A stretch of DNA of 64,000 nt from a virus (taxonomy: Duplodnaviria; Heunggongvirae; Uroviricota; Caudoviricetes). How positions within the stretch are numbered: position 1 is the stretch's first letter; every line of letters begins with the position of its first letter. The translations under genes and the position numbers were made by a program. The stretch is taken from IMG/VR virus record IMGVR_UViG_3300035698_009402, positions 51,659 to 115,658 of that record; one strand, given 5' to 3'. Positions 1-64,000 of the stretch are shown piece by piece. Under the pieces are notes generated by a model. It ran no database searches and was not told where the DNA came from. It saw only the letters and a list, made by a program, of their open reading frames with translations.

Positions 1-315
1 ATTAGCCTTAAAACTAGGTTTGTTACTTATTAATTCCAGAAGGTTTTTAACTCCTAATAGATTGCTATTAAAAAATTCATCACTACTAATAATACTATTA
101 TCTACATGACTTTCTGCAGCTAAATTGAATATAATATCACAATCAGGAAGATACTTTATATCTTTAATATCTTCATTAATATCGCTATTTCTATAAAAGT
201 TATTACTACAATAGCTTCCTTTGTCTATAGTAAATACATTATATATCATATTTAATCTATTAGTTAAGTGAGAACCTATAAACCCTCTATTACCTGTAAC
301 TATTACTTTTTTCAT
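1..315 (-). CDS. NAD-dependent sugar-nucleotide dehydratase/epimerase, N-terminal part (gene runs off the window start)
   Basis: Minus-strand ATG at 315 gives MKKVIVTGNRGFIGSHL...LAAESHVD; Rossmann GxxGxxG and dTDP-glucose-4,6-dehydratase-like motifs. Confidence 0.55.
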   Translation of the reverse strand, partial: MKKVIVTGNRGFIGSHLTNRLNMIYNVFTIDKGSYCSNNFYRNSDINEDIKDIKYLPDCDIIFNLAAESHVDNSIISSDEFFNSNLLGVKNLLELISNKPSFKAN

Positions 316-1306
316 TATTTTTTCTTTTTATACTTTCTATTATTTTCTCAATGTCAGAATATTCTAACTGATAATGCAGCGGATAGCATAACATTTTATT
401 ATATAATTTAGTAGTATTGGTCATAGCTACTATAGGTTTATAATATTTTTTAATTTCTATTAAAGAATCTTTTTCATCAATATGTTCTCTATTTTTAAAT
501 ATCAAAGGCAAACAACTAGATATTTTTGGATCATTAGTTCTACCTAAACATTCTACACCTAAGTATTCTACTTCATTTAAAATAATATCTTGATATATTT
601 TTAGTGTTTTAGATACTTTATCTAATTCAGGATATTGCATTACATATTGTAAATTACCTGCAGCAGCTAATTCGCTTTGTTTGTAATTTCCACCTCTAAT
701 ATACTCATCAGGTATATTAAAATTAACTAATTTTCTAGCTTTATCTTCATATTCTTTATCAACTATTAATAGTCCACCTTCGCCAAACCCTAAAGCCTTT
801 GTATGATGTAAACTAACTACAGACATTTTATGATTATTTATAATGTTGCTGCCACCAAAAAAGGTATAAGGAGCTGCTGCAGCGTCTAATAAATCAGAAG
901 GTTTTTCTACATTTATAAATGTATCTAAATAATATCCGAAATACGCAACTATTAAATCATGACTTCCAGATACTTCATCTTTTACAATTACATTGTTTAA
1001 TAATCCCGCACTTCTAAAATTAAAAGAAGAAGTAGTTAAGCTTCTACCTAATAATCTTTCTGCAATTAATAAAGCAGAGGTAGCACTATTAACCATAATT
1101 ACTGATTTTGAAGAAGATATTTTTAACTTGTCTTTAAAGTATTTCTCTGCTCTTTGTACTACCGGCCCATAGTTAGCATAATGATTAAGTTTATCACTGT
1201 CTGTAAGAATATACTCCAATAATTTATAATTTATGTGCTTTTTAGGTAAAAAACTTATTCTATATTGTTCCATACGAATTCCCAATCTATCCCCGGCGAT
1301 ATGCAA
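290..1306 (-). CDS. DegT/DnrJ/EryC1/StrS-family PLP-dependent sugar aminotransferase
   Basis: 338 aa ORF; family-typical motifs incl. SLHHTKALGFGEGG lysine region; true start may be the internal Met (MEQYRIS) at ~1273. Confidence 0.65.
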   Translation of the reverse strand: MHIAGDRLGIRMEQYRISFLPKKHINYKLLEYILTDSDKLNHYANYGPVVQRAEKYFKDKLKISSSKSVIMVNSATSALLIAERLLGRSLTTSSFNFRSAGLLNNVIVKDEVSGSHDLIVAYFGYYLDTFINVEKPSDLLDAAAAPYTFFGGSNIINNHKMSVVSLHHTKALGFGEGGLLIVDKEYEDKARKLVNFNIPDEYIRGGNYKQSELAAAGNLQYVMQYPELDKVSKTLKIYQDIILNEVEYLGVECLGRTNDPKISSCLPLIFKNREHIDEKDSLIEIKKYYKPIVAMTNTTKLYNKMLCYPLHYQLEYSDIEKIIESIKRKNNEKSNSYR

Positions 1307-2004
1307 TTATTTTGTAAGTGAGTAGTTGTTGAGGGGATAGGGCATACACAAATATTTTGTTTAAATACCTTCCAAGTCCAACTATCCTCTGCAAATACTC
1401 CCGCTCTTTGTAAATCTATTTTATACTGTTTAAATGTTTTGGCTTTAGCAATCATAGTTAAAGTACTACTAGGTACTGTTCTATAATGTTGTCCATCTAT
1501 ATTAAATAGTTCACATAATTTACTTCTATCTATAGTATACCTGTCTGGATAATCATATGGTAAGTAAAATCCATTATATCCTTTAGAAAATAAAGTAACT
1601 AAAGTTTTTCTCCAACCTGTGTTATGTAAGTAATCATCCTCACATATATAAACTAATTCATCTTCAAGAGTTTCTATAGTATCTAAAAAGTACTTAATAA
1701 AGTCTATACAATGATTTACAGCAGTATAGTGATACTCCTTGTAAGGATGATCGTATTCTGCTAATGCGGGAATATCTTTAATAACTAGGTTACAATGACT
1801 ATTATCTGTAAACCATTTTTTAGTTTCTTCAGTAACATTATCACAAACAATATGAACGGTATCATTATAAGATAACTCGTTAAGTAAACTTATCCAACAT
1901 TTTTTCATTATTTCCGGTTTTGTATATTCTAACCATCGTTTTTGTTTTCCACCCAAACTTCCTGGACTTAAATTAGTTTCACAAGCCCTAAAAAATACTA
2001 ACAA
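1255..2004 (-). CDS. hypothetical protein, possible glycosyltransferase of the sugar-modification cluster
   Basis: 249 aa ORF co-oriented inside the sugar-nucleotide gene cluster; acidic EDD motif; no firm family match by eye. Confidence 0.35.
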   Translation of the reverse strand: MLVFFRACETNLSPGSLGGKQKRWLEYTKPEIMKKCWISLLNELSYNDTVHIVCDNVTEETKKWFTDNSHCNLVIKDIPALAEYDHPYKEYHYTAVNHCIDFIKYFLDTIETLEDELVYICEDDYLHNTGWRKTLVTLFSKGYNGFYLPYDYPDRYTIDRSKLCELFNIDGQHYRTVPSSTLTMIAKAKTFKQYKIDLQRAGVFAEDSWTWKVFKQNICVCPIPSTTTHLQNNCISPGIDWEFVWNNIE

Positions 2005-2650
2005 CTTCTACTCCTTTATTTACTCGCACACGTTTATTATGAGGTATACTAGATCTTAAAGTTATCCCCGCAGTAACGCTATTATTATGTCCCAAAGTAA
2101 CCTTAGGCAATATCATTACGCCTGCTCCTATAAAATTATCATTTTTTATTTTTACATGACCTAAAGCACATACATAGGGACAAAATACATTAAAATCACC
2201 TACAACCACATCATGACATAAATCGCATCCTATATTAAATAGATTATAATTACCTATAACAACATCCGTACTAGCTACAAGAGTTTTAGGACAAAAAACA
2301 TTACCTCTACCAATAGTACTTTGAATAGTATTAGGTATAAAATTCGTGAAGTAAAAATTAGGAAATAGTAGATCTAATTCATAATCTTCAAAAAATTTTT
2401 CGAATATTCTAACTATTCCTTGTCTTAAAGGTACTTCTCCTACTGCTAATATTATTTTATCTTCTATACTATTAATATTAGATATATTATAAGTGTTACT
2501 TACATTATTAACATCAATTAACATTTTACTTTCTAAATCTATATCTACTACTATAGGAGTAATATACGTATTAGTTAATATAAAATCATCTAGATATGTT
2601 CTTATCTCCTTATAAAACCCGCCACTACCTATTATAAATAATCTGCTCAT
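1988..2650 (-). CDS. hexapeptide-repeat sugar N-acetyltransferase (NeuD/PglD-like)
   Basis: N-terminal IIGSGGFYKEI like NeuD IIGAGGHAK; left-handed beta-helix hexapeptide repeats in the C-terminal half. Confidence 0.6.
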   Translation of the reverse strand: MSRLFIIGSGGFYKEIRTYLDDFILTNTYITPIVVDIDLESKMLIDVNNVSNTYNISNINSIEDKIILAVGEVPLRQGIVRIFEKFFEDYELDLLFPNFYFTNFIPNTIQSTIGRGNVFCPKTLVASTDVVIGNYNLFNIGCDLCHDVVVGDFNVFCPYVCALGHVKIKNDNFIGAGVMILPKVTLGHNNSVTAGITLRSSIPHNKRVRVNKGVEVVSIF

Positions 2651-3384
2651 TAAACCCTCTCATCTATTGTTCTATATAATTCTGTATGTTCCCATAATTC
2701 TAATAATATTTTTAAGTTATGACTCCAATAATTATTATATTTACTATCACTTTTCATAATTTGTTTATTATCTTTACTTTCATGGTGAATTAAAGTTATT
2801 GGTGTTTGTAGTATATCCCATCCCTTGCTGCGAGCTTTTAAACAATAATCTACATCTCTGTTATAAGTCCATAAATATCTTCTATCAAAATTACCAACAT
2901 CATTTATAACTTGTCGTCTGATATAAATACCACCAAAGGTAGTCCAAGCTACTTTTCTGAGAAAATCATATTGTCCCACATCTTCTTCCGGTTCTTTGAA
3001 AAAAGATTGGCTATCAATATCTATGCCGCTTCCAAAATGGTCAGGACGATTATTAACAAATTTACCTCCTGCACTTTGCACATATGTTTTACCTTCTAAT
3101 TCTGGATACAATAATTTACATCCGAACATACCGTAATTCATATAATCATCTGATTTAGCTAAATCACATAAATCATAATACCATTGGTTATTAGAATCTA
3201 TAGGCATCATATCACTGTGTAAAATTATCACATCACTGTCACAATTATTCCACATCTTTTCAAACATTAAGTCACTACCTATTTTTTTAGTATCTTGCAT
3301 AAATAAACAAGGTATATTATATAATCTTTGTCGTAATTCAGATATTTCCAATTCATTTACATAAGGTATTATAACTAACGTCAT
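2650..3384 (-). CDS. family-2-like glycosyltransferase
   Basis: N-terminal LVIIPYVNE, DSDVIILHSD (DxD-like), DVDYCLKARSKGWDI typical of GT-A/GT2 folds; ATGA overlap with the upstream gene. Confidence 0.5.
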   Translation of the reverse strand: MTLVIIPYVNELEISELRQRLYNIPCLFMQDTKKIGSDLMFEKMWNNCDSDVIILHSDMMPIDSNNQWYYDLCDLAKSDDYMNYGMFGCKLLYPELEGKTYVQSAGGKFVNNRPDHFGSGIDIDSQSFFKEPEEDVGQYDFLRKVAWTTFGGIYIRRQVINDVGNFDRRYLWTYNRDVDYCLKARSKGWDILQTPITLIHHESKDNKQIMKSDSKYNNYWSHNLKILLELWEHTELYRTIDERV

Positions 3385-3385
3385 C

Positions 3386-4399
3386 TTATATTAACCGCTC
3401 TTTCCAAGTAGCAGGAGTTTTTTCTGTAATAAATTCTAAATCAAGATGATAGTCAAAAGGTTTAGCTCCTTGATTTCTAATCCATCCTACTAAAGATTTT
3501 ATAGTATCTTCAGTACTTATTTTTTGTTCATAATCTAATCTTACTTTAGCTTTACCGCTAGAACAATGAGCATGTTTTACTTCATTAGGTCTATGTTCGT
3601 AATATTCAAATTCAGGATAAATATCTAAACTTCTAGCTACAATAAATCCTAGTTCCTTTATAGTAATTGCATTCTTATCTGGTCCTATATTAAATATTTG
3701 ACCAGTTTCAAACTTTCCATCTACTAACTTCCTAATAGCTGCTACACAGTCTCTAACATCACTAAAACTTCTAGTTTGACTACCGTCACCATAAATAACT
3801 ATAGGCTTATTTTGTAATAATCTATTAGCCATAATACTTGCAACATTTCTATAAGGATCTGTGTATCTTTGTCCCGGCCCTACTATGTTGTGAGGTACTA
3901 CATGATTTACTCTAATACCATGAATACTGCTCAATAAATTTAATTGTTGTTCTGCGTGAAGTTTAGCTAATCCATAAGGGTCTGCAGGTTTGCATTTCAT
4001 ATTTTCTTTAAAAGGCGCTTCTATATCTCCATACCTAGCCATACTGCTACAGTTTATAAATAGTTCTACATTATTATGTATAGCTGCGCTAGCCACACTT
4101 ACAGTTCCTGTAAAAATACTTTCAGTTACTAATTTAGGGCTAAACACGCTTAGACCTTCATAAGGTAAACTAGCACAATGAATAACTACATCAATGTCAT
4201 TATTCATATGTTCTTTTAACTTATTTAATTGTAATATATCAAGATACTCAAAAGCTTTTAAATCTTTCAATGGTATGTTGGATTTATAACCTCCAATTAA
4301 ATTATCACAACCAGATACTGTATATCCGTTACTAATAAAATATTTTGCTAAGTTAGAACCCATTAATCCGGCTACCCCGGTAATATAAATATTTTTCAT
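3386..4399 (-). CDS. NAD-dependent epimerase/dehydratase (SDR family, UDP-sugar 4-epimerase-like)
   Basis: ITGVAGLMGSNL Rossmann motif; YGLAKLHAEQ (YxxxK catalytic motif); 337 aa. Confidence 0.7.
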   Translation of the reverse strand: MKNIYITGVAGLMGSNLAKYFISNGYTVSGCDNLIGGYKSNIPLKDLKAFEYLDILQLNKLKEHMNNDIDVVIHCASLPYEGLSVFSPKLVTESIFTGTVSVASAAIHNNVELFINCSSMARYGDIEAPFKENMKCKPADPYGLAKLHAEQQLNLLSSIHGIRVNHVVPHNIVGPGQRYTDPYRNVASIMANRLLQNKPIVIYGDGSQTRSFSDVRDCVAAIRKLVDGKFETGQIFNIGPDKNAITIKELGFIVARSLDIYPEFEYYEHRPNEVKHAHCSSGKAKVRLDYEQKISTEDTIKSLVGWIRNQGAKPFDYHLDLEFITEKTPATWKERLI

Positions 4400-4435
4400 T
4401 TAATCTTATTAAAAAAGGCGGGAGTAAATCCCACC

Positions 4436-5131
4436 TTAATCTACCTCCCTGCAATAACCTGCTTGTGCAGGAAATGCTGAAGAAACCTTATCTACATAAT
4501 TACTATGTATATTAATTCCCATTTTTTGTAGTGTTTTTCTAGTTCTGTAGTAAAGTTCAAAAATACTTACAGGATTCTCAGAATTTCTATAAAAATAAGT
4601 ACTAGTAACTTTACTATATTCAGGAACCCCCATATTAGTACCTACATCTGCAGTGTTTAATAACGTAGAATTAGGAGTTCTATAAACGGTTTTCTTAACA
4701 AGAGGTACAGTATAGGAATCAAATATCATATCAGAAAATACAGTATTCTTTTCTGGAAATATAGCTACTCCAATAACTCCTAAATTACTAGAACCTTCAC
4801 CCAGCTTTACAGCATAACTATTAGATACATTTTCATCAAATTGAAATCTTCTTTCAGTTTCACTATTTACTCTAAAACCTTTTACTATTATACTAGATTC
4901 TTTATTTATTATGTAACCTCTATTCGAAAATTTACCTGTAGATCCATTAACGACGTCTAACCCATCTACTGTTATTAAAGCTTCTATTCTAAAGTTATTT
5001 CTATTTTCTATTTTTATAGAATAATTAAATCCTTGTCTTGATTCTATATAAGTATTTCTATCTTTATTATATTCAGTAAAGGTATTATCATTATCAGTAA
5101 CAACACTAACTTTTACATTATTTTTATACAT
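4436..5131 (-). CDS. hypothetical protein
   Basis: 231 aa ORF, co-oriented, last gene of the leftward block; no recognisable motif. Confidence 0.45.
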   Translation of the reverse strand: MYKNNVKVSVVTDNDNTFTEYNKDRNTYIESRQGFNYSIKIENRNNFRIEALITVDGLDVVNGSTGKFSNRGYIINKESSIIVKGFRVNSETERRFQFDENVSNSYAVKLGEGSSNLGVIGVAIFPEKNTVFSDMIFDSYTVPLVKKTVYRTPNSTLLNTADVGTNMGVPEYSKVTSTYFYRNSENPVSIFELYYRTRKTLQKMGINIHSNYVDKVSSAFPAQAGYCREVD

Positions 5132-5225
5132 ATTTTCTCCTTTACTTCATATGTTTACTTGTATCTACATTGATACTATATTAAGTATATTTGTATTTTA
5201 ACCAGATTGCAAAATAAATTTTAAT

Positions 5226-5474
5226 TTATCTATCTTTTCGTATTTTTCTATAATGAGTCTGATCATCATTCTGCAACTTTTGTAGTCTTTCTTTACGTTC
5301 TTTAGCTACTCGTTTAGCACTTTGCAAATCTGCTAATCTTCTTTTTTGAGATTTACTAGTATAATACTTCTTATCCTTCATAGTTTGAAAGAAGTTTTCT
5401 TTTCCTAACTTTTTCATCAAAGATTTGTATGCTTTATTTACATTATTATTTCTTACTTTTACTTTCATATCCAT
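5226..5474 (-). CDS. rpsU: ribosomal protein bS21 homologue (phage-encoded)
   Basis: 82 aa very basic protein; KVKVRNNNVNKAYKSLMKKLGKE...KKYYTSKSQKRR aligns with the bS21 pattern (VxVRENE..AL.RFKR...EfYEKPS.rRKR). Confidence 0.5.
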   Translation of the reverse strand: MDMKVKVRNNNVNKAYKSLMKKLGKENFFQTMKDKKYYTSKSQKRRLADLQSAKRVAKERKERLQKLQNDDQTHYRKIRKDR

Positions 5475-5785
5475 CCAATTTCATATAAGGTCATTAGTAC
5501 TGTATCATTAGAAAATTTACCTTCTAGCTTAAATACTAGCTGTTCATTTTTTAAATATAAGAAAGTAGGGTATTTTGCTATAGAAAATTTATCGTCATAA
5601 ACTTTATTATTTACTTCAGTAGAAATTCCTAAACTTGCTAACTTATCCATTTCATATCTTACATATGTTTCTGTATTAGCATTGTAGTATCCTACTACTT
5701 TAGTTATATTTTTTTTTATTACTTTTATTTTAGACTTTTGCAAATCAGTTAAAGGTAATAGGTTTATTATAGAATCTTTATTCAT
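5465..5785 (-). CDS. hypothetical protein (thioredoxin-like fold? no CxxC)
   Basis: 106 aa ORF overlapping the bS21 gene start (ATGA); weak thioredoxin-like C-terminal pattern. Confidence 0.35.
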   Translation of the reverse strand: MNKDSIINLLPLTDLQKSKIKVIKKNITKVVGYYNANTETYVRYEMDKLASLGISTEVNNKVYDDKFSIAKYPTFLYLKNEQLVFKLEGKFSNDTVLMTLYEIGWI

Positions 5786-5834
5786 TATTTACTTTAAATA
5801 GTGTGGAAAACTATTTGTCTCCTTAAAATAAGAT

Positions 5835-5863
5835 TTGCTTACTTGCCAAAAATTTGTGATAAT
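5835..5863 (+). promoter_or_regulatory. sigma70-like promoter TTGCTT-N17-GATAAT at the divergence point between leftward and rightward gene blocks
   Basis: TTGCTT at 5835-5840, 17-nt spacer, GATAAT at 5858-5863; first rightward CDS at 5968. Confidence 0.4.
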
Positions 5864-5967
5864 TGTTTTATCGCAGTAATTTATACATTGTATAAAAAAA
5901 AGCTGCGTAAGGCAACCAGTTTTTTAAAAAATTTTTAAAACTGTTATTACAATTATCAGGAGAATAA

Positions 5968-6168
5968 ATGAATTATACTAAGCTATCAGAAGCTAAACAA
6001 TATTTTTACGCAGCTAGAGAACAAGAAATACCAATGGCTGTGGATATTCTAAATGACTATGAAGAATTACTTGACATGGGGCAAGATTTTGCGGCTAATC
6101 ATATGTTATTAGAAATTTATAAACAAGTATTACTAATTGAAAAGGATGATATTAATGTCAACACGTAA
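5968..6168 (+). CDS. hypothetical protein
   Basis: 66 aa; first rightward gene after the promoter at 5835; AGGAG-like RBS. Confidence 0.4.
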   Translation: MNYTKLSEAKQYFYAAREQEIPMAVDILNDYEELLDMGQDFAANHMLLEIYKQVLLIEKDDINVNT

Positions 6169-6451
6169 GAAAAAGAAAAGTGATTTCGTAAATTATGATT
6201 TTGGGTCTACACAAATAGCTATTAGAGAATCTAAGAATTTAGCTAGATGGAATCCTAAAATGTCGGTAGCAACAATGGAGAAAGCAAGAAACGTAATTTT
6301 TAGCGAAATAATGGAACAAGAGTATAACAAAGCAGTAAATCATATTAACACTACTTTTACTAGCATTGAGAATAAATTTTATTATAAATCAGAAAATTAT
6401 TGGGGAGATACTGTTCCTATTAGGCTAGCAAGGGAGAATAACTTTGAGTAA
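6137..6451 (+). CDS. hypothetical protein
   Basis: 104 aa ORF, overlapping-start arrangement with its neighbours. Confidence 0.4.
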   Translation: MKRMILMSTRKKKKSDFVNYDFGSTQIAIRESKNLARWNPKMSVATMEKARNVIFSEIMEQEYNKAVNHINTTFTSIENKFYYKSENYWGDTVPIRLARENNFE

Positions 6452-6656
6452 GTTTTTATTAATAGATGATAGTATTAATAATTTAATGGCTATTAAAAGA
6501 AAAATTAATGACTATGAATTAGAGGTAGAACTTGCTGCCTCTATTATGCTCAATAAAAATCTTAAAAACGATGAATTAATCGAAATGTTACATTTTCTGA
6601 TAAAAGCAGTAGAAAATAAAGAAGTTAAAAAAGTAGCAGAACTAACAAAGCACTAA
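6444..6656 (+). CDS. hypothetical protein
   Basis: 70 aa ORF, translationally coupled to the upstream ORF. Confidence 0.4.
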   Translation: MSKFLLIDDSINNLMAIKRKINDYELEVELAASIMLNKNLKNDELIEMLHFLIKAVENKEVKKVAELTKH

Positions 6657-6720
6657 ATTTTTTAAAAAACAATTTGCTATGATGTTAAAAAATTTCTATC
6701 TTATAAAGGAATAGGGAAAA

Positions 6721-7197
6721 ATGTTAGACAAAATTATAAGTGGAGGTCAATCAGGAGCTGATGTAGCTGGTCTTGATGCTGCTATAGAATTAGGCATACC
6801 TACTGGAGGTACTATGCCTAACAAATTCAAAACTGAAAATGGTAATAAACCAGAGTATGAAAAATTATATAATATGATTGAAGATGGTCATAGTAATTAT
6901 ATATTTAGAACAGAACAGAATGTTATAAATAGTTCTGGTACTTTACTATTAGGAAATATAAATAGTGCGGGTACTAAATTAACTATTAAATATTGTTCTT
7001 GGTTTAAGAAACCTTATTATATAGTACCTTTTCCTAATATTGAATTAAAGAAACTCAGTTTATCTGTTTGGATTTATCATAATAAAATTAATATATTAAA
7101 TGTAGCTGGTAATAGAGAATCTACTAATCCAGGTATATATAATTATACTAAATATTATTTACTTAAGGAGCTATATGAATTTAATAGAACATTTTAA
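6721..7197 (+). CDS. SLOG-family protein (PF12694 'putative molybdenum carrier'-like)
   Basis: N-terminal IISGGQSGADVAGLDAAIELGIPTGGTMP matches the GGQTGVDRAALDAAlelgIpcGG signature. Confidence 0.5.
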   Translation: MLDKIISGGQSGADVAGLDAAIELGIPTGGTMPNKFKTENGNKPEYEKLYNMIEDGHSNYIFRTEQNVINSSGTLLLGNINSAGTKLTIKYCSWFKKPYYIVPFPNIELKKLSLSVWIYHNKINILNVAGNRESTNPGIYNYTKYYLLKELYEFNRTF

Positions 7198-7543
7198 AGA
7201 TAAAACTATGGGATATTTAATAACTGATCCTGTAGACTATATGAATACTGATTTAGAAATCTTAATAAATGACGACTTTACTATTGCTGGACAGTATATA
7301 GGGACAGCTAATATAGTAATAGCTCAGCATTATATACATTATTATCTATATGATAATGAAGTATTTGGAGATAATTTTGCTGATTATTCTGATATTTCTA
7401 CTAAAGTATGGAATATAGTATTAAATGAATTAATTGAAGAACACTTAGTAGAAGAAACCCCTGACAGTAAAAGAAGGAATTTTATAGTAATAACCAATGA
7501 AGATTATACACCTAGTGAACCAATACAAGAATTGGTACAATAA
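7175..7543 (+). CDS. hypothetical protein
   Basis: 122 aa acidic ORF. Confidence 0.4.
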   Translation: MNLIEHFKDKTMGYLITDPVDYMNTDLEILINDDFTIAGQYIGTANIVIAQHYIHYYLYDNEVFGDNFADYSDISTKVWNIVLNELIEEHLVEETPDSKRRNFIVITNEDYTPSEPIQELVQ

Positions 7544-7913
7544 CTATAATAATAATTTTTATAACAACCTATTAGATATAGCTATTAAAGTATCTGTTGT
7601 AGATAATAAAATTCAAACCAGTAGTTGTAAATATAAAGATAAAATATTTTATATCCGTATAAATACTAGACAAGCTACTGAAGATATTCTAGAATACAGT
7701 TTATATAATACAGACTTTGAAATAGGAGACTACATAGGAACATATGAGGATAAGTTAACCATAATTATATGCCATGAGTTAGCTCATGTATATAGTTTTA
7801 TAGATGCAGGTATGTATAAACATATTGTAGAACAAAATCCTCATGGAGATAATTTTCAAAATCATTACAGAATATTACGAAACCATTTTGTAAATTATCG
7901 AGAAGCCGCCTAA
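7497..7913 (+). CDS. HExxH zinc-metallopeptidase-like (SprT-like) small protein
   Basis: IICHELAHVYSF motif; one of three small HExxH proteins in this window. Confidence 0.4.
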   Translation: MKIIHLVNQYKNWYNNYNNNFYNNLLDIAIKVSVVDNKIQTSSCKYKDKIFYIRINTRQATEDILEYSLYNTDFEIGDYIGTYEDKLTIIICHELAHVYSFIDAGMYKHIVEQNPHGDNFQNHYRILRNHFVNYREAA

Positions 7914-7959
7914 AATTAGGGGCTATAATTAATCTTGCTTATAAAAGGAGAATATAAAG

Positions 7960-8340
7960 ATGAATACAATATTACTAAATTTTGACCAACTTTTTAATGG
8001 ATGTGCTGATTGGCAGGACACTATTAGAAAAACTTTCGGACTACCTTTTAACGTAGTTAAACAAGGGAATGACTTAGTATATGAATTAAGTTTAGCTGGA
8101 TATGCTAAAGAAGATATTGAAGTTAATGCAGAAGCCGGCGTAGTTAGAATAAAAGCTTCTAAAGACGATGATGAAGTAGAATATAAACATAAAGGATTAA
8201 CTTATAGAGATATAATGTCTTCTATTCCTGTTCCTAATATGTATATAGTATCTAAAGTATCTTATAAAGACGGTTTACTGAGGATTCATTTTTCATTAAC
8301 CAATACACCTAACAAAACTAAGATTACCATTGAAGACTAA
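7960..8340 (+). CDS. small heat-shock protein (Hsp20/alpha-crystallin family)
   Basis: 126 aa; alpha-crystallin domain pattern (ELSLAGYAKEDIEVNAEAGVVRIKASK ... LLRIHF). Confidence 0.7.
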   Translation: MNTILLNFDQLFNGCADWQDTIRKTFGLPFNVVKQGNDLVYELSLAGYAKEDIEVNAEAGVVRIKASKDDDEVEYKHKGLTYRDIMSSIPVPNMYIVSKVSYKDGLLRIHFSLTNTPNKTKITIED

Positions 8341-8365
8341 GGTAGTAAATATAAAAAACCAATAA

Positions 8366-8590
8366 TACGAAGTCTATATAGGTAGACCTAGTATTTTTGG
8401 TAATCCTTATCCTGTAGGGAAAAACAGAACCAGAAGTATAGAATTATTTGAAAAGTATTTCCTAGAGAGAGTAAAAACCGATAAAATATTTGAATTAGAA
8501 GTAAAAAACTTAAAAGGTAAAATATTAGGATGTTTTTGTAGCCCTAATTTATGCCACGGAAATATAATCATTAACTATTTAGAGAAGTAA
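8366..8590 (+). CDS. DUF4326-like ORF lacking a canonical start codon
   Basis: Open frame after an in-frame TAA at 8363; YIGRPSIFGNPYPVGKN...LGCFCSPNLCHGNIIINYL matches the DUF4326 pattern; no ATG/GTG/TTG in frame. Confidence 0.3.
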   Translation, partial: YEVYIGRPSIFGNPYPVGKNRTRSIELFEKYFLERVKTDKIFELEVKNLKGKILGCFCSPNLCHGNIIINYLEK

Positions 8591-8591
8591 A

Positions 8592-9185
8592 ATGATCAGC
8601 ATTGACAGATACCATACATTAGTATTAAACGCGGACTATAGTCCTATCAACGTGTTAAAACTTGCTACTATTCCAGTGCAGGATGCTTTAACACGAGTAT
8701 TCAATGGTACCTGTCATGTAGTAGAAACTTATGATAGAACCATTAAAACTCCTAATATAGAGAATCAAATTCTTCTTCCTAGTGTTATTGCTAGGAATCA
8801 GTTCGAGCATTTACCAAAAGAAATTACTAGTAACCCAGTAGCTGAGTATCTTTATTATAGAGATCACGCGGTTTGTGCTTACACAGGTGAACCCCTTACT
8901 CTTAGAAAAGGTAGACATAATACTTTAACTATTGATCACGTAATCCCTAGAAGTAAGGGTGGTACCAATACTTGGGATAATGTAGTTGCTAGTTTAGGTA
9001 GTATAAACTTAGCTAAAGGCGATAGTATGCCTACAGGAATGTGGAAACCTAAAAAGAGAGCTTATAAACCTTCTTATTACGACCTAGTTAATGCTAGGAA
9101 AAAATTTCCTATTGTAGTATTTAATGAGAATTGGATTCCATACTTAGGTGATTGGGAAGGTGAAATTGAGGTTAGGAAACTATAA
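8592..9185 (+). CDS. HNH endonuclease
   Basis: TIDHVIPRSKGGTNTWDNVVASLGSINLAKG is an HNH motif (H-N-N/H with conserved Asp/Asn). Confidence 0.65.
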   Translation: MISIDRYHTLVLNADYSPINVLKLATIPVQDALTRVFNGTCHVVETYDRTIKTPNIENQILLPSVIARNQFEHLPKEITSNPVAEYLYYRDHAVCAYTGEPLTLRKGRHNTLTIDHVIPRSKGGTNTWDNVVASLGSINLAKGDSMPTGMWKPKKRAYKPSYYDLVNARKKFPIVVFNENWIPYLGDWEGEIEVRKL

Positions 9186-9661
9186 TGGCTATTTATAATG
9201 TAGGAAATATGTGGGATAGATTAAAAGAACCTCACAATGAAATATTTCTAGTTACTACTAATAATGTTTTAAAAACTAATGGTGAATTAGTAATGGGGGC
9301 TGGAGTAGCAAAACAAGCTACTCTACGATTCCCTAAAATAGCTTTTATTATGGGAGAAACTATCAGAAAACTACCTACTGATTATAACTTCTTTATTTTA
9401 GATGAAGTACCTTCATGGAATACTTTATATGGTCAGCATATTTATGTAGGAGCTATACAGACTAAAAGACATTATAGAGATAATAGTGATATTGAATTAG
9501 TAAGAAATAGTATTAAGAAACTAAATGAATTTGCTAATACTATTAATACTAATATCAATTGCCCTTTACCTGGAGTAGGGTTGGGGGGTTTAAAAGCTGA
9601 AGTAGTGAAAAAACTAACTAATAGTTCTCCTAATAATGTTAAATACTGGACTTTGCCCTAA
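9185..9661 (+). CDS. macro-domain protein (ADP-ribose binding/processing)
   Basis: LVTTNNVLKTNGELVMGAGVAKQA resembles NAANxxLxxGGGVxxAI; C-terminal CPLPGVGLGGL resembles FPxIGTGxxGxP. Confidence 0.5.
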   Translation: MAIYNVGNMWDRLKEPHNEIFLVTTNNVLKTNGELVMGAGVAKQATLRFPKIAFIMGETIRKLPTDYNFFILDEVPSWNTLYGQHIYVGAIQTKRHYRDNSDIELVRNSIKKLNEFANTINTNINCPLPGVGLGGLKAEVVKKLTNSSPNNVKYWTLP

Positions 9662-9759
9662 GGAGGTATATTATGAAACACAAAAAACCTATAACTAAGA
9701 AGAAAAAAGATAAAAAAAAGTCCTATAAGTAAATTATGTTATTTTATAGTTGCAGAAAA

Positions 9760-9793
9760 GGGTTAGTAGGGTTATACTCTACTAACCCTTTTT
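9760..9793 (+). terminator. rho-independent terminator
   Basis: 10-bp stem GGGTTAGTAG/CTACTAACCC with a 9-nt loop, followed by TTTTT. Confidence 0.6.
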
Positions 9794-9811
9794 GATTGGA
9801 GAAAGAAGAAA

Positions 9812-10279
9812 ATGAAAACATTACTAATAACATTACTAACCTTATTGTTATCAACAAACATATCATATAGTAAAGACACAGAAACAGAAATTCAAATGAC
9901 TAAAGTTCCTACTACTGCTAACTGTAGTATATTATTATCTGAAAAAGAACATATTAGTTTAAGCGCTAGATTACGTCAAAATTATAAAGAATTACCCTTA
10001 TTTAACTCTAATACTGTTTTTGCTTTTAATAAAGATAATACCCAGTCAATAACATATTCAATAGTTTTATATGTTAATCCCGTAAAAGAATCTTATACTT
10101 TATTAGAGTTTCAAACAATAACAAATTTAATTACTAAAAAGAAGAAAAAAAGAGAATGTATAAGACTTGTAGGTCTTTACTCTCATGAAAATTTTACTGA
10201 CAGCATTAATTTATTAACAGAATTATTAGAAGATAATAAATCTATATTTGATATACCTAATGACTCAGAGCTTAACTAA
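9812..10279 (+). CDS. secreted/envelope-targeted hypothetical protein
   Basis: N-terminal signal peptide MKTLLITLLTLLLSTNISYS. Confidence 0.45.
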   Translation: MKTLLITLLTLLLSTNISYSKDTETEIQMTKVPTTANCSILLSEKEHISLSARLRQNYKELPLFNSNTVFAFNKDNTQSITYSIVLYVNPVKESYTLLEFQTITNLITKKKKKRECIRLVGLYSHENFTDSINLLTELLEDNKSIFDIPNDSELN

Positions 10280-10299
10280 TTATTTAAATAATTTTTTAA

Positions 10300-10327
10300 T
10301 TGCATAATTATTATTTTCCTTTATAAT
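10300..10327 (+). promoter_or_regulatory. promoter-like TTGCAT-N16-TATAAT
   Basis: Upstream of the nuclease/AAA+ gene pair (CDS at 10352). Confidence 0.35.
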
Positions 10328-10351
10328 TGTATTATAATAGAAAGTAGATAT

Positions 10352-11038
10352 ATGCACGATTATTCAAAATTACAAAACATAAAGGCAACAACTTTAGAAA
10401 CTGGAAGAACTTATCATACTCCCGCAGGAGATTTTTCAAGTATTACAACTATACTCGGAGCTACTGCTGATAAAAGATGGATGGATAGGTGGAAACAAAG
10501 TTTAGTTAAGAAATTAGGTAGTGAAGAAGCTGCTATAGCCGAAATGAAATCTATTTCAAAATATGCTACAGATAGAGGTACTAAAGTTCACGAATATGCT
10601 GAAAGATATTTCAACGGAGAAAATATCTTACCTGAATTAACCAAAGATAATGAATACTATGATATTCAGAATATGACTAAATCTCTAATAAAAGAAACAG
10701 AGACTTATGTAGACGAAATTTGGGCACAAGAAATAGCAGTATACAGTGAAAAATTAGGATCTGCTGGAAGATTAGATATGGTAGGTATCTGGAAAGGTAA
10801 ACCTACTATTATAGATTTTAAAACAAGTAAAAAGAAAAAATATGAATCAGGTATAGGTGACTATAAAATACAATGTTGTTTTTACGCTGAATGCCATAAT
10901 GAGATATATAAAACCAATATTAAGAATTATGCTATAATTATAGCTGTTCAAGATTTAGGAGTACAGGTCTTTGAAGGAAGTACCATATATTCTAAAGGCT
11001 TGTTGTTAAATAGAATTAATACTTACCATAGTATGTAA
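10352..11038 (+). CDS. PD-(D/E)xK-family nuclease-like protein
   Basis: GRLDMVG ... IIDFKTSKK (D...(D/E)xK) plus C-terminal Cys cluster CCFYAECH (Cas4/RecB-like pattern). Confidence 0.45.
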   Translation: MHDYSKLQNIKATTLETGRTYHTPAGDFSSITTILGATADKRWMDRWKQSLVKKLGSEEAAIAEMKSISKYATDRGTKVHEYAERYFNGENILPELTKDNEYYDIQNMTKSLIKETETYVDEIWAQEIAVYSEKLGSAGRLDMVGIWKGKPTIIDFKTSKKKKYESGIGDYKIQCCFYAECHNEIYKTNIKNYAIIIAVQDLGVQVFEGSTIYSKGLLLNRINTYHSM

Positions 11039-11063
11039 CTAAGTGGTGAGCAAGGGAGATACT

Positions 11064-12116
11064 ATGGAAAATAAAGATTTTTATAACGTATTAGGAAAAG
11101 AATTTGTAGAACCTGAAATAGATGAAAAATCTATAAAAATAGGAAAGTCTGATAAACTAGATTTAGATGCAAGTGTATGGGCTGTATCAGGACATTATTG
11201 GTCTGGTACAGGGGCTACTGCTGAAACATTGCAGGAAGGGATTTATAGCTGTTATACTAAGATGGATGGAACTCCTTATTTAACAAAGCAAGAAATACAA
11301 GTCGATAAATTAATTGAGTTACCAGATGATCCTACTACTGAAGTATTAAGTCACGTATCAGATTTTTGGAAAAGAGAAGATAAATTCCAGGAATTAGGTT
11401 TTATCTTTAAAAGAGGTATACTATTACACGGACCACAGGGTTCAGGAAAATCTAGTACTATATATAGATTAATGAAGCAAATAGTTAAAGAAGATGGAAT
11501 AGCTTTAATAATCAATAGTCCTAGTAGTGCGGTTGCTTGTATATCTTTAATAAGATCTATAGAGCCTAATAGAAAAATAGTAGCTATTATGGAAGATATA
11601 GATGATTTAGTAAGATACTATGGAGACAGAACTTTAACTTCTTTATTAGATGGTAGCGAAAATGTAAATAGAGTAGTTTTCGTAGCAACAACTAATTATC
11701 CTGAAAGATTACCTCCTAGATTATTACAGCGTCCAAGTAGATTTGATGTAGTTAAATACATAGGAATGCCTACTCTGGCTGCTAGATTTAAGTATATTAA
11801 ATCTATATTATCTGCAAAAGTTACTCCTTCTGAGATAGAAAGAATAGCTGATAAAACAGATGAAATGAGTATTGCTCAAATTAAAGAAGTAATTTTACTA
11901 CTTTATGTATTTGATATAGAGTTAACAGAAGCTGTAAATAGAGTTAAAAACCTAGGAGTAATAGGTAAAGAAGATATCAATGATAATGTATATAGATCTT
12001 TAAAACAGCCTATGTTAGAAGAACAAATAAATATACCTGAAGGACAAACAGCTTTAGATGATAACGGACAAAGCTATAAGTTTGTGGATAGTAAATGGAT
12101 AAAATTAAAAAATTAA
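11064..12116 (+). CDS. AAA+ ATPase (classic AAA family)
   Basis: Walker A LLHGPQGSGKSS; second region of homology VVFVATTNYPERLPPRLLQRPSRFD; start moved to ATG 11064 with GGGAGA RBS. Confidence 0.6.
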   Translation: MENKDFYNVLGKEFVEPEIDEKSIKIGKSDKLDLDASVWAVSGHYWSGTGATAETLQEGIYSCYTKMDGTPYLTKQEIQVDKLIELPDDPTTEVLSHVSDFWKREDKFQELGFIFKRGILLHGPQGSGKSSTIYRLMKQIVKEDGIALIINSPSSAVACISLIRSIEPNRKIVAIMEDIDDLVRYYGDRTLTSLLDGSENVNRVVFVATTNYPERLPPRLLQRPSRFDVVKYIGMPTLAARFKYIKSILSAKVTPSEIERIADKTDEMSIAQIKEVILLLYVFDIELTEAVNRVKNLGVIGKEDINDNVYRSLKQPMLEEQINIPEGQTALDDNGQSYKFVDSKWIKLKN

Positions 12117-12253
12117 CTTTTATAGACATAATTGCAGAAACTAGGGGATAGATTTGAAATAATTGTTCAAGAAAATTTAAGTAGTTTACTATTATTTGAA
12201 ATACGAGCAGATACTAGACTAGGGACTTTCAATGATAGGGATAATAATATAAC

Positions 12254-12730
12254 ATGAAGAAAAAAATAAGTCAAAACTTTACACTAAATGAATTTACAAA
12301 AAGTCAAACAGCTTTACGAGAAGGAATAGATAATTCCCCTACACAAATACACTATAAAAATATAGTAGCATTAGTAGAAAATATACTACAGCCTTTGAGA
12401 AATGAGCCAGATGTAGGTCCTGTAATTATTACTAGTGGTTATAGAAGTGAATTACTAAATAAAAAAGTAAAAGGATCAGATAATAGTCAGCACTGTAAAG
12501 GTGAAGCAGCAGACATAGAATGTTTTGAACTAAGTACTTATGATTTAGCTAAGCATATTGAAATTTATTATGACTTTGATCAGTTAATTTTAGAATTTTA
12601 TATTCCCGGCGATAAAAATAGTGGATGGGTACATGTATCCTATAATAGAAGAAGCAATAGAAAACAAGTATTAACTGCTAGTAAAAATTCTAAAGGTAAA
12701 ACTGTATACACTCCCGGCCTTATTAAGTAA
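12254..12730 (+). CDS. peptidase M15 (zinc D-Ala-D-Ala carboxypeptidase-like) endolysin
   Basis: SGYRSELLNKKVKGSDNSQHCKGEAADIE = M15A H..D...H zinc-binding pattern. Confidence 0.65.
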   Translation: MKKKISQNFTLNEFTKSQTALREGIDNSPTQIHYKNIVALVENILQPLRNEPDVGPVIITSGYRSELLNKKVKGSDNSQHCKGEAADIECFELSTYDLAKHIEIYYDFDQLILEFYIPGDKNSGWVHVSYNRRSNRKQVLTASKNSKGKTVYTPGLIK

Positions 12731-13206
12731 TGTTAGCTCTATTTGGTAGTAAGATAATAATGTATCTTGTACTAGGAGGTATTTTAGTAAGCGTTTTAGT
12801 AGGTGGATATTTTTATTGGCAGCATATAATTCAAGAAAATGCTATATTAAAAAATAATCAAAAAGTACTAGAACAGGGAATACAAACTCAAAGAGATGCT
12901 ATAATTAATATGCAGGAAGAAGTAGCTGAGGTAAAATTACAAAATGAACAAGTAACTCAGAAAAACGAAGCAATATTTAATGATACTTTAAGATTACAAG
13001 AAAAATTAAATAAAAGGTTAGATCTTTTAGCAGTAAAAAAACCAGGATTAATAGAGAAAAGAATAAATAAAGGTACTTCTGATTCTAACAGATGTTTAGA
13101 AATAGCAAGTGGATCGCCTTTAACTGAGGTAGAAAAAAATGCAAATAGAAAATCTCAATTTAATACTATATGTCCCAGTATTGCTAACCCTCTTAGCATT
13201 AACTAA
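12730..13206 (+). CDS. i-spanin-like protein (N-terminal TM, periplasmic coiled coil)
   Basis: TM helix LVLGGILVSVLVGGYFYW then a charged coiled-coil; directly after the endolysin. Confidence 0.4.
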   Translation: MLALFGSKIIMYLVLGGILVSVLVGGYFYWQHIIQENAILKNNQKVLEQGIQTQRDAIINMQEEVAEVKLQNEQVTQKNEAIFNDTLRLQEKLNKRLDLLAVKKPGLIEKRINKGTSDSNRCLEIASGSPLTEVEKNANRKSQFNTICPSIANPLSIN

Positions 13207-13504
13207 TTGTACTCCTTCAACTAAGGTAATAGAAATACAATCCAAACCTATAGAAAAAATTAGATTAGAAATACCTAGTCCTAGACCTGCCAATTTGAAC
13301 GAAGTTCAATGGCGTGTTATCACTAATGAAACCGCAGAAGGCTTATTAGAAGAAAATATAGTTCTATTCGGTATTAGTGTAGAAGATTACAAAAACTTAG
13401 CAACTAATAACGGAGAGTTATTAAGAGTTTTAGAAGGACTATCCAACGTATTAATTGCTTATAGAAATTATTACGAACCAAAAGTACTGACGGAAGAAAA
13501 ATAA
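13139..13504 (+). CDS. o-spanin-like outer-membrane lipoprotein (overlapping reading frame)
   Basis: Lipobox LLALTNC after a signal peptide; starts inside the 3' end of the i-spanin ORF in another frame (Rz/Rz1-like). Confidence 0.4.
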   Translation: MQIENLNLILYVPVLLTLLALTNCTPSTKVIEIQSKPIEKIRLEIPSPRPANLNEVQWRVITNETAEGLLEENIVLFGISVEDYKNLATNNGELLRVLEGLSNVLIAYRNYYEPKVLTEEK

Positions 13505-13506
13505 TC

Positions 13507-13535
13507 TTGCTTGTTAGGCTTACTTATTCTATACT
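13507..13535 (+). promoter_or_regulatory. promoter-like TTGCTT-N17-TATACT
   Basis: Upstream of the CDS at 13569. Confidence 0.4.
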
Positions 13536-13568
13536 TATCAAACAGTTAAACAAAAAAGGAAAATAAAA

Positions 13569-13955
13569 ATGGCTAAAGCACGAAATAACAAGTCCAAATA
13601 TACCTCTAACGGAGAAATTCCCACAACTAATCAGAAACTTAAGAACTCTATTCGTAAGAATAGAGGGTTTAGTTTAGAGAGTTTATCTCAATCTCAAGCT
13701 ATGAAGAATAGTATTTTAGAACTTAAAAACCCTAATCCTGAAGAGAAAAGGCTTCAGGAAAAGTTTAAGCAGGAGCGAGCTATTAGTGTAGCAGTAACTC
13801 CCTACCTTAATAGATATAGGAATCTAGGAATCACTTTTGCTGAAGCTAAGCACTCATTTCTAAAGGATACACTACCTAAGCTTATTGATAAGTATAAGGC
13901 TAAGGGTAGAAAGCTTAGAGAAGCTGAAAGAAAGTTATCAATTAGAGTTACTTAA
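13569..13955 (+). CDS. hypothetical basic protein
   Basis: 128 aa, K/R-rich; promoter-like TTGCTT-N17-TATACT upstream. Confidence 0.45.
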   Translation: MAKARNNKSKYTSNGEIPTTNQKLKNSIRKNRGFSLESLSQSQAMKNSILELKNPNPEEKRLQEKFKQERAISVAVTPYLNRYRNLGITFAEAKHSFLKDTLPKLIDKYKAKGRKLREAERKLSIRVT

Positions 13956-14284
13956 TGACTGATGAAGTATTTACTGTAAGACCTATTAGTAAAAATAAGT
14001 TCAATATTTGTAAATTTGCAGATGATAAAAGAGTTACTGGAGATAAAGATGCTCACAGTAGTTTTACAGTAACTGTTTATAAGAATTATACACATTGTGA
14101 TTGCCCTGGATTTAGGCATCACAAAGATAAGCCAGAAGCGCATAAGCATTGCAGAATTGTGAATTTCGCTACGCGAAATCTAGAACAATATATAGGCTAT
14201 GCCTTCTGGTTTAATTCTTTTGACGATGTTGTATGCAACAATTTTATTAATTTTAAAGATATAGAAAGAGATTTTAATGTATGA
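13955..14284 (+). CDS. hypothetical Cys/His-rich (zinc-finger-like) protein
   Basis: HCDCPGFRHHKDKPEAHKHC cluster; ATGA overlap with the upstream gene. Confidence 0.4.
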   Translation: MTDEVFTVRPISKNKFNICKFADDKRVTGDKDAHSSFTVTVYKNYTHCDCPGFRHHKDKPEAHKHCRIVNFATRNLEQYIGYAFWFNSFDDVVCNNFINFKDIERDFNV

Positions 14285-14531
14285 AATGTTTACGACTAGT
14301 ATTCCTGAATTAAAGTTTTTAGAAGAAATCCATAAACAAGATAAAGAAGATTATTATAAATACGAAAACTCAGATGATTATTCTAATTATGATTTTATTG
14401 ATTATTTAAAAGATGAATATGAATTTGAAGCTTTAGTAAATGTTTATAATAAGGACCCTGATACTCTTACGTACCGAGACGGGTTTTTAGTAGGTAAATT
14501 CGTAAATTCGTGGAACTACTATAATGGATAA
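14277..14531 (+). CDS. hypothetical protein
   Basis: 84 aa acidic ORF; overlapping start/stop. Confidence 0.4.
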   Translation: MYEMFTTSIPELKFLEEIHKQDKEDYYKYENSDDYSNYDFIDYLKDEYEFEALVNVYNKDPDTLTYRDGFLVGKFVNSWNYYNG

Positions 14532-14760
14532 GAATGAGTTTGGAGAAGAGTATTCTAACTTTGTTAAGGATATTCTTCTTCAATATAGTGAAAAAAATAT
14601 AGATAGCAGCGATATTGATTTCGATCATTTAGATGTTTATGGAAAATATCTAGAAGGTAATTGGTTTCCGGTTGATTGTGGAAATTATGATGATGCTTTC
14701 GAGTTAGGGCTGGAATTAGGCACTTTGCTAAAAGAAATAAAAGTGGATTTAGGTAAATGA
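14524..14760 (+). CDS. hypothetical protein
   Basis: 78 aa acidic ORF. Confidence 0.4.
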   Translation: MDKNEFGEEYSNFVKDILLQYSEKNIDSSDIDFDHLDVYGKYLEGNWFPVDCGNYDDAFELGLELGTLLKEIKVDLGK

Positions 14761-14945
14761 GTGAACTAACACATATTTATGATGCTTTAAACTCTAAAGA
14801 TAGGCTTTTTCTAATGAATTATATTTCAGAACTTAAATGTGTTAATAAAGCTTTAACCGATAGAGTAGTGGAACTAAGTAAAGAAGTAAGCAATAATCAG
14901 TGGGAAATTGCTAGTAGATTAGGTCGTCTACAAGACGGAAGATAA
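14757..14945 (+). CDS. hypothetical protein
   Basis: 62 aa ORF; ATGA overlap. Confidence 0.4.
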   Translation: MSELTHIYDALNSKDRLFLMNYISELKCVNKALTDRVVELSKEVSNNQWEIASRLGRLQDGR

Positions 14946-14987
14946 ATAGTAATCGTATAGGTTAACTATTAGAAAAGGAGTAGTACT

Positions 14988-16598
14988 ATGAAAGTAGGTA
15001 TTGCACAATGCAATTTTGTTGTAGGGGATATCCCCGGCAACTATGAAAAAATAGTCAAAATTTGGGATGAGAAAGATAACGAAGATTTCGACGTTATTTT
15101 ATTTAGCGAGCTTTGCCTAACAGGTTATCCTGCACAGGATCTGCTGTTAGACAAGGCTTTTTTGTGTTTGGAGCGAGAATATCATTATAAATTACTTGCT
15201 AAACGTAATTATATGAAAACAAGCATTATTCTTGGATTATGCTTGTTGTCTCATACGTCTAAAATATATAATAGTGCTAATCTTATTTCTAATAAAGATT
15301 TAGGTAAAGCTATTGTAAAAACATATCTTCCTAACTATGATGTATTCGACGAAAAAAGATATTTCACTGGATATGGAATAAATGAGTACAATAATATCAT
15401 TGAAATAGTTGATAAAAAATTTGCAGTATTAATCTGTGAAGATGCTTGGGAAATAACTGACGAAGAATTACAAAAGTTATCTGGAGTATTTGGAATATTT
15501 ATCATTAATGCAAGTCCTTGGGATACTTCTAAAATCAACAATAGACTTAGATTAGCGAAGAAATTATCTAAGAAATTAGATTGTTTTGTGTTTTATGCAA
15601 ATCAAGTAGGTGGTCAAGATGAGTTAGTATTTGATGGTACTAGTTTCATTATGAATAACTTACAAGGTATTGAAGCTCAAGCTAAATCTTTTGAAGAAGA
15701 TTTTATTGAGTTAGATTTTAGTAAAACAAGCATTAAACATAATTACATGTTAGGGATAGGAAACTATTCTCAAATGCTAAGAAAAGCCTTAGTACTAGGT
15801 ACTCGCGATTATTTTAGAAAGAATAATTTTAATAAGGCAGTTATAGGTATTAGTGGTGGAGTTGATAGCGCCTTAGTTGCAGATATAGCTGTTGAAGCGT
15901 TGGGTGCAGAAAATGTTCTTGGAATTGGGATGATGACAAAATTTAATAGTCCTCTCACTTTAAAATTAGCTAGAGATTTATGCGTCCAACTAGGAATTAC
16001 TTATAAAGAAATGGATATTAGTAAAATCATTGACGTATTCAGTGATGAATTAGATTATTCCACAGTTGTTCCAAACTTAAAAATGAGCGGGGTACCTTAC
16101 GAGAACATCCAATCTCGAATTAGAGGAAACATTCTCATGGCGATTTCCAATTCACAAAATGCATTAGTATTAAGTACAGGTAATAAGTCAGAAGTGGCAA
16201 TGGGATATTCCACCCTGTATGGGGATATGGTAGGGGGATTTAATCCCTTAAAAGATGTATACAAAACAGATGTATTCAATTTATCTAGACTAAGCAATAA
16301 AATTCCTTCAGAGATTGTTACTAGACCTCCTACTGCGGAATTAGCAGAAAATCAATTAGATAGTGATAAATTACCTGAGTATAGTAAATTAGACGTTATA
16401 CTCAGTATGTATCTTGAAGGAAATAGTAATATTGAGCACGTTACCAGAAGTTATGGAAAAGAACTTGCAGAAAAAGTATATAAAAGCTTAATATTTAATG
16501 AGTATAAGAGACAACAGTCTTGTCCTGGTATTAGAGTTAGTACCAAACATTTGGGCAAAGACCGTCGTTTTCCAATCACTAATCAGTATAAAGGTTAA
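14988..16598 (+). CDS. nadE: glutamine-dependent NAD+ synthetase (N-terminal CN-hydrolase domain + C-terminal NAD synthase)
   Basis: 536 aa; PP-loop GISGGVDSALVA; N-terminal nitrilase-like domain; GGAG RBS. Confidence 0.8.
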   Translation: MKVGIAQCNFVVGDIPGNYEKIVKIWDEKDNEDFDVILFSELCLTGYPAQDLLLDKAFLCLEREYHYKLLAKRNYMKTSIILGLCLLSHTSKIYNSANLISNKDLGKAIVKTYLPNYDVFDEKRYFTGYGINEYNNIIEIVDKKFAVLICEDAWEITDEELQKLSGVFGIFIINASPWDTSKINNRLRLAKKLSKKLDCFVFYANQVGGQDELVFDGTSFIMNNLQGIEAQAKSFEEDFIELDFSKTSIKHNYMLGIGNYSQMLRKALVLGTRDYFRKNNFNKAVIGISGGVDSALVADIAVEALGAENVLGIGMMTKFNSPLTLKLARDLCVQLGITYKEMDISKIIDVFSDELDYSTVVPNLKMSGVPYENIQSRIRGNILMAISNSQNALVLSTGNKSEVAMGYSTLYGDMVGGFNPLKDVYKTDVFNLSRLSNKIPSEIVTRPPTAELAENQLDSDKLPEYSKLDVILSMYLEGNSNIEHVTRSYGKELAEKVYKSLIFNEYKRQQSCPGIRVSTKHLGKDRRFPITNQYKG

Positions 16599-16608
16599 GG
16601 AGATTAAA

Positions 16609-17796
16609 ATGAAATTAACAGAGCAAGAAATCGTAGAACGTACAGATAAATATTTTGTACGTACTAAAAAAGTAGTAGATCACTTCAATAAAGAAATTAT
16701 CGTAAAATATGCAGTATTTATGCGCACAGACGTTCTTGCTGCACTAAATCCTTGTATAGATTTTATTAAGGAACATTGTCCAGATGCTATTATTGAACGT
16801 AAGTTCAATGAGGGGGAGTTTGTTCCCAGTGAAAAGCCTATGATGCATATTACTGGAAAGTTTAGTGATCTAGTTATGTTAGAAACACTACTACTCCAGA
16901 AATTAGGTTTTACGTGTCTTTGTGCGTATAACGCTTATAATATGTCTAAAGCACTTCCACAAGTAGCGTTCATGGATATGCACGCACGTCATGGAACTGG
17001 TGAAGATATGAACCACCTTGCTACTTATGGATGTAGTGTTGGCAGTAAGGTAGCACAGCAAGAAGGTTCCGAAGGTTTTCTGGGAGGTGCGCAAGATATT
17101 ACTGCCAAATACTTCGATAAACTACACGGAATGGGTACTATGCCCCACGCTCTAGTAGGTCTTGCTAAAACTATGTTTCCAGAACGTAATAGTATGGTTG
17201 CAGCAGTTGAGATGTATCTAGAGGCTATGCCTGAAGAAACTAATATTGTAGCACTTGTAGATTATGATGGTAAAGAAATCACAGACGCTTTAGCAGTAGC
17301 CGACTATATGTTAAGTAATCATCCTGAAAAACAATTAAGCATTAGACTAGATACTCATGGTGGTAGATTCTGTGAAACATTAGATTATGCTTCAAGCGTA
17401 AATGTTGTTAGTCAACATATTAGTGATGGTAAAATGACTGAGTATGAAATTATCAGAACAGTTATGGGTGAGACTGCTTTTATGATGGATAGTAATAATA
17501 TTATTAAGGATAAGATCAGAAAGCTTATGTTTGGTACAGGAGTGTCTGCTGCAAACATTATTAATATGAGAAATTACTTGGATGGAGAGGGCTACAATGA
17601 TGTTAGTATTGTAGCGAGTAGTGGATTTGATGTAATCAAATGTGGAGTATTCCGTGAAGCAAACGTTCCAGTGAATATGATTGGTACAGGTAGTTTTCTG
17701 CCTAAGAAATATACTGAAACATATGCTACAGCAGATATTATCGAATATAATGGAATTAAGAGTGTTAAAGTTGGAAGGGAATTTTTAAATGACTAA
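16609..17796 (+). CDS. pncB: nicotinate/nicotinamide phosphoribosyltransferase-family enzyme (NAPRTase-like)
   Basis: 396 aa from ATG 16609 (AAGGAGA RBS); size and motifs consistent with type II PRTase of the NAPRT/NAMPT family; sits between nadE and Nudix/NMNAT. Confidence 0.6.
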   Translation: MKLTEQEIVERTDKYFVRTKKVVDHFNKEIIVKYAVFMRTDVLAALNPCIDFIKEHCPDAIIERKFNEGEFVPSEKPMMHITGKFSDLVMLETLLLQKLGFTCLCAYNAYNMSKALPQVAFMDMHARHGTGEDMNHLATYGCSVGSKVAQQEGSEGFLGGAQDITAKYFDKLHGMGTMPHALVGLAKTMFPERNSMVAAVEMYLEAMPEETNIVALVDYDGKEITDALAVADYMLSNHPEKQLSIRLDTHGGRFCETLDYASSVNVVSQHISDGKMTEYEIIRTVMGETAFMMDSNNIIKDKIRKLMFGTGVSAANIINMRNYLDGEGYNDVSIVASSGFDVIKCGVFREANVPVNMIGTGSFLPKKYTETYATADIIEYNGIKSVKVGREFLND

Positions 17797-18238
17797 ACCA
17801 TTCATGTGTATTAGTGCAAGTACTACGGTAGTAACTTGTTGGTTAAAGCCTACTGCTAAGCCGGGTAGAGAATTTGTACTTATTGGATATAGGAGTGATG
17901 AAGCAGACGCTTTTCCTGGAGCACCTTGTCTGCCCGGAGGTATGAAAGATAAGGGCGAAAACCTAAAACAGTGCGCTAAGAGAGAACTATTAGAAGAAAC
18001 AGGGTTAGATGTTCCTATTAATAAATTTAGTTTTATCGAACAGTATAGTGATCCAGGCATTGATCCAAGAGGTGAGGTAATTAGTACTACTTGGAGAGTA
18101 GATCTTGGAGAACTTCTTAGAGTTCCTAGAGTTGCAGGAGCTGATGATATTAAAGAAGCTAAGTGGGTTCTTTATAAAGAAGCTATGGAAATGGAACTAG
18201 CTTTTAATCATAATCAAATGCTAAAGGATAGTTATTAA
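17789..18238 (+). CDS. Nudix hydrolase (NAD+/ADP-ribose pyrophosphatase-like)
   Basis: Nudix box GGMKDKGENLKQCAKRELLEETGL (Gx5Ex7REUxEExGU). Confidence 0.65.
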   Translation: MTKPFMCISASTTVVTCWLKPTAKPGREFVLIGYRSDEADAFPGAPCLPGGMKDKGENLKQCAKRELLEETGLDVPINKFSFIEQYSDPGIDPRGEVISTTWRVDLGELLRVPRVAGADDIKEAKWVLYKEAMEMELAFNHNQMLKDSY

Positions 18239-18393
18239 TGGATAAAAGATTAAAAGATAGTAGAGATACTCAAAGAGAATTACTTGAATTAGCTGAATAC
18301 TTATATGAAGAAGTAGACAAAGACGGTTTTGTACGTATTTCAGCAACTGAAGTAGCTTTTAAAATCAATAGCTGTTTATATGAGAGGATCTAA
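18238..18393 (+). CDS. small hypothetical protein (51 aa)
   Basis: ATG overlaps the Nudix stop (TAATG); its stop overlaps the next ATG; fills the gap in the operon. Confidence 0.3.
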   Translation: MDKRLKDSRDTQRELLELAEYLYEEVDKDGFVRISATEVAFKINSCLYERI

Positions 18394-18896
18394 TGAAAGT
18401 AGGTTTAGCAATTATGCGTATGCAGCCTATGCATAAAGCGCATATCAATTTAATTAATCAAATGAATAGTTACTGTGAAACCAGTATCATAGGGTTAGGA
18501 AGCGCACAAGCTTTTGATGAATGGAATCCTTTCACAGTAGAACAACGAACAGATATGATACGAAACGTATTTGGAGATAGAGTAAAAATAGTACCTCTAG
18601 TTGATGTTGGTACTAATAAAGGTACTGATGAGTGGATTAAATATGTAATTGATAAGACAACAAAAATAGGATTACCTAACCCCACAGAGTATTTTAGCGG
18701 TAGTGAAGCTGATAGTGTTTGGTATAAATCTCATTTTGGTACTAAATTGCATATTATGCCTAGAGAAATGTTTGTACATCCAAGTGCTAGTGAAGTTAGA
18801 ACCTTACTAGCAGCAGGTGATACAGCTTGGAAAAAATATATTCCAAGAGTAAATTGGGAAATTGTAAACAATTACCCAGATGATTTCAAATTATAA
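18393..18896 (+). CDS. nicotinamide/nicotinate mononucleotide adenylyltransferase (archaeal-type NMNAT)
   Basis: MRMQPMHKAH matches the archaeal NMNAT (H/T)xGH-type motif GRFQPFHKGH; 167 aa cytidylyltransferase fold. Confidence 0.6.
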   Translation: MKVGLAIMRMQPMHKAHINLINQMNSYCETSIIGLGSAQAFDEWNPFTVEQRTDMIRNVFGDRVKIVPLVDVGTNKGTDEWIKYVIDKTTKIGLPNPTEYFSGSEADSVWYKSHFGTKLHIMPREMFVHPSASEVRTLLAAGDTAWKKYIPRVNWEIVNNYPDDFKL

Positions 18897-18908
18897 GGAG
18901 ACATAGTT

Positions 18909-19493
18909 ATGAAAAAATTATATGTATTGATTGACTGGCAAAATGATTTTGCCAAAAAAGACGGAGCATTGTATGTTCCTAATAATATTAAAGATAAAGA
19001 TATGCATACCTTTTTATGGCGAGGATGTATGTCTAGAGATAGTGTAGGAGTAATGTCTACCCTAGACACTCATTATGAAAATGTTTATCCTAGATTAGAG
19101 GAAAGTAAGCATTTTCCTATTCACTGTATTAAAAACACTTGGGGTTGGGAAAAAGCAGATTCCAAACAATGGGGACTACATAAGATGCATAATCATTGGT
19201 ACATGGAAAAAAATGTATTTAATATGTGGGAGCAACCTGATCTTCTTATACAAGATAATAATACTTTATTTGATATGGTAGATAGAGATATGTTTTTCTA
19301 CTTTTTACGAAAACACGCAGGAGTAAAGGAAATTCATATTGCAGGATTAGCAGCAGATTATTGTGTTAAGTGGGCTATTGAGGGGTTTGTTGAACGTAAG
19401 TTCAACGTGGTGGTACATAAAAATCTTACTGCACATATTAAAACACCTATTGAAGAAGTAGTTAAAAACATGAGAAACGTAAAATTAGTTTAG
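18909..19493 (+). CDS. pncA: nicotinamidase / isochorismatase-family hydrolase
   Basis: N-terminal LYVLIDWQNDF (isochorismatase family VIDMQNDF); catalytic Cys in AADYCVKWA. Confidence 0.6.
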   Translation: MKKLYVLIDWQNDFAKKDGALYVPNNIKDKDMHTFLWRGCMSRDSVGVMSTLDTHYENVYPRLEESKHFPIHCIKNTWGWEKADSKQWGLHKMHNHWYMEKNVFNMWEQPDLLIQDNNTLFDMVDRDMFFYFLRKHAGVKEIHIAGLAADYCVKWAIEGFVERKFNVVVHKNLTAHIKTPIEEVVKNMRNVKLV

Positions 19494-19506
19494 ATGGAGA
19501 AAACAA

Positions 19507-19779
19507 ATGAAAGAAGTAGTATTACTACTATTATTATCAGGTCCTTTACCTGCTAGTTTTAGTTTAGATAATTATGTAGAGCAATTCAGCCCACAAATGG
19601 ATGCCAGAATTGAGTATAAAATGAGACAAGCACCAAAAAAATCGCCTTTAGTAAGAGAGTTTCCAGATATGGAGATTTGTAGGGCTTATTTAAAAAAGCT
19701 TAGGGTATTTTATGATAAAGCTAAAGAACCTATCAGAGAAGATAGTTCTTGTTTAGAAGAAAATAAGAAAAGCTCTTAA
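19507..19779 (+). CDS. hypothetical protein with N-terminal hydrophobic segment
   Basis: 90 aa; VVLLLLLSGPLPASFS signal-like N-terminus. Confidence 0.4.
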   Translation: MKEVVLLLLLSGPLPASFSLDNYVEQFSPQMDARIEYKMRQAPKKSPLVREFPDMEICRAYLKKLRVFYDKAKEPIREDSSCLEENKKSS

Positions 19780-19795
19780 AATAAAAAATTTATGT

Positions 19796-19824
19796 TTGCC
19801 AAAAATACAAATTTCTTATAAAAT
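19796..19824 (+). promoter_or_regulatory. promoter-like TTGCCA-N17-TAAAAT
   Basis: Upstream of the small GC-rich ORF at 19831. Confidence 0.35.
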
Positions 19825-19830
19825 AACAAC

Positions 19831-20019
19831 ATGAATGAGAAAAGACGAAATGCTTTAAAAACATTAGGGCTTGCTGTAGGGGTTGTTTATGCAGCTCCTA
19901 CAGTAACTCGTCTTGATACAGCTAGAGCAGCGTTTCCCAGTCAATGTCCTGGTAGGTCGGGTGGACCTGGTAATGGGTGTTCTAACGGTCAAGGAAACGG
20001 TACAAATGGCGGACACTAG
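19831..20019 (+). CDS. small Tat-signal-like Gly/Cys-rich peptide (uncertain; GC-rich stretch could instead be RNA)
   Basis: KRRNALKTLGLAVGVVYAAP...ARAAF resembles a twin-arginine signal; Gly-rich tail with 2 Cys; promoter at 19796 and terminator at 20155 flank it. Confidence 0.3.
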   Translation: MNEKRRNALKTLGLAVGVVYAAPTVTRLDTARAAFPSQCPGRSGGPGNGCSNGQGNGTNGGH

Positions 20020-20154
20020 CATAACCCGAACAATAAGGGAAAAAATAATTACAATGACTATTAATTCGCATATTAATAAATATAAATTTAGTATTGAAAA
20101 AGATATGACTATCTAGCTATTAGTCGTAAACGCTTTATGTCGTTTATTGTTTTA

Positions 20155-20180
20155 GCTGGGTAGAAATACCCGGCTTTTTT
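20155..20180 (+). terminator. rho-independent terminator
   Basis: Stem GCTGGGTA-GAAA-TACCCGGC followed by TTTTTT. Confidence 0.6.
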
Positions 20181-20346
20181 ATTGGGAGAAATAAATGAAA
20201 ACAGTAAGCTTCTTAAGTGTGCACAGACCTGAATATATTATAGGATATACATGCAATGTATTACAGGGGAAGTTAATATCTTATAAAAAACTAACAAATG
20301 ATAAATTTTGTTATGTTATACAGATAGGAAAAGAAAAGAATATTGA

Positions 20347-20577
20347 ATGTTTGAAGAATTGAATCCTGAAGAGATAAACGTATTATTAACTGCTATAGAA
20401 TTAGAAAATTTACATGATAGATATCCCACCACTAAAGAGGTTTTAGAACAAGAAGGATATGATGTAGCAGATAAGACTAAAGAATTTTTAGATAAACAGT
20501 TTATTGTGAATGAGGAAACCCGAATGTGGCTTCTTCAACAAGGTTATTTGGAATTGAACCCGAAGCATCTACATTAA
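20347..20577 (+). CDS. hypothetical protein
   Basis: 76 aa acidic ORF. Confidence 0.4.
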   Translation: MFEELNPEEINVLLTAIELENLHDRYPTTKEVLEQEGYDVADKTKEFLDKQFIVNEETRMWLLQQGYLELNPKHLH

Positions 20578-20593
20578 AAATTTAAAATCAATA

Positions 20594-20622
20594 TTGCTTA
20601 TTAGTGTTTTATCTTATATAAT
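20594..20622 (+). promoter_or_regulatory. promoter TTGCTT-N17-TATAAT (full consensus)
   Basis: TTGCTT 20594-20599, 17-nt spacer, TATAAT 20617-20622; CDS at 20648. Confidence 0.5.
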
Positions 20623-20647
20623 ATAAAAAATCACATAAGGAATTGCA

Positions 20648-20956
20648 ATGAACGAGCAGCTAGTTTCTAAAGTCAATTTGACCTTGAATAACCTACGAGA
20701 AAAATATAACTGTGTAGAAGGCAAAAAATGGGTTACTGTAGATAAATATGAAAAACTATTTACTGAGCAAAATAAGTCCAACCACAGCGGAGTATTTTAT
20801 AAATTCTGGAAAACCAGATGGTTAGAAGAATGTAATTTTAATCTATACAATAATGTTTTTGATAGTCATTTTAAAGAAACTAAAGACGGTAGAAAATCCG
20901 AAACATTCGCAGTAAAAGCAGAACGTGAGTTCTTAAAACAAGTAAAGAATATTTAA
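20648..20956 (+). CDS. hypothetical protein
   Basis: 102 aa ORF; consensus TTGCTT-N17-TATAAT promoter immediately upstream. Confidence 0.45.
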   Translation: MNEQLVSKVNLTLNNLREKYNCVEGKKWVTVDKYEKLFTEQNKSNHSGVFYKFWKTRWLEECNFNLYNNVFDSHFKETKDGRKSETFAVKAEREFLKQVKNI

Positions 20957-20957
20957 T

Positions 20958-21215
20958 ATGTTATGGACAGCAGAGTTACTTATTGATAAGGAAGTTTCGC
21001 AGGAAGCTGCTACTCACCGTAAGAGCATGAATGAAACTATTGAGAACTGGTTAGTATCGAATAGTGAGTATACTTTAAAGCAGGCTAAGAAAAACGCTCC
21101 ACAGGATATTGAACAAGCTACTGAGTTTGCTATGGAAGTATTACAGATGGTAGCTGATGCTAAGAATAGACTTGGTAGAGTTTGTCCTGATAAGGATCGT
21201 AATAATAAGAATTAA
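20958..21215 (+). CDS. hypothetical protein
   Basis: 85 aa ORF. Confidence 0.4.
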   Translation: MLWTAELLIDKEVSQEAATHRKSMNETIENWLVSNSEYTLKQAKKNAPQDIEQATEFAMEVLQMVADAKNRLGRVCPDKDRNNKN

Positions 21216-21220
21216 TAATT

Positions 21221-21297
21221 GGACGAGTAGCCCTCTGGTGAAGGCAGCGGTCTTTTAAACCGACATAGGATGGGTTCGATTCCCTCCTCGTCTACCA
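21221..21297 (+). tRNA. tRNA, anticodon loop CUUUUAA -> UUU (Lys); T-stem has only 3 clean pairs
   Basis: 7-bp acceptor GGACGAG/CUCGUCU, GGTTCGATTCC T-loop, encoded CCA; hand-folded. Confidence 0.5.
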
Positions 21298-21309
21298 GTT
21301 TTGGGTATC

Positions 21310-21384
21310 GAATGTATAGTAGAATGGTTCTGCAACGGGCTTTTAATCCGCTCATAAGGGGTTCGATTCCTAGCGTGCCTGCCA
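21310..21384 (+). tRNA. tRNA-like element or pseudo-tRNA (Lys-UUU-like anticodon arm; acceptor stem does not pair)
   Basis: D-arm GTAG/CTGC, anticodon arm with CUUUUAA loop, GGTTCGATTCC T-loop and ...GCCA end, but 5'/3' acceptor strands are not complementary. Confidence 0.25.
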
Positions 21385-21453
21385 ATTTAAAGAGAGTTTA
21401 TAATGAAAAAATATGAAAGTCAGTTTTTCTAAGTATTAACTTAGGAGGACTAA

Positions 21454-21705
21454 ATGAGTAGAACATATAGAAGAAAAAACTTAAAAAAACTTAGACATTT
21501 TTATTGGGGTGATAGTAGCGATCCTACTTTTCACAGAGATAGTCATCATTACTCTAATAGATGGGCTAAAGCAGTAAAAAATCATTCTAATAGTGAAGAA
21601 AGAGCGTATATCAGAGCTAGTTTACATAAAGCTAAAAATGATTACAAATACGATATTCAAAATCGTAAAAAATATTTAAAAAGGTTAATTTGGTGTTATG
21701 ACTAG
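21454..21705 (+). CDS. hypothetical basic protein
   Basis: 83 aa, K/R/H-rich; GGAGGA RBS. Confidence 0.4.
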   Translation: MSRTYRRKNLKKLRHFYWGDSSDPTFHRDSHHYSNRWAKAVKNHSNSEERAYIRASLHKAKNDYKYDIQNRKKYLKRLIWCYD

Positions 21706-22459
21706 TATTCAAATCTATAGTGACTTACATTGCGAATTTGGTTATAAAGTTAAGCCCGAAGACTGTGAGGCAGATATTGTTATCTGTGCTGGAGACTTTA
21801 GTAATAACTTAGATCATATTAAGTTAATGAGAGAGTGGCATCCTAGTAGCAAGATTATTTATATTGCGGGAAATCATGAGTTTTATGGTACTGAACCTCT
21901 TGGAGATAGATACAATAATATCTGTCTAGAATGTATAAATCAAGATATATTTTTCCTACAAAATAACCAAGTTATAATAGATAATATACTATTTGTTGGA
22001 GCTACTTTGTGGACAGATTTTAATTTATACAATAATTATAAATTTGATAGATTAGGGTTTGCTTTATTAAACGATAGCAGACTTATTAGGTACTCCAAAA
22101 ATAGTATCATGAGAGATACTCATTGTACACAAGAATTTAATCATTCTATAAAATGTTTGGAGTATTCTTTAAAACAAAAAAAGTATGATAAAAAAGTAGT
22201 TATTTCACATCACGGTGTTAGTCTACAAAGCGTTCATCCAAAGTATACTCAAAAAGATGTAAACAGTTGTTTTAGTAGCGATTTAACTTCCTTTATTGAA
22301 AAACATCAACCTGATTTATGGGTTCATGGACATACTCATGATAGTCATGATTACCTTATTGGAAACACTAGAGTCTTAACTAATCCTAAAGGTTATGAAC
22401 GTTATACTGGAGAAATTGAGAATAAAGAGTGGAATAGGGGTTTAGTTGTTGAACTATAA
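21698..22459 (+). CDS. calcineurin-like metallophosphoesterase
   Basis: VICAGDFSNN, IAGNHE, HGHTHDSHD metallophosphoesterase motifs. Confidence 0.6.
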   Translation: MTSIQIYSDLHCEFGYKVKPEDCEADIVICAGDFSNNLDHIKLMREWHPSSKIIYIAGNHEFYGTEPLGDRYNNICLECINQDIFFLQNNQVIIDNILFVGATLWTDFNLYNNYKFDRLGFALLNDSRLIRYSKNSIMRDTHCTQEFNHSIKCLEYSLKQKKYDKKVVISHHGVSLQSVHPKYTQKDVNSCFSSDLTSFIEKHQPDLWVHGHTHDSHDYLIGNTRVLTNPKGYERYTGEIENKEWNRGLVVEL

Positions 22460-22710
22460 AATAGAGTTTAGTGAAATAACAAAAGTTTATAGTTTATATA
22501 CAACAACTAGCCCTTATTTTTGTTTACAAAGTAATTGTATAATTGATTTATTAGAAAAAAAAGATAGATTAATAGAATTTTATGAAAGAAGTTTACTTAA
22601 ATGACTCACTGGATTATAGAACAAAATGTGTTTTCAGAAGATTGTTTTAATAGTTCTGGATTTTATAAATGTAATGCACCAGATATTATGAGTTCAATTA
22701 ATAAACTAAT

Positions 22711-22801
22711 GGAGAGTAAATCAGTCAGGGACTGAGCCTGTTTGCTAAACAGTTCGTGCTACTAATACTAGCATGGGGATCGGGACCTCTGCTCTCCGCC
22801 A
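22711..22801 (+). tRNA. tRNA-Ser (anticodon GCU), type II, unusual T-loop AUCGGGA
   Basis: Acceptor GGAGAGU/GCUCUCC + G + CCA; anticodon stem CUGU/ACAG with loop UUGCUAA; long variable arm; 91 nt. Confidence 0.55.
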
Positions 22802-22806
22802 TTTTA

Positions 22807-22897
22807 GGAAAGGCAAGCCAATAGGCGGTGGCCGCTGTTTTGAAAACAGTTAGGACTAATCAGTGTCGTGAGAGTTCGATTCTCTCTCTTTCCGCCA
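22807..22897 (+). tRNA. tRNA-Ser (anticodon UGA), type II
   Basis: Acceptor GGAAAGG/UCUUUCC + G + CCA; anticodon stem GCUGU/ACAGU, loop UUUGAAA; T-arm GAGAG-UUCGAUU-CUCUC; 91 nt. Confidence 0.65.
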
Positions 22898-22914
22898 TTT
22901 TAAAGGATAATAAA

Positions 22915-23112
22915 ATGCATAGACAAACTTTTACAGGATATATGGACTTAACTACTTGGGACTGGGATATAGAAAGTGGTGCTGGAGGCGATATATATCC
23001 CAGTGAATCCAGTTGTCGTGAAAACAATAAAACACATATAGAAGAATGCGGCATAGTACAAGTTACTGTAACAATAAATAAAATAATTAAAGAAGCACAA
23101 GATGAATATTAA
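22915..23112 (+). CDS. hypothetical protein
   Basis: Start trimmed to the ATG at 22915 because the longer ORF overlaps tRNA-Ser (22807-22897). Confidence 0.3.
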   Translation: MHRQTFTGYMDLTTWDWDIESGAGGDIYPSESSCRENNKTHIEECGIVQVTVTINKIIKEAQDEY

Positions 23113-23224
23113 AGATATGGTTAAGGATAAGAAAGTGCGTTTTACTTTCTATAGAGCAGGGAATCTTTATTACGAAACTGATGATGGTTTTGAGTTTCCC
23201 GTACCTATTGAAGATATTGGATAA
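23102..23224 (+). CDS. small hypothetical protein (40 aa)
   Basis: ATG overlapping the upstream stop; MNIKDMVKDKKVRFTFYRAGNLYYETDDGFEFPVPIEDIG. Confidence 0.3.
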   Translation: MNIKDMVKDKKVRFTFYRAGNLYYETDDGFEFPVPIEDIG

Positions 23225-23865
23225 GCAACTTTCCCTTCAGAAGAAAAAGCTATTATGTTTATGAGATATATTAGAAAACATTTAAAGACTTTGGAAGAGG
23301 AATAATGAATAAAGAAGATTTAGTAGGAGTTGTATATTCTCCTAAGTATGGGGGAAATATAGATTCATCGGTAGATAGATTAGATACTAAACTGGTGGAG
23401 CTAGTTTTGTGAAAAAACTTTCCCGAAATACAAAAATATATAAAAACTAAGTATCCTAAGATTTATACATCTAATGTTTTAGATTTTAAGGTTGAGTGGT
23501 TGCCACAAAAAATACTAAATTTATTGTAAAAGAATATGATGGATGGGAATCTGTAGTAACTATGGATGAAATAGATTGGTTATCTACTTAATAAGATAAC
23601 CTATAATAAAATGTAGATAACTGAATATACTAGTTAACATTTTCAGTAAAACTCGTTTATTAATTTAGTAATATTATTTAGCTGAAATATTACAAACAAT
23701 ATAATGCTTGCAGCTATGAGCGTTATTAATGAAATTAATAAAAGGGGATCTACAACCAATTACCGGTTTGGGTCGTCCGGTCAGTAACAAGCAAGAAATA
23801 TAAGACACGATTAGGTTGCGTAAGTTGTATTTCTCTAGAGTTAGATACTGATAAAACCCTGCAAC

Positions 23866-23940
23866 GGTGGAGTAGCTCAATGGTAGAGCGATAGGTTGAA
23901 GCCCTGTGCGTAGTAAGTTCGATTCTTACCTCCATCACCA
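23866..23940 (+). tRNA. tRNA-Phe (anticodon GAA)
   Basis: GGTGGAGTAGCTCAATGGTAGAGC 5' end; anticodon loop UUGAAGC; T-arm GTAAG-TTCGATT-CTTAC; encoded CCA. Confidence 0.8.
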
Positions 23941-23959
23941 ATTATTAGGAAAAATAATT

Positions 23960-24313
23960 ATGCCTTGGATAAATAAAACAAGAAATGAAGTAGCAAGGTA
24001 TAAAGTAGAACATTATTCCGTAGGAGTAGGGGGTAGTTATACTAAGCATTTAAATAAAGCAAAATTTATTAGAAAAGATGCTACCAACTATATTAATGAA
24101 CTTAATAAAATAAGCAAACAAAATCGTGAAATAGCGCAAATATTAAAATTAATAATAAAAGATGAGCTAGAATTACAAAAAGCAGCAGATTTCGTAGTTA
24201 AGTGGATAGAGGGAGATCCTAAATATTATTGTCATAAACCTACATATGCTTCTAAAGAATTAAGTAATAGAATTGACAGTGTGTTTTCTATGGTAGAATT
24301 TGATAACAATTAA
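23960..24313 (+). CDS. hypothetical protein
   Basis: Start moved to ATG 23960 (the longer ORF overlaps tRNA-Phe); 117 aa. Confidence 0.4.
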   Translation: MPWINKTRNEVARYKVEHYSVGVGGSYTKHLNKAKFIRKDATNYINELNKISKQNREIAQILKLIIKDELELQKAADFVVKWIEGDPKYYCHKPTYASKELSNRIDSVFSMVEFDNN

Positions 24314-24374
24314 CTGTATTATTAATTCAAGCTCTTCTATACTGTTTTATAACATACAACAGTAAAAGGAATGA

Positions 24375-25559
24375 ATGAAACAATTATATAATCAAACATC
24401 AAAGATAATGGGAATTAGTGGAGAAACTTATTATACTGTTGACGGATCTATTAGTCATGTACTATTAGATCATATGATACCCGCTGGAGACCCTATTACA
24501 TTAATTACTAGAAATCATCCTAGTACAAAAATAATAGTTCATTTACCTCCCGGAGCTATATGGGATCAGACAGACGACCCTAATACTCCCGAAGATGAAA
24601 AAACTTCTGCACGACAGATAGGCCCTCAATCCTGTCAGAAAATATTTAGAAGAAGCACTGGATTATTCAATTTTATTGAAAATATTCCAGATGTTAGTTC
24701 TGAGCCAAAACCTGCTTTTGATAAAGTTATGATAGTAGCAGGGCAAAGTTTAGCAAAACCTTTTCACAATGATTATAGTTATAATGGGTTAGCAGAAAAT
24801 ACTAATTCTAAAATAAACATTATAAACGCCGCTTACGGTGGGAGTAGTGTTTTTCAAACAGGATCTAGTACTAATTACTGGTTAGAAAGTGATTTAAGTA
24901 ATGGTCCTAGACTTACAGAATCTATAGCAAATATACAAGGACATACTGCTGACTATATTTTTTGGTCTCAGGGAAACGGGGATACTCTTAATTTACGAAA
25001 TGAAGAATATACTGCTAGTAAGTATGCTGAGGGAGTATTAAAGATACTAACAGTGTTGGGTCATCCAAATATACCTGTTTATGTACAAAATGTAAGTTAT
25101 ACTAGAAATGTTTCATTAAGTTCTGGTTTTGAGAAATTAAGAGAAGCATATAGACAAGTTAAAGCAGTTAATAATATATTTATGTACGATAATTACGATA
25201 TTATTTCTACAGATGGTACTCATCCAGATATTAGCAGTAAAATAATAGCAGGAAAAAGATTAGCTAAAGTAATATCAGGTACGGACAGTCAACCTTATGT
25301 TACTAGTAAAGTTAACATAGCAGATAATATAACTAATTTAACTTTTAGTGAAATTCTTAAGCCTGTTAGTTTCAGGGGTTTACATTCTACTAGTAATATA
25401 GATAAATTAATTTGGCTAAATTATACTACTTTACAAATACATCACGCACCAGAAACGGTAGTTCCTGTATTTAGTTACCCATACGGTAGTGGGTGGGATT
25501 TAGATTTATCAGATATACCCAGTAATAATGATTTTTGTTTACAAAGCTTTAAGGTATAA
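24375..25559 (+). CDS. SGNH/GDSL-family hydrolase-like protein (possible virion-associated esterase)
   Basis: 394 aa; DGTHPD (SGNH block V DGxHP), FWSQGNGD and AGQSLA blocks. Confidence 0.45.
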   Translation: MKQLYNQTSKIMGISGETYYTVDGSISHVLLDHMIPAGDPITLITRNHPSTKIIVHLPPGAIWDQTDDPNTPEDEKTSARQIGPQSCQKIFRRSTGLFNFIENIPDVSSEPKPAFDKVMIVAGQSLAKPFHNDYSYNGLAENTNSKINIINAAYGGSSVFQTGSSTNYWLESDLSNGPRLTESIANIQGHTADYIFWSQGNGDTLNLRNEEYTASKYAEGVLKILTVLGHPNIPVYVQNVSYTRNVSLSSGFEKLREAYRQVKAVNNIFMYDNYDIISTDGTHPDISSKIIAGKRLAKVISGTDSQPYVTSKVNIADNITNLTFSEILKPVSFRGLHSTSNIDKLIWLNYTTLQIHHAPETVVPVFSYPYGSGWDLDLSDIPSNNDFCLQSFKV

Positions 25560-25574
25560 AAAATAAATTCACTA

Positions 25575-25603
25575 TTGCTTCTAATAGTAAAATAAAATAT
25601 TAT
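25575..25603 (+). promoter_or_regulatory. promoter TTGCTT-N17-TATTAT upstream of tRNA-Cys
   Basis: -10 ends ~21 nt before the tRNA 5' end at 25625. Confidence 0.45.
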
Positions 25604-25624
25604 AAGGAATAAGAAATTAATTTA

Positions 25625-25698
25625 AGCTTGGTGGCGGAGTGGTAACGCGGCGATCTGCAAAATCGTTTACAGGAGTTCGAATCTCCTCCAAGCTTCCA
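25625..25698 (+). tRNA. tRNA-Cys (anticodon GCA)
   Basis: Acceptor AGCTTGG/CCAAGCT; anticodon loop CUGCAAA; T-arm AGGAG-TTCGAAT-CTCCT; CCA; promoter at 25575. Confidence 0.8.
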
Positions 25699-25769
25699 AT
25701 TATTCTCGCGTGCGGAAACATACTATATCTAGAATAATGCAGAGGTTCAACTCCTAAGAGGATAGCTTA

Positions 25770-26027
25770 ATGACACGTTATTACACAATTTATGACACAG
25801 ATAATAGTCTAATAAATATTATTAATAATAGTTTAAATCCTAAAATTAGGAGAAAAGCTATATTAGAATATTTATCTATACACGAAATTTTATATATTAA
25901 TTCTAAATATTATTCTAACTATGTAAATGCTAGAGATATTAAGTATTTACTAAATAGAAAGTTAATATCTCTTAAAAGAGATACATACAAAATAGAAAGA
26001 AGAACTAGTTATATAGAGTTAAAATGA
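25770..26027 (+). CDS. hypothetical protein
   Basis: 85 aa ORF between tRNA-Cys and tRNA-His. Confidence 0.4.
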   Translation: MTRYYTIYDTDNSLINIINNSLNPKIRRKAILEYLSIHEILYINSKYYSNYVNARDIKYLLNRKLISLKRDTYKIERRTSYIELK

Positions 26028-26189
26028 ATGTCAGATATAAAATTCAATACAATAGAAGAAATAATCAAACATATTTCCTCAAAACATGCTGAACGTACTT
26101 GGGTAGGAATAGGCTACAGTAAACAAGATTTAATAAACGATTTAGCAAACATTAATAAATTACGTGGCAATGATGTAACGGTAGCATAG
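26028..26189 (+). CDS. small hypothetical protein (53 aa); 3' end overlaps tRNA-His
   Basis: ATG overlapping the upstream stop (TGAATG); overlaps tRNA 26164-26236 by 26 nt, so doubtful. Confidence 0.25.
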   Translation: MSDIKFNTIEEIIKHISSKHAERTWVGIGYSKQDLINDLANINKLRGNDVTVA

Positions 26190-26236
26190 TAGACTGTGAA
26201 TCTACTCGTCAGGGTTCAAATCCCGTTGTCACCCCA
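26164..26236 (+). tRNA. tRNA-His (anticodon GUG), no encoded G-1, C73
   Basis: Acceptor GTGGCAA/TTGTCAC + C + CCA; perfect anticodon arm GTAGA-CTGTGAA-TCTAC; short T-stem. Confidence 0.55.
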
Positions 26237-26241
26237 ATTAT

Positions 26242-26325
26242 CCAAGAGTTGAACAGGTGGTGAGTTCCAGTGTCTGTAAAACACTCGCTTAAGCTAAGTA
26301 GGTTCGATTCCTACCTCTTGGACCA
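26242..26325 (+). tRNA. tRNA-Tyr (anticodon GUA), type II
   Basis: Acceptor CCAAGAG/CTCTTGG + A + CCA; anticodon arm AGTGT-CTGTAAA-ACACT; long variable arm; T-arm GTAGG-TTCGATT-CCTAC. Confidence 0.7.
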
Positions 26326-26347
26326 ATTATAAAGAAAGAAAAATAAA

Positions 26348-26503
26348 ATGTACTTAGTATGGGCTTACTATGATTATTATCCTTCGGGACCTGATGATTT
26401 GCAAAAGATATGCTACTCTAGAGAGCAGGCAGAACGATATATAGAAGAAAACCTTTCTGATACTCATTATGATAACGTGGAGATAACAGAATATCATGAC
26501 TGA
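26348..26503 (+). CDS. small hypothetical protein (51 aa)
   Basis: ATG at 26348; its stop overlaps the start of the exonuclease gene. Confidence 0.3.
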   Translation: MYLVWAYYDYYPSGPDDLQKICYSREQAERYIEENLSDTHYDNVEITEYHD

Positions 26504-26993
26504 TATAGTAGTGGACGTAGAGGCGGACGGACCTTGTCCGGGTCTTTATAGCATGATTTCTTTTGGGGCTGTAGAACTTTCTACTATGAAGGGGTTTTAT
26601 GTAGAGTTAAAGCCTATCAGCGATCATTTTGATTCTGGAGCATTAAACGCTTGTAATTTTACTAGAGAACAGACTATGGAGTTTCCTAGTGCTGAACTAG
26701 CTATGACACAATTTGATAAGTGGTTGAAACAATTTAATAAGCCGTTAACTTTTTGGAGTGATAATAACGGTTTTGATTGGCAATTTATTAATTACTATTT
26801 TCATCTATGCAATAGTAATAATCCTTTTGGATTTAGTTCTAGACGTATTGGAGATTATTATTGTGGACAAGAAAATAATGTTAGAGCTAATAGACATTGG
26901 AAGAAACTTAGAAAGACTAAGCACACCCATAATGCTTTAGATGATGCTATGGGAAATGCAGAAGCTCTTAAGGTAATACTTAATAGGAAGTAA
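26496..26993 (+). CDS. DEDDh-family 3'-5' exonuclease (DnaQ/RNase T-like)
   Basis: VDVEADGP (Exo I DxE), C-terminal HNALDDAMGNAEA (Exo III H-x4-D). Confidence 0.6.
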   Translation: MTDIVVDVEADGPCPGLYSMISFGAVELSTMKGFYVELKPISDHFDSGALNACNFTREQTMEFPSAELAMTQFDKWLKQFNKPLTFWSDNNGFDWQFINYYFHLCNSNNPFGFSSRRIGDYYCGQENNVRANRHWKKLRKTKHTHNALDDAMGNAEALKVILNRK

Positions 26994-27133
26994 ATGACTA
27001 AATGACTGAGTTAGAGAACTTATTTAAGAGGTTAGAAGATAAAAATACTATAAGTTTTCATGCAACCGTAGAAAAAGGCGCAGATTTAGAAAAAGTGGCT
27101 AAAACTATAAATAAAGTATTAGACCATAGAGAT

Positions 27134-27206
27134 AGCTGAGAAGGTCGGTACCTAGTTAGTTTTCATAAGACTGATGTAGTGAGTTCAACTCTCACCTTAG
27201 CTACCA
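27134..27206 (+). tRNA. tRNA-Met (anticodon CAU; initiator, elongator or Ile2 not distinguished)
   Basis: Acceptor AGCTGAG/CTTAGCT + A + CCA; anticodon arm TAGTT-TTCATAA-GACTG; T-arm GTGAG-TTCAACT-CTCAC. Confidence 0.7.
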
Positions 27207-27225
27207 ATTAAGAAGAAAGATACAT

Positions 27226-27645
27226 ATGAAAGATAAAAAATTTTATAAAATATGCGCTTCTTTTTATATAAATATATTAATAGCTAAACTTAAGGAAGAA
27301 AATTTATCTCCATATGATAGTAAAAATCTTCCGGAAGATTTTTACGATCTTATGTGTATGGTATATTATGAGGCAGTAAACAAAGAAGCTGCTAAACTTA
27401 TACTAGAAGAAATGTGGAATACTAATAAAATTCCCGGGGTTATAGCCTATGAAAAAGATTTATATGTAGAGTTTATTGATACTTCTAATTTTATTACTGA
27501 ATTAATTAATAACAATCTTGATAAAATTGAGAAATATAATAACGGTAATGAAAAAATTCTAAAGTGGTTTCTAGGTCAAGTTATGCAAGAGTTTAGAGGT
27601 AAAATAAATCCCAAAGAAATAGAATTACAAACAAAAAACTACTAG
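27226..27645 (+). CDS. GatB/YqeY-domain protein
   Basis: C-terminal ILKWFLGQVMQEFRGKINPKEI resembles the YqeY/GatB C-terminal motif (gfLmGqvMk.tkGkAnp). Confidence 0.45.
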   Translation: MKDKKFYKICASFYINILIAKLKEENLSPYDSKNLPEDFYDLMCMVYYEAVNKEAAKLILEEMWNTNKIPGVIAYEKDLYVEFIDTSNFITELINNNLDKIEKYNNGNEKILKWFLGQVMQEFRGKINPKEIELQTKNY

Positions 27646-27657
27646 AAGGATAACAAA

Positions 27658-27837
27658 ATGATTAAGAGTTTGCAGTTAACATGTTTAGATGAAGGTAGTG
27701 ATACTTTTAGCATTTATAAAACCTATACGGATATTGTATTAGCAATAAGAATGGACGATAAGGTATCTGCAATTTTCTTAGATAGAGAAGATTTACCAAA
27801 ATTAATTGATTTTTTAGTAGAATTGCGTGATGAATAA
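27658..27837 (+). CDS. small hypothetical protein (59 aa)
   Basis: ATG 27658 preceded by an AGGA RBS. Confidence 0.3.
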   Translation: MIKSLQLTCLDEGSDTFSIYKTYTDIVLAIRMDDKVSAIFLDREDLPKLIDFLVELRDE

Positions 27838-28042
27838 TAAATACAAAGCATGTGAAATGGATCTAACTTCAACAGGATATTTTGCTTTTATTATTGAATA
27901 TTCTTACCAAAGAGGTTTAATACTGAAAAAATAAAAACATTTTTGAACATGCTTTGAAGTCTAAATTACTCAATTGTCATAATGATAAACAAAATTTCAT
28001 AATTATCATTCCTAATAAAGATACTGTAAACGTAGTCGTTAA

Positions 28043-28735
28043 ATGAATAAAGAACAATTAGAAAAAGATATCCTAGACGAACAACTATTAGAATACTTAC
28101 CAAATAAAAACGTAGTTTTTGCGGTTTTACACGGTAGCAGGGCTTACGGATTAAGTACTAAAGATAGTGATTATGATGTTAAATTCGTCTGGATTGAAGA
28201 TTATGAAACCTATACAGGAATATCAGAAGTAAAAAATACTGGATATAGCGAACAAAAGGATAATGTAGACGTAAGCGGTTGGGAATTGAAGCATTTTCTT
28301 AATTTAGTTAGAAAAAATAATATGACTACTATGGAAACTTTATTTTCTCCTATACTAAGTGTTGATATAGATAACTATTTAACCTTAATTTTAGAAGTTG
28401 CAGCAAACTTTAATAGAAAAAGTTTAGGTATTCAGTATCATAAAGCTAGTAAGAGTTATTACTACAAATACTTAGAAACAAGTAAACTTAAATATTTAAT
28501 TAACTCTTTTAGATGTTTTAATAACGCAGTATATATAAGAAAAAATTGTAAAATACCACCTATTACTGCTAAAGAATGTTATGATAATATCCTTCTTAAG
28601 GGGGTACATTATGATATAACTAACTTTAATACTTTATTAGATGATTTTAATTATGAGTGGTACTCTACAGATCATCAAATAGATACTAAAGTATTAAACG
28701 ATATATTTAGGGAAACAGCTCTTAGCAGTAAATAA
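28043..28735 (+). CDS. Pol-beta-superfamily nucleotidyltransferase-like protein
   Basis: VVFAVLHGSRAYGLSTKDSDYDVKFV = hG[GS]x9-13Dh[DE]h NTase signature. Confidence 0.5.
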   Translation: MNKEQLEKDILDEQLLEYLPNKNVVFAVLHGSRAYGLSTKDSDYDVKFVWIEDYETYTGISEVKNTGYSEQKDNVDVSGWELKHFLNLVRKNNMTTMETLFSPILSVDIDNYLTLILEVAANFNRKSLGIQYHKASKSYYYKYLETSKLKYLINSFRCFNNAVYIRKNCKIPPITAKECYDNILLKGVHYDITNFNTLLDDFNYEWYSTDHQIDTKVLNDIFRETALSSK

Positions 28736-28778
28736 GTATTGCTAAGAACTGTTTTTTCTTATAAAATTATAAATATGT

Positions 28779-28863
28779 TGGGAAGTGGCGGAACTGGTAG
28801 ACGCGCTAGACTGTTAATCTTGTGCCGTAAGGCTTGGGGGTTCGAGACCCTCCTTCTCAGCCA
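28779..28863 (+). tRNA. type-II (Leu-like body) tRNA with Asn-type anticodon loop CUGUUAA (GUU), anticodon assignment uncertain
   Basis: TGGGAAGTGGCGGAACTGGTAGACGCG closely resembles a bacterial tRNA-Leu 5' half; anticodon stem CTAGA/TCTTG (one mismatch), loop CTGTTAA; 12-nt variable hairpin GCC-GTAA-GGC; T-arm GGGGG-TTCGAGA-CCCTC; G + CCA. Confidence 0.5.
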
Positions 28864-28871
28864 AAAATTAT

Positions 28872-28958
28872 TCCTGGGTGGCAGAGCGGTAATGTTCCTC
28901 ACTGTTAATGAGTGGACTTCGTAAGAAGCGTAGGTTCGATCCCTACCCCTAGGAGCCA
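28872..28958 (+). tRNA. type-II tRNA, anticodon loop CUGUUAA (GUU) or alternative fold UAA (Leu); irregular acceptor/T junction
   Basis: Acceptor TCCTGGG/CCTAGGA + G + CCA with one extra nt after the T-stem; variable hairpin CTTC-GTAA-GAAG; T-arm GTAGG-TTCGATC-CCTAC. Confidence 0.4.
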
Positions 28959-28966
28959 AAATTTAT

Positions 28967-29041
28967 AGTAGAGAATCCGATTGGCGAGGAACGCGCCTGA
29001 TTAGCGTGTGGTAGAGGGTTCGATTCCCTCCTCTACGACCA
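28967..29041 (+). tRNA. tRNA, anticodon loop CUGAUUA -> GAU (Ile?), pyrimidine at 37
   Basis: Acceptor AGTAGAG/CTCTACG (A1-G72 mismatch) + A + CCA; anticodon stem CGCGC/GCGTG; T-arm GAGGG-TTCGATT-CCCTC. Confidence 0.5.
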
Positions 29042-29061
29042 AATATACTAAAGGAAAATAT

Positions 29062-29475
29062 ATGACTCGTATTAATATAGTTGATCCTATAGAATTAATG
29101 GATCAACATTTAGTAGCTGAATATAGAGAAATCTTGATGATAGGATCTTCATTACAACGGTCTTTAAGAGGTAAGAGTTGGAATAAGAATAAGATACCTG
29201 ACTCATTCAGATTAAATAAAGGTCATGTATTATTTTTCTACGATAAAGGTCTATATTTACAAAAACGGTATGAACAATTAAGAAATGAAATGATTAGGAG
29301 AGGAATGTCTCCTAATCCCGATAGAAAATTCAATGTAGAGTGTTTTCCTAATTTCATATATAGAAATGATTGGACTCCTTCCGACAAAGATAGAAACATT
29401 ATTAGAGAACGATTATCTTTTAGGATATCAGAAAAACCTAATTGGTATAGATATGAGGGTAAATTAGTTGAGTAG
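29062..29475 (+). CDS. denV: pyrimidine-dimer DNA glycosylase (T4 endonuclease V family)
   Basis: MTRINIVDPIELMDQHLVAEYREI closely matches T4 EndoV [24 protein letters not shown]; start trimmed to ATG 29062 to clear the tRNA at 28967-29041. Confidence 0.7.
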   Translation: MTRINIVDPIELMDQHLVAEYREILMIGSSLQRSLRGKSWNKNKIPDSFRLNKGHVLFFYDKGLYLQKRYEQLRNEMIRRGMSPNPDRKFNVECFPNFIYRNDWTPSDKDRNIIRERLSFRISEKPNWYRYEGKLVE

Positions 29476-29540
29476 CTCAATGATAGAGCAGGGTCCTGAT
29501 AAGACCAAGACTTAAGGTTCGATTCCTTTTTTAGCTACCA
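29466..29540 (+). tRNA. tRNA-Ile (anticodon GAU)
   Basis: TAGCTCAATGATAGAGC D-arm; anticodon arm GGGTC-CTGATAA-GACCA; T-loop TTCGATT; A + CCA; 5' end abuts the denV stop. Confidence 0.6.
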
Positions 29541-29563
29541 ATTTAAACGTAGTTTAATATACT

Positions 29564-29719
29564 ATGTGTTTATACTGTAAATCTAAAGAAAAATATAAAA
29601 GAAGTAAAAGAAGTAAATTAGTGCATTATGAATTTGTTTGTAATGATTGCTTTGATGCTGAAAATAAAATGTTACAGCTAACATATCAAAAATATAAAGA
29701 ATATTTAAACGGAGTTTAA
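29564..29719 (+). CDS. small zinc-ribbon-like hypothetical protein (51 aa)
   Basis: CLYC...CNDC paired Cys motifs. Confidence 0.35.
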   Translation: MCLYCKSKEKYKRSKRSKLVHYEFVCNDCFDAENKMLQLTYQKYKEYLNGV

Positions 29720-29862
29720 TAACGTGGAATATAATATAGACAAAGGTATAATTATAGAACAGTTAACTCAGGTTATAGAGTCTATGAGTGGTAAAGATTT
29801 AATAAAACTATATAACGAGCATTTTGATACAAATCATTATGCAGATGAATACGGATATATTT

Positions 29863-30336
29863 ATGAAAAACGATAATATTATATTTTTAGACATGGATGG
29901 AGTTTTAGCTAGTGCTAGAATCTTTCATGCAGCTAATGATTCGGGTATGTGGAGCAGTATTGATATTCATGCTGCTAAATTTTTGGACCGAATTTGTTAT
30001 AAGTGGCCAGCTAAAATTGTTATTAGTAGTACTTGGAGATATTTAACAGATCAAAAAAACTGGCCTTATATTTTTCAAGGAACTGATTTGTATAGTCATT
30101 TTCATAATCAGTGGAAAACTCCTAGAACTGACAAAGGATTTAGAGGCGATGATATTAATAAATGGATGGATTCAGTAAATTTCAAAGGAAACTATCTAAT
30201 TTTTGACGACAGTAGCGATTTTTACGACGATCAAAAGAAAAATATGATTCACACTGATGTAGATGATGGTATGCTTACTAAACATTATAGACAGACAATT
30301 GACTTATTATATGGAAGATATGGTGTTAAATTATGA
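29863..30336 (+). CDS. HAD-superfamily hydrolase-like protein
   Basis: Motif I IIFLDMDGVLAS (DxDG[VT]L) near the N-terminus. Confidence 0.4.
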   Translation: MKNDNIIFLDMDGVLASARIFHAANDSGMWSSIDIHAAKFLDRICYKWPAKIVISSTWRYLTDQKNWPYIFQGTDLYSHFHNQWKTPRTDKGFRGDDINKWMDSVNFKGNYLIFDDSSDFYDDQKKNMIHTDVDDGMLTKHYRQTIDLLYGRYGVKL

Positions 30337-30746
30337 GACGAGTAACTTTAAAAGAAAAAATAATGAACGCTACGATTGAAGAATGTAATTTATCTATAGA
30401 TGAAGGGTTTTTAACTTTATGGTTGACTCTAAAATTAGAAGATGGTTTTTCAAAAGCTTTTGGCGGATATAATTTAGGAAAAACATGTTCTTTCTTCACA
30501 GACGAAGTAAAACTTTTTAATAAACAAGATTTTTTATCAGATAATAAAGATAATTGTAATTTGGCTAATTGGTTTATTAACAGTTGTATGTATACTGTAG
30601 GAGTACATAATTTAAAAGATTTTAAAGGTAAAAATATTAGAATCAAGGTAGAAAATCCAGGATTTGGACGAACTATTGTAAGAATTGGTCATATTATCGA
30701 AGATAAATGGTTTTTCCCTAAAGAAGATAGAGAGTTATTACAATGA
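30333..30746 (+). CDS. hypothetical protein
   Basis: 137 aa ORF; ATGA overlap. Confidence 0.4.
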   Translation: MRRVTLKEKIMNATIEECNLSIDEGFLTLWLTLKLEDGFSKAFGGYNLGKTCSFFTDEVKLFNKQDFLSDNKDNCNLANWFINSCMYTVGVHNLKDFKGKNIRIKVENPGFGRTIVRIGHIIEDKWFFPKEDRELLQ

Positions 30747-30913
30747 TTTTAGTAATTCCAGATAATTTTGAATGTGATACAGAATTATTAATTAAATGTG
30801 ATGTAATTATAGAAATTACGAATAATAAATATATTATTACAAAAAACAGAAACGGCCTTTCAGGTGATTCTTTTGAATCATTGGAAAAGGTACTTGAATG
30901 TATAGGAAAATAA
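30743..30913 (+). CDS. small hypothetical protein (56 aa)
   Basis: ATG overlapping the upstream stop; fills the gap before rtcB. Confidence 0.3.
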   Translation: MILVIPDNFECDTELLIKCDVIIEITNNKYIITKNRNGLSGDSFESLEKVLECIGK

Positions 30914-30914
30914 A

Positions 30915-32135
30915 ATGTTACTTAGAGGAAAACACGCAGAAATTAAAACTTGGACAGAAGGTGTTCATTTGGACGGTAATACAGTAGGTCAGCTAATTAA
31001 GACCGCTAGTTTGCCTATAATTTATAAACATATTGCTGTGATGCCTGATGCTCATTTAGGTATTGGTAGTACTGTGGGTAGTGTTATTCCGACAATTAAA
31101 GCGATTATTCCTGCTGCTGTCGGGGTGGATATTGGTTGTGGCATGGTAGCTGTAAAAACTACTTTACATGCTGATGATTTACCTGATAGTTTAAAAGAAT
31201 TAAGAATGGAAATAGAAGCTAATATTCCTCATGGAGGTCCTGGCAAGAAGGGAAGTTGGGGAGATACTAGATATTCTAGTTGGGAACATCGTCCTACTAA
31301 TATTAGTGTTAAATCTAATAAATTTGCTAAGACTTTCTTAAATATTAGAAAGCATAATCAAATTGCTGAAGCAGATAAAAATAATGCTAGTACTCAATTA
31401 GGTACTTTAGGGAGTGGTAATCACTTCGTAGAAGTGTGTTTAGATGAAAAATCTAATGTATGGGTTATGCTACATAGCGGATCTAGGGGCATTGGTAATA
31501 GAATTGGAAGATACTTTATTCAGAAAGCTATTAGAGAATGTGAAAACTTAGATATTAAATTAGTTGATAGTAACTTAGCTTATTTAATAGAAGGTGGGAA
31601 GCATTTTGACGATTACATTGAAGGAGTTAATTGGGCACAGAACTATGCTGCTTTCAACAGAGAGATAATGATGGAGCAGGCTTTGTTATCTTTGAAAAAT
31701 ATCATAAAAGTACCTTTTACTTATGATGTTAAAGGAATTAATTGTCATCATAACTATGTAACTAAAGAGCGTCATTTTGGAGAAGATGTATATGTAACTA
31801 GAAAGGGAGCTGTTAACGCAGAATTCGGTAAGTTAGGTATTATTCCAGGAAGTATGGGTACTAAAAGTTATATTGTTAGAGGAAAAGGCAACGCTGATTC
31901 TTTTAATAGTTGCTCTCATGGGGCTGGTAGGGTATACTCTAGAAGTCATGCAAAGAAAAATTTCACTTTGGAAGATCATTTAAAAGCTACTGAAGGAGTA
32001 GAATGTCGTAAAGATATTGGAGTAATTGATGAAACTCCTGCTGCTTATAAGAATATAGATGAAGTAATGGCTGCGCAGACAGATTTAGTAGATATCGTAC
32101 ATACTTTAAAACAAGTTGTATGTGTGAAAGGATAA
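30915..32135 (+). CDS. rtcB: RtcB RNA 3'-phosphate/2',3'-cyclic phosphate ligase
   Basis: 406 aa; HSGSRGIGNRIG, CHHNYV, SCSHGAGR motifs typical of RtcB. Confidence 0.75.
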   Translation: MLLRGKHAEIKTWTEGVHLDGNTVGQLIKTASLPIIYKHIAVMPDAHLGIGSTVGSVIPTIKAIIPAAVGVDIGCGMVAVKTTLHADDLPDSLKELRMEIEANIPHGGPGKKGSWGDTRYSSWEHRPTNISVKSNKFAKTFLNIRKHNQIAEADKNNASTQLGTLGSGNHFVEVCLDEKSNVWVMLHSGSRGIGNRIGRYFIQKAIRECENLDIKLVDSNLAYLIEGGKHFDDYIEGVNWAQNYAAFNREIMMEQALLSLKNIIKVPFTYDVKGINCHHNYVTKERHFGEDVYVTRKGAVNAEFGKLGIIPGSMGTKSYIVRGKGNADSFNSCSHGAGRVYSRSHAKKNFTLEDHLKATEGVECRKDIGVIDETPAAYKNIDEVMAAQTDLVDIVHTLKQVVCVKG

Positions 32136-32136
32136 T

Positions 32137-32799
32137 ATGTTTAAATATAATTTACATCAGGAAGTAGAAACCAACGATAAAGGTCGAGATTTTATCGTTG
32201 GTGATCTTCATGGTTGTTATGATGCACTAATAACTCAAATGAAATTTGTTAATTTTAACCAGCAAATAGATAGACTTTTTTCAGTTGGAGACCTAGTAGA
32301 TAGAGGTACTCAAAATATAGAGTGTTTATCTTTATTAAATAAACCTTGGTTTTACGCAGTTATGGGTAACCATGATGAGTTTTTTTGGCAAGGCGTATTA
32401 GAGGATTATAGAATAAATCTTTGGGTGGCTAACGGAGGGGGTTGGGCGGCAGATATAGATATGTGTACGCTATCAGGGTATGCAGAAAAAGTAAAAAATC
32501 TCCCCTTAGCTATTACTATTGATAATAAAATTGGTATATGTCATGCTGAACCCGGTATTGCTTATAAACATAATAATAGTTGGAAACAGTATGTTATGGA
32601 CCCTACTACTCAACAAAATAAGATGTGGGGTAGATATGCAGTTACAAATAGTGTAAAAGCTGAATATACAGATATTATTCGTAGTTACCACGGACATACC
32701 CCTTTAAAAATAGTAAAAGATTTAGGACAAGCAAGATTTATTGATACAGGAGCTTGTTTTGGGTATCACCTAACCTTAGAGGAAATTGATTATACATGA
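32137..32799 (+). CDS. PPP-family serine/threonine phosphatase (lambda-phosphatase/ApaH-like)
   Basis: GDLHGCYD, GDLVDRG, GNHDE metallophosphatase signature. Confidence 0.65.
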   Translation: MFKYNLHQEVETNDKGRDFIVGDLHGCYDALITQMKFVNFNQQIDRLFSVGDLVDRGTQNIECLSLLNKPWFYAVMGNHDEFFWQGVLEDYRINLWVANGGGWAADIDMCTLSGYAEKVKNLPLAITIDNKIGICHAEPGIAYKHNNSWKQYVMDPTTQQNKMWGRYAVTNSVKAEYTDIIRSYHGHTPLKIVKDLGQARFIDTGACFGYHLTLEEIDYT

Positions 32800-33020
32800 G
32801 AGCATACAGCACAATTCATAGGAACTATGATGCGGATATTCAGCCAGCTGGTAATAGAGTATATTACAAAAGCGAGGCTGCATATACTGCTATTGAAGGT
32901 AGAAATAACTTTATAGTATGTGTTATTGAATTAGAAGAAGGACAAACGGAATTAAATTTTAAAAGAACCTTTGTATCTCTTAGAGTAGATGTTCCTATTA
33001 TTAGAAAGATGAGTGGATAA
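32796..33020 (+). CDS. hypothetical protein
   Basis: 74 aa; ATGA overlap. Confidence 0.35.
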   Translation: MRAYSTIHRNYDADIQPAGNRVYYKSEAAYTAIEGRNNFIVCVIELEEGQTELNFKRTFVSLRVDVPIIRKMSG

Positions 33021-33199
33021 TGATTTTCAATGAATGGCAAAATAAAGGTGTTTTAACGGTGTATGAATTACGAAAGATATTAAATCAATTACCAGAGAAC
33101 ATGCAAATTAGGATTTCTGACGATACAGAAAATAATGACATGGATGTACAAATAGTTGAAGTTTTAGAAGATTGTTTATATTTGGCAGGACAATCCTAA
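33020..33199 (+). CDS. small hypothetical protein (59 aa)
   Basis: ATG overlapping the upstream stop; ends just before the tmRNA promoter. Confidence 0.3.
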   Translation: MIFNEWQNKGVLTVYELRKILNQLPENMQIRISDDTENNDMDVQIVEVLEDCLYLAGQS

Positions 33200-33216
33200 A
33201 AATTAAAAATTTACAT

Positions 33217-33245
33217 TTGCTTTAAGCAGTAAATTTTAATATAAT
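33217..33245 (+). promoter_or_regulatory. promoter TTGCTT-N17-TATAAT driving the tmRNA
   Basis: Exact consensus; predicted TSS ~33252 at the start of the GC-rich tmRNA region. Confidence 0.55.
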
Positions 33246-33251
33246 AATGAA

Positions 33252-33665
33252 AGTGACGTTGAGGAAATATTTGTTGAAACAAATTGAACGATAGACAACA
33301 CCTCGGGGCAGTACCGAGCGCCTCCACCACGAACACACATTCGGGTCGTAATATCGGATAGATATACTTCGAGTGTTGCTCTGATAGGTCGCAGAATGTG
33401 TGTTTTTGATGGGGGCGAAATAGAATCGACTGATATTTATTAGGTAAGTTGAGAATATTTTTTAGTCACTACGATAAACGCAAATGATAATACTTCATAT
33501 GCAATGGCTGCGTAAGTAGTCAAGCGGGGTCAGTAGCCGTACCTAGCACCAGAAATCGGCTACATTTATAATAACTCATATGGCCAGTATTTAGCAATGC
33601 GCTATCGAAGGGGCCACTCTGTCTGACAGCAGGGAAGAAATATTTGTCAAAATATTTAGATATTG
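33252..33665 (+). ncRNA. ssrA: two-piece (circularly permuted) tmRNA precursor: acceptor piece ending CCA at 33329, intervening segment 33330-33410, coding piece from 33411 with tag ORF 33480-33515 (A)NDNTSYAMAA*
   Basis: Consensus promoter 33217-33245; T-arm CTCGG-GGCAGTA-CCGAG + CGCCTCC + A + CCA at 33302-33329; downstream GGGGGCGAAATAGAATCGAC (tmRNA 5' acceptor motif, complementary to CGCCTCC); GCA AAT GAT AAT ACT TCA TAT GCA ATG GCT GCG TAA tag frame; intervening ACACACATTC/GAATGTGTGT helix; GC-rich, ORF-free; 3' boundary approximate. Confidence 0.6.
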
Positions 33666-33832
33666 TGTTATTTTAAATTCAAATTTTCAGTTTGTTTCCG
33701 CTTATGCCCTTTTCTCTTAAGGCATTATACTTACTTATCTCAGCAAGAGTAGCTACTTAGTGGAGATATAGATTTAGTATTAAAGAGATAAAAACTCTAA
33801 GCAAGTTTTTAGGCAAATTGAAATACTTATAT

Positions 33833-33910
33833 GCTGTGGTCGTCTAAATGGAGTAGGATACTTGGTTTTCACCCAGGTTAATGCGAGTTCGAGTCTCGTT
33901 CGCAGCCCCA
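33833..33910 (+). tRNA. tRNA-Glu (anticodon UUC)
   Basis: Acceptor GCTGTGG/TCGCAGC + C + CCA; anticodon arm CTTGG-TTTTCAC-CCAGG; T-arm GCGAG-TTCGAGT-CTCGT. Confidence 0.65.
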
Positions 33911-34016
33911 ATTTATGTTACGCTCAAACAAGTAATTTATTGAAAAAGCTAGAAGTAAATAAATGAAAGTGTGGTCAGAGATCCTAATATACGATAAGGA
34001 TAGAAAATAATAAACT

Positions 34017-34098
34017 GAAAACTAGCCAGTAGGTTAAGTATTAGTATATTCTTAAAGAATATTAAGAAGTGGAAGTTCGAATCTTCTTCCGTAACACC
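34017..34098 (+). tRNA. tRNA-like fragment or pseudo-tRNA (T-arm + UAA-type anticodon hairpin, no pairing acceptor stem)
   Basis: GGAAG-TTCGAAT-CTTCT T-arm followed by ...ACACCA; hairpin ATATT-CTTAAAG-AATAT; no complementary 5' acceptor strand found. Confidence 0.2.
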
Positions 34099-34126
34099 AA
34101 TTTATGTTATACTGTGATAACTCGTT

Positions 34127-34390
34127 ATGTCCGATGAAGTGCACTTCTATACGCTAAAGGATGAACTCAGTATAACAATAATGACAAAAAGAGCAGAAAG
34201 ACGTAATCATAAACGTAGGATTTGGAAAAAATTATACACAAAAGCTAAATTAGTGTATAACGACAGAGAAGAGTGGGCCATTCACTATACAAATAAAGGA
34301 TTAAGAACTCCTTGTAGTTGTCATATGTGCGGAAATCCTCGTAAGTATTATAAACAAAAAACTATACAGGAACAAATAAATGGCTTATAG
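34127..34390 (+). CDS. hypothetical basic Cys-containing protein
   Basis: 87 aa; CSCHMCGNPRK zinc-binding-like motif. Confidence 0.4.
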   Translation: MSDEVHFYTLKDELSITIMTKRAERRNHKRRIWKKLYTKAKLVYNDREEWAIHYTNKGLRTPCSCHMCGNPRKYYKQKTIQEQINGL

Positions 34391-34556
34391 AAAAATTGTG
34401 GTAAATGATATTACTTATGAATATGTCATAGGTAAACAATATACCAAAATAAAAGATTTTGATATTATTCGTAATGAAGATATAGGTACTCAAATAAGGT
34501 ATTCTGACAAATATTTAATCGGCCCTAGACATGTTGCTTTTTACATAAAAAATTAG
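34380..34556 (+). CDS. small hypothetical protein (58 aa)
   Basis: ATG overlapping the upstream stop region. Confidence 0.3.
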   Translation: MAYRKIVVNDITYEYVIGKQYTKIKDFDIIRNEDIGTQIRYSDKYLIGPRHVAFYIKN

Positions 34557-34711
34557 AAGAACATAATGTAACTTGTAAGTGTGGCTATTCAGGATGTAAT
34601 CAAAAAAATGTTATGCTCTTAGCAGACCCTTTTCAAATAGAAATACATAATAAAAAAGAGTATTATTATTTTTGTGAAAATTGTTACAAAGAACGTTCTT
34701 ACGAAATATAA

Positions 34712-34788
34712 CTGGGTATAGCTCAATCTGGCAGAGTGCCGCACTAGGACTGCGGAAGTTGTAGGTTCGAATCCTACTACTCAGACCA
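34712..34788 (+). tRNA. tRNA-Pro-like (C1-G72, A73) with anticodon AGG (A34, unusual for bacteria/phage)
   Basis: Acceptor CTGGGTA/TACTCAG + A + CCA; D-arm GCTC/GAGT; clean anticodon arm CCGCA-CTAGGAC-TGCGG; T-arm GTAGG-TTCGAAT-CCTAC. Confidence 0.55.
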
Positions 34789-34800
34789 ATTAGAAAGTAG

Positions 34801-35277
34801 ATGATGAATATAATTACCGCACCTGAATCCATTTATAATACCCTCGGTCCTAAGCTATTCTTAGCAGGTAGCATCGAAATGGATAAAGCAGAGAAATGGC
34901 AAAAGAAAGTAATCGAACATATCTCTACTTATACAGGTACTGTATATAATCCTAGACGTGAAAAATGGGATAGTACTTGGGAGCAGAAATTAGGCGATAA
35001 TGAATTTACTAAACAGGTAAATTGGGAATTAGATGCTCTTGCAAATAGTGACGTAATTTTTATTTATTTTGACCCTAACACTATCAGCCCTATTACTTTG
35101 ATGGAATTTGGTATTCATATTGAATATAAATATACAATAGTATGTTGTCCAGATGGATATTTTAGAAAAGGTAATGTAGAAGTAGTTTGTAACAGATTTG
35201 GATTACCTGTATACAATACTTTGGAAGATGCTCTAACGAAGTTAGATGCAGTATTAGAACAGTGGCAACGAGACTGA
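34801..35277 (+). CDS. nucleoside 2-deoxyribosyltransferase-like protein
   Basis: PF05014-like pattern: LAGSIEMD ... DPNTISPITLMEFGIHI (conserved Glu in the xxExGxx motif). Confidence 0.45.
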   Translation: MMNIITAPESIYNTLGPKLFLAGSIEMDKAEKWQKKVIEHISTYTGTVYNPRREKWDSTWEQKLGDNEFTKQVNWELDALANSDVIFIYFDPNTISPITLMEFGIHIEYKYTIVCCPDGYFRKGNVEVVCNRFGLPVYNTLEDALTKLDAVLEQWQRD

Positions 35278-35335
35278 GACATCACGGGAGGCTTGGACCC
35301 CTCGGAGCTGGGTTTGATTCCCAGGTCACTGACCA
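35260..35335 (+). tRNA. tRNA-Pro (anticodon UGG)
   Basis: Acceptor CAGTGGC/GTCACTG (C1-G72) + A + CCA; anticodon loop CTTGGAC; T-arm CTGGG-TTTGATT-CCCAG; 5' end overlaps the stop of the preceding CDS. Confidence 0.65.
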
Positions 35336-35431
35336 ATTGGAAACGCTCCTCCTTCCTAGAAGTAGAGTATGCTTGGTTCTTAGCCCACCAAGTAAGAGCG
35401 TTTCCAGTAATATTTTATAATAAGGAAAAAT

Positions 35432-35896
35432 ATGATAAAATTGATACTTATAGTAATAATTTTTTTCATTAGTACAACTGCTTTAGCTAAGGTATATGAT
35501 TGTAATTTAGCGAAAACAGATCAAAAATGTTTAGCATGTAATATATATCACGAGGCTAGGGGAGAATCTGTACACGGTAAATTAGCTGTAGCCTTAGTAA
35601 CTAGAAATAGAGTTATTAGCGATAAGTACCCAGAAAACTATTGTAAGGTAGTATATCAAAAAAAGCAATTTAGTTGGACACATGATGGAGCATCAGACAA
35701 AACTTACGAAAAAGATGTTTGGCTAAATGCACAAAATATTGCTAAAATAGTTTTACAAGATCAAGAAATGGAATTAATAGGATTACCAGAAAATACTCTA
35801 TGGTATCATACAGATACCGTAAACCCTTATTGGGCTAATAAGTTTAAAAGAGTATTACAAATAGGAAGGCATATTTTTTATGTTGACAATAGATGA
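35432..35896 (+). CDS. SleB-like cell-wall hydrolase (Hydrolase_2 family)
   Basis: Signal peptide; CLACNIYHEARGESVHGKLAVALVTRNRV and YCKVVYQKKQFSW match the SleB domain. Confidence 0.6.
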   Translation: MIKLILIVIIFFISTTALAKVYDCNLAKTDQKCLACNIYHEARGESVHGKLAVALVTRNRVISDKYPENYCKVVYQKKQFSWTHDGASDKTYEKDVWLNAQNIAKIVLQDQEMELIGLPENTLWYHTDTVNPYWANKFKRVLQIGRHIFYVDNR

Positions 35897-36314
35897 TACA
35901 ATAGGGTTAGTTACTTTAGCTCATGACGGGCAGACTTATGACGGTAAAGGGTACGAATATCACTTAATTAAAGTGTATGAAAAATGTAAAGAATTATTCT
36001 TCGTAGATGATGAGTTAGCTAAAGCTTGTCTATTACACGATATTTTAGAAGATACATACTACAAAAGAGTAGATTTGTATAATCTTGGGTTTACTAACAG
36101 AACACTAGATATTATTGATCTAGTAACTAAAGATAAAGATTTAACTTATTACGATAACATTACTAGAATTATCCTTGCAGATAATAAAGAAGCAGCTATT
36201 GTAAAATATTGTGATAATTTAGTAAACTTAGATCATTCAGAAAAAATGAATCAAAAACTTAAAGATAGGTGGACTATTTCGGCTATTAGATTAAAGGATC
36301 ACTATAAATTATGA
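35880..36314 (+). CDS. HD-domain phosphohydrolase (RelA/SpoT-like (p)ppGpp hydrolase-type HD domain)
   Basis: LAHDGQTYDGKGYEYHLIKV ... LLHDILEDT = H..HD...D HD-domain metal-binding pattern. Confidence 0.5.
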   Translation: MLTIDDTIGLVTLAHDGQTYDGKGYEYHLIKVYEKCKELFFVDDELAKACLLHDILEDTYYKRVDLYNLGFTNRTLDIIDLVTKDKDLTYYDNITRIILADNKEAAIVKYCDNLVNLDHSEKMNQKLKDRWTISAIRLKDHYKL

Positions 36315-36523
36315 TAGTATATCTATCCTTAAGTTTTGTGGTAGCTTTTTGTTTAAGTATTTATTACCCCAAAAACATTGATAAAATTCGTAATAATCGT
36401 TTTACTTACTGGTCTATAATGCTAATACTAATATTAAGTATCCCAGGACTTTTAGTATTACTATTTTTTATATGTTTGGTCATAGGTATTAAACAATTTA
36501 TAAAACAAGTAAAAGAAAAGTAA
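36311..36523 (+). CDS. small membrane protein
   Basis: 70 aa with two hydrophobic helices. Confidence 0.35.
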   Translation: MIVYLSLSFVVAFCLSIYYPKNIDKIRNNRFTYWSIMLILILSIPGLLVLLFFICLVIGIKQFIKQVKEK

Positions 36524-36524
36524 A

Positions 36525-36602
36525 GCGTGAGTGGGCAAATTGGTAAAGTCACTGGTTTTAGACGCCAGGGTTCTGAGGGTTCGAGTCCCTCCTTACGCAC
36601 CA
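36525..36602 (+). tRNA. tRNA with anticodon UAG (Leu-decoding) but type-I body (6-nt variable loop)
   Basis: Acceptor GCGTGAG/CTTACGC + A + CCA; anticodon arm CTGGT-TTTAGAC-GCCAG; T-arm GAGGG-TTCGAGT-CCCTC. Confidence 0.55.
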
Positions 36603-36697
36603 ATATATGAAAAGATAGAAATATCCTTCCCAGATGATGGCGCCAAATAATATCTAAAAAAGATCGCTTATGTTTGTGATAGTGATTTTTCATATAA

Positions 36698-36783
36698 CCT
36701 AGTGTGGCGGAACGGCATACGCAGCAGACTTAAAATCTGTGGTCAGAGATGGCATAAGAGTTCGATTCTCTTCACTAGGACCA
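36698..36783 (+). tRNA. tRNA-Leu (anticodon UAA), type II
   Basis: Acceptor CCTAGTG/CACTAGG + A + CCA; anticodon arm GCAGA-CTTAAAA-TCTGT; 15-nt variable arm; T-arm AAGAG-TTCGATT-CTCTT; 86 nt. Confidence 0.7.
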
Positions 36784-36806
36784 ATTTTTAGGAAAGAAAA
36801 AACATA

Positions 36807-37106
36807 ATGATAACTTTATTTGTAATTTTCGCAGTACTAATAGTGGCTTGGATTGTTATAACTACCGGAGATTTATTATTTAATTCGTATAATGAAGTAT
36901 TAGATAATTTACTAGATTTAGATTTTAGACCTAGTTATATAGTAGAATATATTCTGTATTTTCCAGGTATTATTTTATTGTTAATTTTTTCCCTTATATA
37001 TGCATTAGCAAGGGGGGTAGTTTTTGTAATCGAAAAAGTTAGTAATTATTGTGAATCTAAGTTGAAAGAAGCAGATAACAAGTATTTAGAAAATAGAAAC
37101 AAGTAA
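36807..37106 (+). CDS. membrane protein
   Basis: 99 aa, two predicted TM helices. Confidence 0.4.
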   Translation: MITLFVIFAVLIVAWIVITTGDLLFNSYNEVLDNLLDLDFRPSYIVEYILYFPGIILLLIFSLIYALARGVVFVIEKVSNYCESKLKEADNKYLENRNK

Positions 37107-37109
37107 AAA

Positions 37110-37184
37110 GTCTTTGTAGCATTATGGTAATGCGTCCGCCTCTAAAACGGAAGAAAACGGGTTCAATTCCTGTCAAAGACACCA
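37110..37184 (+). tRNA. tRNA with anticodon loop CUCUAAA -> CUA (candidate amber suppressor); alternative fold has a 9-nt loop
   Basis: Acceptor GTCTTTG/CAAAGAC + A + CCA; D-arm GCAT/ATGC; anticodon stem TCCG/CGGA with a C-A closing mismatch; T-arm ACGGG-TTCAATT-CCTGT. Confidence 0.5.
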
Positions 37185-37293
37185 AATAAGGAGAGTAATT
37201 ATGGAATACGATATCTAGACTTATATACCGCCTTAACTAATTTATTATGTAATGGCTAAAAATATTAAATAAATTAGAAAAGGAAATTATATA

Positions 37294-37692
37294 ATGAGTT
37301 ATAAATTAAAAATAAAAGCAAAACATTTAGCTGAAGAAGCTAAAATAATTAAGCATGAAGAAAGAAAAACTAAACTTTATGCTAGAAAACTAAGAGAACT
37401 ACAAAAACCAGTAACTATATTAGAAAAGAAATTACAAGACTTACATTACCATAGAATATGGGATGTTAGACGAGAAGTAAGAGCTACTAATTTAGCTAGA
37501 GCATATATTTCAGGTAAAAATTACTCTCAAGTAGAAAGTAATAATCACTATCATGTGTGGAATACTACTGGAGTAAGTAATAAAGTTTACTACCAGCCAG
37601 ATATTCAGTTATTGAACAGAGTTCGTAATATGGTATCTAAATATAGTGAAAAAACTGATATAAAAGTTATTATAGACTGGTTACAAACTTAA
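37294..37692 (+). CDS. hypothetical basic protein
   Basis: 132 aa; followed by a GC-rich hairpin (37696-37716). Confidence 0.45.
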   Translation: MSYKLKIKAKHLAEEAKIIKHEERKTKLYARKLRELQKPVTILEKKLQDLHYHRIWDVRREVRATNLARAYISGKNYSQVESNNHYHVWNTTGVSNKVYYQPDIQLLNRVRNMVSKYSEKTDIKVIIDWLQT

Positions 37693-37695
37693 AAA

Positions 37696-37716
37696 GCGGG
37701 GAGTTTAACTCCCCGC
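37696..37716 (+). terminator. GC-rich hairpin (terminator or RNA-processing structure) between the CDS at 37294 and the tRNA at 37722
   Basis: GCGGGGAG-TTTAA-CTCCCCGC; no T-run on the plus strand (the A-run upstream would give a T-run on the minus strand). Confidence 0.3.
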
Positions 37717-37721
37717 TACAT

Positions 37722-37798
37722 GCCCAAGTAGGCCAATTGGCAGAGTCGCTAGATTCAAAACCTAGATGTTGCGGGTTCGAGTCCCGCTTTGGGTACCA
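37722..37798 (+). tRNA. tRNA (Trp-like D-arm); anticodon ambiguous: CAA with an A-C closing mismatch, or UCA-containing 9-nt loop
   Basis: Acceptor GCCCAAG/TTTGGGT + A + CCA; D-loop CAATTGGCAGAG like tRNA-Trp; anticodon stem CTAG/CTAG with loop ATTCAAAAC; T-arm GCGGG-TTCGAGT-CCCGC. Confidence 0.5.
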
Positions 37799-37949
37799 TT
37801 TTATAGAAAGAAAGTTAATGATTCAATTTTTAGCGGATAAGCATGTACAATTATTTATTGATCCTAAATCTCATAATATATTTGATTTAGCTAAATCTAT
37901 ACAGAAGTTGTCTTTTGAACAAACAAATGAATACTATATCACTTTATAT

Positions 37950-38025
37950 GCTCGCCTAGTGAAACTGTATATAACATGAGTCTACGAAACTCAAGATAGG
38001 GGTTCGATTCCTCTGGCGAGTACCA
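37950..38025 (+). tRNA. tRNA-Arg (anticodon ACG)
   Basis: Acceptor GCTCGCC/GGCGAGT + A + CCA; perfect anticodon arm TGAGT-CTACGAA-ACTCA; T-loop TTCGATT. Confidence 0.7.
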
Positions 38026-38102
38026 TTTTATAAAAAATCAGAGATTGCTTAAAACCCAAAAATCAATTATTATAACTTTAATGAAATTAAATAAGGAATG
38101 AA

Positions 38103-38429
38103 TTGTTGGAATTTATTGTCGCGTTAGATGTTAATTCGATTGATAATGTTAAATTTAGAGAATGGATAACTACTATAGTACAGGAAGATCCTTGTTCTAA
38201 CAATTCTCTTATAACAATTTGGGCAGAGCAGTTAAAAGATTTATTCCCTAATGATAAAGATGTAGATCAAAAAATCGACTTATTTTACGATAATAATTAC
38301 AATATTAATTTTTTGAGAATTATTGATCCAGAACATGAAATCTTACAAGGATTTTGTGATGCTTTAGAAATTCTTAATAAAATTAAAATTAAACCTAACG
38401 ATACTTTAACTATATATTATTGGTGGTAA
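38103..38429 (+). CDS. hypothetical protein
   Basis: 108 aa (TTG start in the ORF track). Confidence 0.35.
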   Translation: MLEFIVALDVNSIDNVKFREWITTIVQEDPCSNNSLITIWAEQLKDLFPNDKDVDQKIDLFYDNNYNINFLRIIDPEHEILQGFCDALEILNKIKIKPNDTLTIYYWW

Positions 38430-38677
38430 TGATGATTAAAGTTCAAAAGTTTGTAGACGTTCAAGATATTGAAAACACAATGCTGCACGATTTAATTATG
38501 CAGAAATTAATGGTAGATTACGAACTTAACCAAAATAGTTTAATGTTGTTAACTTTATCCAACTTAGAATTTCATAGTGATAAAACAGAAACTTTTACAA
38601 AGTGTTTATCATATTTTAAACAGTTATGTAAATTATGCGATGAAACAGAAGAATGTTATATTCATGTATGGTGGTAG
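38420..38677 (+). CDS. hypothetical protein
   Basis: 85 aa ORF; overlapping start. Confidence 0.4.
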   Translation: MVVMMIKVQKFVDVQDIENTMLHDLIMQKLMVDYELNQNSLMLLTLSNLEFHSDKTETFTKCLSYFKQLCKLCDETEECYIHVWW

Positions 38678-38684
38678 AATCAAT

Positions 38685-38760
38685 GCCAAATTAGTGTTAA
38701 CGGTTAGCACAACTGTTTTGTAATCAGTAAGTGGGGGTTCGACTCCTCTATTCGGCACCA
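38685..38760 (+). tRNA. tRNA-Thr (anticodon UGU)
   Basis: Acceptor GCCAAAT/ATTCGGC + A + CCA; D-arm GTGT/GCAC; anticodon loop TTTGTAA; T-arm GGGGG-TTCGACT-CCTCT. Confidence 0.65.
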
Positions 38761-38773
38761 ATAAAGAGGTAAT

Positions 38774-39049
38774 ATGGTACATCCAAGAGTTTGGGCATTT
38801 TTAATGCTAATAGCTATCACATTAATCATTGTAGCTCCAGTTAAAAGCGCACAACCAGATATTTACAAATTAAAACAGTTTATTAACTATTGCAGCTATC
38901 AAGCAAGTGTAAGAGTACTAAACGCTAAAACTATAGAAAGATGCGATACTGCTTCGGAAACATTAAAGTCTATGTTAGGAAGTATTCATAATTGTAAGAG
39001 AAATAGAAACTGCAATTATGATAAGTACAGAGAATTTATGAATAAATGA
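38774..39049 (+). CDS. secreted Cys-rich small protein
   Basis: Signal peptide MVHPRVWAFLMLIAITLIIVAPVKSA; 6 Cys. Confidence 0.4.
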   Translation: MVHPRVWAFLMLIAITLIIVAPVKSAQPDIYKLKQFINYCSYQASVRVLNAKTIERCDTASETLKSMLGSIHNCKRNRNCNYDKYREFMNK

Positions 39050-39486
39050 ATCAATTAGAAGATGCAGTAGATCTTGTACTGTTCCATACTCAAGGTAAAA
39101 GACAAGGTAAAGGTAAATTTTGTAGTCATATGGGCTTATATATCTACCGTACTTTATTAGAAAAGTATAAAACTTTACCAGACTCCATTTCTAATGCTTG
39201 TATATTAGTAAATTTTTACAACGATACAGATAAACCTAAAGGTATATTTTTAGCTAGACAAGGGTTTAGTTTAAAAACTGAATTTTTAGTAAGTATGTTG
39301 CACCGTAATGAAGATGAAATTTTAGAGACTAGATACATAAACAGAGTAATTAAATTACACGACATTTGGGCTTGTCGTATTCTGTGGGCTAAATACTTGT
39401 ATCTAAAAAATAAATATAGTATAGTAAAACCAGATTTATCTGAAAAATATAGTAATCACCACATTAGTTTATTAAGTCAGATATAA
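39046..39486 (+). CDS. hypothetical protein
   Basis: 146 aa; ATGA overlap. Confidence 0.45.
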   Translation: MNQLEDAVDLVLFHTQGKRQGKGKFCSHMGLYIYRTLLEKYKTLPDSISNACILVNFYNDTDKPKGIFLARQGFSLKTEFLVSMLHRNEDEILETRYINRVIKLHDIWACRILWAKYLYLKNKYSIVKPDLSEKYSNHHISLLSQI

Positions 39487-39492
39487 AAATAT

Positions 39493-39586
39493 GCTCCTAT
39501 AGTTTAAAAGTAAAACAGCAAGCTTATACCTTGTATTAGCGGTAGATGACCGCATGATGTTGGTTCAAATCCAGCTGGGAGTACCA
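39493..39586 (+). tRNA. unusually long (94 nt) tRNA; anticodon arm GCAAG-CUUAUAC-CUUGU gives UAU (Ile/AUA?) with a 24-nt variable region containing hairpin GCGG-UAGAUGA-CCGC
   Basis: Acceptor GCTCCTA/TGGGAGT + A + CCA; D-arm GTTT-AAAAGTA-AAAC; T-arm GTTGG-TTCAAAT-CCAGC. Confidence 0.4.
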
Positions 39587-39593
39587 AATTTAC

Positions 39594-39671
39594 GGTCTAG
39601 TATCATAATTGGAGTAATGAATTTCCCTGTCACGGAAAGGTATGTGGGTTCAAGTCCCATCTAGATCGCCA
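39594..39671 (+). tRNA. tRNA-Asp (anticodon GUC)
   Basis: Acceptor GGTCTAG/CTAGATC + G + CCA; anticodon arm TTTCC-CTGTCAC-GGAAA; T-arm GTGGG-TTCAAGT-CCCAT. Confidence 0.75.
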
Positions 39672-39685
39672 TATAGAGAGAAGCT

Positions 39686-39904
39686 ATGATTATTTATGAT
39701 TTCGATGAATTACCTGAGTTTGCTAAACAAGCGGTAGAGAAAAGATTTAGTATACCTGAAGAAGGAATTTATCTACAAAGAAATTGTGAATATGAATGGT
39801 TTATAGAATATCCCTGCATGTTTGATATAGAATTAGATATGAACGATTGGATATTAGAAGATAATGAAGATGATTACTTAATATCTGTAATCATAGATAC
39901 TTAA
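39686..39904 (+). CDS. hypothetical acidic protein
   Basis: 72 aa between tRNA-Asp and tRNA-Arg. Confidence 0.4.
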   Translation: MIIYDFDELPEFAKQAVEKRFSIPEEGIYLQRNCEYEWFIEYPCMFDIELDMNDWILEDNEDDYLISVIIDT

Positions 39905-39981
39905 CGGTTTCGTAGCATAACTGGATAATGCCTCTGGCTTCTAACCAGACGATTGAGGGTTCGAATCCTTCCGAAACCACC
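39905..39981 (+). tRNA. tRNA-Arg (anticodon UCU)
   Basis: Acceptor GGTTTCG/CGAAACC + A + CCA; anticodon arm TCTGG-CTTCTAA-CCAGA; T-arm GAGGG-TTCGAAT-CCTTC. Confidence 0.75.
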
Positions 39982-40235
39982 AATATAGGAAAAAAGAAAA
40001 TGGAATTATTAGCTATAATTGCGGCAGCCGTATTTGTCGTTTCTATCACCTCTTTTATTTCTTATAATATATAATGATAAACTGTTTCTTATATAAAACA
40101 GTAGCAAAACAACATTATTTAATAGCAAAGTTTGATAAAATAACTCCTAATCATTACCATAAGATTTTATTTGTAGTGAAAAAAGAAAACAAATACGGAA
40201 AAGATTGTTATTATTTAACAAATAACAAATTATAA

Positions 40236-40309
40236 GTTGGTCTAGTGTAATGGCAACACGACTGCTTCCAAACCAGTAGATGTGGGTTCGATTCCTACGA
40301 CCTTCGCCA
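40236..40309 (+). tRNA. tRNA-Trp (anticodon CCA)
   Basis: Anticodon arm ACTGC-TTCCAAA-CCAGT like E. coli tRNA-Trp; T-arm GTGGG-TTCGATT-CCTAC; G + CCA; acceptor has two U-U mismatches. Confidence 0.6.
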
Positions 40310-40325
40310 ACAAGAAAGGGCTAAA

Positions 40326-40475
40326 ATGGATTATTATATTTACAGGAAACAAGATGGAAAATTAGTTTCATTTATTGAACGTAAGAATAAATCTAAAAAA
40401 GAATATATAGCTTTAAGGGAAAAACTAAGAGACAATGAAGAAGATTTTTATTTCTTCACTAAAGGAATTTAAGGG
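40326..40475 (+). CDS. small hypothetical protein (49 aa)
   Basis: ATG 40326 with an AAGGG RBS after tRNA-Trp. Confidence 0.3.
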
Positions 40476-40517
40476 TTTGTTGTGGGTTGTTTTATATAAA
40501 CCAATCCTCATTATTTT

Positions 40518-41177
40518 ATGACATATAGATTATTAGATTTATTTTCAGGACCAGGAGGTTCGGCAGTAGGATATAATAATGCAGGATTTTCTGAAATAGT
40601 GGGAGTAGACACAGAAAATATATCTAAATATCCTTTTGAGTTTATTAATAAGGACGTATTTTGCTTAGATATAGATTTTATGAAATCTTTCGATTTTATA
40701 CACGCTAGCCCACCTTGCCAAGCATATAGTAGCGGAAGTATATCGGCTAGAAAAAAGGGAAAAGAATATCCAGATTTAGTAGCGCCTACCAGAGAATTAT
40801 TAAACAGTTTAAATATTCCTTATATTATAGAAAATGTACCTAATGCTCCTTTAATTAACCCCACGGTATTGTGTGGAACTCAATTTGATTTACGAGTTTT
40901 TAGGCATAGATTGTTTGAAAGTAACATAAGAATTTATGGCAAGGGGAAATGCAGTCATAAAGGGCTAAAAGTTAGTTACAGGGAAAACGATGGCGGTAAT
41001 ATGTTTGGAGTTGCTGGCCATCAGTACGGTAATAAAGAACAATGGAATCAAGCTATGGGCGGACAATTATCTTTTATTGCTAGTAAAAGATTAATGGCTC
41101 AGGTAATACCTCCTGCATATACCGAATTTTTAGGTATGCAGGTTATTAAGTATTTGGAGAGTAAACCTGTAGGGTGA
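40518..41177 (+). CDS. DNA (cytosine-5)-methyltransferase (compact)
   Basis: Motif I LDLFSGPGG, motif IV PPCQAYS (PCQ catalytic Cys), motif VI ENV (YIIENVPN); 3' end overlaps tRNA-Ser(GGA) by ~22 nt. Confidence 0.6.
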   Translation: MTYRLLDLFSGPGGSAVGYNNAGFSEIVGVDTENISKYPFEFINKDVFCLDIDFMKSFDFIHASPPCQAYSSGSISARKKGKEYPDLVAPTRELLNSLNIPYIIENVPNAPLINPTVLCGTQFDLRVFRHRLFESNIRIYGKGKCSHKGLKVSYRENDGGNMFGVAGHQYGNKEQWNQAMGGQLSFIASKRLMAQVIPPAYTEFLGMQVIKYLESKPVG

Positions 41178-41242
41178 CAGGCGCGTCTTGGAAAGGCGTA
41201 GGGCGTTAAGTCGCTGGGGATCGAGACCTCTGCTCTCCGCCA
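41156..41242 (+). tRNA. tRNA-Ser (anticodon GGA), type II, unusual T-loop AUCGAGA
   Basis: Same acceptor (GGAGAGU/GCUCUCC) and T-arm as tRNA-Ser at 22711; anticodon arm GCGTC-TTGGAAA-GGCGT; 5' end overlaps the methyltransferase stop. Confidence 0.6.
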
Positions 41243-41247
41243 ATAAC

Positions 41248-41322
41248 GCTTTTGTAGTATAATGGATATTACACGGTCTTGGTAAGACTGAAATCAGAGT
41301 TCGATTCTCTGCTGGAGCACCA
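41248..41322 (+). tRNA. tRNA-Thr (anticodon GGU)
   Basis: Anticodon arm CGGTC-TTGGTAA-GACTG; T-arm CAGAG-TTCGATT-CTCTG; acceptor GCTTTTG/CTGGAGC + A + CCA. Confidence 0.65.
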
Positions 41323-41342
41323 TTTAAAAGAAAGGCTAAAAA

Positions 41343-41612
41343 ATGTCTATTATGTACTTAGAACAAGAGATACTCATATTTTCTAATATTCTAGAAGATA
41401 TACAGTTGATTGAAGATAAAGAAGATGCTAAAGCAGTTAATAGAATTTATCGGAAGAGATTTGATAATTTATGGACAATATTTAATTCTCACTGTGGTGA
41501 AATGAATAATTTAAGAAAAGCTAATGAAATATTAATAGATGAAATAACTAAAGAAAAGTTAAAAGTTACAGAACAAGAATTGTGGGTAGACCCACTAAAT
41601 AAAATAGAATAG
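41343..41612 (+). CDS. hypothetical protein
   Basis: 89 aa ORF. Confidence 0.4.
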   Translation: MSIMYLEQEILIFSNILEDIQLIEDKEDAKAVNRIYRKRFDNLWTIFNSHCGEMNNLRKANEILIDEITKEKLKVTEQELWVDPLNKIE

Positions 41613-41777
41613 TTACCGTATTAGGAAGTAGCGTCAACTGCTCCTATGTAGTTCTAGAAACTAAAGTTTGACGACTTGAAAGCACACAGGACTCATACTC
41701 CTGCAGAGAGGAAGGTAGTTTCCCCTCACCTGCTGTAAAGCGGGGAAGTGTAACTGAGCAAGGTAATAACTAAATTA

Positions 41778-41853
41778 GGGGGCAGGGCATGTGTACCCGG
41801 AGGTTCCTTGCAAGAACCTAGCCTGGAGGGTTAGAGTCCCTCTGTCTCCACCA
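41778..41853 (+). tRNA. tRNA-Ala (anticodon UGC) with G3-U70
   Basis: Acceptor GGGGGCA/TGTCTCC (G3-U70 identity pair) + A + CCA; anticodon arm GGTTC-CTTGCAA-GAACC; T-arm GAGGG-TTAGAGT-CCCTC. Confidence 0.7.
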
Positions 41854-41859
41854 TATTAA

Positions 41860-41934
41860 TGAAGGATCTTCTAACGGTAGGAAACCTGGCCTTGAACCAG
41901 GATAATGTGGGTTCGAATCCTACTCCTTCATCCA
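41860..41934 (+). tRNA. tRNA-Gln (anticodon UUG), U1-A72
   Basis: Acceptor TGAAGGA/TCCTTCA + T + CCA; anticodon arm CCTGG-CCTTGAA-CCAGG; T-arm GTGGG-TTCGAAT-CCTAC. Confidence 0.6.
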
Positions 41935-41940
41935 ATTAGC

Positions 41941-42014
41941 TGCTCTGTAGTGTAATGGTAGCACGCAATACTCTGAATGTTGTAATTCTGGTTCGATCCC
42001 AGAGAGAGCATCCA
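41941..42014 (+). tRNA. tRNA-Gln (anticodon CUG), U1
   Basis: Acceptor TGCTCTG/GAGAGCA + T + CCA; D-arm GTGT/GCAC; anticodon arm CAATA-CTCTGAA-TGTTG; T-arm TCTGG-TTCGATC-CCAGA. Confidence 0.65.
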
Positions 42015-42224
42015 ATTAGGTAATTAAATATTACCAAAGGAGAACATGGCCAAACGATATATACCCTCTCAAGTTAAGTTAACTAATACTTTAACGTATG
42101 ACCATCAAACTAGTCATGAAGGTAAGTTCTTCTTTATTAGTAGTAAATGGGATAGCATAGCTAATTCTCACGGCATAACTGCTGGAGATTTAAATTTAGT
42201 AATAACATACTATAATATAAATTA

Positions 42225-42782
42225 ATGATAATCAATATTGTAATATGGTCAATACTTACTTTAGTACCTTTAATACCTACTATAATTCTTTTTAAAATGT
42301 TTGAGAGTAGTGCTAGTTTTCAAGATATGAAAAAAGGCATCAAATTAGGTGGAGCGGCTGCTGCTTATTTTATATTAGTAGGTTTTGCGTTCACTAGTTG
42401 GTATGGGCTACAAGAACCTATAATAGATCAACAATCCATTATAAAAGAAGATTTATCAGGTATTTGGACTTGTGAGTATACTTTTAAGATAAAAGAAGAA
42501 TTAGTAACAGGTACTGGTACTATGTATATTTTATTGGATGAAAATAATAATATAGTAATTCACGGTCAAGATAGCAGTGGAATTAATTGGGAATCTAGTC
42601 AAGTATTATTAAACTCTAACAAGATGATTTTTATATTCAATAGTAATTTAACTAACAATTTAGGAATTACTTGGATAAATTTTGTAGTTAAAGAAGATAA
42701 AATAACTGATTTCATAGGTAATTGGGTTATTGTTAGTGATAATAATTTAAAAGGAAGTATAGTCTGCCATAGTTCCTTATAA
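42225..42782 (+). CDS. membrane-anchored hypothetical protein
   Basis: Two N-terminal TM helices then a beta-rich domain. Confidence 0.45.
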   Translation: MIINIVIWSILTLVPLIPTIILFKMFESSASFQDMKKGIKLGGAAAAYFILVGFAFTSWYGLQEPIIDQQSIIKEDLSGIWTCEYTFKIKEELVTGTGTMYILLDENNNIVIHGQDSSGINWESSQVLLNSNKMIFIFNSNLTNNLGITWINFVVKEDKITDFIGNWVIVSDNNLKGSIVCHSSL

Positions 42783-42783
42783 T

Positions 42784-42857
42784 GCGGGTATAGCGTAAAG
42801 ATAACGTGATTGGTTGCCAGCCAGTAGTTCTGAGTTTGAGTCTCAGTGTCCGCGCCA
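42784..42857 (+). tRNA. tRNA-Gly (anticodon GCC); its 3' 18 nt are part of the 109-bp direct repeat
   Basis: Acceptor GCGGGTA/TGTCCGC + G + CCA; anticodon arm ATTGG-TTGCCAG-CCAGT; T-arm CTGAG-TTTGAGT-CTCAG. Confidence 0.75.
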
Positions 42858-42948
42858 TTTGAGTAAAAGTAAAAAAAAATAAAGATTGCTATAAAGGGTT
42901 AATTATAGTATTATATCTTTAGAAATTAAAAAAAGGAAGAAATTTTTG
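42840..42948 (+). repeat. 109-bp direct repeat, copy 1 (includes the 3' 18 nt of tRNA-Gly-GCC)
   Basis: GTCTCAGTGTCCGCGCCATTTGAGTAAAAGTAAAAAAAAATAAAGATTGCTATAAAGGGTTAATTATAGTATTATATCTTTAGAAATTAAAAAAAGGAAGAAATTTTTG; identical to 43542-43650 by eye. Confidence 0.7.
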
Positions 42949-43019
42949 GGACCTATATACGTAGCTAGCCATGTAGCAATTTGTGCTTAGGGCGCGTATA
43001 TAGTGGGTAGGAGGCTAAA

Positions 43020-43490
43020 ATGTCAGCGCAAACGGTTGCCGACGATATTCTGAAAATCGCAAAGCGGCGTGGGATGAAATTGACACCCATGCAACTGATG
43101 AAGCTCGTCTACATATCTTACGGTTGGTATCTCGCGATGCACAACGCAAAGCTGTTCAATGATCGCATTGAAGCTTGGAAGTATGGCCCCGTGATTCCAA
43201 ATCTTTATCAAGCAACTAAACGGTTTGGAAAAAATGAAATCCCCTCGGAGATGGTCGCGGATAGCCCTATCAACAACCAGAGCATGGAGCCATTTTACGA
43301 AAGTATCGTTGAGAATTACGGGAAATATTCTGGGATTGCCCTTTCAAACCTGACACACAGGCAAGGGACACCTTGGCATAAAGTATTCCAGCCCCCCGTG
43401 ATGGGTATTGAGATTCCTGACCCATTAATCCTTGAACATTATCAGCAGGGCCTCGATGCAAGACAAGCCACCACCACCGCCACCATCTGA
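43020..43490 (+). CDS. Panacea-domain (DUF4065, GepA/SocA-like) protein in a GC-rich insertion
   Basis: DILKIAKRRGMKLTPMQLMKLVYISYGWYLAMHNAKLFNDRIEAWKYGPVIPNLY matches DUF4065 (KLQKLLYyaqgw...LF.e.ieAWk.GPVvp.vY); GC ~50% vs ~30% around it. Confidence 0.5.
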   Translation: MSAQTVADDILKIAKRRGMKLTPMQLMKLVYISYGWYLAMHNAKLFNDRIEAWKYGPVIPNLYQATKRFGKNEIPSEMVADSPINNQSMEPFYESIVENYGKYSGIALSNLTHRQGTPWHKVFQPPVMGIEIPDPLILEHYQQGLDARQATTTATI

Positions 43491-43541
43491 ATGGGCCGAG
43501 GGCGAAGAGTGGAAACAGGATGCCGAAGCCAAGGCTGAAAG

Positions 43542-43650
43542 GTCTCAGTGTCCGCGCCATTTGAGTAAAAGTAAAAAAAAATAAAGATTGCTATAAAGGG
43601 TTAATTATAGTATTATATCTTTAGAAATTAAAAAAAGGAAGAAATTTTTG
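43542..43650 (+). repeat. 109-bp direct repeat, copy 2 (carries a duplicated tRNA-Gly 3' fragment)
   Basis: Perfect copy of 42840-42948 located 702 bp downstream. Confidence 0.7.
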
Positions 43651-43700
43651 TGGATTGAATATTGGTCTTATGTAGGCTTTATGTATTTAGTAAGTTTTGA

Positions 43701-43775
43701 ACAACTAATCGCGGGTATGGTATAAAGGTAGTGCCTCAGCCTTCCAAGCTGATGAAGACCGGTTCGAGTCCGGCT
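43701..43775 (+). tRNA. tRNA-Gly (anticodon UCC)
   Basis: Acceptor GCGGGTA/TACCCGC + T + CCA; anticodon arm TCAGC-CTTCCAA-GCTGA; T-loop TTCGAGT. Confidence 0.7.
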
Positions 43776-43804
43776 ACCCGCTCCAATTAATAAAGGGTTA
43801 AAAT

Positions 43805-44209
43805 ATGCTAACAAGGTTAGATTTTTTAGAAATGGAAGAAGTAAACGTTTCTAAACTAAGTAGTTATGAAGGATATTGGTATTTAGCAAGTCCTTTTGCA
43901 GGGTTAGATAGAAAACAAGCATTAAATCTAGTAGCAGAAGCTACTTTTCATCTATTAAAAGAGAGAATTTTTGTTTGGTCGCCAATTTTGCATACTTCAT
44001 CAATTGACGATAATTATAGTGAAAGTAATGAAGAATTAGGCTGGAATCATTCAGATTTTTTAAAGTATGATGCTAGTTTGATGAAACATGCGCAAGGATG
44101 TATATTAATTAATAACGAACAATCATTAAATTCTAAAGGTATGTTTAGTGAATATTGTTATTTTAAAAATACTATGAAACCTTGCTTTAAGTATACAATG
44201 CTCGCTTAG
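43805..44209 (+). CDS. hypothetical protein
   Basis: 134 aa; its TAG stop overlaps the first nt of tRNA-Val. Confidence 0.45.
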   Translation: MLTRLDFLEMEEVNVSKLSSYEGYWYLASPFAGLDRKQALNLVAEATFHLLKERIFVWSPILHTSSIDDNYSESNEELGWNHSDFLKYDASLMKHAQGCILINNEQSLNSKGMFSEYCYFKNTMKPCFKYTMLA

Positions 44210-44273
44210 TTTAATGGCAGAACGACGTCTTTACACGGCGTATACGATGGTTCGATTCCTTCAGTGAGTACCA
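44200..44273 (+). tRNA. tRNA-Val (anticodon UAC)
   Basis: Acceptor GCTCGCT/AGTGAGT + A + CCA; anticodon arm ACGTC-TTTACAC-GGCGT; T-arm GATGG-TTCGATT-CCTTC. Confidence 0.7.
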
Positions 44274-44289
44274 ATTTAAGAGGCTAATT

Positions 44290-44690
44290 TTGAAAAATAA
44301 GCATAAGAAGATAGTTAAGGATTTGGTCGGGTACATAAGTGCTCGACCTTTTTGTGTCGGAAATGCAAGAGTTGCTGCCTGTATAATCTATAAAAACAGA
44401 GTTTTTATGGGGAAAACAGGAGAAAAACAGGTACTACTACTCTTAAGTATTTTAAAGAGTATAGCATTTTTCTCCATGCAGAGGTAGACGCTATTAAAAG
44501 AGCAAGTAAAGTTTTGACTGATGAAGAACTTCAAAAAGCTACTTTGTACATAATAAGGGTTCACAAGAACGGTAAATTGGCTCTAGCCCGGCCATGCAAA
44601 AAAGGGTGTCAACAGTTGATTAATGCCTATGGTATTAAAACTGTAATTTATACAACAGATACGGGATTACAAAAGTTGACAAATATGTGA
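44290..44690 (+). pseudogene. cytidine/dCMP deaminase-like gene split by a -1 frame change (pseudogene, sequencing error or programmed frameshift)
   Basis: Frame A gives the N-terminus (VGNARVAACIIYKNRVFMG); frame A-1 (open from 44394) continues with HAEVDAIKRA ... PCKKGC zinc-binding deaminase motifs; the shift lies in the A-rich run GGGGAAAACAGGAGAAAAACAGG (~44405-44435). Confidence 0.4.
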
Positions 44691-44718
44691 CTAACAATTC
44701 CGTAGTCAGGAGATAAAA

Positions 44719-44856
44719 ATGTTTAGTAAGTTAATCAAAAGATTTCAAGAAAATAGAACTATGTCAGCATTGAATAGTTTAGACGACGCTACCTTAAAAG
44801 ATATAGGTATTCACAGAAGTGAAATCCCTTCTTTGGCAAGAAATCTGAATAAATAA
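44719..44856 (+). CDS. DUF1127-family small protein (45 aa)
   Basis: C-terminal LNSLDDATLKDIGIHRSEIPSLAR matches the DUF1127 signature (L.D..L.DIGL.R.dI), a family abundant in alphaproteobacteria. Confidence 0.4.
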   Translation: MFSKLIKRFQENRTMSALNSLDDATLKDIGIHRSEIPSLARNLNK

Positions 44857-44914
44857 GTAGGATAAGCCCTAGGTAGCTATGCTCCTAGGGTTTTCCATTT
44901 GTGTAAATAAAAAT

Positions 44915-44943
44915 AAATTCTATTTGCTTTGAAGAGTTTTTTA
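44915..44943 (+). promoter_or_regulatory. promoter TTGCTT-N17-TATTAT
   Basis: Upstream of the CDS at 44999. Confidence 0.45.
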
Positions 44944-44998
44944 AACTATTATACAAGTAATCCAAGGAAAACCTTTATTAGAGAGAGAGAAGTTTTAT

Positions 44999-45466
44999 AT
45001 GACTAAAGAAGAATTTAACAAATATATGACAGAAATTCATAATGAAATTGAGTTATATATTAAAAATAATATGTTAATAGGATATTCCTGTGAGTTAAGA
45101 TTAGATTGGTCTGTACGCAGACGTAGAAGTAACGGCGGTAAGGCAGTTAAATCTGGTAAAATTGGTGTTAGTTATGCTATGGTTGTTTTAAATTCTAGAA
45201 TAAACTCACTACAGTTTAATGAGTATCCTAGCTTTAGCAAGGATATCCATATAGGAAGTATTACTACTACTGATTGGAAAGATATTTGTCTGTTAATTAG
45301 CTGCCATGAACAGGCTCACGCATTTAGAGCCGCTAAAGTAGGTGGTAATATCGACGGTCACAATAAAGAATGGAAAGCAGCTTATAAACAGTTGAGAGAG
45401 AAGTTTTTAAACAGTAATGATACTATAACCAGTAAAGGTCAAGTATCTGATAAAATATCTAATTAA
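44999..45466 (+). CDS. HExxH zinc-metallopeptidase-like small protein
   Basis: LISCHEQAHAF motif; TTGCTT-N17-TATTAT promoter at 44915. Confidence 0.45.
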   Translation: MTKEEFNKYMTEIHNEIELYIKNNMLIGYSCELRLDWSVRRRRSNGGKAVKSGKIGVSYAMVVLNSRINSLQFNEYPSFSKDIHIGSITTTDWKDICLLISCHEQAHAFRAAKVGGNIDGHNKEWKAAYKQLREKFLNSNDTITSKGQVSDKISN

Positions 45467-45686
45467 GATCATTATGTAGAAAGTTTTAATAAACATGCTT
45501 ACACCAAGGGAGTAAATAGAAATTTTGCTGTGGGAGATACAGTTTGTTACACTCCTGAAAAAGCTGAATTTACATTGATAGGGTTTAATAAAAGAGGCTA
45601 CAAATATCCTATTATACTAAAAAATGAATCTATAAATAGATTGTTTAAAGTAGCTATAGGAGATTTAAATATGATGGTGAAAATAA

Positions 45687-45896
45687 ATGACAGCAGATAA
45701 TGTAGGTAAAATACTAGGATCGGTGTTTTTAATAGGAGTAGTTTTATTCGCTGTTTTTAATTTTAAAGCTTTTATGGCTACTGTTATAGTAATTATAGGT
45801 GTAGTTAGTTTAATAGCTATCTATAGCGGAGTAAGTAACGTAACTAAAGGCGTTATTAATAGAAACACACGATACAATGATCGTCATGATGACTAA
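45687..45896 (+). CDS. small membrane protein
   Basis: 69 aa, two TM helices. Confidence 0.4.
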   Translation: MTADNVGKILGSVFLIGVVLFAVFNFKAFMATVIVIIGVVSLIAIYSGVSNVTKGVINRNTRYNDRHDD

Positions 45897-45922
45897 AACA
45901 ACTTATAAAGATAGGAAAACAA

Positions 45923-47302
45923 ATGATTCAACAGAAAACAATTAAAAAATTAGGTATTTGGGGTGGTGTAGGGTTAATTTCTTTAATCGCTCTAAATAGC
46001 GCTTATTTTAGCACTAGTGAGGGTTATTTATACTATGTACAAAATAAGTTAACAGGAACTACTGAAGTATATAGTGAACCCGGAGTTCATCTTAAGATGC
46101 CTCTTTTTACAAATGTATACGAATATAAGAGAGTAGCGACTATTGATGCTACTACTAATCCGGGAGATTTTACACGTAAACTGCCTGCTATTAGTGTTAC
46201 TTTTGCTGATACTTATACAGGCGAAGTTCCAGCTACTTTTAGGTATAGATTACCTACTGATCCTGAAAACTTCAAGAAACTTCATCAAGAGTTTAGAAGT
46301 TTCTCTAATTTAGTGGATGCTTTATTAGTACCTAATAGTAAGAATGTTGCTGTAGTAACCGCTACACAATACACTGGTGAAGAATTTATTCAAGGCGGAG
46401 TAAATAGATTCAAAGCTCAGATGGAAGATCAATTAAATGAAGGTCTATATGTAACTAAAAGAGAGCAGGTGTCTGTTACAGATTCAGGTTATGCCCCTGT
46501 ATCTAGTACTAATTCTAATGCTAATCTAGTAGAAACACAGACTAGACTAGTATGGAAAAATGTAGTAAAATTAGAAGTTAAAACAGGTCAGCCTAAGAGA
46601 TTAGAAAATCCTATTACTGAATATGGTATTACTTTAGCCCAAGTTACTATTGGTAAGCCTATTCCTGACGAACAACTTAATTCTCTATTACAAAATAAAA
46701 GAATCCAAGTTGGTGAGAAAATTACTGCTCAACAGGAAATTGAAACCAATGCTACAAAAGCAGAAGCAGCTAAACAAGAACGTGAAATTGTAAAGCAAAA
46801 AGCTATCCAGGATGCTCAAAAAGATAAAGAGTTAGCGATTATTGCAGAACAACTACTTGTAGATGTTGAAAGACAAAGAGCTATTAAAGAACTTGTTGCA
46901 CAACAAAAAGAAAAAGACGTAGCAGTAATTCAGAAAGAAAAAGAGCAAGCAATTGCTGTAGCTAACCGAGGTATTCAGCAAGCTAACGCAGAAGCAGCTA
47001 AGTTTGAAGCACAGGCTATTCTAGAAAAAGGTTTAGCAGAGGCAAGGGTAGCAGATGCTCAATTACAGGCTAAGCAAAATAACAAAGATATTTATATGGC
47101 TGAAATAGAGAGAGATATTGCTAGATCTCTATATGGTAATCTAGCTAATTTTAAGGTAGAAATGCCTTATAATGTTATTATGAACGGTTCTGCAAAAGGA
47201 ACTTCTTTACCTAGTAACCTAGATGTATTAACTCAATTTGGTACTTTAGGGATTATGAAGAACCTAGAAGAAAGAAGTAAGAAAGTAGAGGTATCTGAAT
47301 AA
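45923..47302 (+). CDS. SPFH/Band-7 (flotillin/HflKC-like) membrane protein with long coiled coil
   Basis: N-terminal TM LGIWGGVGLISLIAL, SPFH-like core, then ~150 aa of Q/E/A/K-rich heptads (EAAKQEREIVKQKAIQDAQKDKELA...). Confidence 0.6.
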   Translation: MIQQKTIKKLGIWGGVGLISLIALNSAYFSTSEGYLYYVQNKLTGTTEVYSEPGVHLKMPLFTNVYEYKRVATIDATTNPGDFTRKLPAISVTFADTYTGEVPATFRYRLPTDPENFKKLHQEFRSFSNLVDALLVPNSKNVAVVTATQYTGEEFIQGGVNRFKAQMEDQLNEGLYVTKREQVSVTDSGYAPVSSTNSNANLVETQTRLVWKNVVKLEVKTGQPKRLENPITEYGITLAQVTIGKPIPDEQLNSLLQNKRIQVGEKITAQQEIETNATKAEAAKQEREIVKQKAIQDAQKDKELAIIAEQLLVDVERQRAIKELVAQQKEKDVAVIQKEKEQAIAVANRGIQQANAEAAKFEAQAILEKGLAEARVADAQLQAKQNNKDIYMAEIERDIARSLYGNLANFKVEMPYNVIMNGSAKGTSLPSNLDVLTQFGTLGIMKNLEERSKKVEVSE

Positions 47303-47523
47303 TGTCTCTATTTATTATATGGTATATGTCAGGATTAATATTATCTGTATTATCGGTTAGACTAAGTTTCGGATATTTTAGTATGAACTTATTTGGTTTT
47401 AGTTTACTATTCGCATTTTTTGGGCCTATTGTGTTACCTATTCTACTAATAGATAGTGGAAAAAAGTTTATGCGATTACTAAAGGGTAACGATAATGAAG
47501 CCTTATATTCACGCAAGAATTAG
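47302..47523 (+). CDS. small membrane protein
   Basis: 73 aa, two TM helices; ATGTCT start overlapping the SPFH stop. Confidence 0.4.
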   Translation: MSLFIIWYMSGLILSVLSVRLSFGYFSMNLFGFSLLFAFFGPIVLPILLIDSGKKFMRLLKGNDNEALYSRKN

Positions 47524-47710
47524 TGCTAAGAAGTTTGGTGGATTGCCGAAAGATTATTTGGCAATCCACGACTTCATTGATAGTAGTAAAGTCTGTTATC
47601 CCGATATGAAACATAGAGCTATTCTACATTCTAGTTTTGGGTGTTTTTTAGTAGAACAAATGTTCGGTACTACGATTATAAATAGTGACGGCAAAGAAAT
47701 CAGCAGTTAG
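47495..47710 (+). CDS. hypothetical protein
   Basis: 71 aa ORF. Confidence 0.3.
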   Translation: MKPYIHARISAKKFGGLPKDYLAIHDFIDSSKVCYPDMKHRAILHSSFGCFLVEQMFGTTIINSDGKEISS

Positions 47711-47767
47711 AGACGTAGCCGAAGAACATATTATGGAAGATTTAGGTTTTATTCCAACTGTGGAAAA

Positions 47768-47989
47768 ATGGTTGAAAAATTTACCGACAGAAAGATGGAT
47801 GTACGGTGGAGCGAAAGGAAAAGTAGATTGACTGTAAAAGGTATTAAAGAAGTTATTTGTACTAATTGTAGTAGTACGTTAGAATATGAAGAAACAGATG
47901 TTTACTCTACCCGTGATTACTTAGGAGATAGTAATAATGATAAATGTTTAGAGTGTCCCGTGTGTAATAAAGGATTTGTATTAAAATGA
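47768..47989 (+). CDS. zinc-ribbon hypothetical protein
   Basis: CTNCSS ... CLECPVC paired CxxC motifs. Confidence 0.4.
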   Translation: MVEKFTDRKMDVRWSERKSRLTVKGIKEVICTNCSSTLEYEETDVYSTRDYLGDSNNDKCLECPVCNKGFVLK

Positions 47990-48651
47990 AATTAGAAAAA
48001 GTAGTATTTACCGGCGTAGATACGTCTACTGATTTAGATGCTTTAATAGAAATTTGTCAAAAATCAGTAATTCCTGTAGAAATAGCTTTGTTATTTAGCT
48101 ATACCAGATCAGGTAAAGATAATAGATATATGACACAAGAAGAAATTGGAAACACGGTTAGAAAGTTAAAAAATTCCGTAAAGTTAGCTATTCATTTATG
48201 TGGAAAAGCTAGTACTGAATTTATGACAAACTGTTTAGACGCTGATTTATCTATGTTCGATACGGTACAATGTAATAACATTAGAGTACTGGAAAATGAA
48301 TTAGATATGCAATTTGTAGATAATGTGCACATTCCTTATAATCAAAAAGGTTACAAAGAATGTGCAAGAGTAGTTACTAAATACCCTAAGATTAGTGTAT
48401 TACAGGATAGAAGTGGTGGTAGAGGTGTAGCCAGTACTTTCTTAGTTCCTGTTATGGGCGTACAAAACGGTTATGCCGGAGGATTAGGGCCTAGTAATAT
48501 TTTTTCTAAATTACAAGAAATTGATACATTAGTTGATGAAAATTACGTCACTTGGATTGATATGGAGGGTAATGTTAGAGATAGTAAAGATTTATTTGAT
48601 TTAACTAAAGTAGGTCAAGTAGTAGAAAAGGTAAATGAATACCATGATTAA
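47986..48651 (+). CDS. hypothetical protein
   Basis: 221 aa; ATGA overlap. Confidence 0.45.
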   Translation: MKLEKVVFTGVDTSTDLDALIEICQKSVIPVEIALLFSYTRSGKDNRYMTQEEIGNTVRKLKNSVKLAIHLCGKASTEFMTNCLDADLSMFDTVQCNNIRVLENELDMQFVDNVHIPYNQKGYKECARVVTKYPKISVLQDRSGGRGVASTFLVPVMGVQNGYAGGLGPSNIFSKLQEIDTLVDENYVTWIDMEGNVRDSKDLFDLTKVGQVVEKVNEYHD

Positions 48652-49183
48652 ATTTGAAAATGCACTTAAATCTATAGAAGCAAAGCCTAAGTCTTTTAGT
48701 GATAGAAAAGCTGAGTTAGATGCAGAACTCGGTAGCTTTGCTAAAAACAAGTTACAGCCTTTATTTGATAGTTTTTTCGAAGAAGTAACAGATATTCAGG
48801 CGATCCATTGGACACAATATACTCCTTGGTTTAATGATGGAGAGCCTTGTACATTTTCTGTAATGGGTGTTAGTGGTTATACCAGAGTTACAGGACTATT
48901 TAGAGAATATACCGGACTGACTGACCCAGAAGGCAATGATATCTACGATACAGTAAATGCTTCAGAAGAAAATATTTTTAGCAATCCTTACCCTGCGGAA
49001 AGTTTTGATGATGTATTCGGTACATATGAAAAATCTGAAGAAATTAGTCAAGAATCTTTTGATAAATTTAAAGAACTTGCCTCTTTTATCGAAAGTAACG
49101 CAGACTTTATAAAATGTTTAGGAGAAGGTATTGTTGTAGTCACTCTGGGTAAAATAGAAATATTAGAGTATGAACACGAATAA
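48635..49183 (+). CDS. hypothetical acidic protein
   Basis: 182 aa ORF. Confidence 0.45.
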   Translation: MNTMIKFENALKSIEAKPKSFSDRKAELDAELGSFAKNKLQPLFDSFFEEVTDIQAIHWTQYTPWFNDGEPCTFSVMGVSGYTRVTGLFREYTGLTDPEGNDIYDTVNASEENIFSNPYPAESFDDVFGTYEKSEEISQESFDKFKELASFIESNADFIKCLGEGIVVVTLGKIEILEYEHE

Positions 49184-49430
49184 ACATATTGATATGTTAA
49201 AAAATAGTAAAGATATAGAAAAAGATTTTACTGATATATATTACGAAATAATTAAGCAAGAAAGATTAATTGTATACAGTTTGATAGTAGCTTTAAAAAC
49301 TGATTTCCTAAAAAATTCTTTAAAGAATAAGAGTATAGAAGATCATATGACTACTGAAGAAATATTAAACGTATACTTAAGTTTTGAAAATTTATTTTCA
49401 GAACATTATAAAGAGTATAAGAATGATTGA
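49170..49430 (+). CDS. hypothetical protein
   Basis: 86 aa ORF. Confidence 0.4.
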   Translation: MNTNKHIDMLKNSKDIEKDFTDIYYEIIKQERLIVYSLIVALKTDFLKNSLKNKSIEDHMTTEEILNVYLSFENLFSEHYKEYKND

Positions 49431-49626
49431 ATTAGTGTTATTTACTATTTTAGGAACTGTTGTATTAGTGTTACCTATCATAATTTCAAAAAGTATAATA
49501 AATATATTAACAGGTATTTTTATAATAGTATTAATTTATATGTTTGGTAATATGTATGCTACCACACAAAACATTACTTTAGAAGAGATTAAAAATGAAT
49601 TATCACGCAATTACCAACAAAATTGA
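49384..49626 (+). CDS. small membrane protein
   Basis: 80 aa with two TM helices. Confidence 0.35.
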   Translation: MKIYFQNIIKSIRMIELVLFTILGTVVLVLPIIISKSIINILTGIFIIVLIYMFGNMYATTQNITLEEIKNELSRNYQQN

Positions 49627-49810
49627 GGGTGAAGAAGCTACGTGGCATGTAAGCGGCCCTAGCATTAGTAATTATTCATCTCAAACATTTTCTAAAGAGC
49701 AGGCTGAACAAGTAGCTGTCTGGTTAAATGGAGCTTATATTAACGGTAATAGAAAAGCTAAAGAGAAGATAGCCCGAGCATTAGGGCTACCAGGAGGACT
49801 AGCGCAGTGA
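49595..49810 (+). CDS. hypothetical protein
   Basis: 71 aa ORF. Confidence 0.35.
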   Translation: MNYHAITNKIEGEEATWHVSGPSISNYSSQTFSKEQAEQVAVWLNGAYINGNRKAKEKIARALGLPGGLAQ

Positions 49811-50115
49811 CTTATAGACCGTTACCAGATTATCTAACAATTAAATCAAGTGATATTGAAGGATTAGGGTTATTCGCTATTGAAGATATTCCTGCAAAAA
49901 CTCTATTAGGAGTATCTCATCATAATATTATGGGAAAATTTATTAGAACTCCTTTAGGGGGTTTTTATAATCACAGCAAGACTCCCAACTGTTTTAAAGT
50001 TAGACAAGAGAAATTTTCCGGAGGAGATATTATCTGGTATGATTTATACACTTTGACGCAGGTCAAACAAGGGGAAGAACTAACTGTGGAGTATTCATTC
50101 TATGAATTGGAATAA
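49807..50115 (+). CDS. SET-domain protein (putative lysine methyltransferase)
   Basis: NHSKTPNC (SET NHSCxPN motif) and C-terminal EELTVEYSFY (ELTxDY motif); 102 aa minimal SET like viral vSET. Confidence 0.5.
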   Translation: MTYRPLPDYLTIKSSDIEGLGLFAIEDIPAKTLLGVSHHNIMGKFIRTPLGGFYNHSKTPNCFKVRQEKFSGGDIIWYDLYTLTQVKQGEELTVEYSFYELE

Positions 50116-50387
50116 CTTTTGGTGTTTCTTCGAGGTACATAAGCTTACTATAATTAATGAAAATAACTATTACGGAAATAAAACCCAGTATAATTTACAA
50201 TGTACTACTTGTGGTACTGTTAAAATGAAAAGACTGTAAATGATTTGGTGCTTATTCGGTATACACCGATTTAAGAAAGATTTTTTACGAAAAGATCTTT
50301 ATTTTGAAAAACAGTATTATGAACACTATATAGAATGTTACAGATGTACTAACTGTAGGATTCTAAAAGATTAAAAAGGTAAAAATA

Positions 50388-50915
50388 ATGAAAAATCAAT
50401 TTGTAATTAGCGATACCCATTTCGGTCACGCTAATATACTGACATTTAAGAATTTTGACGGAACTATGACTCGTCCAGAATTTTCTTCTGTAGAAGAAAT
50501 GGATGAAACTATGATTGACAATTGGAATAAGGTTGTTAAAGAAAATGACCGAGTTTACCATCTGGGAGACGTAGTGATTAATAAGAAGTATTTTCATCTA
50601 CTACATCGACTAAATGGTAAGAAGGTACTAATTAAGGGAAATCACGATATTTTTAAGCTAAAGGATTACCTAGAGCATTTTGAAGATATTAGGGCATACA
50701 AGATGACTTCAGAAAGAATTATGCTAAGTCATATTCCTCTACACCCTGAAAGTCTGTCTAGGTGGAACGGTAACATCCACGGTCATCTACATGGAAATAG
50801 AGTGCGTCTATCAAATAAGCAAATCGACCCTAGGTACTTTTGTGTTAGTGTCGAACAAATCAACTATACTCCTATGGAACTATCTGAAGCTACAGAAAGG
50901 CTGCTAAATCAATGA
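50388..50915 (+). CDS. calcineurin-like metallophosphoesterase
   Basis: ISDTHFGH, GDVV, GNHD, GHLHGN motifs. Confidence 0.6.
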   Translation: MKNQFVISDTHFGHANILTFKNFDGTMTRPEFSSVEEMDETMIDNWNKVVKENDRVYHLGDVVINKKYFHLLHRLNGKKVLIKGNHDIFKLKDYLEHFEDIRAYKMTSERIMLSHIPLHPESLSRWNGNIHGHLHGNRVRLSNKQIDPRYFCVSVEQINYTPMELSEATERLLNQ

Positions 50916-51103
50916 CATATATTCTAGTTATATTCGTATATTTTAACTCACTTAATACCGATATAGGTGGAATTAGTATCACCACTGAAAAATTTGATAC
51001 TATGAAACAATGTCACACAGTTGAAAATACTATAAAGGATAGTTTAAATATTGTAAATTATCTGCATAGTTTTAAAACTGCCTGCATTGCAGCACAGAAA
51101 TGA
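50912..51103 (+). CDS. hypothetical protein
   Basis: 63 aa ORF. Confidence 0.3.
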   Translation: MTYILVIFVYFNSLNTDIGGISITTEKFDTMKQCHTVENTIKDSLNIVNYLHSFKTACIAAQK

Positions 51104-51372
51104 AGTTATCTGAAGCACAAAAAATGGAAGCATTAGGAATACTTCAATAAGAATGTGCTGAAGTTATTAAAGCTATTTCAAAAATAAGAAGAACAGGATT
51201 TGATTTTAAGCCTTATAACGGAGACGTTAGTAACGAAGACAATTTAAATACTGAAATACAAGACGTATTGACCTTACTTCAAATATTAGATAATAATAAA
51301 TTATGTGAAACACATTTTAAAAATAAGTGTGAAAAACTACAAAAACGGTCTAATCTGAAACCAAAACTCTAA
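51100..51372 (+). pseudogene. MazG-like NTP pyrophosphohydrolase-type ORF interrupted by an in-frame TAA at codon 17
   Basis: MKLSEAQKMEALGILQ-TAA-ECAEVIKAISKIRRTGFDF...: the EALGxLxEExxEV pattern spans the stop at 51148-51150; no start codon downstream of the stop. Confidence 0.35.
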
Positions 51373-51389
51373 GTTAAAAAAATTAGTTA

Positions 51390-51418
51390 TTGCTTCTTAC
51401 TGCTTTTTGTCGTATAAT
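51390..51418 (+). promoter_or_regulatory. promoter TTGCTT-N17-TATAAT (full consensus)
   Basis: Followed by GGAGAAG RBS and a GTG start at 51450. Confidence 0.5.
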
Positions 51419-51449
51419 TAGTTATAAATTAAAAACATGGAGAAGATCG

Positions 51450-51806
51450 GTGATTAACATTAGGGAAATTAGTTCAGTAACTATCTTTACTAAAGTTGCT
51501 AAAATCACCCTTAACGATCTTATCACTTTTGTAACGGGCCACGGTTATGTTCCCGGTATGGAAATAACAGTAAATTATTCTACAGTATATGAATATAATA
51601 GACCAGATGACCAAGAAGAAATAATTAGATATGGCGAAATTGACTATACTTATCAAACTTTAAAAGGCACTATGGACATTGAGACAGTATTAGAAAACTA
51701 TGTCGTCAGATATGCTCAAGGTTCTAAAGTATTTACTATTTCACATATTGATTATGAAAACGAAGTTTTCTCGGTGGAATACACAACACAAAAAAGGAAC
51801 TACTAA
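51450..51806 (+). CDS. hypothetical protein
   Basis: GTG start at 51450 with a GGAGAAG RBS, downstream of the consensus promoter 51390-51418 (the longer ORF in the track would include the promoter). Confidence 0.4.
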   Translation: MINIREISSVTIFTKVAKITLNDLITFVTGHGYVPGMEITVNYSTVYEYNRPDDQEEIIRYGEIDYTYQTLKGTMDIETVLENYVVRYAQGSKVFTISHIDYENEVFSVEYTTQKRNY

Positions 51807-52105
51807 TGACAATCGAACCTATTTCTCCAGAAGGGGCTAGACAAGCACATATTAAAAGCATCCCAGACGTAGTTATTGAAATAGTTAATAAGCTATTAAT
51901 TAAACAATCAATATCTGATACTATTTATATTAATCAAATAGATTTGGTTAGAAGTATTGTAAGCCACAGCGATATTACTGCAAATGAATTATTTGACAAT
52001 CATTGGTTGGACTTTGAAGATATTTATAAGGAAAAAAATTGGGAAGTAACTTACAGCAATGAAAATCGCTCTTCCGGTTGGAAATTTAGTAGGAAAAAAA
52101 CTTAA
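51806..52105 (+). CDS. hypothetical protein
   Basis: 99 aa; ATGA overlap; last CDS before the ORF-poor block. Confidence 0.4.
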   Translation: MTIEPISPEGARQAHIKSIPDVVIEIVNKLLIKQSISDTIYINQIDLVRSIVSHSDITANELFDNHWLDFEDIYKEKNWEVTYSNENRSSGWKFSRKKT

Positions 52106-52160
52106 CAATGATTATTGATCTGTATCAGTAAGGGAAACTCAAAATTTTTAAAATTTCATT

Positions 52161-52189
52161 TTGCTTAAAATGGTAAAATTTAGTAAAAT
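52161..52189 (+). promoter_or_regulatory. promoter P1 TTGCTT-N17-TAAAAT (first of three tandem promoters)
   Basis: Spacer AAAATGGTAAAATTTAG shares AAAATTTAGTAAAAT with the promoter at 56190. Confidence 0.45.
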
Positions 52190-52195
52190 ATAAAA

Positions 52196-52257
52196 ACTGA
52201 GAAAAACAAGGAAATCAAAACTTTCAAGGGAAATGACAAAAAAATAAAAATTCACAG
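52196..52257 (+). ncRNA. predicted short transcript T1 (~60 nt) from promoter P1
   Basis: Between the P1 -10 and the P2 -35; no ORF; A-rich with terminal CTGAG.../...TCACAG. Confidence 0.25.
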
Positions 52258-52286
52258 TTGCTTGAAGGTCAAAAATTTCTTATAAT
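52258..52286 (+). promoter_or_regulatory. promoter P2 TTGCTT-N17-TATAAT
   Basis: Full consensus 97 nt after P1. Confidence 0.5.
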
Positions 52287-52292
52287 ATAAAA

Positions 52293-52368
52293 ACAGTGAA
52301 CGGAAGAATGAAAAATAGCTTGAGGGCTTTTAGTAATCACCGAAAGACAAAAAACAAGAATTTCACTG
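52293..52368 (+). ncRNA. predicted short transcript T2 (~75 nt) from promoter P2
   Basis: Terminal 7-bp pairing CAGTGAA/TTCACTG; no ORF; ends at the P3 -35. Confidence 0.25.
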
Positions 52369-52397
52369 TTGCTTCAAACTATAAAATCTTATATAAT
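52369..52397 (+). promoter_or_regulatory. promoter P3 TTGCTT-N17-TATAAT heading the long GC-rich non-coding block
   Basis: Full consensus 111 nt after P2. Confidence 0.5.
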
Positions 52398-54378
52398 GTT
52401 TAAATGATGAGCAGAAACGAAAAACTACTCTGCGGAGAGTGAGTACCACCAAGTTCATAACGGCAAGATACTTAATATTATGCAAATAAATTAGATCAGT
52501 TGTCTGTGATATCAGATGGATGGAGCAAGTATCGGAATATCGGCGGGACCATGAGGGGCCAGGTGTTCAAAGAATTACTAAGTCTAGTGTTGTTAATACA
52601 GACTATAAAGGTTATGATTAACGTAGGTGAATGACGGGTTCGATTCCCGCCAACTAACGATGGTACAAACATCGCTAGTGCCGGAGCAAAAAACTGCAAA
52701 AATTCAAAAATGCGGCAGCATAAATCAGTGAAAAGGGCTAGAATAAGCCTGCGCTAGTACTTAGTAGCTGTTAAAGTGTTTACATGCAAGGTTAGCACTT
52801 TATTAAAAAAAGACGAACAATCGAACTTGTCTGCCTTTCTATAGAAGGTTATAAGTATCCTGCAATAAACGTAGCAGCAATCTTTATTATAAGCCTTTCT
52901 CCGACTAAGGGAAAGCGAATAAAAGTTTACCTCAGAGTCCGAAGAAACTGGGGCACAGATTACAAATGTTGAGCAGCAATTGCGCTCCATTTAAAGAGCG
53001 CGGGTAGGACAAGTTAGATAAGTCAGAAGTCTCATAAACTTCAGGAGTCAGGAGCAGAACCGGCACCCGCAACCAATTACGGAGAGGTAGTTTAAGAAAA
53101 AACATGCGTAAAAATCCAGTATCGAATCTGGTCTTTCCACCAAAATTGTATAGTAAAATTAATGGTAAAACTTTGACTTAATTGTTACGGTATGCTGCTT
53201 CAAGACCAGCCTATACGATGCTATAAAATATGCGTCAGGAATTAGTTTAAAGGAAGAATGCTCTGCCGTATTAGGAGAGATGATATATCGAAAATGTCAT
53301 TCCTGGCTGTATTAACAAATTAATAGTCGTTAGCGTAAACAGGCAAGAGGAAAGGTCTCGAAATCGGGCAAGATAGTATTTATATTATTTTCGGGTAAAG
53401 TAGGATCATACGCCCAAAGCTACACACAGTTGCAAATGTGACCTTTGTAGAACGGAATACTCCGGTTATTAATATTTTTATGTTAGGGTAGTTTAAAGGT
53501 AAAAACGTATTTATTGGGTCGGACCGATAAATAAAATGACAGTGCCATAGCTGTCCCCAAACACCAATTAACGCTTAGTAGCTTAATGAAAAGCTCTCTT
53601 AACAGAGAGATGATGGCTCACACCCATCCTTCGCGGCCAAATACTGTTATTGGTAGTTACAATTACCAGTAATGAAGCAAGGTGTAACCCTTGCGAGAGA
53701 TAGGTTGGCAGTTGAACCTCAACTAACTGCAAGGTAATACTGTTGCCTACTCAACAGTAGTTTTTAACTTTAACCAACTCGCCTTGGGAATAGCATCCCA
53801 CTTCTCACGAAGTGAGACAAGGTGGTAACATATATAAAATAAGCGGCGCACGCTTTATCAGTTAGACGTGTTTAATGTTCTGGAATACGCCGTTCTCCTT
53901 AAATAGTTATCCGTTTTCGTGTGGCCCGATAATCACACCACTAATTTTGCATTCTTTATCTGCAATAAAAATAAAGATAAGGCGTAGCATATCACGAAAG
54001 AACATCGAAGCTAGTTTTGTATGCGATACTAACTTCAAGAGTTTATGTTCATAGCACTAGGGGTGCATAGTATTCTCGCCCTAAGAATAGCGAACACCAG
54101 TTAGGTAAACAGGGACGCAATATATAGCGATTAGTTCTTAATGTTGGTTGAAAGAAAAAGCCTCTATCAACGCCTAAACCAATTAAAATTACTAGATTTA
54201 TCGGTCTAGTAAGAGTATGACTGAACAACAGATGTTAGAGTCTGTAAGGTATAATCGAGGTTAACTACCTGCCTAGTAAGTAAACGATTAGTTTGAGCGA
54301 AATGACAGAAAATATCTAATAGCTCGATAAAAGTGAAACCAAATCTTTTTATTCACCCCCATTTAACAAGGTTAAAAA

Positions 54379-54621
54379 ATGAAATATATTATTGTATTAC
54401 TACTTTTATTAGGATTATCGGCATGTAAAGATAAAGCTATTCCTATATATTCAGTAAGTGAAATAGTTTTTACTGTTTTAGATAATAATAAAGCACAAAT
54501 ACAACGTATTTTTTGTAAAAGCGATTATTGTCATTATACTGTTAGAATAATAACTAAAGACAAGTATAACAATGTAACATATAAAATGTTAACATTTTAT
54601 GAACATGAATTAAAAAATTAA
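54379..54621 (+). CDS. small lipoprotein-like ORF inside the non-coding block
   Basis: MKYIIVLLLLLGLSACKD lipobox; AT-rich island within the GC-rich block. Confidence 0.35.
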   Translation: MKYIIVLLLLLGLSACKDKAIPIYSVSEIVFTVLDNNKAQIQRIFCKSDYCHYTVRIITKDKYNNVTYKMLTFYEHELKN

Positions 54622-55095
54622 AAAAAGAAATGGCGCGTGTGCCAGAAGATTATGGTGACATAATTCAAAGGGATAAGTCCTTCCCGTGTTACTGCAAAGT
54701 AGCATAAAGCACGCAAGTCCCAATTTGTCGATGAACCAATCATCGAAGTATCGGTTAAAACGGTACTAGGGGCAGACAGTTAAGTAGATAGTTCTTTGGT
54801 AAGAATGTGGTGTAGGTAATACTGGCATCTAATAGGAGGTGGAACTCCGGCTAACAATCCAACTTAACAAAAGCTGACTTAATAAGGGATAGATACGGCG
54901 ACAGTCCTTGATTGTCTCAATAATGTGCGAGTGATAATAAACGAGTGCGAGTATCAATATTAGAGGTATACGTTAGAAGCGCAATCTTAAAATATAGTTG
55001 AGTAGGTGGATAACTGAAAAGCATGAGGTGTGTAGTATTTTGTACCTAACAAGGTATGAAGCGACAGAGGTAGCACATCTTTCGGCACATAACCC

Positions 55096-55171
55096 TTGCG
55101 GGTAGGCTAACGGTATAGCCATTTGTCTTTGAAACAAACGTATGCGGGTTCGATCCCCGTTTCGCAAACCA
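55096..55171 (+). tRNA. tRNA-Gln (anticodon UUG), U1; isolated inside the ORF-poor block
   Basis: Acceptor TTGCGGG/TTCGCAA + A + CCA; D-arm GGCT/AGCC; perfect anticodon arm TTTGT-CTTTGAA-ACAAA; T-arm GCGGG-TTCGATC-CCCGT. Confidence 0.65.
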
Positions 55172-55501
55172 TAAAAAACGCAAAGACTACCTCGATAAAT
55201 AACGAAAGTGCTTTAATGCAACACCGTAAGGAATGTTGTCGCTCAAAGATCGCAAGTTGGAGAGTGTTATTAGTACGAAAATCATAAGAGTTAGCGACTC
55301 CTAACAGCTGTAAAAGGTTGATGAAAATAGGACTAATGAGTAGTTATTTATGACAGTGCGCAAGCGATGCACTTTAAAAAACGAAAGCATAGAAGATAGA
55401 TAGTCAGCGGAAGCGGTTATCTGGATAAGCAAGGAACCTCGTAAGGGATAATCTTGTTAAGACTTCTACTAAAAGGTATAATCTCAGCCTTTATTAAAAG
55501 A

Positions 55502-55528
55502 CCTTCTGATTCGTCGGAGGGTTTTTTT
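55502..55528 (+). terminator. rho-independent terminator closing the GC-rich non-coding block
   Basis: Stem CCTTC/GGAGG, 9-nt loop, then GTTTTTTT; CDS at 55542 follows. Confidence 0.5.
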
Positions 55529-55541
55529 GTACCTAAAATAA

Positions 55542-55799
55542 ATGAAGGAGAAAAATATAATGAATTTTGCAGAAGCAACACTAACAGCTATTAGAAATAT
55601 GTTTAAAAGCAAATCATCTTTGAATAAAATAATGTTATGGTTTTTTGGCGGAAGTATTCTTACATTATTAATAGCAATACCTATATGCATAATAGAAATA
55701 AGTATATTCCCAATGTTATTTTTACTAGCAGCTTTTTTCGTAGTAAGTATGTTTTCACTAGTGGTTTTTTTAATGTTAGAAATAAAGGAACTACTATAA
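55542..55799 (+). CDS. membrane protein
   Basis: 85 aa, two TM helices; first CDS after terminator 55502-55528; GGAG RBS. Confidence 0.4.
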   Translation: MKEKNIMNFAEATLTAIRNMFKSKSSLNKIMLWFFGGSILTLLIAIPICIIEISIFPMLFLLAAFFVVSMFSLVVFLMLEIKELL

Positions 55800-55997
55800 A
55801 TGCTAGATAAATGGACTTATAATGATAATGTATGGGAAGACACTTACTACTCTAAAACAGTAAAAGGTTGGTTAATTCATATTAATAGTATTACCAGTAG
55901 TAGAAAAGGTTGTTTATTGCCTCTAGAAAACGGTATGACTTACTACGATAACGGTGTAATAGAATTGACACCTTTATACCATGAACATTTTGTATAG
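55800..55997 (+). CDS. hypothetical protein
   Basis: 65 aa; ATG abuts the upstream stop. Confidence 0.35.
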   Translation: MLDKWTYNDNVWEDTYYSKTVKGWLIHINSITSSRKGCLLPLENGMTYYDNGVIELTPLYHEHFV

Positions 55998-56189
55998 GAG
56001 AGATTAATTGCATATCAGCATGGACGGAAAAATAATATATTTAACACTTAAATATTTAGATGAGGAAGTATTGCTAGAAATGAATATAGACGATGTTTCT
56101 GTAAAAGAAAAGAGAATAGCATACTTATTAGCTGAGAGATTAGAGTCAAAATTTAACCAGCCATAACTCAAATTTATATTTATTCATCA

Positions 56190-56218
56190 TTGCTCGAAAC
56201 TATAAAATTTAGTAAAAT
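56190..56218 (+). promoter_or_regulatory. promoter TTGCTC-N17-TAAAAT
   Basis: Upstream of the CDS at 56246. Confidence 0.4.
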
Positions 56219-56245
56219 AATACAAATGACATAAGGAAATTGAAA

Positions 56246-56680
56246 ATGTTAAAAAATGTGGAATTTACAGATTACACTAAAAGAATAGAGTATACCAGTA
56301 ATTTCTGGAGTGAGTCAGTGCGAAAATATGTGGACACAATGTATGATTCGGTTTATAGCGTATTCGAAGGTGTTTATGTATCTGATAATTTAAATCTTAA
56401 CCACAGCATAGAACAAGAGTTAGATAATTCTACCGAAGCCTATAGCGTTGCAGATGATATTGACCAGATTCTAAAATACCACAAAGACTTAATAGATAGT
56501 GATCGTAAGTTTGTGTTACTTTGCGTTATTATCTTTAAAGAACATCAAAGTCCTACAGGTGATTGGCGATGGCATAAATGGGGTGAATATATCGGCACTC
56601 AAGAACCTACTTCAGAGTATCTGTATGATGAACCTGACATTGATCACGTATATATTTATGAATTTATAGAGATTAAATAA
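56246..56680 (+). CDS. hypothetical acidic protein
   Basis: ATG 56246 with an AAGGAAA RBS; promoter TTGCTC-N17-TAAAAT at 56190. Confidence 0.45.
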   Translation: MLKNVEFTDYTKRIEYTSNFWSESVRKYVDTMYDSVYSVFEGVYVSDNLNLNHSIEQELDNSTEAYSVADDIDQILKYHKDLIDSDRKFVLLCVIIFKEHQSPTGDWRWHKWGEYIGTQEPTSEYLYDEPDIDHVYIYEFIEIK

Positions 56681-56883
56681 TGCTATATAATAAAAATCTA
56701 GCTTTAGTAGGTTATGATACTGCTTCATTACCTTTTAATTATAGATTAACAGATTTAGGCCCAGATTATGAATTAGGTAGATTTGGGAAGTTAGAATATA
56801 ATATTGATCGTGATAATTTAGGAAATTATATAGTTACAAGAAAATTAGGAATGGTTTTGGAGTCGTTACGTTATGCTGAGTAA
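56680..56883 (+). CDS. hypothetical protein
   Basis: 67 aa; ATAATG overlap. Confidence 0.4.
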   Translation: MLYNKNLALVGYDTASLPFNYRLTDLGPDYELGRFGKLEYNIDRDNLGNYIVTRKLGMVLESLRYAE

Positions 56884-57181
56884 AATACTAAATAAACTAT
56901 TCAATAAACAAGAAGATACTTATGTAGAACCTCATTATTTTAAGTATTTAAGTGCTTCTGTTAGAGCTTTCTTAATGGATTCACAAGATGTTAACAAATA
57001 CTATGTCGATGATTATTACTGGATTCATACTAGAACAAGCTTAGGCGTATGGATACATGGAGAATTATCTGAAAATATCTCTCTACATTCTAATAAAGGC
57101 GTAGAATTAATTATTACAGAAGCAGACAAAGAGTGTTTAATATATTACTATGAAACATATAAAGAAGCGATAAAGTGTTAG
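56873..57181 (+). CDS. hypothetical protein
   Basis: 102 aa ORF. Confidence 0.4.
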   Translation: MLSKILNKLFNKQEDTYVEPHYFKYLSASVRAFLMDSQDVNKYYVDDYYWIHTRTSLGVWIHGELSENISLHSNKGVELIITEADKECLIYYYETYKEAIKC

Positions 57182-57292
57182 AAGTAGACGATGAATGGTA
57201 TATAGTAATGTATGCAGAAGATTTAGTTAGTCAGAAATTCAGCACTAAGCATCAAGCAATGAATTTCTATAAAGAAAAAGTAAAAGAAGGGT

Positions 57293-57490
57293 TTGAAAAT
57301 GTTAAAATCTACTATAATGCAGAAATTAGTATCCAAGTGGTGTAGTATCCCTAAAACTAATTGGGATATTGTTACATTTTTAGGAATATTTAGTGTTCTA
57401 ACTGTTATTCTTTTGCCTATTACTTGGCTTACTTTGTTTTGTTGGGCATTATCTGTATTGCTAGGCGTATTTATTATGAAAGTACTTTAA
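57293..57490 (+). CDS. small membrane protein
   Basis: 65 aa, two TM helices. Confidence 0.35.
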   Translation: MKMLKSTIMQKLVSKWCSIPKTNWDIVTFLGIFSVLTVILLPITWLTLFCWALSVLLGVFIMKVL

Positions 57491-57723
57491 TGACTTTAAA
57501 TGAATATGTTAAAAAATATAAATTAAAAGTTGATGTATATCAATGGGTTTGTTGTATAACAAATTGGGATAACTTAATAAGATGCAAGAATTTTTATAGT
57601 AAACAATATGGTCGAAAACAGTATATAGATGCTATCTGGGTTATAAGACAAGAAGAGCAAGAAGATAGAAATAAACAAAGATTAGAAAGTTTTAATGCTA
57701 AAGTGAGGTTATATAGTCAATGA
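57424..57723 (+). CDS. hypothetical protein
   Basis: 99 aa ORF overlapping the previous one in another frame. Confidence 0.35.
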   Translation: MAYFVLLGIICIARRIYYESTLMTLNEYVKKYKLKVDVYQWVCCITNWDNLIRCKNFYSKQYGRKQYIDAIWVIRQEEQEDRNKQRLESFNAKVRLYSQ

Positions 57724-57974
57724 TTTTAAATGAATATCTAGAAAAAAGCAATGAACACCTTAATTATGGTAGCATTCTAAAAGATAGCTGGTGGAATAAA
57801 GGGCTGTGCGTATATACTAATACTGCAGATTTAATTATCCACGAAAAAACCTTAGAAGTTTTACAGATTATCACTGATGAGGATGATAATTACGTGAAAG
57901 ATGAATATGTAGATAAATATAAAAAAACATATCCAAATGTTAAAGTATTTAAAATGAGTAAATATGACTTATAG
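57720..57974 (+). CDS. hypothetical protein
   Basis: 84 aa; ATGA overlap. Confidence 0.4.
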   Translation: MILNEYLEKSNEHLNYGSILKDSWWNKGLCVYTNTADLIIHEKTLEVLQIITDEDDNYVKDEYVDKYKKTYPNVKVFKMSKYDL

Positions 57975-58218
57975 GGAATACTTAAGTTTAATAGATAATA
58001 GTAAACTAAAAGATTTTGATAAAGTTAGAAACAGTATTAATATGGATTTTAGTTACCGCCGTATTAATAAAAAAAATAGTATAGAATTTCATCAAAAATT
58101 AAATGATAGATTTATTACTGAGACACATGCTTGTTTAGATACATATTATAGAGATACTAGAAAGCATAGTTGGATTAATATTATTACGGAGAGTTTTAAA
58201 AGTGCAAGCAATTATTAA
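57964..58218 (+). CDS. hypothetical protein
   Basis: 84 aa ORF. Confidence 0.4.
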   Translation: MTYREYLSLIDNSKLKDFDKVRNSINMDFSYRRINKKNSIEFHQKLNDRFITETHACLDTYYRDTRKHSWINIITESFKSASNY

Positions 58219-58384
58219 TAATTTAAAGTATTTAAATAACGAGAATCTTCGAGGTCTTAGGCTTACTAGAAGTTATTTTATGGATAAAGATGATCCTATT
58301 AGCATAGGACATATAGAAGATCTTAATAACAGAATTAAGGAATTAGAAGAATTAAACGATAGTTTAATAGGAGTAGTACATTGA
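58202..58384 (+). CDS. hypothetical protein
   Basis: 60 aa ORF. Confidence 0.35.
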   Translation: MQAIINNLKYLNNENLRGLRLTRSYFMDKDDPISIGHIEDLNNRIKELEELNDSLIGVVH

Positions 58385-58661
58385 ATGATCGGTACTTAAT
58401 TATTTTAATACTTATAGTATTCTCCCCTTTAATTCTTGCTATTGCTCTTAACGAAAATACTTCGGAAATAATTAGACAATGTGAGACTACTTTTAAATCG
58501 TCTGAAGATATTTTAGAATGTATTGAGGTGTCCGTTGAAGAAAATAACAAATGAGATAACAGAACTTAGACAAAATATTACTTTAGCAGCCACAGAAGAA
58601 GAGAAGATTAAGGCTACTAAAGAGTGGTTAAACTTTTTAGCAAAATGGTATAGGGAAAATT

Positions 58662-58868
58662 ATGATTAACGATAATGCGCTATGGGCAATTTTTTGGGTA
58701 TGTTTATTTACTGCATTGACAGCTAGAGCGATATTTGTATCAGAACCTCCACATCAAGTTAGTGTGGAAAGTTCTATTATTAAAAGATGTAGCATAGCTT
58801 TTGCAGATAGAGAAGATGTTTTCAAATGTATAGATAAATTTGTAGAAAGGAAAACACTAGATGATTAA
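58662..58868 (+). CDS. small membrane protein
   Basis: 68 aa with an N-terminal TM helix. Confidence 0.35.
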   Translation: MINDNALWAIFWVCLFTALTARAIFVSEPPHQVSVESSIIKRCSIAFADREDVFKCIDKFVERKTLDD

Positions 58869-59304
58869 AGAAGTAATCGCAGCTATGATGTTACATTTAA
58901 GTCTAGACTATGCTAATATTTCTTATGTAGATGAACAGTCTATGTGTAGGCAGTTTACTAACCCAGATAAAATTAGTTACGAAGATTGCGATAAAACAGA
59001 AGAAGAAAGAGGTTGGGGGATATCTGGATTAACTATAGGTCAAAATATTTGGTTGGATAAAGATATAGATTATACTAAATTAGTTAATCAAAGCGTAATT
59101 TATCACGAGTTAGTTCACGTAAAACAATCAGAAGAGTCTACAATATTTCCTTGTGGAGGGTATAGAGAAAAAGATGCTTATACCCGACAATACAAATGGC
59201 TAAAAGAGCAAGGCTATGAGGGAACTTTTGAAAATATGCTTAATGAATTAGGATTGAATATGTTAATGTATATATTTAACACAGAATGCGGAATGGGAAT
59301 GTAA
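58861..59304 (+). CDS. HExxH zinc-metallopeptidase-like small protein
   Basis: VIYHELVHVKQ motif (third HExxH protein in the window). Confidence 0.45.
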   Translation: MIKEVIAAMMLHLSLDYANISYVDEQSMCRQFTNPDKISYEDCDKTEEERGWGISGLTIGQNIWLDKDIDYTKLVNQSVIYHELVHVKQSEESTIFPCGGYREKDAYTRQYKWLKEQGYEGTFENMLNELGLNMLMYIFNTECGMGM

Positions 59305-59368
59305 TATGGTACAAGAAGTTCTTATGATGTTAGATCAGAACAGTTACTTTGTGTAGATAGGTTTAAAA

Positions 59369-60244
59369 ATGAAAAAAGAGATTGATAAGTTAAATATTTT
59401 ATCTAGTAAGTTTATTTTTTGGGATACAGATCATACAGGTTTTTACTATAAAGGACCTGAAGGTGTTTATTATTACAATAAAGAGCATAATTTTAAAGCT
59501 AAACTTCATTACGGAGATAGAGTTGAATTTTACTACGATATTTTAGTTGCTGCCAGATATGTCTATAAGTTAAACACTAATTTTGAATATAAGGAACTAG
59601 AAGAGAAACTAATTACAATAGCAAAAACTAAGACATCTTCATATAAGTTTGGAAAAGATATTGTAGCAGATACTATAGTAGAAGAAAATACTGGTATTAA
59701 GGAAAATACTGGTATTAAGGAAAATACAGTATATATAATAAATAAAAGAGATTTATACTACGATATTTGGACAATATACCCTACTATATTTATGTATATA
59801 CGTGATAATATCTACTATTACTTACAAGGAGAAAATTTTGTAAGAAAAAATAGAGATATTAGAGAAATTGATTCTGCGTATATGGATCAGGAGCATATAG
59901 AGTATCCTTATAATAAGTACGATACTTTATTTGAAAAGTTTGTAAAATTAGATGTTCAAATAATTCCTAAGTATTGTTTGGTTAACAACGTAACTCAAGA
60001 GGAATATGATGAAAAAGTAGATTGTTTTACATATTCTTTCGATTCTATTACATACTGTAGTGATCAAGATATTCCAACAGAAAATTTAAAAAATGTAAAT
60101 ATAAAATATGTAAATATAAAATATGGTACTGCGCAGGATATTACTTTATTTGACGTTAAAAGAGTGAATAAAGAATCTACTACAAGACGAAAAATAGTAG
60201 AGTTAAATAGCATAATTCTCAGTACCATAAAGGAGATTAAATGA
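59369..60244 (+). CDS. hypothetical protein with short in-frame tandem repeats
   Basis: 291 aa; ENTGIK x2.5 (18-bp tandem repeat at ~59683-59730) and NVNIKY x2 (~60093-60128). Confidence 0.5.
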   Translation: MKKEIDKLNILSSKFIFWDTDHTGFYYKGPEGVYYYNKEHNFKAKLHYGDRVEFYYDILVAARYVYKLNTNFEYKELEEKLITIAKTKTSSYKFGKDIVADTIVEENTGIKENTGIKENTVYIINKRDLYYDIWTIYPTIFMYIRDNIYYYLQGENFVRKNRDIREIDSAYMDQEHIEYPYNKYDTLFEKFVKLDVQIIPKYCLVNNVTQEEYDEKVDCFTYSFDSITYCSDQDIPTENLKNVNIKYVNIKYGTAQDITLFDVKRVNKESTTRRKIVELNSIILSTIKEIK

Positions 60245-60588
60245 ATAATTACACGCAACAAATGGAAAAAGATTTAGTAGATAGATATGCTAACAAAACA
60301 GAAGAGTTGACAAACAATGCTTTTATAGATAACCTACTGAGGGAAAAAGATTTTCAACACTTATCTATTAAAAGTATACGAAGTAAATTAGTCAGCTTAA
60401 AAATATATAAGGCGGAAGATAAAAGATCTTCCCGAGCTGACTTAGATAAGAAAACATTAATATCTAGAGTTACTGAGTTAGTAGATGGTGATCCCGATAT
60501 TATGGATGGGTTAAAAAACGCGAGTAAACCAAGTATTAAGAGTATTTTAGATTATTTAGAAAGAAATATTAACAATGACAATTTATAA
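60241..60588 (+). CDS. hypothetical protein
   Basis: 115 aa; ATGA overlap. Confidence 0.45.
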   Translation: MNNYTQQMEKDLVDRYANKTEELTNNAFIDNLLREKDFQHLSIKSIRSKLVSLKIYKAEDKRSSRADLDKKTLISRVTELVDGDPDIMDGLKNASKPSIKSILDYLERNINNDNL

Positions 60589-60717
60589 AAATGGACAATA
60601 TACTGAAATTTAACTTTTTTAGTATATAAGAACAAGGTAGTAAGATATTTATGGCAAGAAAAATGCTTTATACTAGCCGATGAGTCGGTAAATTTATTTG
60701 GTTTTCGTAGAGAAATA

Positions 60718-60966
60718 ATGTCTGAAGATTACAAGACAGCCTTAGCATACTTTATTAAGTCAGACGAAGCATCTATGGATACTAGACAAGCCTTTCTAAA
60801 ATTATCCAATAAAGAATACGAGACAAGAGTAAAAGTACAGATGATTGAGATAGGTAAACATTTTTGGTATTCTAACACGGTTACAAAAAGAAGAAGTATT
60901 GATTCTAAAAATATAGAAGTTGTTGATACTGAAAGGAAACAAATTGTTAACACAAACGCAGTTTGA
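60718..60966 (+). CDS. hypothetical protein
   Basis: 82 aa ORF. Confidence 0.4.
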   Translation: MSEDYKTALAYFIKSDEASMDTRQAFLKLSNKEYETRVKVQMIEIGKHFWYSNTVTKRRSIDSKNIEVVDTERKQIVNTNAV

Positions 60967-61267
60967 TAAATAGGTAACGAAGTTACGTTCCGGGGAGTAC
61001 AAACAAGGAATAGAATATCTTAATAGGGATAACAGGTATTGTTATTTGGGGGTTTTAGCTGAAACACTAGAATTACCTAAGAAAAATGTAGGTTATATAA
61101 CTTATTATAAAATATCTGAAGAAAAAGAAGTAGTGGTGGATTTAGAAAGTAAGTGGCTTACAGAAAGTATGGAGAGAGAATTAGTAGGATTAAACGACAG
61201 AGATAGAAAATCTTTTAACTATATAACAGATTGGCTAGAAAGGAATAAGAGTGAGATAGTAAGATGA
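60944..61267 (+). pseudogene. paralog of the 63224-63544 gene with an in-frame TAG replacing the conserved Trp codon (pseudogene or amber-readthrough gene)
   Basis: TTG-LTQTQFDK-TAG-VTKLRSGEYKQG...YCYLGVLAETL vs the paralog MLTQTQFNKWVTKLRSGEYKQG...YCSLGVLAETL; TAG at 60971-60973 aligns with TGG; the ORF track only calls 61046-61267. Confidence 0.35.
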
Positions 61268-61494
61268 GTTTAAAAAATTATATATTAGCAATTGAAGATT
61301 TAATGGAGGAAAGAGATGACTTAGGTCAGCAAATTAGAGACGTTTTCAAGGAAGCTAAAGACGAAGGTTTTGACGTTAAGACAATGCGTCAAGTTATCAA
61401 ACTAAGAAAAATGGATGAAGAAGATAGGTTAGAAGAGCAACTTCTAATTGAAACTTATCTAAGAGAGGTAGTGCAAGATGTACGAGATAGTTAA
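61264..61494 (+). CDS. hypothetical acidic protein
   Basis: 76 aa; ATGA overlap. Confidence 0.4.
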   Translation: MSLKNYILAIEDLMEERDDLGQQIRDVFKEAKDEGFDVKTMRQVIKLRKMDEEDRLEEQLLIETYLREVVQDVRDS

Positions 61495-61828
61495 AAGAGA
61501 GACACATAAAGATGTACGTTATGTATTAACAGCAAATACTGTACAAATACATACAGGAGATATTTTGTTAATGATTATTCCTGTTGTGGTTATTGAACCA
61601 AATAAATTTATGTGGTGGAGTTTAAAAGATTATTTTGGCGAATTTACTCTAAAGGTTAAAAAGAAAACTATTACATATTACGAAGTAATATTTATTAATG
61701 GACAGCGAAGTTATAACGTATCAAAACTTACTGTTAGTAAAGAGCCTTTTGATAAAGTACTTAGCGTTACTAAAGTTACTGGAGAAGTACCTGATCAACT
61801 TTTTGATAGTATGGGGATATCTTTTTAA
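61478..61828 (+). CDS. hypothetical protein
   Basis: 116 aa ORF. Confidence 0.4.
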   Translation: MYEIVKRETHKDVRYVLTANTVQIHTGDILLMIIPVVVIEPNKFMWWSLKDYFGEFTLKVKKKTITYYEVIFINGQRSYNVSKLTVSKEPFDKVLSVTKVTGEVPDQLFDSMGISF

Positions 61829-62160
61829 TGCAGATAATGGATAAAGATAGTGTTTATGAATATTCATATAATGCATCCCATAAATGTATATCAGTTAGGC
61901 TAAACAATGTAAGAATTTGTACTTTATACCAAATAGAACCTAATGTACATACTTGTTGGGAAGTAAATAATGGACACAGAGGAGAATTTACTTTATATAA
62001 GAAAATTACTCCAGGCTATAAAGTAACAACAGAGAACTCTATATATTATGCAAGACAAATAAAGCTAACTACATTCGCCTGCGCAGACACTTTTGTTAGT
62101 ATAGAAGCAGTAGAGGATATCCCTAATTACTGTAGATCAGTAATGCAGTTAAAGGTATGA
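61828..62160 (+). CDS. hypothetical protein
   Basis: 110 aa; TAATG overlap. Confidence 0.4.
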   Translation: MQIMDKDSVYEYSYNASHKCISVRLNNVRICTLYQIEPNVHTCWEVNNGHRGEFTLYKKITPGYKVTTENSIYYARQIKLTTFACADTFVSIEAVEDIPNYCRSVMQLKV

Positions 62161-62332
62161 AAATAACATCTGATGATAATTATAGTTATACTATCAAGGT
62201 AAGTATGGTGTACTTATATCTACTAAAGAAGGAATTGACTTAGGGATTTTTCCTAATTTACCTATTAGTAAAAAAATGTCTTGGAAAGTAAGTAATAATG
62301 AGGGTTGGGTAAGAATGGATAAAATATCATAA

Positions 62333-62584
62333 ATGTGGTTTATAATTTTAACATCTGCTTTAGTTATTGTAATTGCATTATATTTAATTAGAAGTTATAA
62401 AGTAGATTGTTTCATTGACGATATATTAACTGATGTTATATTAGCTAAAAAAGAAATCTACTGGGAATATTTTAATAACATAAATAGAAATAGATTACTA
62501 TACTATAGATTTGGGTTAGGAAACTTCCGAAAAATAGAATACGAAAACGAAACATATAAGCAATTACAGAAGGATAAGAGATAA
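62333..62584 (+). CDS. small membrane protein
   Basis: 83 aa, N-terminal TM helix. Confidence 0.35.
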   Translation: MWFIILTSALVIVIALYLIRSYKVDCFIDDILTDVILAKKEIYWEYFNNINRNRLLYYRFGLGNFRKIEYENETYKQLQKDKR

Positions 62585-62781
62585 TGTTTGATAAATTCAG
62601 TGAAATATATAATAAGTATAGACGAAGGTATTTCTGGTTACTACTTATTGTTACTGGATTACTCTTATTTACTACTGGAGCAGGTATTTTAGGGTATTCA
62701 ACTATAACTTCAGTACATATATTTATTAATGTATTCTTACTTATGGCTAATACCTATTTACTATCTAGATGGGATGATTAA
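62584..62781 (+). CDS. small membrane protein
   Basis: 65 aa, two TM helices. Confidence 0.35.
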   Translation: MFDKFSEIYNKYRRRYFWLLLIVTGLLLFTTGAGILGYSTITSVHIFINVFLLMANTYLLSRWDD

Positions 62782-63015
62782 ATGACTGATAAAGAAGAAA
62801 TCGCTAAACTACGAGCCGAAAACGAGAAAATGAGGACGACATTAAGCCTCCTAGGAAATATTAAAAGTGACCAGATACAGAAAGGAGCAACTGTCCACAC
62901 TATGCTGTCTCTGATGGACTTAATGAGTGCTGCCGCCCTGAGAATCCTTAGTAGAGAAGGGGTAGAAATGATTGACAAAACCACTAACGAATACACTGGA
63001 ACAGGAAAAATATAA
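62782..63015 (+). CDS. hypothetical coiled-coil protein
   Basis: 77 aa ORF. Confidence 0.35.
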   Translation: MTDKEEIAKLRAENEKMRTTLSLLGNIKSDQIQKGATVHTMLSLMDLMSAAALRILSREGVEMIDKTTNEYTGTGKI

Positions 63016-63224
63016 TGACGTTTTTAATAAAATTTCTACAAAATTTTATCGGTTTTACCCTAATCATAGGATTGTTAGTTGGAGGTATTTTGTTATTTAT
63101 ATTTGTAATAGCTGATATAGCTTCAATTATAGGAGGATATACTGTTCTTATTATTCCGTTTATTATAATATCTGCGGGCGCATATCATGCAATAGTAACA
63201 GAACTTGAAAAAGAAGGTAGATAA
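63015..63224 (+). CDS. small membrane protein
   Basis: 69 aa, two TM helices. Confidence 0.35.
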   Translation: MTFLIKFLQNFIGFTLIIGLLVGGILLFIFVIADIASIIGGYTVLIIPFIIISAGAYHAIVTELEKEGR

Positions 63225-63544
63225 TGTTAACACAAACGCAGTTTAATAAATGGGTAACGAAGTTACGTTCCGGGGAATACAAACAGGGACGAACAAGATT
63301 ATTGAATGATAATTGTTATTGCAGTTTAGGAGTATTAGCTGAAACTCTTAATTTATCTAAAAGAAGAAGTATTATTTTTACAGAAACCTACTTATTCGAA
63401 AATGATGCTATTAGTTTAAGTATAAGATATGTACCTAAATCTTGGCAAGAAATATTAATTCGTATGAATGATAAACAAGGTAAGTCTTTTTCAGAAATCG
63501 CAGATTTTTTAGAGGAAAATAAAAAAGAATATGTACAAAATTGA
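63224..63544 (+). CDS. hypothetical protein (intact paralog of 60944-61267)
   Basis: 106 aa; N-terminal 40 aa about 80% identical to the upstream paralog. Confidence 0.45.
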   Translation: MLTQTQFNKWVTKLRSGEYKQGRTRLLNDNCYCSLGVLAETLNLSKRRSIIFTETYLFENDAISLSIRYVPKSWQEILIRMNDKQGKSFSEIADFLEENKKEYVQN

Positions 63545-63716
63545 TTGTTATAAAAATTATGAAGTAGTTAGAACTATTTATGCTAAAGTAGTAAAGACTA
63601 AGTTATGGAAAGATAAAGATAGTTGCGATTATTGTATTTCTTTACTAATAGATGAAGCACCTAAAGGAATCCCTGTTTACGATGAAACCACTATCTTAAT
63701 AAGGAAATTACGATGA
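63531..63716 (+). CDS. hypothetical protein
   Basis: 61 aa ORF. Confidence 0.35.
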   Translation: MYKIDCYKNYEVVRTIYAKVVKTKLWKDKDSCDYCISLLIDEAPKGIPVYDETTILIRKLR

Positions 63717-63922
63717 GGTTTAGATATAAAAATAAAGCATTTATAGTAGTCGATGATTTTATATGTGTTTCAGAGGGAATGTACGTTAATATAGAAGACA
63801 TACTTTTAGCAGCGCAGCGTTGTATTGATAACGAAACAGTAGAAACTGCTATAGAGCATAGATCAGGAAAACTATATTCAGAAGATAAAAGTGCTTCCTC
63901 TGAACCATTTAATCCGTTATAA
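63713..63922 (+). CDS. hypothetical protein
   Basis: 69 aa; ATGA overlap. Confidence 0.35.
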   Translation: MRFRYKNKAFIVVDDFICVSEGMYVNIEDILLAAQRCIDNETVETAIEHRSGKLYSEDKSASSEPFNPL

Positions 63923-64000
63923 TAAGGAATCGAATAGTGAGAGAGTTTAAAAAAACAGTTTTGTTAGTAGCTTTGATGCTGCTTATAATCTCAGGAAGTG

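Follow-up and report, generated by a model that had tools for sequence, protein, structure and literature searches.

A probably functional gene for a two-piece, circularly permuted tmRNA, with its own promoter and without pseudoknot PK1, in an uncultured phage

Results

We analyzed a stretch of 64,000 nucleotides from an uncultured phage (the window) and confirmed that positions 33217-33675 on the plus strand hold a circularly permuted gene for a two-piece tmRNA, carried by the phage and preceded by a promoter of its own. From its sequence, we consider it very likely that this gene is a functional ssrA, that its two-piece product has a tRNA-like domain of the alphaproteobacterial type, and that it belongs to an uncultured phage of ~31% G+C. 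The permutation is seen in the order of the parts, a CCA end at 33329 lying upstream of G1 at 33411 on the same strand, with an intervening segment between them. A preliminary description, made by reading the letters, had already listed the elements of such a gene, and all of them are present, exact to the base; its central claim of a permuted two-piece tmRNA was borne out by covariance models, by ARAGORN with relaxed settings, and by compensatory changes in syntenic relatives. Two such relatives, L176 and L177, were found via RtcB; they are collinear with the window (65-80% nucleotide identity over ~20 kb), and in both of them this locus is likewise occupied by a tmRNA gene, with tRNA-Glu after it.

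Detection with covariance models and ARAGORN

When the whole window was searched against Rfam with cmscan, RF01849 (alpha_tmRNA) matched 33213-33564 with 85.1 bits (E 1.4e-21; gathering threshold, 50 bits) and RF04321 (tmRNA_permuted) matched 33269-33515 with 74.3 bits (E 2.2e-12; gathering threshold, 47 bits). The first of these, the Rfam check that had been proposed for the locus, and the T loop GGCAGUA, which is of the GGCRGUA type, assign the gene to the alpha type. The 85-bit alpha_tmRNA score is far under that of a bacterial example (L157, 269 bits).

ARAGORN, the other proposed check, gave a divided answer. At default thresholds it reported no tmRNA, either in the whole window or in 33100-33800, whereas with -ps (95% thresholds) it called a "Permuted" tmRNA at 33235-33605 with the tag ANDNTSYAMAA. 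The default miss is therefore a threshold effect and, as a refutation test, a false negative. Default ARAGORN also misses the L176 orthologue and 52 of 122 loci fetched from IMG/VR, so that ARAGORN-based counts of phage tmRNAs are underestimates.

Promoter

Upstream of the gene lies a promoter (33217-33245, +) with a -35 element TTGCTT (33217-33222), a 17-nt spacer, and a -10 element TATAAT (33240-33245), from which transcription is predicted to start at ~33252. It had been described as the gene's own consensus promoter, and that is half right: the -10 element is a perfect TATAAT and the motif recurs, but the -35 element departs from the Escherichia coli consensus, agreeing with TTGACA at 3 of 6 positions. 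A generic sigma-70 scan did not call the tmRNA promoter. TTGCTT-N17-TATAAT is a recurrent motif of the phage and not the E. coli consensus; it occurs five times in the window, on the plus strand only, against 0.03 expected, and the further copies (20594, 51390, 52258, and 52369) have an A-rich upstream stretch. The equivalent in L176, TTGCTT-N17-TAAAAT, is at the same position, 6 nt before the AGUAAC helix strand considered below.

The tRNA-like domain and the intervening segment

The acceptor piece is ~78 nt long (33252-33329, +), as judged from Rfam alignments, the 3' tRNA domain in the ARAGORN -ps output, the helix table, and covariation, with its 5' end placed from the position of the promoter. 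It comprises strands D1 (33252-33257) and D2 (33262-33272) of a distal P2 helix, a hairpin (33270-33274 with 33279-33283), the P2a strands (33290-33293 and 33296-33298), the T arm CUCGG-GGCAGUA-CCGAG (33302-33318, loop GGCAGUA), the acceptor 3' strand CGCCUCC (33319-33325), and an encoded ACCA (33326-33329), all on the plus strand. The 5' tRNA-like half, GGGGGCGAAAUAGAAUCGAC (33411-33430, +), consists of the acceptor 5' strand GGGGGCG (33411-33417, +) and the D-loop analogue AAAUAGAAUCGA (33418-33429, +). The two acceptor strands pair over 7 bp, and the sequence contains the AlaRS identity elements G3:U70 (G33413 with U33323), A73, and the encoded CCA.

Viral homologues support this domain. 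All 84 of them can form the T stem, with four pair types at one position, and P2a is 86% paired over 84 distinct viral homologues, compared with 18-41% when the partner is slid. The P2a of the window fits 6 of 7 pairs, the first being A.C, and its D-loop analogue departs from the family norm by a single G-to-A change, with AGAAUCGA in place of the near-universal AGGAUCGA. A pairing of the GUGGAG or GUUGAG stretch with CUCAAC in the acceptor piece was ruled out because GUGGAG is invariant while its proposed partner varies, and minimum-free-energy folds that pair the D-loop analogue were set aside because they clash with the conserved tRNA-like domain.

The intervening segment (33330-33410, +), defined from its fold energy and by comparison with L176, is 81 nt long and contains a helix, as the preliminary description had it. 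This helix is 10 bp, formed by ACACACAUUC (33333-33342, +) and GAAUGUGUGU (33394-33403, +), and is followed by UUUUGAU directly 5' of G1; the segment folds with -29.9 kcal/mol (z = -2.9 versus shuffles). L176 has a 10-bp helix in the same place with an unrelated sequence (UAGCUAUACU with AGUAUAGCUA), followed by UGAU, and many viral relatives pair AAACACA with UGUGUUU in this segment and then have AUGAU. We infer that the segment would be removed by maturation, on the paradigm of the two-piece tmRNA of Caulobacter crescentus, which was reportedly set out by Keiler et al. in 2000.

A long P2 helix in the place of PK1

The 5' part of the coding piece (33411-33479, +) was delimited with Rfam, ARAGORN -ps, alignments, and the helix table. 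Beyond the tRNA-like half it holds the P2a strands (33430-33432 and 33434-33437), a single-stranded stretch UAUUAGGUAAGUUGA (33438-33452), strands D2 (33453-33463) and D1 (33465-33470) of the distal P2 helix, and a spacer ACGAUAAAC (33471-33479) before the resume codon, all on the plus strand. The distal P2 helix, 17 bp in all, forms between the acceptor piece, at its 5' end, and the nucleotides shortly before the resume codon. The window tmRNA lacks PK1: the ~35-nt PK1 that its closest viral relatives have between P2 and the resume codon gives way to 19 nt (33454-33472), which are base-paired to the acceptor piece at its 5' end. The duplex has an energy of -12.6 kcal/mol (p ~0.003-0.01 versus shuffles and genomic background) and covaries, AGUGAC with GUCACU in the window becoming AGUAAC with GUUACU in L176 and the D2 strands showing four double changes between the two. 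D2 consists of A-U and G-U pairs only and competes with the local hairpin at 33270-33283. Sequence and covariation show three helices linking the two pieces: the acceptor stem, P2a, and the 17-bp distal P2, which lies at the place of PK1, 9 nt upstream of the resume codon.

PK1 is required in E. coli tmRNA. A stable helix can nevertheless replace it there with tagging kept, according to the passage of PMC3968760 that cites Tanner et al. (2006), and on that account the absence of PK1 does not exclude the window RNA from the tmRNAs. About 20 other viral tmRNAs likewise lack PK1 and have a covarying helix at 9 nt from the resume codon. The distal P2 ends at this distance in the PK1-less IMG/VR tmRNAs L040, L035, L098, L107, and L025, and in those of the L040 type it begins, as in the window, a few nucleotides after the -10 element. 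In the L040 type, however, G1 and the resume codon are 47-50 nt apart and the distal helix has 5-8 bp, compared with 69 nt and 17 bp in the window, and the two forms cannot be aligned outside the tRNA-like domain, so that PK1 may have been lost independently. The PK1 absence, the A.C pair, the changed D-loop analogue, the low model score, the rejection by default ARAGORN, the composition of D2 with its competing hairpin, and the lack of an SmpB match in the window (see below) are points that we counted against reading the gene as a functional ssrA.

Tag frame, PK2, and 3' domain

The tag frame (33480-33515, +) reads GCA AAU GAU AAU ACU UCA UAU GCA AUG GCU GCG UAA, with GCA as the resume codon, preceded by GAUAAAC, and UAA as the stop. 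It encodes ANDNTSYAMAA, giving (A)ANDNTSYAMAA with the tmRNA-borne alanine, and ends in hydrophobic-Ala-Ala; the frame has no start codon. This is the tag of the preliminary description, and ARAGORN -ps and the Rfam alignment to the tag region confirmed it. The tag of L176, ANDNNSYAMAA, differs by one synonymous and one non-synonymous change and that of L177 is ANDNEAFAVAA; the ends VAA, MAA, and IAA are common among viral homologues.

Helix 5 (33505-33509 with 33518-33522, +) has the stop codon in its loop, and together with the PK2 region (33505-33563, +) it matches the 3' conserved block of the alpha_tmRNA model. PK2 is formed by stem 1, GGGU (33527-33530) with ACCU (33541-33544), and stem 2, GUAGCCG (33533-33539) with CGGCUAC (33557-33563), both on the plus strand; stem 2 covaries, being GUAGUCC with GGACUAC in L176 and L177.

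A 3' terminal domain (33564-33675, +) was delimited by a three-way alignment of the window, L176, and L177. Its closing helix pairs AAUAAC (33570-33575) with GUUAUU (33667-33672) and AUAU (33578-33581) with 33660-33663, and inside it lie a hairpin (33581-33585 with 33612-33616) and a candidate 3' pseudoknot (stem 1, 33617-33622 with 33629-33634; stem 2, 33624-33628 with 33645-33649), all on the plus strand. A U-rich tract after the domain, near 33675, is the probable end of the transcript. ACAUUUAWAAUAAC and GUGUUAUUYUAAAU are kept in all three sequences, flanking an insert whose size varies; the closing helix is longer and of different sequence in L176 and L177, and a CUGACA loop with its UGUCA(G) partner is common to the window and L177. 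The fold z-score of the domain is just -1.85; the domain matches no Rfam family at E up to 1, and at the same limit a glutamine riboswitch was matched neither in it nor in L177.

Structural selection on the gene

Comparison of the window with L176 gave at least 15 compensatory base-pair changes. Double changes of this kind number two in the acceptor stem, four in the T stem, one in P2a, five in the distal P2, and two in PK2 stem 2, and the intervening helix is fully re-coded, with a single mismatch overall. The acceptor stem of L176, GGGGUUG with CAACUCC, keeps G3:U70 and is changed compensatorily at positions 5 and 6. The number of these changes indicates that the gene is under structural selection and is not a relic.

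These observations bear on two other readings. In an AT-rich intergenic region a hairpin resembling part of a tRNA and a short open frame could occur together by chance, and default ARAGORN does find nothing here; the probability of this is negligible, and the sequence comparisons already refute it, given the Rfam E-values (1e-21 and 2e-12), homologues at the same locus in two relatives, and extensive covariation. The second reading starts from the fact that tmRNA genes are common integration sites: the locus could be a host-derived remnant or pseudogene, an ssrA fragment taken up through imprecise excision and carried as a decaying passenger without function. Such ssrA fragments are known in phage genomes (PMC9004378), and the low model score relative to bacterial genes, the negative default ARAGORN result, and the missing PK1 would be compatible with one. 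Against this, the gene is complete, with both pieces, the tag frame, and PK2; it is at the same locus in relatives of 65-80% identity, with the compensatory changes described above and a conserved tag; its promoter is conserved; and no integrase was found among the scanned ORFs of the window. Furthermore, a 28-mer covering the T arm and acceptor had no exact match in 185,579 species genomes (GTDB), which argues against recent capture from a sequenced host. We therefore regard a remnant as very improbable; the gene is real and, as judged from its sequence, probably functional.

A beta-like tRNA-like domain in sister phages

L177 gave no alpha_tmRNA hit, and its beta_tmRNA score (54 bits) is below the family threshold of 84. 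Its tRNA-like domain is beta-like and lies at the same locus beside an inserted HNH endonuclease gene. L177-L181 are collinear sister phages, and where the window and L176 have the alpha type they have a beta-like cassette, with a T arm that matches an ordinary tRNA exactly, an intervening segment of 6 nt, and a different P2. The module from the resume codon through the tag, PK2, and the 3' tail is nonetheless 78-85% identical to that of the others. The HNH endonuclease gene, present in L177-L181 only, is exactly at the 5' edge of the cassette. An IMG/VR scan with the T arm and acceptor of L177 had as its sole match an ordinary tRNA on a high-GC contig.

The permuted gene keeps both halves of the tRNA-like domain and P2 contiguous in DNA. 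One tentative explanation, which we think has a real but minor chance of being correct, is that the tRNA-like domain is an exchangeable cassette in this phage lineage and that gene conversion driven by a homing endonuclease re-tools the tmRNA to suit a new host's SmpB, AlaRS, and RNase P. If so, the type of tRNA-like domain would track host switches and not phage ancestry.

Relation to known tmRNAs

Two-piece tmRNAs are already known in aquatic phages, and the window gene is a somewhat unusual example of them. The preliminary description had called phage tmRNAs rare and permuted ones rarer, which was an overstatement: of the 133 unique phage tmRNAs of Buchholz et al. (2022), 53 were two-piece, and 50 of these 53 came from marine or aquatic samples (PMC9004378), and our IMG/VR scan gave at least 120 contigs with an alpha-type permuted tmRNA. 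The tmRNAs of the Methylophilales phage Melnitz, of pelagimyophages such as Mosig, and of virome contigs are likewise phage-encoded and permuted, with an alpha-type tRNA-like domain, and those of marine myophages share with the window a promoter directly upstream and an ANDN...AA tag (PMC9004378). The Melnitz SsrA is the best INPHARED match to the tRNA-like domain of the window (82% over two pieces), and the IMG/VR relatives share the GGCRGUA T loop, the P2a design, the helix-closed intervening segment, and PK2. The window differs from the marine myophages in having no overall genome similarity to them (its RtcB is at most 58% identical) and an extra 3' domain of ~110 nt, in which the glutamine riboswitch reported for Melnitz (PMC9004378) was not detected, and from its closest IMG/VR relatives in having the distal P2 instead of their ~35-nt PK1.

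With the alphaproteobacterial two-piece tmRNA the window gene shares the order of acceptor piece, intervening segment, and coding piece, the GGCRGUA-type T loop and the D-loop analogue AUAGGAUCGAC, both alpha-specific, G3:U70, and P2. Its tag likewise starts with ANDN, and PK2 is the one pseudoknot downstream. It departs from that form in the unmatched P2b and P2c model sequences, the absence of PK1, and the G-to-A change in the D loop. Mycobacteriophages (cluster C, Bxz1-like) and other phages have one-piece tmRNAs; these too are phage-borne ssrA genes, often beside large tRNA arrays, but they are unpermuted, have four pseudoknots, and form a separate lineage (RF00023).

No DNA similarity to 50,697 phage records (INPHARED) was found at E 1e-5, and at E up to 1 there were short matches only, to the tRNA-like domain. 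The RtcB protein of the window had no exact record match, and its relatives in IMG/VR are at most 55% identical. A metagenome scan with the 5' 20-mer found 18 loci, all of them other tmRNAs and mostly one-piece; an IMG/VR scan with a tag-end 19-mer found 3 unrelated one-piece tmRNAs; and a gapped pattern running from the tRNA-like domain to the tag had one match in GTDB, an unrelated Pseudomonadota MAG.

Genome context and host

The tmRNA gene lies inside a block of ~30 tRNAs and RNA-repair genes (RlaP, HAD_SAK_2, RtcB, and phosphoesterases). The 30 tRNAs are on one strand, and a GOLLD RNA is also in the window. Its phage genes include an endolysin, an Rz-like spanin, HNH endonucleases, an exonuclease, and many families known only from PHROG; no structural genes were found inside it, and a viral contig from IMG/VR (L017) has genes in common with positions 1-6400. 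A tRNA with a CUA anticodon prompted us to look for TAG recoding in the window, where there was no clear read-through pattern (TAG is the stop in 10 of 73 ORFs of at least 80 amino acids).

The spanin gene indicates a Gram-negative host. The suggestion that the tmRNA points to the host lineage proved weak: Melnitz, a phage of OM43, has an alpha-type tmRNA although its host, which is not an alphaproteobacterium, lacks this type (PMC9004378), and L177 is beta-like at the same locus. The difference between sister phages warns against assigning hosts by tmRNA type. A tblastn search of the window for SmpB gave no hit, with an approximate E. coli SmpB query that makes this a weak test, and the function of the tmRNA would accordingly depend on host SmpB and AlaRS.

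Discussion

If the gene works as its sequence suggests, the phage-type promoter TTGCTT-N17-TATAAT would start one precursor near 33252, which would fold by pairing CGCCUCC with GGGGGCG. Host RNase P would cut 5' of G33411, and the 81-nt helix-closed intervening segment would be trimmed back to the encoded CCA at 33329, leaving an acceptor piece of ~78 nt and a coding piece of ~260 nt. The RNA would then be charged by host AlaRS, for which G3:U70 and A73 are present, and delivered to stalled ribosomes by host SmpB and EF-Tu, and translation would resume at the GCA at 33480 to add the degradation tag (A)ANDNTSYAMAA. Given the block of tRNA and RNA-repair genes around it, the gene is best read as part of a module for maintaining translation during infection, which may be used, for example, when mRNAs and tRNAs undergo cleavage.

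The RNA could be expressed and yet have another main role, such as sequestering SmpB, competing with the host tmRNA, or tagging selectively to recycle amino acids. There is a precedent in mycobacteriophage DS6A: in E. coli, expression of its tag-less tmRNA-like RNA inhibits the endogenous tmRNA (PMC11915505); amino-acid recycling was proposed as one possibility by Buchholz et al. (PMC9004378); and the absence of PK1, the altered D-loop analogue, and a tag ending in MAA and not LAA could change activity. We think such a role unlikely, since the tag frame is intact, with a canonical GCA after GAUAAAC and a working-type hydrophobic-Ala-Ala end followed by UAA; the tag is conserved in L176 and L177, and a pure decoy would not need one; and VAA, MAA, and IAA ends are widespread in the viral homologues.

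Taken as a functional ssrA, the gene is a clean and comparatively well-supported phage tmRNA from a previously unsampled lineage of ~31% G+C. It would be a two-piece tmRNA without PK1, in which P2 extends to 9 nt from the resume codon, a parallel in nature to the engineered tmRNA that has a hairpin instead of PK1. Its setting among ~30 tRNAs, RtcB, RlaP, and HAD_SAK_2 supports the idea of a module in large phages for repairing and unblocking the translation machinery, and the locus offers a defined place to test that idea.

The tmRNA gene and its promoter

The plus strand between 33217 and 33675 carries a circularly permuted tmRNA gene, in which the acceptor piece lies upstream of the coding piece. 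Direct reading placed the T arm (CUCGG-GGCAGUA-CCGAG) at 33302-33318, the acceptor 3' strand CGCCUCC at 33319-33325 and an ACCA ending at 33329, followed by an 81-nt intervening segment with a 10-bp helix (ACACACAUUC, 33333-33342, and GAAUGUGUGU, 33394-33403), the 5' half of the tRNA-like domain (GGGGGCGAAAUAGAAUCGAC, 33411-33430) and the tag frame GCA...GCG UAA (33480-33515). Rfam cmscan, run on the whole window and repeated on the tmRNA subregion, gave two whole-window matches above gathering scores, RF01849 alpha_tmRNA (85.1 bits versus 50; E 1.4e-21; 33213-33564) and RF04321 tmRNA_permuted (74.3 bits versus 47; 33269-33515). At default thresholds ARAGORN found 30 tRNA genes, spread over 21-55 kb, and no tmRNA in the window, whereas with -ps (95% thresholds) it reported a "Permuted" tmRNA at 33235-33605 with the tag peptide ANDNTSYAMAA. 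Because the -ps run recovers the gene, its absence from the default output is a misleading test. Thus, each element that the preliminary description had assigned to a permuted two-piece tmRNA was found at its position, and its interpretation was correct. The gene is very probably functional.

The gene had also been credited with its own consensus promoter. The -10 element is a perfect TATAAT, but the -35 element, at 17-nt spacing, is TTGCTT and not the E. coli consensus; a generic promoter scan gave no call there. With A-rich sequence ahead of it, TTGCTT-N17-TATAAT appears in five exact copies on the plus strand of the window (20594, 33217, 51390, 52258 and 52369) and in none on the minus strand (0.03 expected), with near-variants at 10300, 28739 and 52161 (+); three of these copies and variants cluster at 52.1-52.4 kb. 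L176, a relative's contig, has TTGCTT-N17-TAAAAT at the homologous position with a diverged spacer. Since the motif recurs in the window and persists in L176, we predict that the tmRNA gene is served by a promoter of its own, belonging to a class peculiar to this phage.

Conservation in close relatives

No close relative of the window tmRNA turned up in pattern scans of IMG/VR, JGI metagenomes and GTDB genomes; a protein search with RtcB did yield close relatives of the locus. One RtcB (P0001, 85% identity) lies on L176, a 72.9-kb Logan contig, and another (P0002, 64% identity) on nine ENA and JGI contigs of a sister lineage, of which we fetched five (L177-L181). For ~20 kb both relative loci run collinear with the window, with 65-80% of nucleotides identical, and in both a permuted tmRNA at the matching locus is followed by tRNA-Glu.

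The T stem is paired in each of 84 distinct viral homologues, one of its positions showing four pair types. In the same set, P2a, the part of the piece-joining helix P2 made up of 3 bp, an internal loop and 3-4 bp, is paired in 86% of cases versus 18-41% with the partner strand slid; one of its pairs is A-U in 39 sequences and U-A in 36, and the window fits six of the seven pairs. Between the window and L176, the acceptor stem changes from GGGGGCG + CGCCUCC to GGGGUUG + CAACUCC with G3:U70 kept, the T stem from CUCGG + CCGAG to GGAAG + CUUCC, and stem 2 of the pseudoknot PK2 from GUAGCCG + CGGCUAC to GUAGUCC + GGACUAC. The 10-bp intervening helix is retained despite a wholly different sequence (ACACACAUUC + GAAUGUGUGU versus UAGCUAUACU + AGUAUAGCUA), and the L176 tag, ANDNNSYAMAA, differs from that of the window by one synonymous and one non-synonymous change. 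A decaying relic, an alternative reading of the window gene, is excluded by this pattern of helices preserved through sequence change around a near-identical tag.

An extended P2 in place of PK1 and an additional 3' domain

In the closest relatives among the IMG/VR matches listed, a ~35-nt pseudoknot, PK1, separates the resume codon from a conserved UAGGUAAGUGGAG stretch. Just 19 nt, AAUAUUUUUUAGUCACUAC, fill this interval in the window, whose acceptor piece has a ~20-nt 5' extension, absent in those relatives, that is complementary to the 19 nt. The resulting distal P2 would pair AGUGAC (33252-33257) with GUCACU (33465-33470) and AGGAAAUAUUU (33262-33272) with GAAUAUUUUUU (33453-33463), starting ~6 nt past the -10 element, at the predicted transcript 5' end, and ending 9 nt 5' of the resume codon. 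Its duplex energy of -12.6 kcal/mol is matched by 0.3-1% of shuffled or genomic controls, and its last three pairs compete with a local hairpin (33270-33274 + 33279-33283). In L176, double changes at five pairs of the distal P2 are compensatory and one pair is mismatched (AGUAAC + GUUACU; AGAGAAAAACU + AGUAUUUCUUU). About 20 viral tmRNAs lacking PK1 share this layout, again with covariation of its own, for example, L040 (UUUGAAGA + UCUUCAAA) and L035 (AUAGA + UCUAU). The distance from G1, the first nucleotide of the coding piece, to the resume codon is 69 nt in the window and 47-130 nt (median 83) in the viral set. A working tmRNA without PK1 is plausible by analogy, because in E. coli PK1 can be swapped for a stable hairpin with tagging retained (Tanner et al. 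2006, as cited in PMC3968760).

In a three-way alignment of the window, L176 and L177, conservation continues past the Rfam end (33564) and the ARAGORN end (33605). ACAUUUAWAAUAAC and GUGUUAUUYUAAAU would form a closing helix of 6+4 bp (window), 9 bp (L176) or 10 bp (L177) around an insert whose size varies, a reading based on these three sequences and on a fold z-score that is modest (-1.85). The insert hairpin of the window and L177 has a conserved CUGACA loop able to pair with a conserved downstream UGUCA(G), a candidate extra pseudoknot. A U-rich tract comes next, which puts the probable end of the transcript near 33675, only slightly beyond the 33665 first noted. No Rfam family matched the 3' domain, the glutamine riboswitch included, in contrast to the phage Melnitz, for which such a riboswitch was reported. 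Taken together, these comparisons describe an architecture that lacks PK1, extends P2 and adds a 3' domain.

Distribution of permuted phage tmRNAs and possible exchange of the tRNA-like domain

The OM43 myophage Melnitz carries a two-piece, alpha-type SsrA, and tmRNA was found in 402 of 18,146 phage genomes as 133 unique forms, 53 of them two-piece, with a marine or aquatic source for 50 of the 53 (Buchholz et al. 2022, PMC9004378). One pattern scan for the alpha-type T-arm and acceptor motif gave at least 120 IMG/VR matches; nearly all those listed have GGGGGCGAAAUAGGAUCGAC 8-264 nt 3' of CCA, and tags among the fetched loci are mostly ANDN...LAA. With relaxed E-values, the window tRNA-like domain resembles the annotated Melnitz SsrA and, in phages of Rhodobacter, Mesorhizobium, Roseobacter and Ruegeria, sequence that carries no annotation. 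The window gene is thus a fresh member of a described class, and permuted phage tmRNAs, previously called rare, are not so in aquatic phages. ARAGORN recognized 70 of 122 fetched IMG/VR loci by default and 82 with -ps; the default run thus missed 52 of the 122, a set fetched by tmRNA sequence motifs that includes L003-L122, as well as the window gene, and L176 was missed even with -ps. Surveys based on ARAGORN undercount phage tmRNAs.

Several of these loci have features of their own. In L001 (IMGVR_UViG_3300007960_004090, 4778-5550, minus strand), the intervening segment is ~560 nt and holds, between CCA and GGGGG, a 176-aa ORF that comes with a ribosome-binding site of its own and has no Pfam match. 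L017 (IMGVR_UViG_3300017758_004505, 1-14052), a distant relative with proteins ~50% identical to those of minus-strand genes in window 1-6400, including a nucleotide-sugar epimerase, has an alpha-type permuted tmRNA (126 bits; 138-nt intervening segment) in a different neighbourhood. By eye, the acceptor pieces of L033, L057 and L048 contain UGAUGA...CUGA, resembling box C/D or a kink-turn, at the place of a GUUGA...UCAAC hairpin in other viral acceptor pieces.

The preliminary description took the permuted tmRNA as a pointer to the host lineage; its alpha-type tRNA-like domain offers no more than a hint: the precise T-arm and acceptor sequence occurs in 0 of 185,579 species genomes, Melnitz, a phage of a non-alphaproteobacterial host, has an alpha-type tmRNA (PMC9004378), and the sister lineage is beta-like. 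There, at the same locus (L177 8344-9330, identical in L178-L181), the tmRNA has a T loop of the canonical form UUCGAAU, UGGUUUCGA, and an intervening segment of just 6 nt between CCA and GGGG; among the clan models it matches beta_tmRNA best, with a score of 54 bits, which lies below the threshold of that family. L177 aligns with the window and L176 solely over the stretch that starts at the resume region and takes in tag, PK2 and 3' tail (78-85% identity), and it looks as though the tRNA-like-domain cassette was replaced in this lineage. Since this domain is contiguous in permuted-gene DNA, one exchange could replace it whole. An HNH endonuclease gene confined to the lineage (phrog_2255, E 1e-29) ends within the 5' edge of the L177 acceptor piece; cassette exchange associated with a homing endonuclease is a tentative and rather doubtful explanation, and bears on the relatives more than on the window.

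Genomic setting and proposed role

The window (G+C ~31%, transcribed on a single strand from 6.5 kb onward) is phage DNA, as it encodes an endolysin, an Rz-like spanin, HNH endonucleases, an exonuclease, a DNA methyltransferase and several phage-only families; the endolysin and spanin imply a Gram-negative host. No structural genes were found within the 64 kb and no DNA-level similarity in INPHARED, and protein identity to cultured phages is at most 58%; the lineage is one without cultured or catalogued relatives.

The same phage encodes a GOLLD RNA, a large ornate non-coding RNA, close to the end of the tRNA block (55023-55490, +; RF02032, 169.7 bits versus gathering 150, E 7e-46), with a tRNA-Gln(UUG) gene (55096-55171) embedded in it. 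A CUA-anticodon (amber suppressor) tRNA at 37110-37184 (+) is labelled Pyl by ARAGORN and scores 61.4 bits with the Rfam tRNA model. Of 73 ORFs with a length of 80 aa or more, 10 still end in TAG, and this window has no clear read-through pattern, so any TAG recoding would concern genes beyond it. Rfam found a tRNA (28967-29038, +) missing from the ARAGORN list, and ARAGORN may have misassigned its over-long tRNAs, two "Asn" genes of 85 and 88 nt (28779-28958) and a 94-nt "Ile(UAU)" (39493-39586).

Directly 5' of the tmRNA lies an RNA-repair cluster (28043-32799, +) whose gene order is kept in L176 and L177: a RlaP nucleotidyltransferase (28043-28735), a HAD_SAK_2 phosphatase domain (29824-30336), an RtcB ligase (30915-32135) and a calcineurin-like phosphoesterase (32137-32799), all on the plus strand. 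A tRNA-Glu follows the tmRNA at 33833.

Sequence and covariation show the architecture; the steps of maturation and function are inferred from what is established for two-piece tmRNAs (Keiler et al. 2000; review PMC3968760). A single precursor would be transcribed, cleaved by RNase P 5' of G33411 and trimmed at its 3' end back to the encoded CCA. The product would be charged by AlaRS through G3:U70 and A73 and delivered to stalled ribosomes by SmpB and EF-Tu, and translation would resume at GCA 33480, adding the (A)ANDNTSYAMAA tag for proteolysis. Because tblastn with an E. coli SmpB query, a weak test, picked up no SmpB gene in the window, host factors are presumably used. The location of the gene among tRNAs and RNA-repair genes suggests that it may keep ribosomes available while RNAs are cleaved during infection.

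What the first reader, a model, noticed from the sequence alone, without database searches (positions are those of the whole stretch)
37110..37184. tRNA with an apparent CUA anticodon (candidate amber suppressor)
The cloverleaf is otherwise regular (7-bp acceptor, D-arm GCAU/AUGC, T-arm, A73, CCA). Its anticodon arm UCCG-C/CUCUAAA/A-CGGA places C-U-A at positions 34-36 with U33 and A37, closed by a C-A mismatch. A CUA anticodon reads UAG. TAG is used as a stop at least at 29473 and 44207. An in-frame TAG replaces a conserved Trp codon in the paralog at 60944-61267. Suppressor tRNAs mark phages that recode stops late in infection, so this is worth checking even though bulk coding here uses the standard code.
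Basis: seen in the sequence. Interest (0 to 1): 0.55.

Follow-up and report, generated by a model that had tools for sequence, protein, structure and literature searches.

The report
Suppressor tRNA wired to a UAG switch
The CUA-anticodon tRNA is real, but rather than marking a recoded genome it appears to be the first part of a widespread, undescribed phage module in which reading through one UAG in a tiny leader gene switches on the neighbouring protein gene.

Summary
37110-37184 is a well-formed tRNA (Rfam 61.4 bits) with anticodon CUA, a C31·A39 mismatch, A73 and an encoded CCA. The window uses TAG as an ordinary terminator, and the one in-frame TAG (60971, opposite a conserved Trp) is a young change in a small paralog.

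The tRNA belongs to a conserved module:
- tRNA(CUA)
- Shine-Dalgarno plus mini-ORF, M-x(1-7)-UAG-x(2-6)-Pro-Pro-stop (window: MEYDI-UAG-TYIPP*, 37201-37236)
- a hairpin whose 5' arm abuts that stop and masks the ribosome-binding site of a ~130-aa helical protein (37294-37692)

Across 88 loci, 73 have the tRNA upstream. The leader pattern occurs in 52 of 68 distinct upstream regions, and in none when TAA or TGA replaces TAG. Pro-Pro-stop is in frame with the UAG in 52 of 53 cases, with free wobble variation. The anti-SD pairing is cognate-specific (p = 4e-15). Two cultured standard-code phages carry the module.

Best reading (inferred, untested): readthrough carries the ribosome to a Pro-Pro-stop arrest site, which melts the hairpin and turns the partner gene on. 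The partner's function and the inserted amino acid are unknown. I found no prior description.

The parts
37110..37184 (+). tRNA with anticodon CUA (C34 U35 A36 = 37143-37145), C31·A39 mismatch, A73, encoded CCA
   Evidence: ARAGORN; Rfam 61.4 bits with one non-standard pair; MFE cloverleaf. There are 52 distinct homologs with covarying stems and an invariant YUCUAAA/C loop.
37188..37193 (+). Shine-Dalgarno (AAGGAG) of the leader mini-ORF, 7 nt before its ATG and 3 nt after the tRNA's CCA
   Evidence: Sequence. An SD-like motif precedes the leader ATG in nearly all loci (column 6).
37201..37236 (+). Leader mini-ORF: ATG GAA TAC GAT ATC TAG(37216-37218) ACT TAT ATA CCG CCT TAA = MEYDI-UAG-TYIPP-stop
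   Evidence: Conserved in the MAFFT alignment of 43 spacers. The pattern occurs in 52 of 68 distinct upstream regions, 0 with TAA or TGA in place of TAG, shuffles 0.015, one other hit in 1.89 Mb. Pro-Pro-stop is in frame with the TAG in 52 of 53 cases, with all four wobble bases used.
37231..37246 (+). Anti-SD arm (CCTTAACTAATTTATT). It overlaps the last Pro codon and the TAA of the leader.
   Evidence: MFE of 37228-37299 pairs it with 37268-37283 (-11.6 kcal/mol, 51% of the ensemble, z -2.5). Removing the first 19 nt gives -2.5 kcal/mol. Family-wide cognate-specific duplexes.
37268..37283 (+). 3' arm of the hairpin (AATAAATTAGAAAAGG), including the AAGG of the partner gene's Shine-Dalgarno (37280-37286)
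   Evidence: The SD core is covered by the best duplex in 50 of 50 distinct loci.
37294..37692 (+). Partner gene: 132-aa basic helical protein of unknown function (ELKIKAKHLA.E..II..EE / HR.WDVRRE.RATNLARAYI.G motifs)
   Evidence: Homologs lie next to a CUA tRNA in 73 of 88 loci. AF2 model pLDDT 86, long helical hairpin. No Pfam, NCBIfam, PHROG, PADLOC or PDB family. 2,945 representative clusters; the best 150 are all stand-alone, 108-184 aa.
37695..37717 (.). G+C-rich palindromic hairpin between the partner gene's stop and the next tRNA (Leu-CAA, 37722). Possible end or processing site of the module's transcript.
   Evidence: Terminator-like call on the - strand. Not followed up.
60944..61267 (+). 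DUF8296 paralog with an in-frame TAG (60971-60973) at the conserved Trp codon. Possible secondary substrate of the suppressor, or a young pseudogene.
   Evidence: The first 66 nt are about 92% identical to paralog 63224-63544, against about 38-73% for the rest.

Best explanation
The tRNA is a functional phage-encoded amber (UAG) suppressor whose conserved, cis-linked substrate is a UAG in a leader mini-ORF immediately downstream of it.

Proposed switch:
1. The tRNA, the leader and the partner gene sit head-to-tail on one strand. In the window no promoter- or terminator-like signal separates them.
2. OFF state: a ribosome translating the leader meets UAG after 2-8 codons. If RF1 wins, it terminates there. 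That is a median of 16 nt upstream of the anti-SD arm, which is too far to disturb it. The hairpin keeps the partner gene's Shine-Dalgarno paired.
3. ON state: if the charged CUA tRNA decodes the UAG, the ribosome continues for 4-8 codons to (K/R/H)-Pro-Pro-stop. This C-terminal motif is known to arrest termination.
4. The arrested ribosome covers the anti-SD arm, which starts between -8 and +2 nt of the stop codon's end. This frees the SD, so the ~130-aa partner protein is translated.

Shown here: the tRNA, the conserved architecture, the in-frame codon-wise conservation after the UAG, the cognate-specific SD masking, and the absence of genome-wide recoding.

Inferred: actual charging and decoding, arrest at Pro-Pro-stop in these hosts, the polarity of the switch, and co-transcription.

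Unknown: the amino acid inserted, and what the partner protein does.
For: - tRNA quality and conservation. There are 52 distinct tRNAs. The loop is CUCUAAA in 44, UUCUAAA in 7 and UUCUAAC in 1. CCA is always encoded. Among the 50 parsed, acceptor and T stem positions are paired in at least 48 of 50, with 3-5 pair types at most positions.
- Linkage: loci were retrieved by the protein alone. 73 of 88 have a CUA tRNA upstream, usually 94-122 nt from the ATG, including loci where it is the only tRNA in up to 12 kb. Two more carry such a tRNA that ARAGORN missed.
- Leader: ATG-(1-11 codons)-TAG-(1-7 codons)-CCN-CCN-stop occurs in 52 of 68 distinct upstream regions, 0 with TAA or TGA substituted, 0.015 in shuffles, and once elsewhere in 1.89 Mb. 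It is the only such pattern in the 149.6-kb DSS3_MAL1 genome, and it lies exactly between its 'tRNA-Pyl' and the partner gene.
- Translation past the UAG: Pro-Pro-stop is in frame in 52 of 53 cases, with 12 synonymous Pro-Pro codon pairs. A purine follows the UAG in 36 of 37 leaders.
- SD masking: native duplex -12.9 kcal/mol, against -7.15 non-cognate and -5.6 shuffled; Wilcoxon 3.6e-15; SD covered in 50 of 50. Hairpins in the window, DSS3_MAL1 and BUCT-ZZ01 (z -2.5 to -3.7) collapse when the stalled-ribosome footprint is removed.
- Natural control: L059 lacks both the tRNA and the UAG, and a longer ORF ends ...VPP-stop at the same spot.
- Pro-Pro-stop arrests termination 'in all genetic contexts tested' (PMC3834316).
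Against: - Nothing here is experimental: no evidence of charging, readthrough or arrest in any host.
- RNAalifold on a plain sequence alignment finds no consensus structure. Support for the hairpin therefore rests on per-sequence duplex tests.
- In the AT-rich window, a longer fold that includes the leader prefers a different hairpin that masks the AUG instead of the SD. The logic is the same but the pairs differ.
- About a fifth of loci have a UAG leader with Pro-Pro but no stop directly after it (L050-L057, L064-66, L070, L074, L088, L106). Arrest at a stop is therefore not universal.
- Three leaders end in Pro-Pro-TAG.
- Why a phage would need a dedicated tRNA to switch on one gene is unexplained.
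- The polarity could be modulated by tmRNA or A-site cleavage at Pro-Pro-stop.
Confidence: 0.65

Rival explanations
1. Genome-wide or late-gene TAG recoding. The suppressor tRNA exists to decode in-frame TAGs in structural or lysis genes outside this window, as in crAss-like, Lak and other code-15 phages. The leader module would only time or tune it.
For: - Low G+C (31%), and a suppressor tRNA in a standard-code-looking region fits the proposed first step towards recoding (Borges et al.).
- There is one in-frame TAG at a conserved Trp codon.
- The window holds no clear structural genes, so late genes are unseen.
Against: - TAG ends about 11 of 87 long ORFs here.
- Only one credible in-frame TAG occurs in 64 kb. 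The other candidates are a frameshift and true stops.
- There is no TAG-bridging excess in 88 module-bearing loci.
- DSS3_MAL1 carries the same module yet has intact structural and replication genes in the standard code and uses TAG as a stop.
Confidence: 0.1
2. General low-level suppressor with a homeostat. The tRNA's main job is diffuse UAG readthrough: C-terminal extensions, rescue of nonsense mutations such as 60971, or interference with host or rival-phage termination. The leader senses suppression strength so that the partner protein can limit or boost it.
For: - The same architecture as the best explanation.
- The nonsense paralog is tolerated.
- No partner gene ends in TAG across 88 loci.
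Against: - No enrichment of TAG-terminated genes with long in-frame extensions was seen.
- The partner's function is unknown, so feedback is speculation.
- This rival differs from the best explanation only in what the output does.
Confidence: 0.15
3. The leader is translated only as far as the UAG. The Pro-Pro-stop and what follows are RNA-level features, and the tRNA is adjacent for an unrelated reason, for example as a processing signal that defines the mRNA 5' end.
For: - tRNAs often punctuate phage transcripts.
- CCNCC resembles an anti-SD.
- In a few loci (L081, L069) the Pro codons themselves pair with the SD.
Against: - The frame is kept in 52 of 53 cases and the wobble positions are free.
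- The adjacent tRNA always has anticodon CUA, and the first stop is always TAG, never TAA or TGA.
- tRNA and UAG are lost together in L059.
Confidence: 0.04
4. A decayed or accidentally mutated sense tRNA, for example Lys-CUU to CUA, with no function. The C·A mismatch would be a sign of decay.
For: - The nearest annotated phage tRNA is a Lys-CUU (79% over positions 6-61).
- There is a mismatch at 31·39.
Against: - The CUA anticodon is conserved in 52 distinct sequences with compensatory stem changes.
- The 31·39 mismatch is itself a recurrent family trait, found in 16 of 52.
- No consistent isotype ancestry emerges.
Confidence: 0.01
5. A pyrrolysine tRNA, as ARAGORN and GenBank records label it.
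For: Only the CUA anticodon.
Against: - It has G18G19, a T54-loop UUCAAUU, two bases between the acceptor and D stems, a 5-nt variable loop and an anticodon stem of at most 5 bp.
- No PylS or other synthetase was found among the larger ORFs.
Confidence: 0.005

Closest known systems
Phage-encoded suppressor tRNAs of stop-codon-recoded phages (crAss-like, Lak, Agate and others; Borges et al., bioRxiv 10.1101/2021.08.26.457843)
   Same: A phage-borne tRNA with anticodon CUA in a low-G+C phage that infects a standard-code host. It is expected to be charged by a host synthetase.
   Different: There is no sign of TAG as a sense codon in bulk coding. The tRNA is tied to one conserved UAG in a leader mini-ORF and to one partner gene. 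It occurs in phages from 31 to 60% G+C, including two cultured standard-code phages.
Leader-peptide translational attenuation by ribosome arrest (ermC/ermB, cat/cmlA leaders; SecM-secA; MifM-yidC2)
   Same: A short upstream ORF with its own SD, an arrest site placed so that the stalled ribosome melts a hairpin masking the downstream gene's SD, and the downstream gene switched on by stalling.
   Different: The input is not a drug, secretion or membrane insertion. It is whether a stop codon inside the leader is read through by a dedicated tRNA encoded next to it. The arrest element is a generic Pro-Pro-stop.
TnaC / tna operon and Pro-Pro-stop termination arrest (YbeL-PP model, PMC3834316)
   Same: Arrest of a ribosome carrying peptidyl-tRNA(Pro) with a stop codon in the A site. 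The regulatory consequence arises downstream.
   Different: TnaC senses free tryptophan and acts through Rho-dependent transcription termination. Here no ligand is implied, and the control is translational, through SD masking.
prfB (RF2) autoregulatory frameshift
   Same: An in-frame stop codon early in a reading frame is used as a sensor of the balance between termination and an alternative decoding event.
   Different: prfB uses a +1 frameshift at UGA within the regulated gene itself and needs no special tRNA. Here there is in-frame suppression at UAG in a separate leader by a cis-encoded tRNA.
Engineered amber-codon leader switches (TAG inserted in the tna/trp leader with an orthogonal tRNA(CUA); reviewed in PMC6412442, section 6)
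   Same: [quoted passage not shown]
   Different: Those switches are synthetic and act on transcription by unmasking a rut site. The module here is natural, widespread and translational.
trp/his/phe leader attenuation and T-box riboswitches
   Same: Cis-regulatory sensing of the availability or charging of a specific tRNA.
   Different: Those sense cellular sense-codon tRNAs and control amino-acid operons. Here the sensed tRNA is a suppressor supplied by the same genetic element.

Membership tests
Canonical elongator tRNA (Rfam RF00005) | Cloverleaf with a 7-bp acceptor, D-arm with G18G19, 7-nt anticodon loop with U33 and a purine at 37, T-arm with the T54-Psi55-C56 consensus; score above the gathering threshold | tested here: met
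   61.4 bits against a gathering score of 29, full-length alignment with one non-standard pair; ARAGORN call.
Amber suppressor tRNA | Anticodon CUA at positions 34-36 | tested here: met
   C34 U35 A36 in a CUCUAAA loop. The same holds in 52 distinct homologs.
Amber suppressor tRNA | Is aminoacylated and decodes UAG on the ribosome in competition with RF1 | not testable with these tools
   Indirect support only: the sequence after the linked UAG is conserved as in-frame codons (52 of 53 in frame, free wobble variation).
Amber suppressor tRNA | Defined amino-acid identity | tested here: inconclusive
   G1-C72 in 51 of 52 and A73 in 42 of 52. The nearest annotated phage tRNA is Lys-CUU. There is no consistent nearest isotype within the loci. 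tRNAscan-SE isotype models were not available.
tRNA-Pyl | Atypical fold: 6-bp anticodon stem, 3-nt variable loop, small D-loop lacking G18G19, one base between the acceptor and D stems (from established knowledge of tRNA-Pyl) | tested here: not met
   U8 A9, a D-loop UAUGGUA with GG, a 5-nt variable loop, and an anticodon stem of 4-5 bp.
tRNA-Pyl | Accompanied by pylS and pylBCD | tested here: not met
   None of the 20 larger window ORFs scanned against Pfam is a synthetase or a Pyl biosynthesis enzyme. The rest of the genome is unseen.
Stop-codon-recoded (code 15) phage | Many in-frame TAGs in conserved genes; TAG not used as a terminator; gene calls fragmented under the standard code | tested here: not met
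   TAG terminates about 11 of 87 long ORFs and there is one credible in-frame TAG. TAG bridges equal TGA bridges across 88 loci. Cultured carrier DSS3_MAL1 is contiguous in the standard code. Late genes of this particular genome are not available.
Leader-peptide translational attenuator (ermC / SecM / MifM type) | Short ORF with its own SD just upstream of the regulated gene | tested here: met
   SD 37188-37193 and ORF 37201-37236, ending 57 nt before the partner ATG. Conserved, with 37 distinct peptides.
Leader-peptide translational attenuator (ermC / SecM / MifM type) | RNA structure that masks the downstream SD and overlaps the footprint of a ribosome at the arrest site | tested here: met
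   The anti-SD begins between -8 and +2 nt of the end of the leader's stop codon. SD covered in 50 of 50. Native duplexes beat non-cognate ones at p = 3.6e-15. Folds with and without the footprint. RNAalifold on a sequence alignment failed.
Leader-peptide translational attenuator (ermC / SecM / MifM type) | Demonstrated ribosome arrest and induction of the downstream gene | not testable with these tools
   Only the sequence motif (K/R/H)-Pro-Pro-stop, which is known to arrest termination in E. coli (PMC3834316).
prfB-type autoregulation | Programmed +1 frameshift at an in-frame stop inside the regulated gene | tested here: not met
   The continuation after the UAG is in the zero frame (52 of 53), and the UAG lies in a separate mini-ORF.

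The most novel reading that the evidence does not exclude
A natural, widespread 'suppression-gated' genetic switch. Phages carry a dedicated amber-suppressor tRNA together with its own single-codon sensor, a UAG-containing arrest leader. Expression of a large uncharacterised protein family (at least 2,900 representative clusters) is therefore contingent on stop-codon readthrough. The partner protein may itself act on termination, the ribosome or the tRNA. That would give phages a self-contained timer or feedback loop on the meaning of UAG in a standard-code cell, and possibly the missing intermediate on the path to full TAG recoding.
Probability: 0.5. Interest if true: 0.9.

Novelty: new variant of a known kind. 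Interest (0 to 1): 0.85.

Why it matters
- **An unexplained class of phage tRNAs.** Suppressor tRNAs in phages have been explained only as tools of genome-wide recoding. CUA tRNAs in standard-code phages are routinely mislabelled 'tRNA-Pyl' and ignored. If this module works as inferred, it gives those tRNAs a concrete, testable function.
- **A new regulatory input.** It adds stop-codon readthrough by a cis-encoded tRNA to the repertoire of leader-peptide attenuation. It would be a natural counterpart of amber-codon switches that synthetic biologists built by design.
- **A large protein family to characterise.** It points to an uncharacterised phage protein family whose expression is tied to the decoding of UAG.
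- **Evolution of recoding.** It may bear on how stop-codon reassignment starts, because a suppressor would be maintained by selection before any structural gene depends on it.
- **Testable now.** Two cultured phages, one on the genetically tractable Synechococcus elongatus PCC 7942, make direct experiments possible.

Tried and rejected
- **Close relatives by DNA.** Megablast of 15 kb against deposited phages found nothing. An exact tRNA pattern in IMG/VR found nothing. A D-arm plus anticodon-loop pattern in metagenomes and genomes hit only a Met tRNA, two long 'Asn' tRNAs and one stretch with no tRNA call (L037); none was an orthologue.
- **Relatives through RtcB and the SPFH protein.** RtcB relatives are at most 55% identical, not syntenic, and have no CUA tRNA. 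The SPFH protein found nothing in IMG/VR.
- **Source contig.** Exact-protein look-ups found only a 681-nt fragment, so the rest of this genome could not be examined.
- **TAG 47708 as a readthrough site.** Rejected. The conserved second half of that protein is in the +1 frame.
- **TAG 27643 as a readthrough site.** Rejected. It is the natural end of a GatB/YqeY-domain protein.
- **Isotype by similarity.** Inconclusive, both within the window and within 38 other loci.
- **RNAalifold consensus of the leader-to-gene spacer.** Zero pairs, because register and loop length vary. Replaced by per-sequence duplex tests.
- **Promoter and terminator scan around the module.** Uninformative: fewer promoter-like sites than in shuffles.
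- **Literature.** Four literature searches (two on phage suppressor and CUA tRNAs, two on amber-codon leader peptides and readthrough) found no description of the module.
Full report
**1.

ARAGORN finds a 75-nt tRNA at 37110-37184 (+) with anticodon cta. It labels it 'Pyl' purely from the anticodon. Rfam's tRNA model scores it 61.4 bits (gathering score 29), tied fourth-highest of the 27 Rfam tRNA matches.

The model alignment is full length at maximal posterior probability, and the only non-standard pair is C31·A39. The MFE fold is the same cloverleaf (-19.5 kcal/mol, z -2.6). It leaves C·A open, so the loop is formally 9 nt with CUA still central.

- TAG ends the ORFs at 29473 and 44207.
- The small gene at 60944-61267 has TAG where its paralog at 63224-63544 has TGG. 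This is a Trp conserved in every homolog found, family DUF8296/PF26948.

**2. The window is not recoded**

The window is 31% G+C and looks like a jumbo-phage accessory region. It has 30 tRNAs, a permuted tmRNA, a GOLLD RNA, RtcB, NAD-salvage genes and an endolysin-like gene.

Among ORFs of at least 80 aa on the coding strands, 55 end in TAA, 21 in TGA and 11 in TAG. I listed every TAG with open frame on both sides. Three deserved a look:
- 27643 is the natural end of a GatB/YqeY-domain protein, followed by a separate small ORF.
- 47708 interrupts a phrog_8143 gene, but the conserved second half continues in the +1 frame. This is a 1-nt frameshift in an A-run, not readthrough.

The first 66 nt of the two paralogs are about 92% identical, against about 38-73% for the rest. 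The block was therefore homogenised recently and the TGG/TAG difference is young. Copy B keeps an SD, a TTG start and the family motifs. It is either a fresh pseudogene or a tolerated nonsense allele. One such case in 64 kb is weak evidence for recoding.

**3. Relatives were hard to find by DNA but easy by one protein**

No near relative exists in INPHARED or IMG/VR by DNA, RtcB or the SPFH protein. The source contig is not indexed.

The lineage-specific 132-aa protein just downstream of the tRNA (37294-37692) does have homologs. Their contigs were decisive.
- L041 (72% identical protein, syntenic 72.9-kb contig) has a CUA tRNA at the same place in the array.
- So do much more distant contexts whose arrays are otherwise different: L042, L044/45, L046 and L047.

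A protein-profile scan of IMG/VR returned 80 more loci. ARAGORN run on all 88 loci shows a CUA tRNA upstream of the gene in 73. It is the nearest upstream tRNA in 72, mostly 94-122 nt from the ATG. At least ten of these are loci where it is the only tRNA in up to 12 kb. Two 'exceptions' (L081, L089) do have a CUCUAAA/UUCUAAA-loop tRNA that ARAGORN missed.

**4. The tRNA family**

There are 52 distinct sequences. Their features are:
- **Anticodon loop:** CUCUAAA in 44, UUCUAAA in 7, UUCUAAC in 1. C34-U35-A36-A37 is therefore invariant. The A36-A37-A38 motif, which in bacteria directs i6A37 modification of tRNAs that read U-initial codons (my knowledge of MiaA), is present in 51 of 52.
- **Ends:** all have an encoded CCA. 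G1-C72 occurs in 51 and A73 in 42.
- **Stems** (50 parsed): acceptor and T stem positions are paired in at least 48 of 50, and D-stem pairs 1-3 in all 50 (pair 4 in 43). Most positions show 3-5 pair types.
- **Anticodon stem:** its terminal pairs are often non-Watson-Crick. 27·43 is paired in 24 of 50 and 31·39 in 35 of 50. C·A or A·C occurs at 31·39 in 14.

The window's C·A mismatch is therefore a family trait, not decay.

Isotype ancestry is unresolved. The nearest annotated phage tRNA is a Felixounavirus Lys-CUU, at 79% over positions 6-61. Within the loci, however, the nearest neighbour is scattered over 13 isotypes. From established identity rules in E. coli, a CUA tRNA with A73 and G1-C72 is most likely to be taken by LysRS, and less likely by GlnRS. 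That is inference only.

It is not tRNA-Pyl. It has G18G19, a normal T-loop, two bases between the acceptor and D stems and a 5-nt variable loop. No synthetase is found among the larger ORFs.

**5. The spacer is a leader mini-ORF with a conserved UAG**

Aligning 43 distinct spacers shows SD, ATG, a few variable codons, an invariant TAG column, and a conserved CC.CC block. In the window:

AAGGAG (37188-93) N7 ATG GAA TAC GAT ATC TAG ACT TAT ATA CCG CCT TAA (37201-37236) = MEYDI-UAG-TYIPP-stop.

A strict pattern, ATG-(1-11 sense codons)-TAG-(1-7 sense codons)-CCN-CCN-stop, gives these counts:

| Test | Result |
|---|---|
| Distinct 160-nt upstream regions with the pattern | 52 of 68 |
| Same pattern with TAA or TGA in place of TAG | 0 |
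| Mean hits per shuffle round | 0.015 |
| Occurrences elsewhere in 1.89 Mb (both strands) | 1 |

There are 37 distinct leader peptides:
- 2-8 codons come before the UAG and 4-8 after it.
- The base after the UAG is a purine in 36 of 37.
- The residue after the UAG is Ile or Val in 30.
- The residue before Pro-Pro is Lys, Arg or His in 29.
- The final stop is TAA in 28, TGA in 6 and TAG in 3.

The key test is. Searching for CCNCCN-stop in any frame within 45 nt after the TAG, it is in frame in 52 of 53 cases. Both Pro codons use all four wobble bases, in 12 codon pairs. The stretch after the UAG is thus conserved as codons, which is what selection on a translated readthrough product predicts.

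**6. The leader's stop abuts an anti-SD hairpin**

For 50 distinct loci I computed the best duplex between two segments: the one from the first Pro codon to 22 nt past the stop, and the 23 nt before the partner ATG.

| Pairing | Mean duplex energy (kcal/mol) |
|---|---|
| Native (cognate) | -12.9 |
| Non-cognate, from other loci | -7.15 |
| Shuffled | -5.6 |

The native v non-cognate difference gives Wilcoxon p = 3.6e-15. Native beats at least 95% of non-cognate partners in 32 of 50 loci. The SD core is covered in 50 of 50. The paired arm starts between -8 and +2 nt of the end of the stop codon.

Flanks covary between lineages, for example CCTTGTATC/GATACAAGG, CCCTAATTGGG/CCCAATTAGG and TTTCCGTTG/CAACGGAGA.

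Folding from the Pro codons to the ATG gives exactly this hairpin. Deleting the ~19 nt that a ribosome with the stop in its A site would occupy collapses it:

| Source | Hairpin (kcal/mol) | z | After removing the footprint |
|---|---|---|---|
| Window | -11.6 (51% of ensemble) | -2.5 | -2.5 |
| DSS3_MAL1 | -18.5 | -3.7 | -3.6 |
| BUCT-ZZ01 | -24.1 | -3.5 | -8.2 |

The UAG lies a median of 16 nt (range 8-25) before the first paired anti-SD base. That is beyond the roughly 10 nt a ribosome covers 3' of its A-site codon (established toeprint geometry).

Two caveats apply. RNAalifold on a plain MAFFT alignment finds nothing, because registers differ. A longer fold of the AT-rich window prefers an alternative arm, 37239-53 with 37286-300, which masks the AUG instead.

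**7. Mechanism (inferred)**

- Termination at the UAG leaves the hairpin intact, so the partner gene is OFF.
- Suppression carries the ribosome to (K/R/H)-Pro-Pro-stop. [quoted passage not shown]
- The arrested ribosome sits on the anti-SD, the SD is freed, and the partner gene is ON.

This is ermC/SecM/MifM-type attenuation with a new input. A natural control fits: L059 has neither the tRNA nor a UAG, and a longer upstream ORF ends ...VPP-stop at the same position.

A minority class (L050-L057, L064-66, L070, L074, L088, L106) has the UAG and Pro-Pro but no stop right after. There the readthrough frame runs on through the anti-SD. That would open the hairpin by transit instead of by arrest. 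I examined this class only by eye.

**8. Not genome-wide recoding**

In the 88 loci, stop codons with at least 60 open codons on both sides number 98 for TAG and 98 for TGA. No partner gene ends in TAG.

Two cultured phages carry the full module:
- Synechococcus phage BUCT-ZZ01: tRNA, leader MGGDAS-UAG-INLKPP*, partner gene.
- Roseophage DSS3_MAL1: annotated 'tRNA-Pyl', leader MKS-UAG-IRPPP*, and a perfect TCTCCTTGAT/ATCAAGGAGA anti-SD pair.

DSS3_MAL1 (149.6 kb, 60% G+C) is annotated contiguously in the standard code. Terminase, polymerase, capsid and a 5.4-kb tape-measure gene are intact. It uses TAG as a stop, for example at the end of pth. Its only leader-like pattern genome-wide is the one in the module.

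I cannot exclude in-frame TAGs in the unseen late genes of the window's own genome.

**9. The partner protein**

The AF2 model is confident (pLDDT 86). It shows a long antiparallel helical hairpin (residues 3-35 and 41-73) plus short C-terminal helices. Conserved charged residues include K6, K8, K10, E15, E22, E23, K25, H53, R54, R59, E61, R63, R69, E81 and R109.

The family is very large. It has at least 545 clusters at 90% identity, all named 'hypothetical'. It has 2,945 representatives at 50% identity. The best 150 are all 108-184 aa, with no fusions. Its function is unknown. A role on the ribosome, RF1 or the tRNA is attractive but untested.

**10. Prior knowledge**

Suppressor tRNAs are well described in recoded phages and occasionally in their standard-code relatives. 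CUA tRNAs in standard-code jumbo phages are mentioned in passing as 'tRNA-Pyl'. Amber codons in leader peptides exist as engineered switches (PMC6412442).

Four full-text literature searches (two on phage suppressor and CUA tRNAs, two on amber-codon leader peptides and readthrough) found no description of a natural tRNA(CUA)-leader-partner module. The library lacks most subscription journals, so absence is not proof.

**11. Verdict**

- The tRNA is real and almost certainly a functional amber suppressor.
- The recoding interpretation is not supported by the available sequence.
- What is there is a conserved, statistically unambiguous module. Its most economical reading is a suppression-gated translational attenuator.
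- I put confidence that the module exists at about 0.97, and confidence in the mechanism as stated at about 0.65.
- I rate it a new variant of a known kind (leader-peptide attenuation; phage suppressor tRNA) and of high interest.

Noticed in passing
window 55023-55490 (GOLLD), with tRNA-Gln(UUG) 55096-55171 inside it: A full-length GOLLD RNA (169.7 bits) with an embedded tRNA lies about 11 kb downstream of the last tRNA of the main array.
   Followed up: no
window 33213-33564: A tmRNA gene of the permuted/two-piece (alpha-type) kind (85 and 74 bits). Cultured module carrier DSS3_MAL1 also encodes a tmRNA and a peptidyl-tRNA hydrolase near its tRNA array. This is of possible relevance because Pro-Pro-stop arrest recruits tmRNA in E. 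coli.
   Followed up: partly
window 28779-28863 and 28871-28958; also L039:6997-7082, L040:3954-4038, L041:738-825: 'tRNA-Asn' (GUU) genes of 85-88 nt with a long, type-II-like variable arm recur in several unrelated phage tRNA arrays. Bacterial tRNA-Asn is normally type I.
   Followed up: partly
window 39493-39586; L041:13476-13567: tRNA-Ile(UAU) of 92-94 nt with a long extra arm or insertion after the anticodon stem, conserved between the window and its relative L041.
   Followed up: no
window 36525-36602 and 37722-37798: tRNA-Leu(UAG) and tRNA-Leu(CAA) with short (type I) variable loops, whereas Leu(UAA) at 36698-36783 has the normal long arm. ARAGORN found no tRNA-Met/fMet (CAU) among the 30 tRNAs in the window.
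   Followed up: no
window 28967-29041: A tRNA-like sequence found by Rfam (42.4 bits) but not by ARAGORN. Its anticodon loop reads CUGAUUA (GAU, with U at position 37).
   Followed up: no
window 47495-47990: A phrog_8143-family gene is split by a 1-nt frameshift in an A-run (about 47690-47700). The N-terminal half stops at TAG 47708, and the conserved C-terminal half (SAVRDVAEEHIMEDLGFIPTVEKWL...) is in the +1 frame. This could be a sequencing error, a pseudogene or a programmed frameshift.
   Followed up: partly
window 60944-61010 v 63224-63290: The first 66 nt of two otherwise diverged DUF8296 paralogs are about 92% identical. This suggests recent gene conversion or a nucleotide-level constraint on the N-terminal block.
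   Followed up: partly
L048:336-412, L085:122-196, L114 and L117 (just upstream of their leaders): A subgroup of the module's tRNAs has an apparent 8-nt anticodon loop (CCCCUAAU/C or CCUCUAAC) without the usual U33 context. In the same loci the leader's second stop is also TAG (..PP-TAG).
   Followed up: partly
L050-L057, L064-L066, L070, L074, L088, L106 (leaders upstream of the partner gene): Variant leaders keep the UAG and a Pro-Pro but lack a stop directly after it. The readthrough frame continues through the anti-SD arm towards the partner start codon.
   Followed up: partly
window 27226-27645, 28043-28735, 30915-32799, 14988-17796: A cluster of RNA-repair and translation-related accessory genes surrounds the tRNA array: a stand-alone GatB/YqeY-domain protein, an RlaP nucleotidyltransferase, RtcB ligase with a Metallophos phosphatase, and NAD synthetase plus a phosphoribosyltransferase.
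   Followed up: no
window 37695-37717: A 10-bp G+C-rich palindromic hairpin lies directly after the partner gene's stop codon and 4 nt before tRNA-Leu(CAA).
   Followed up: no
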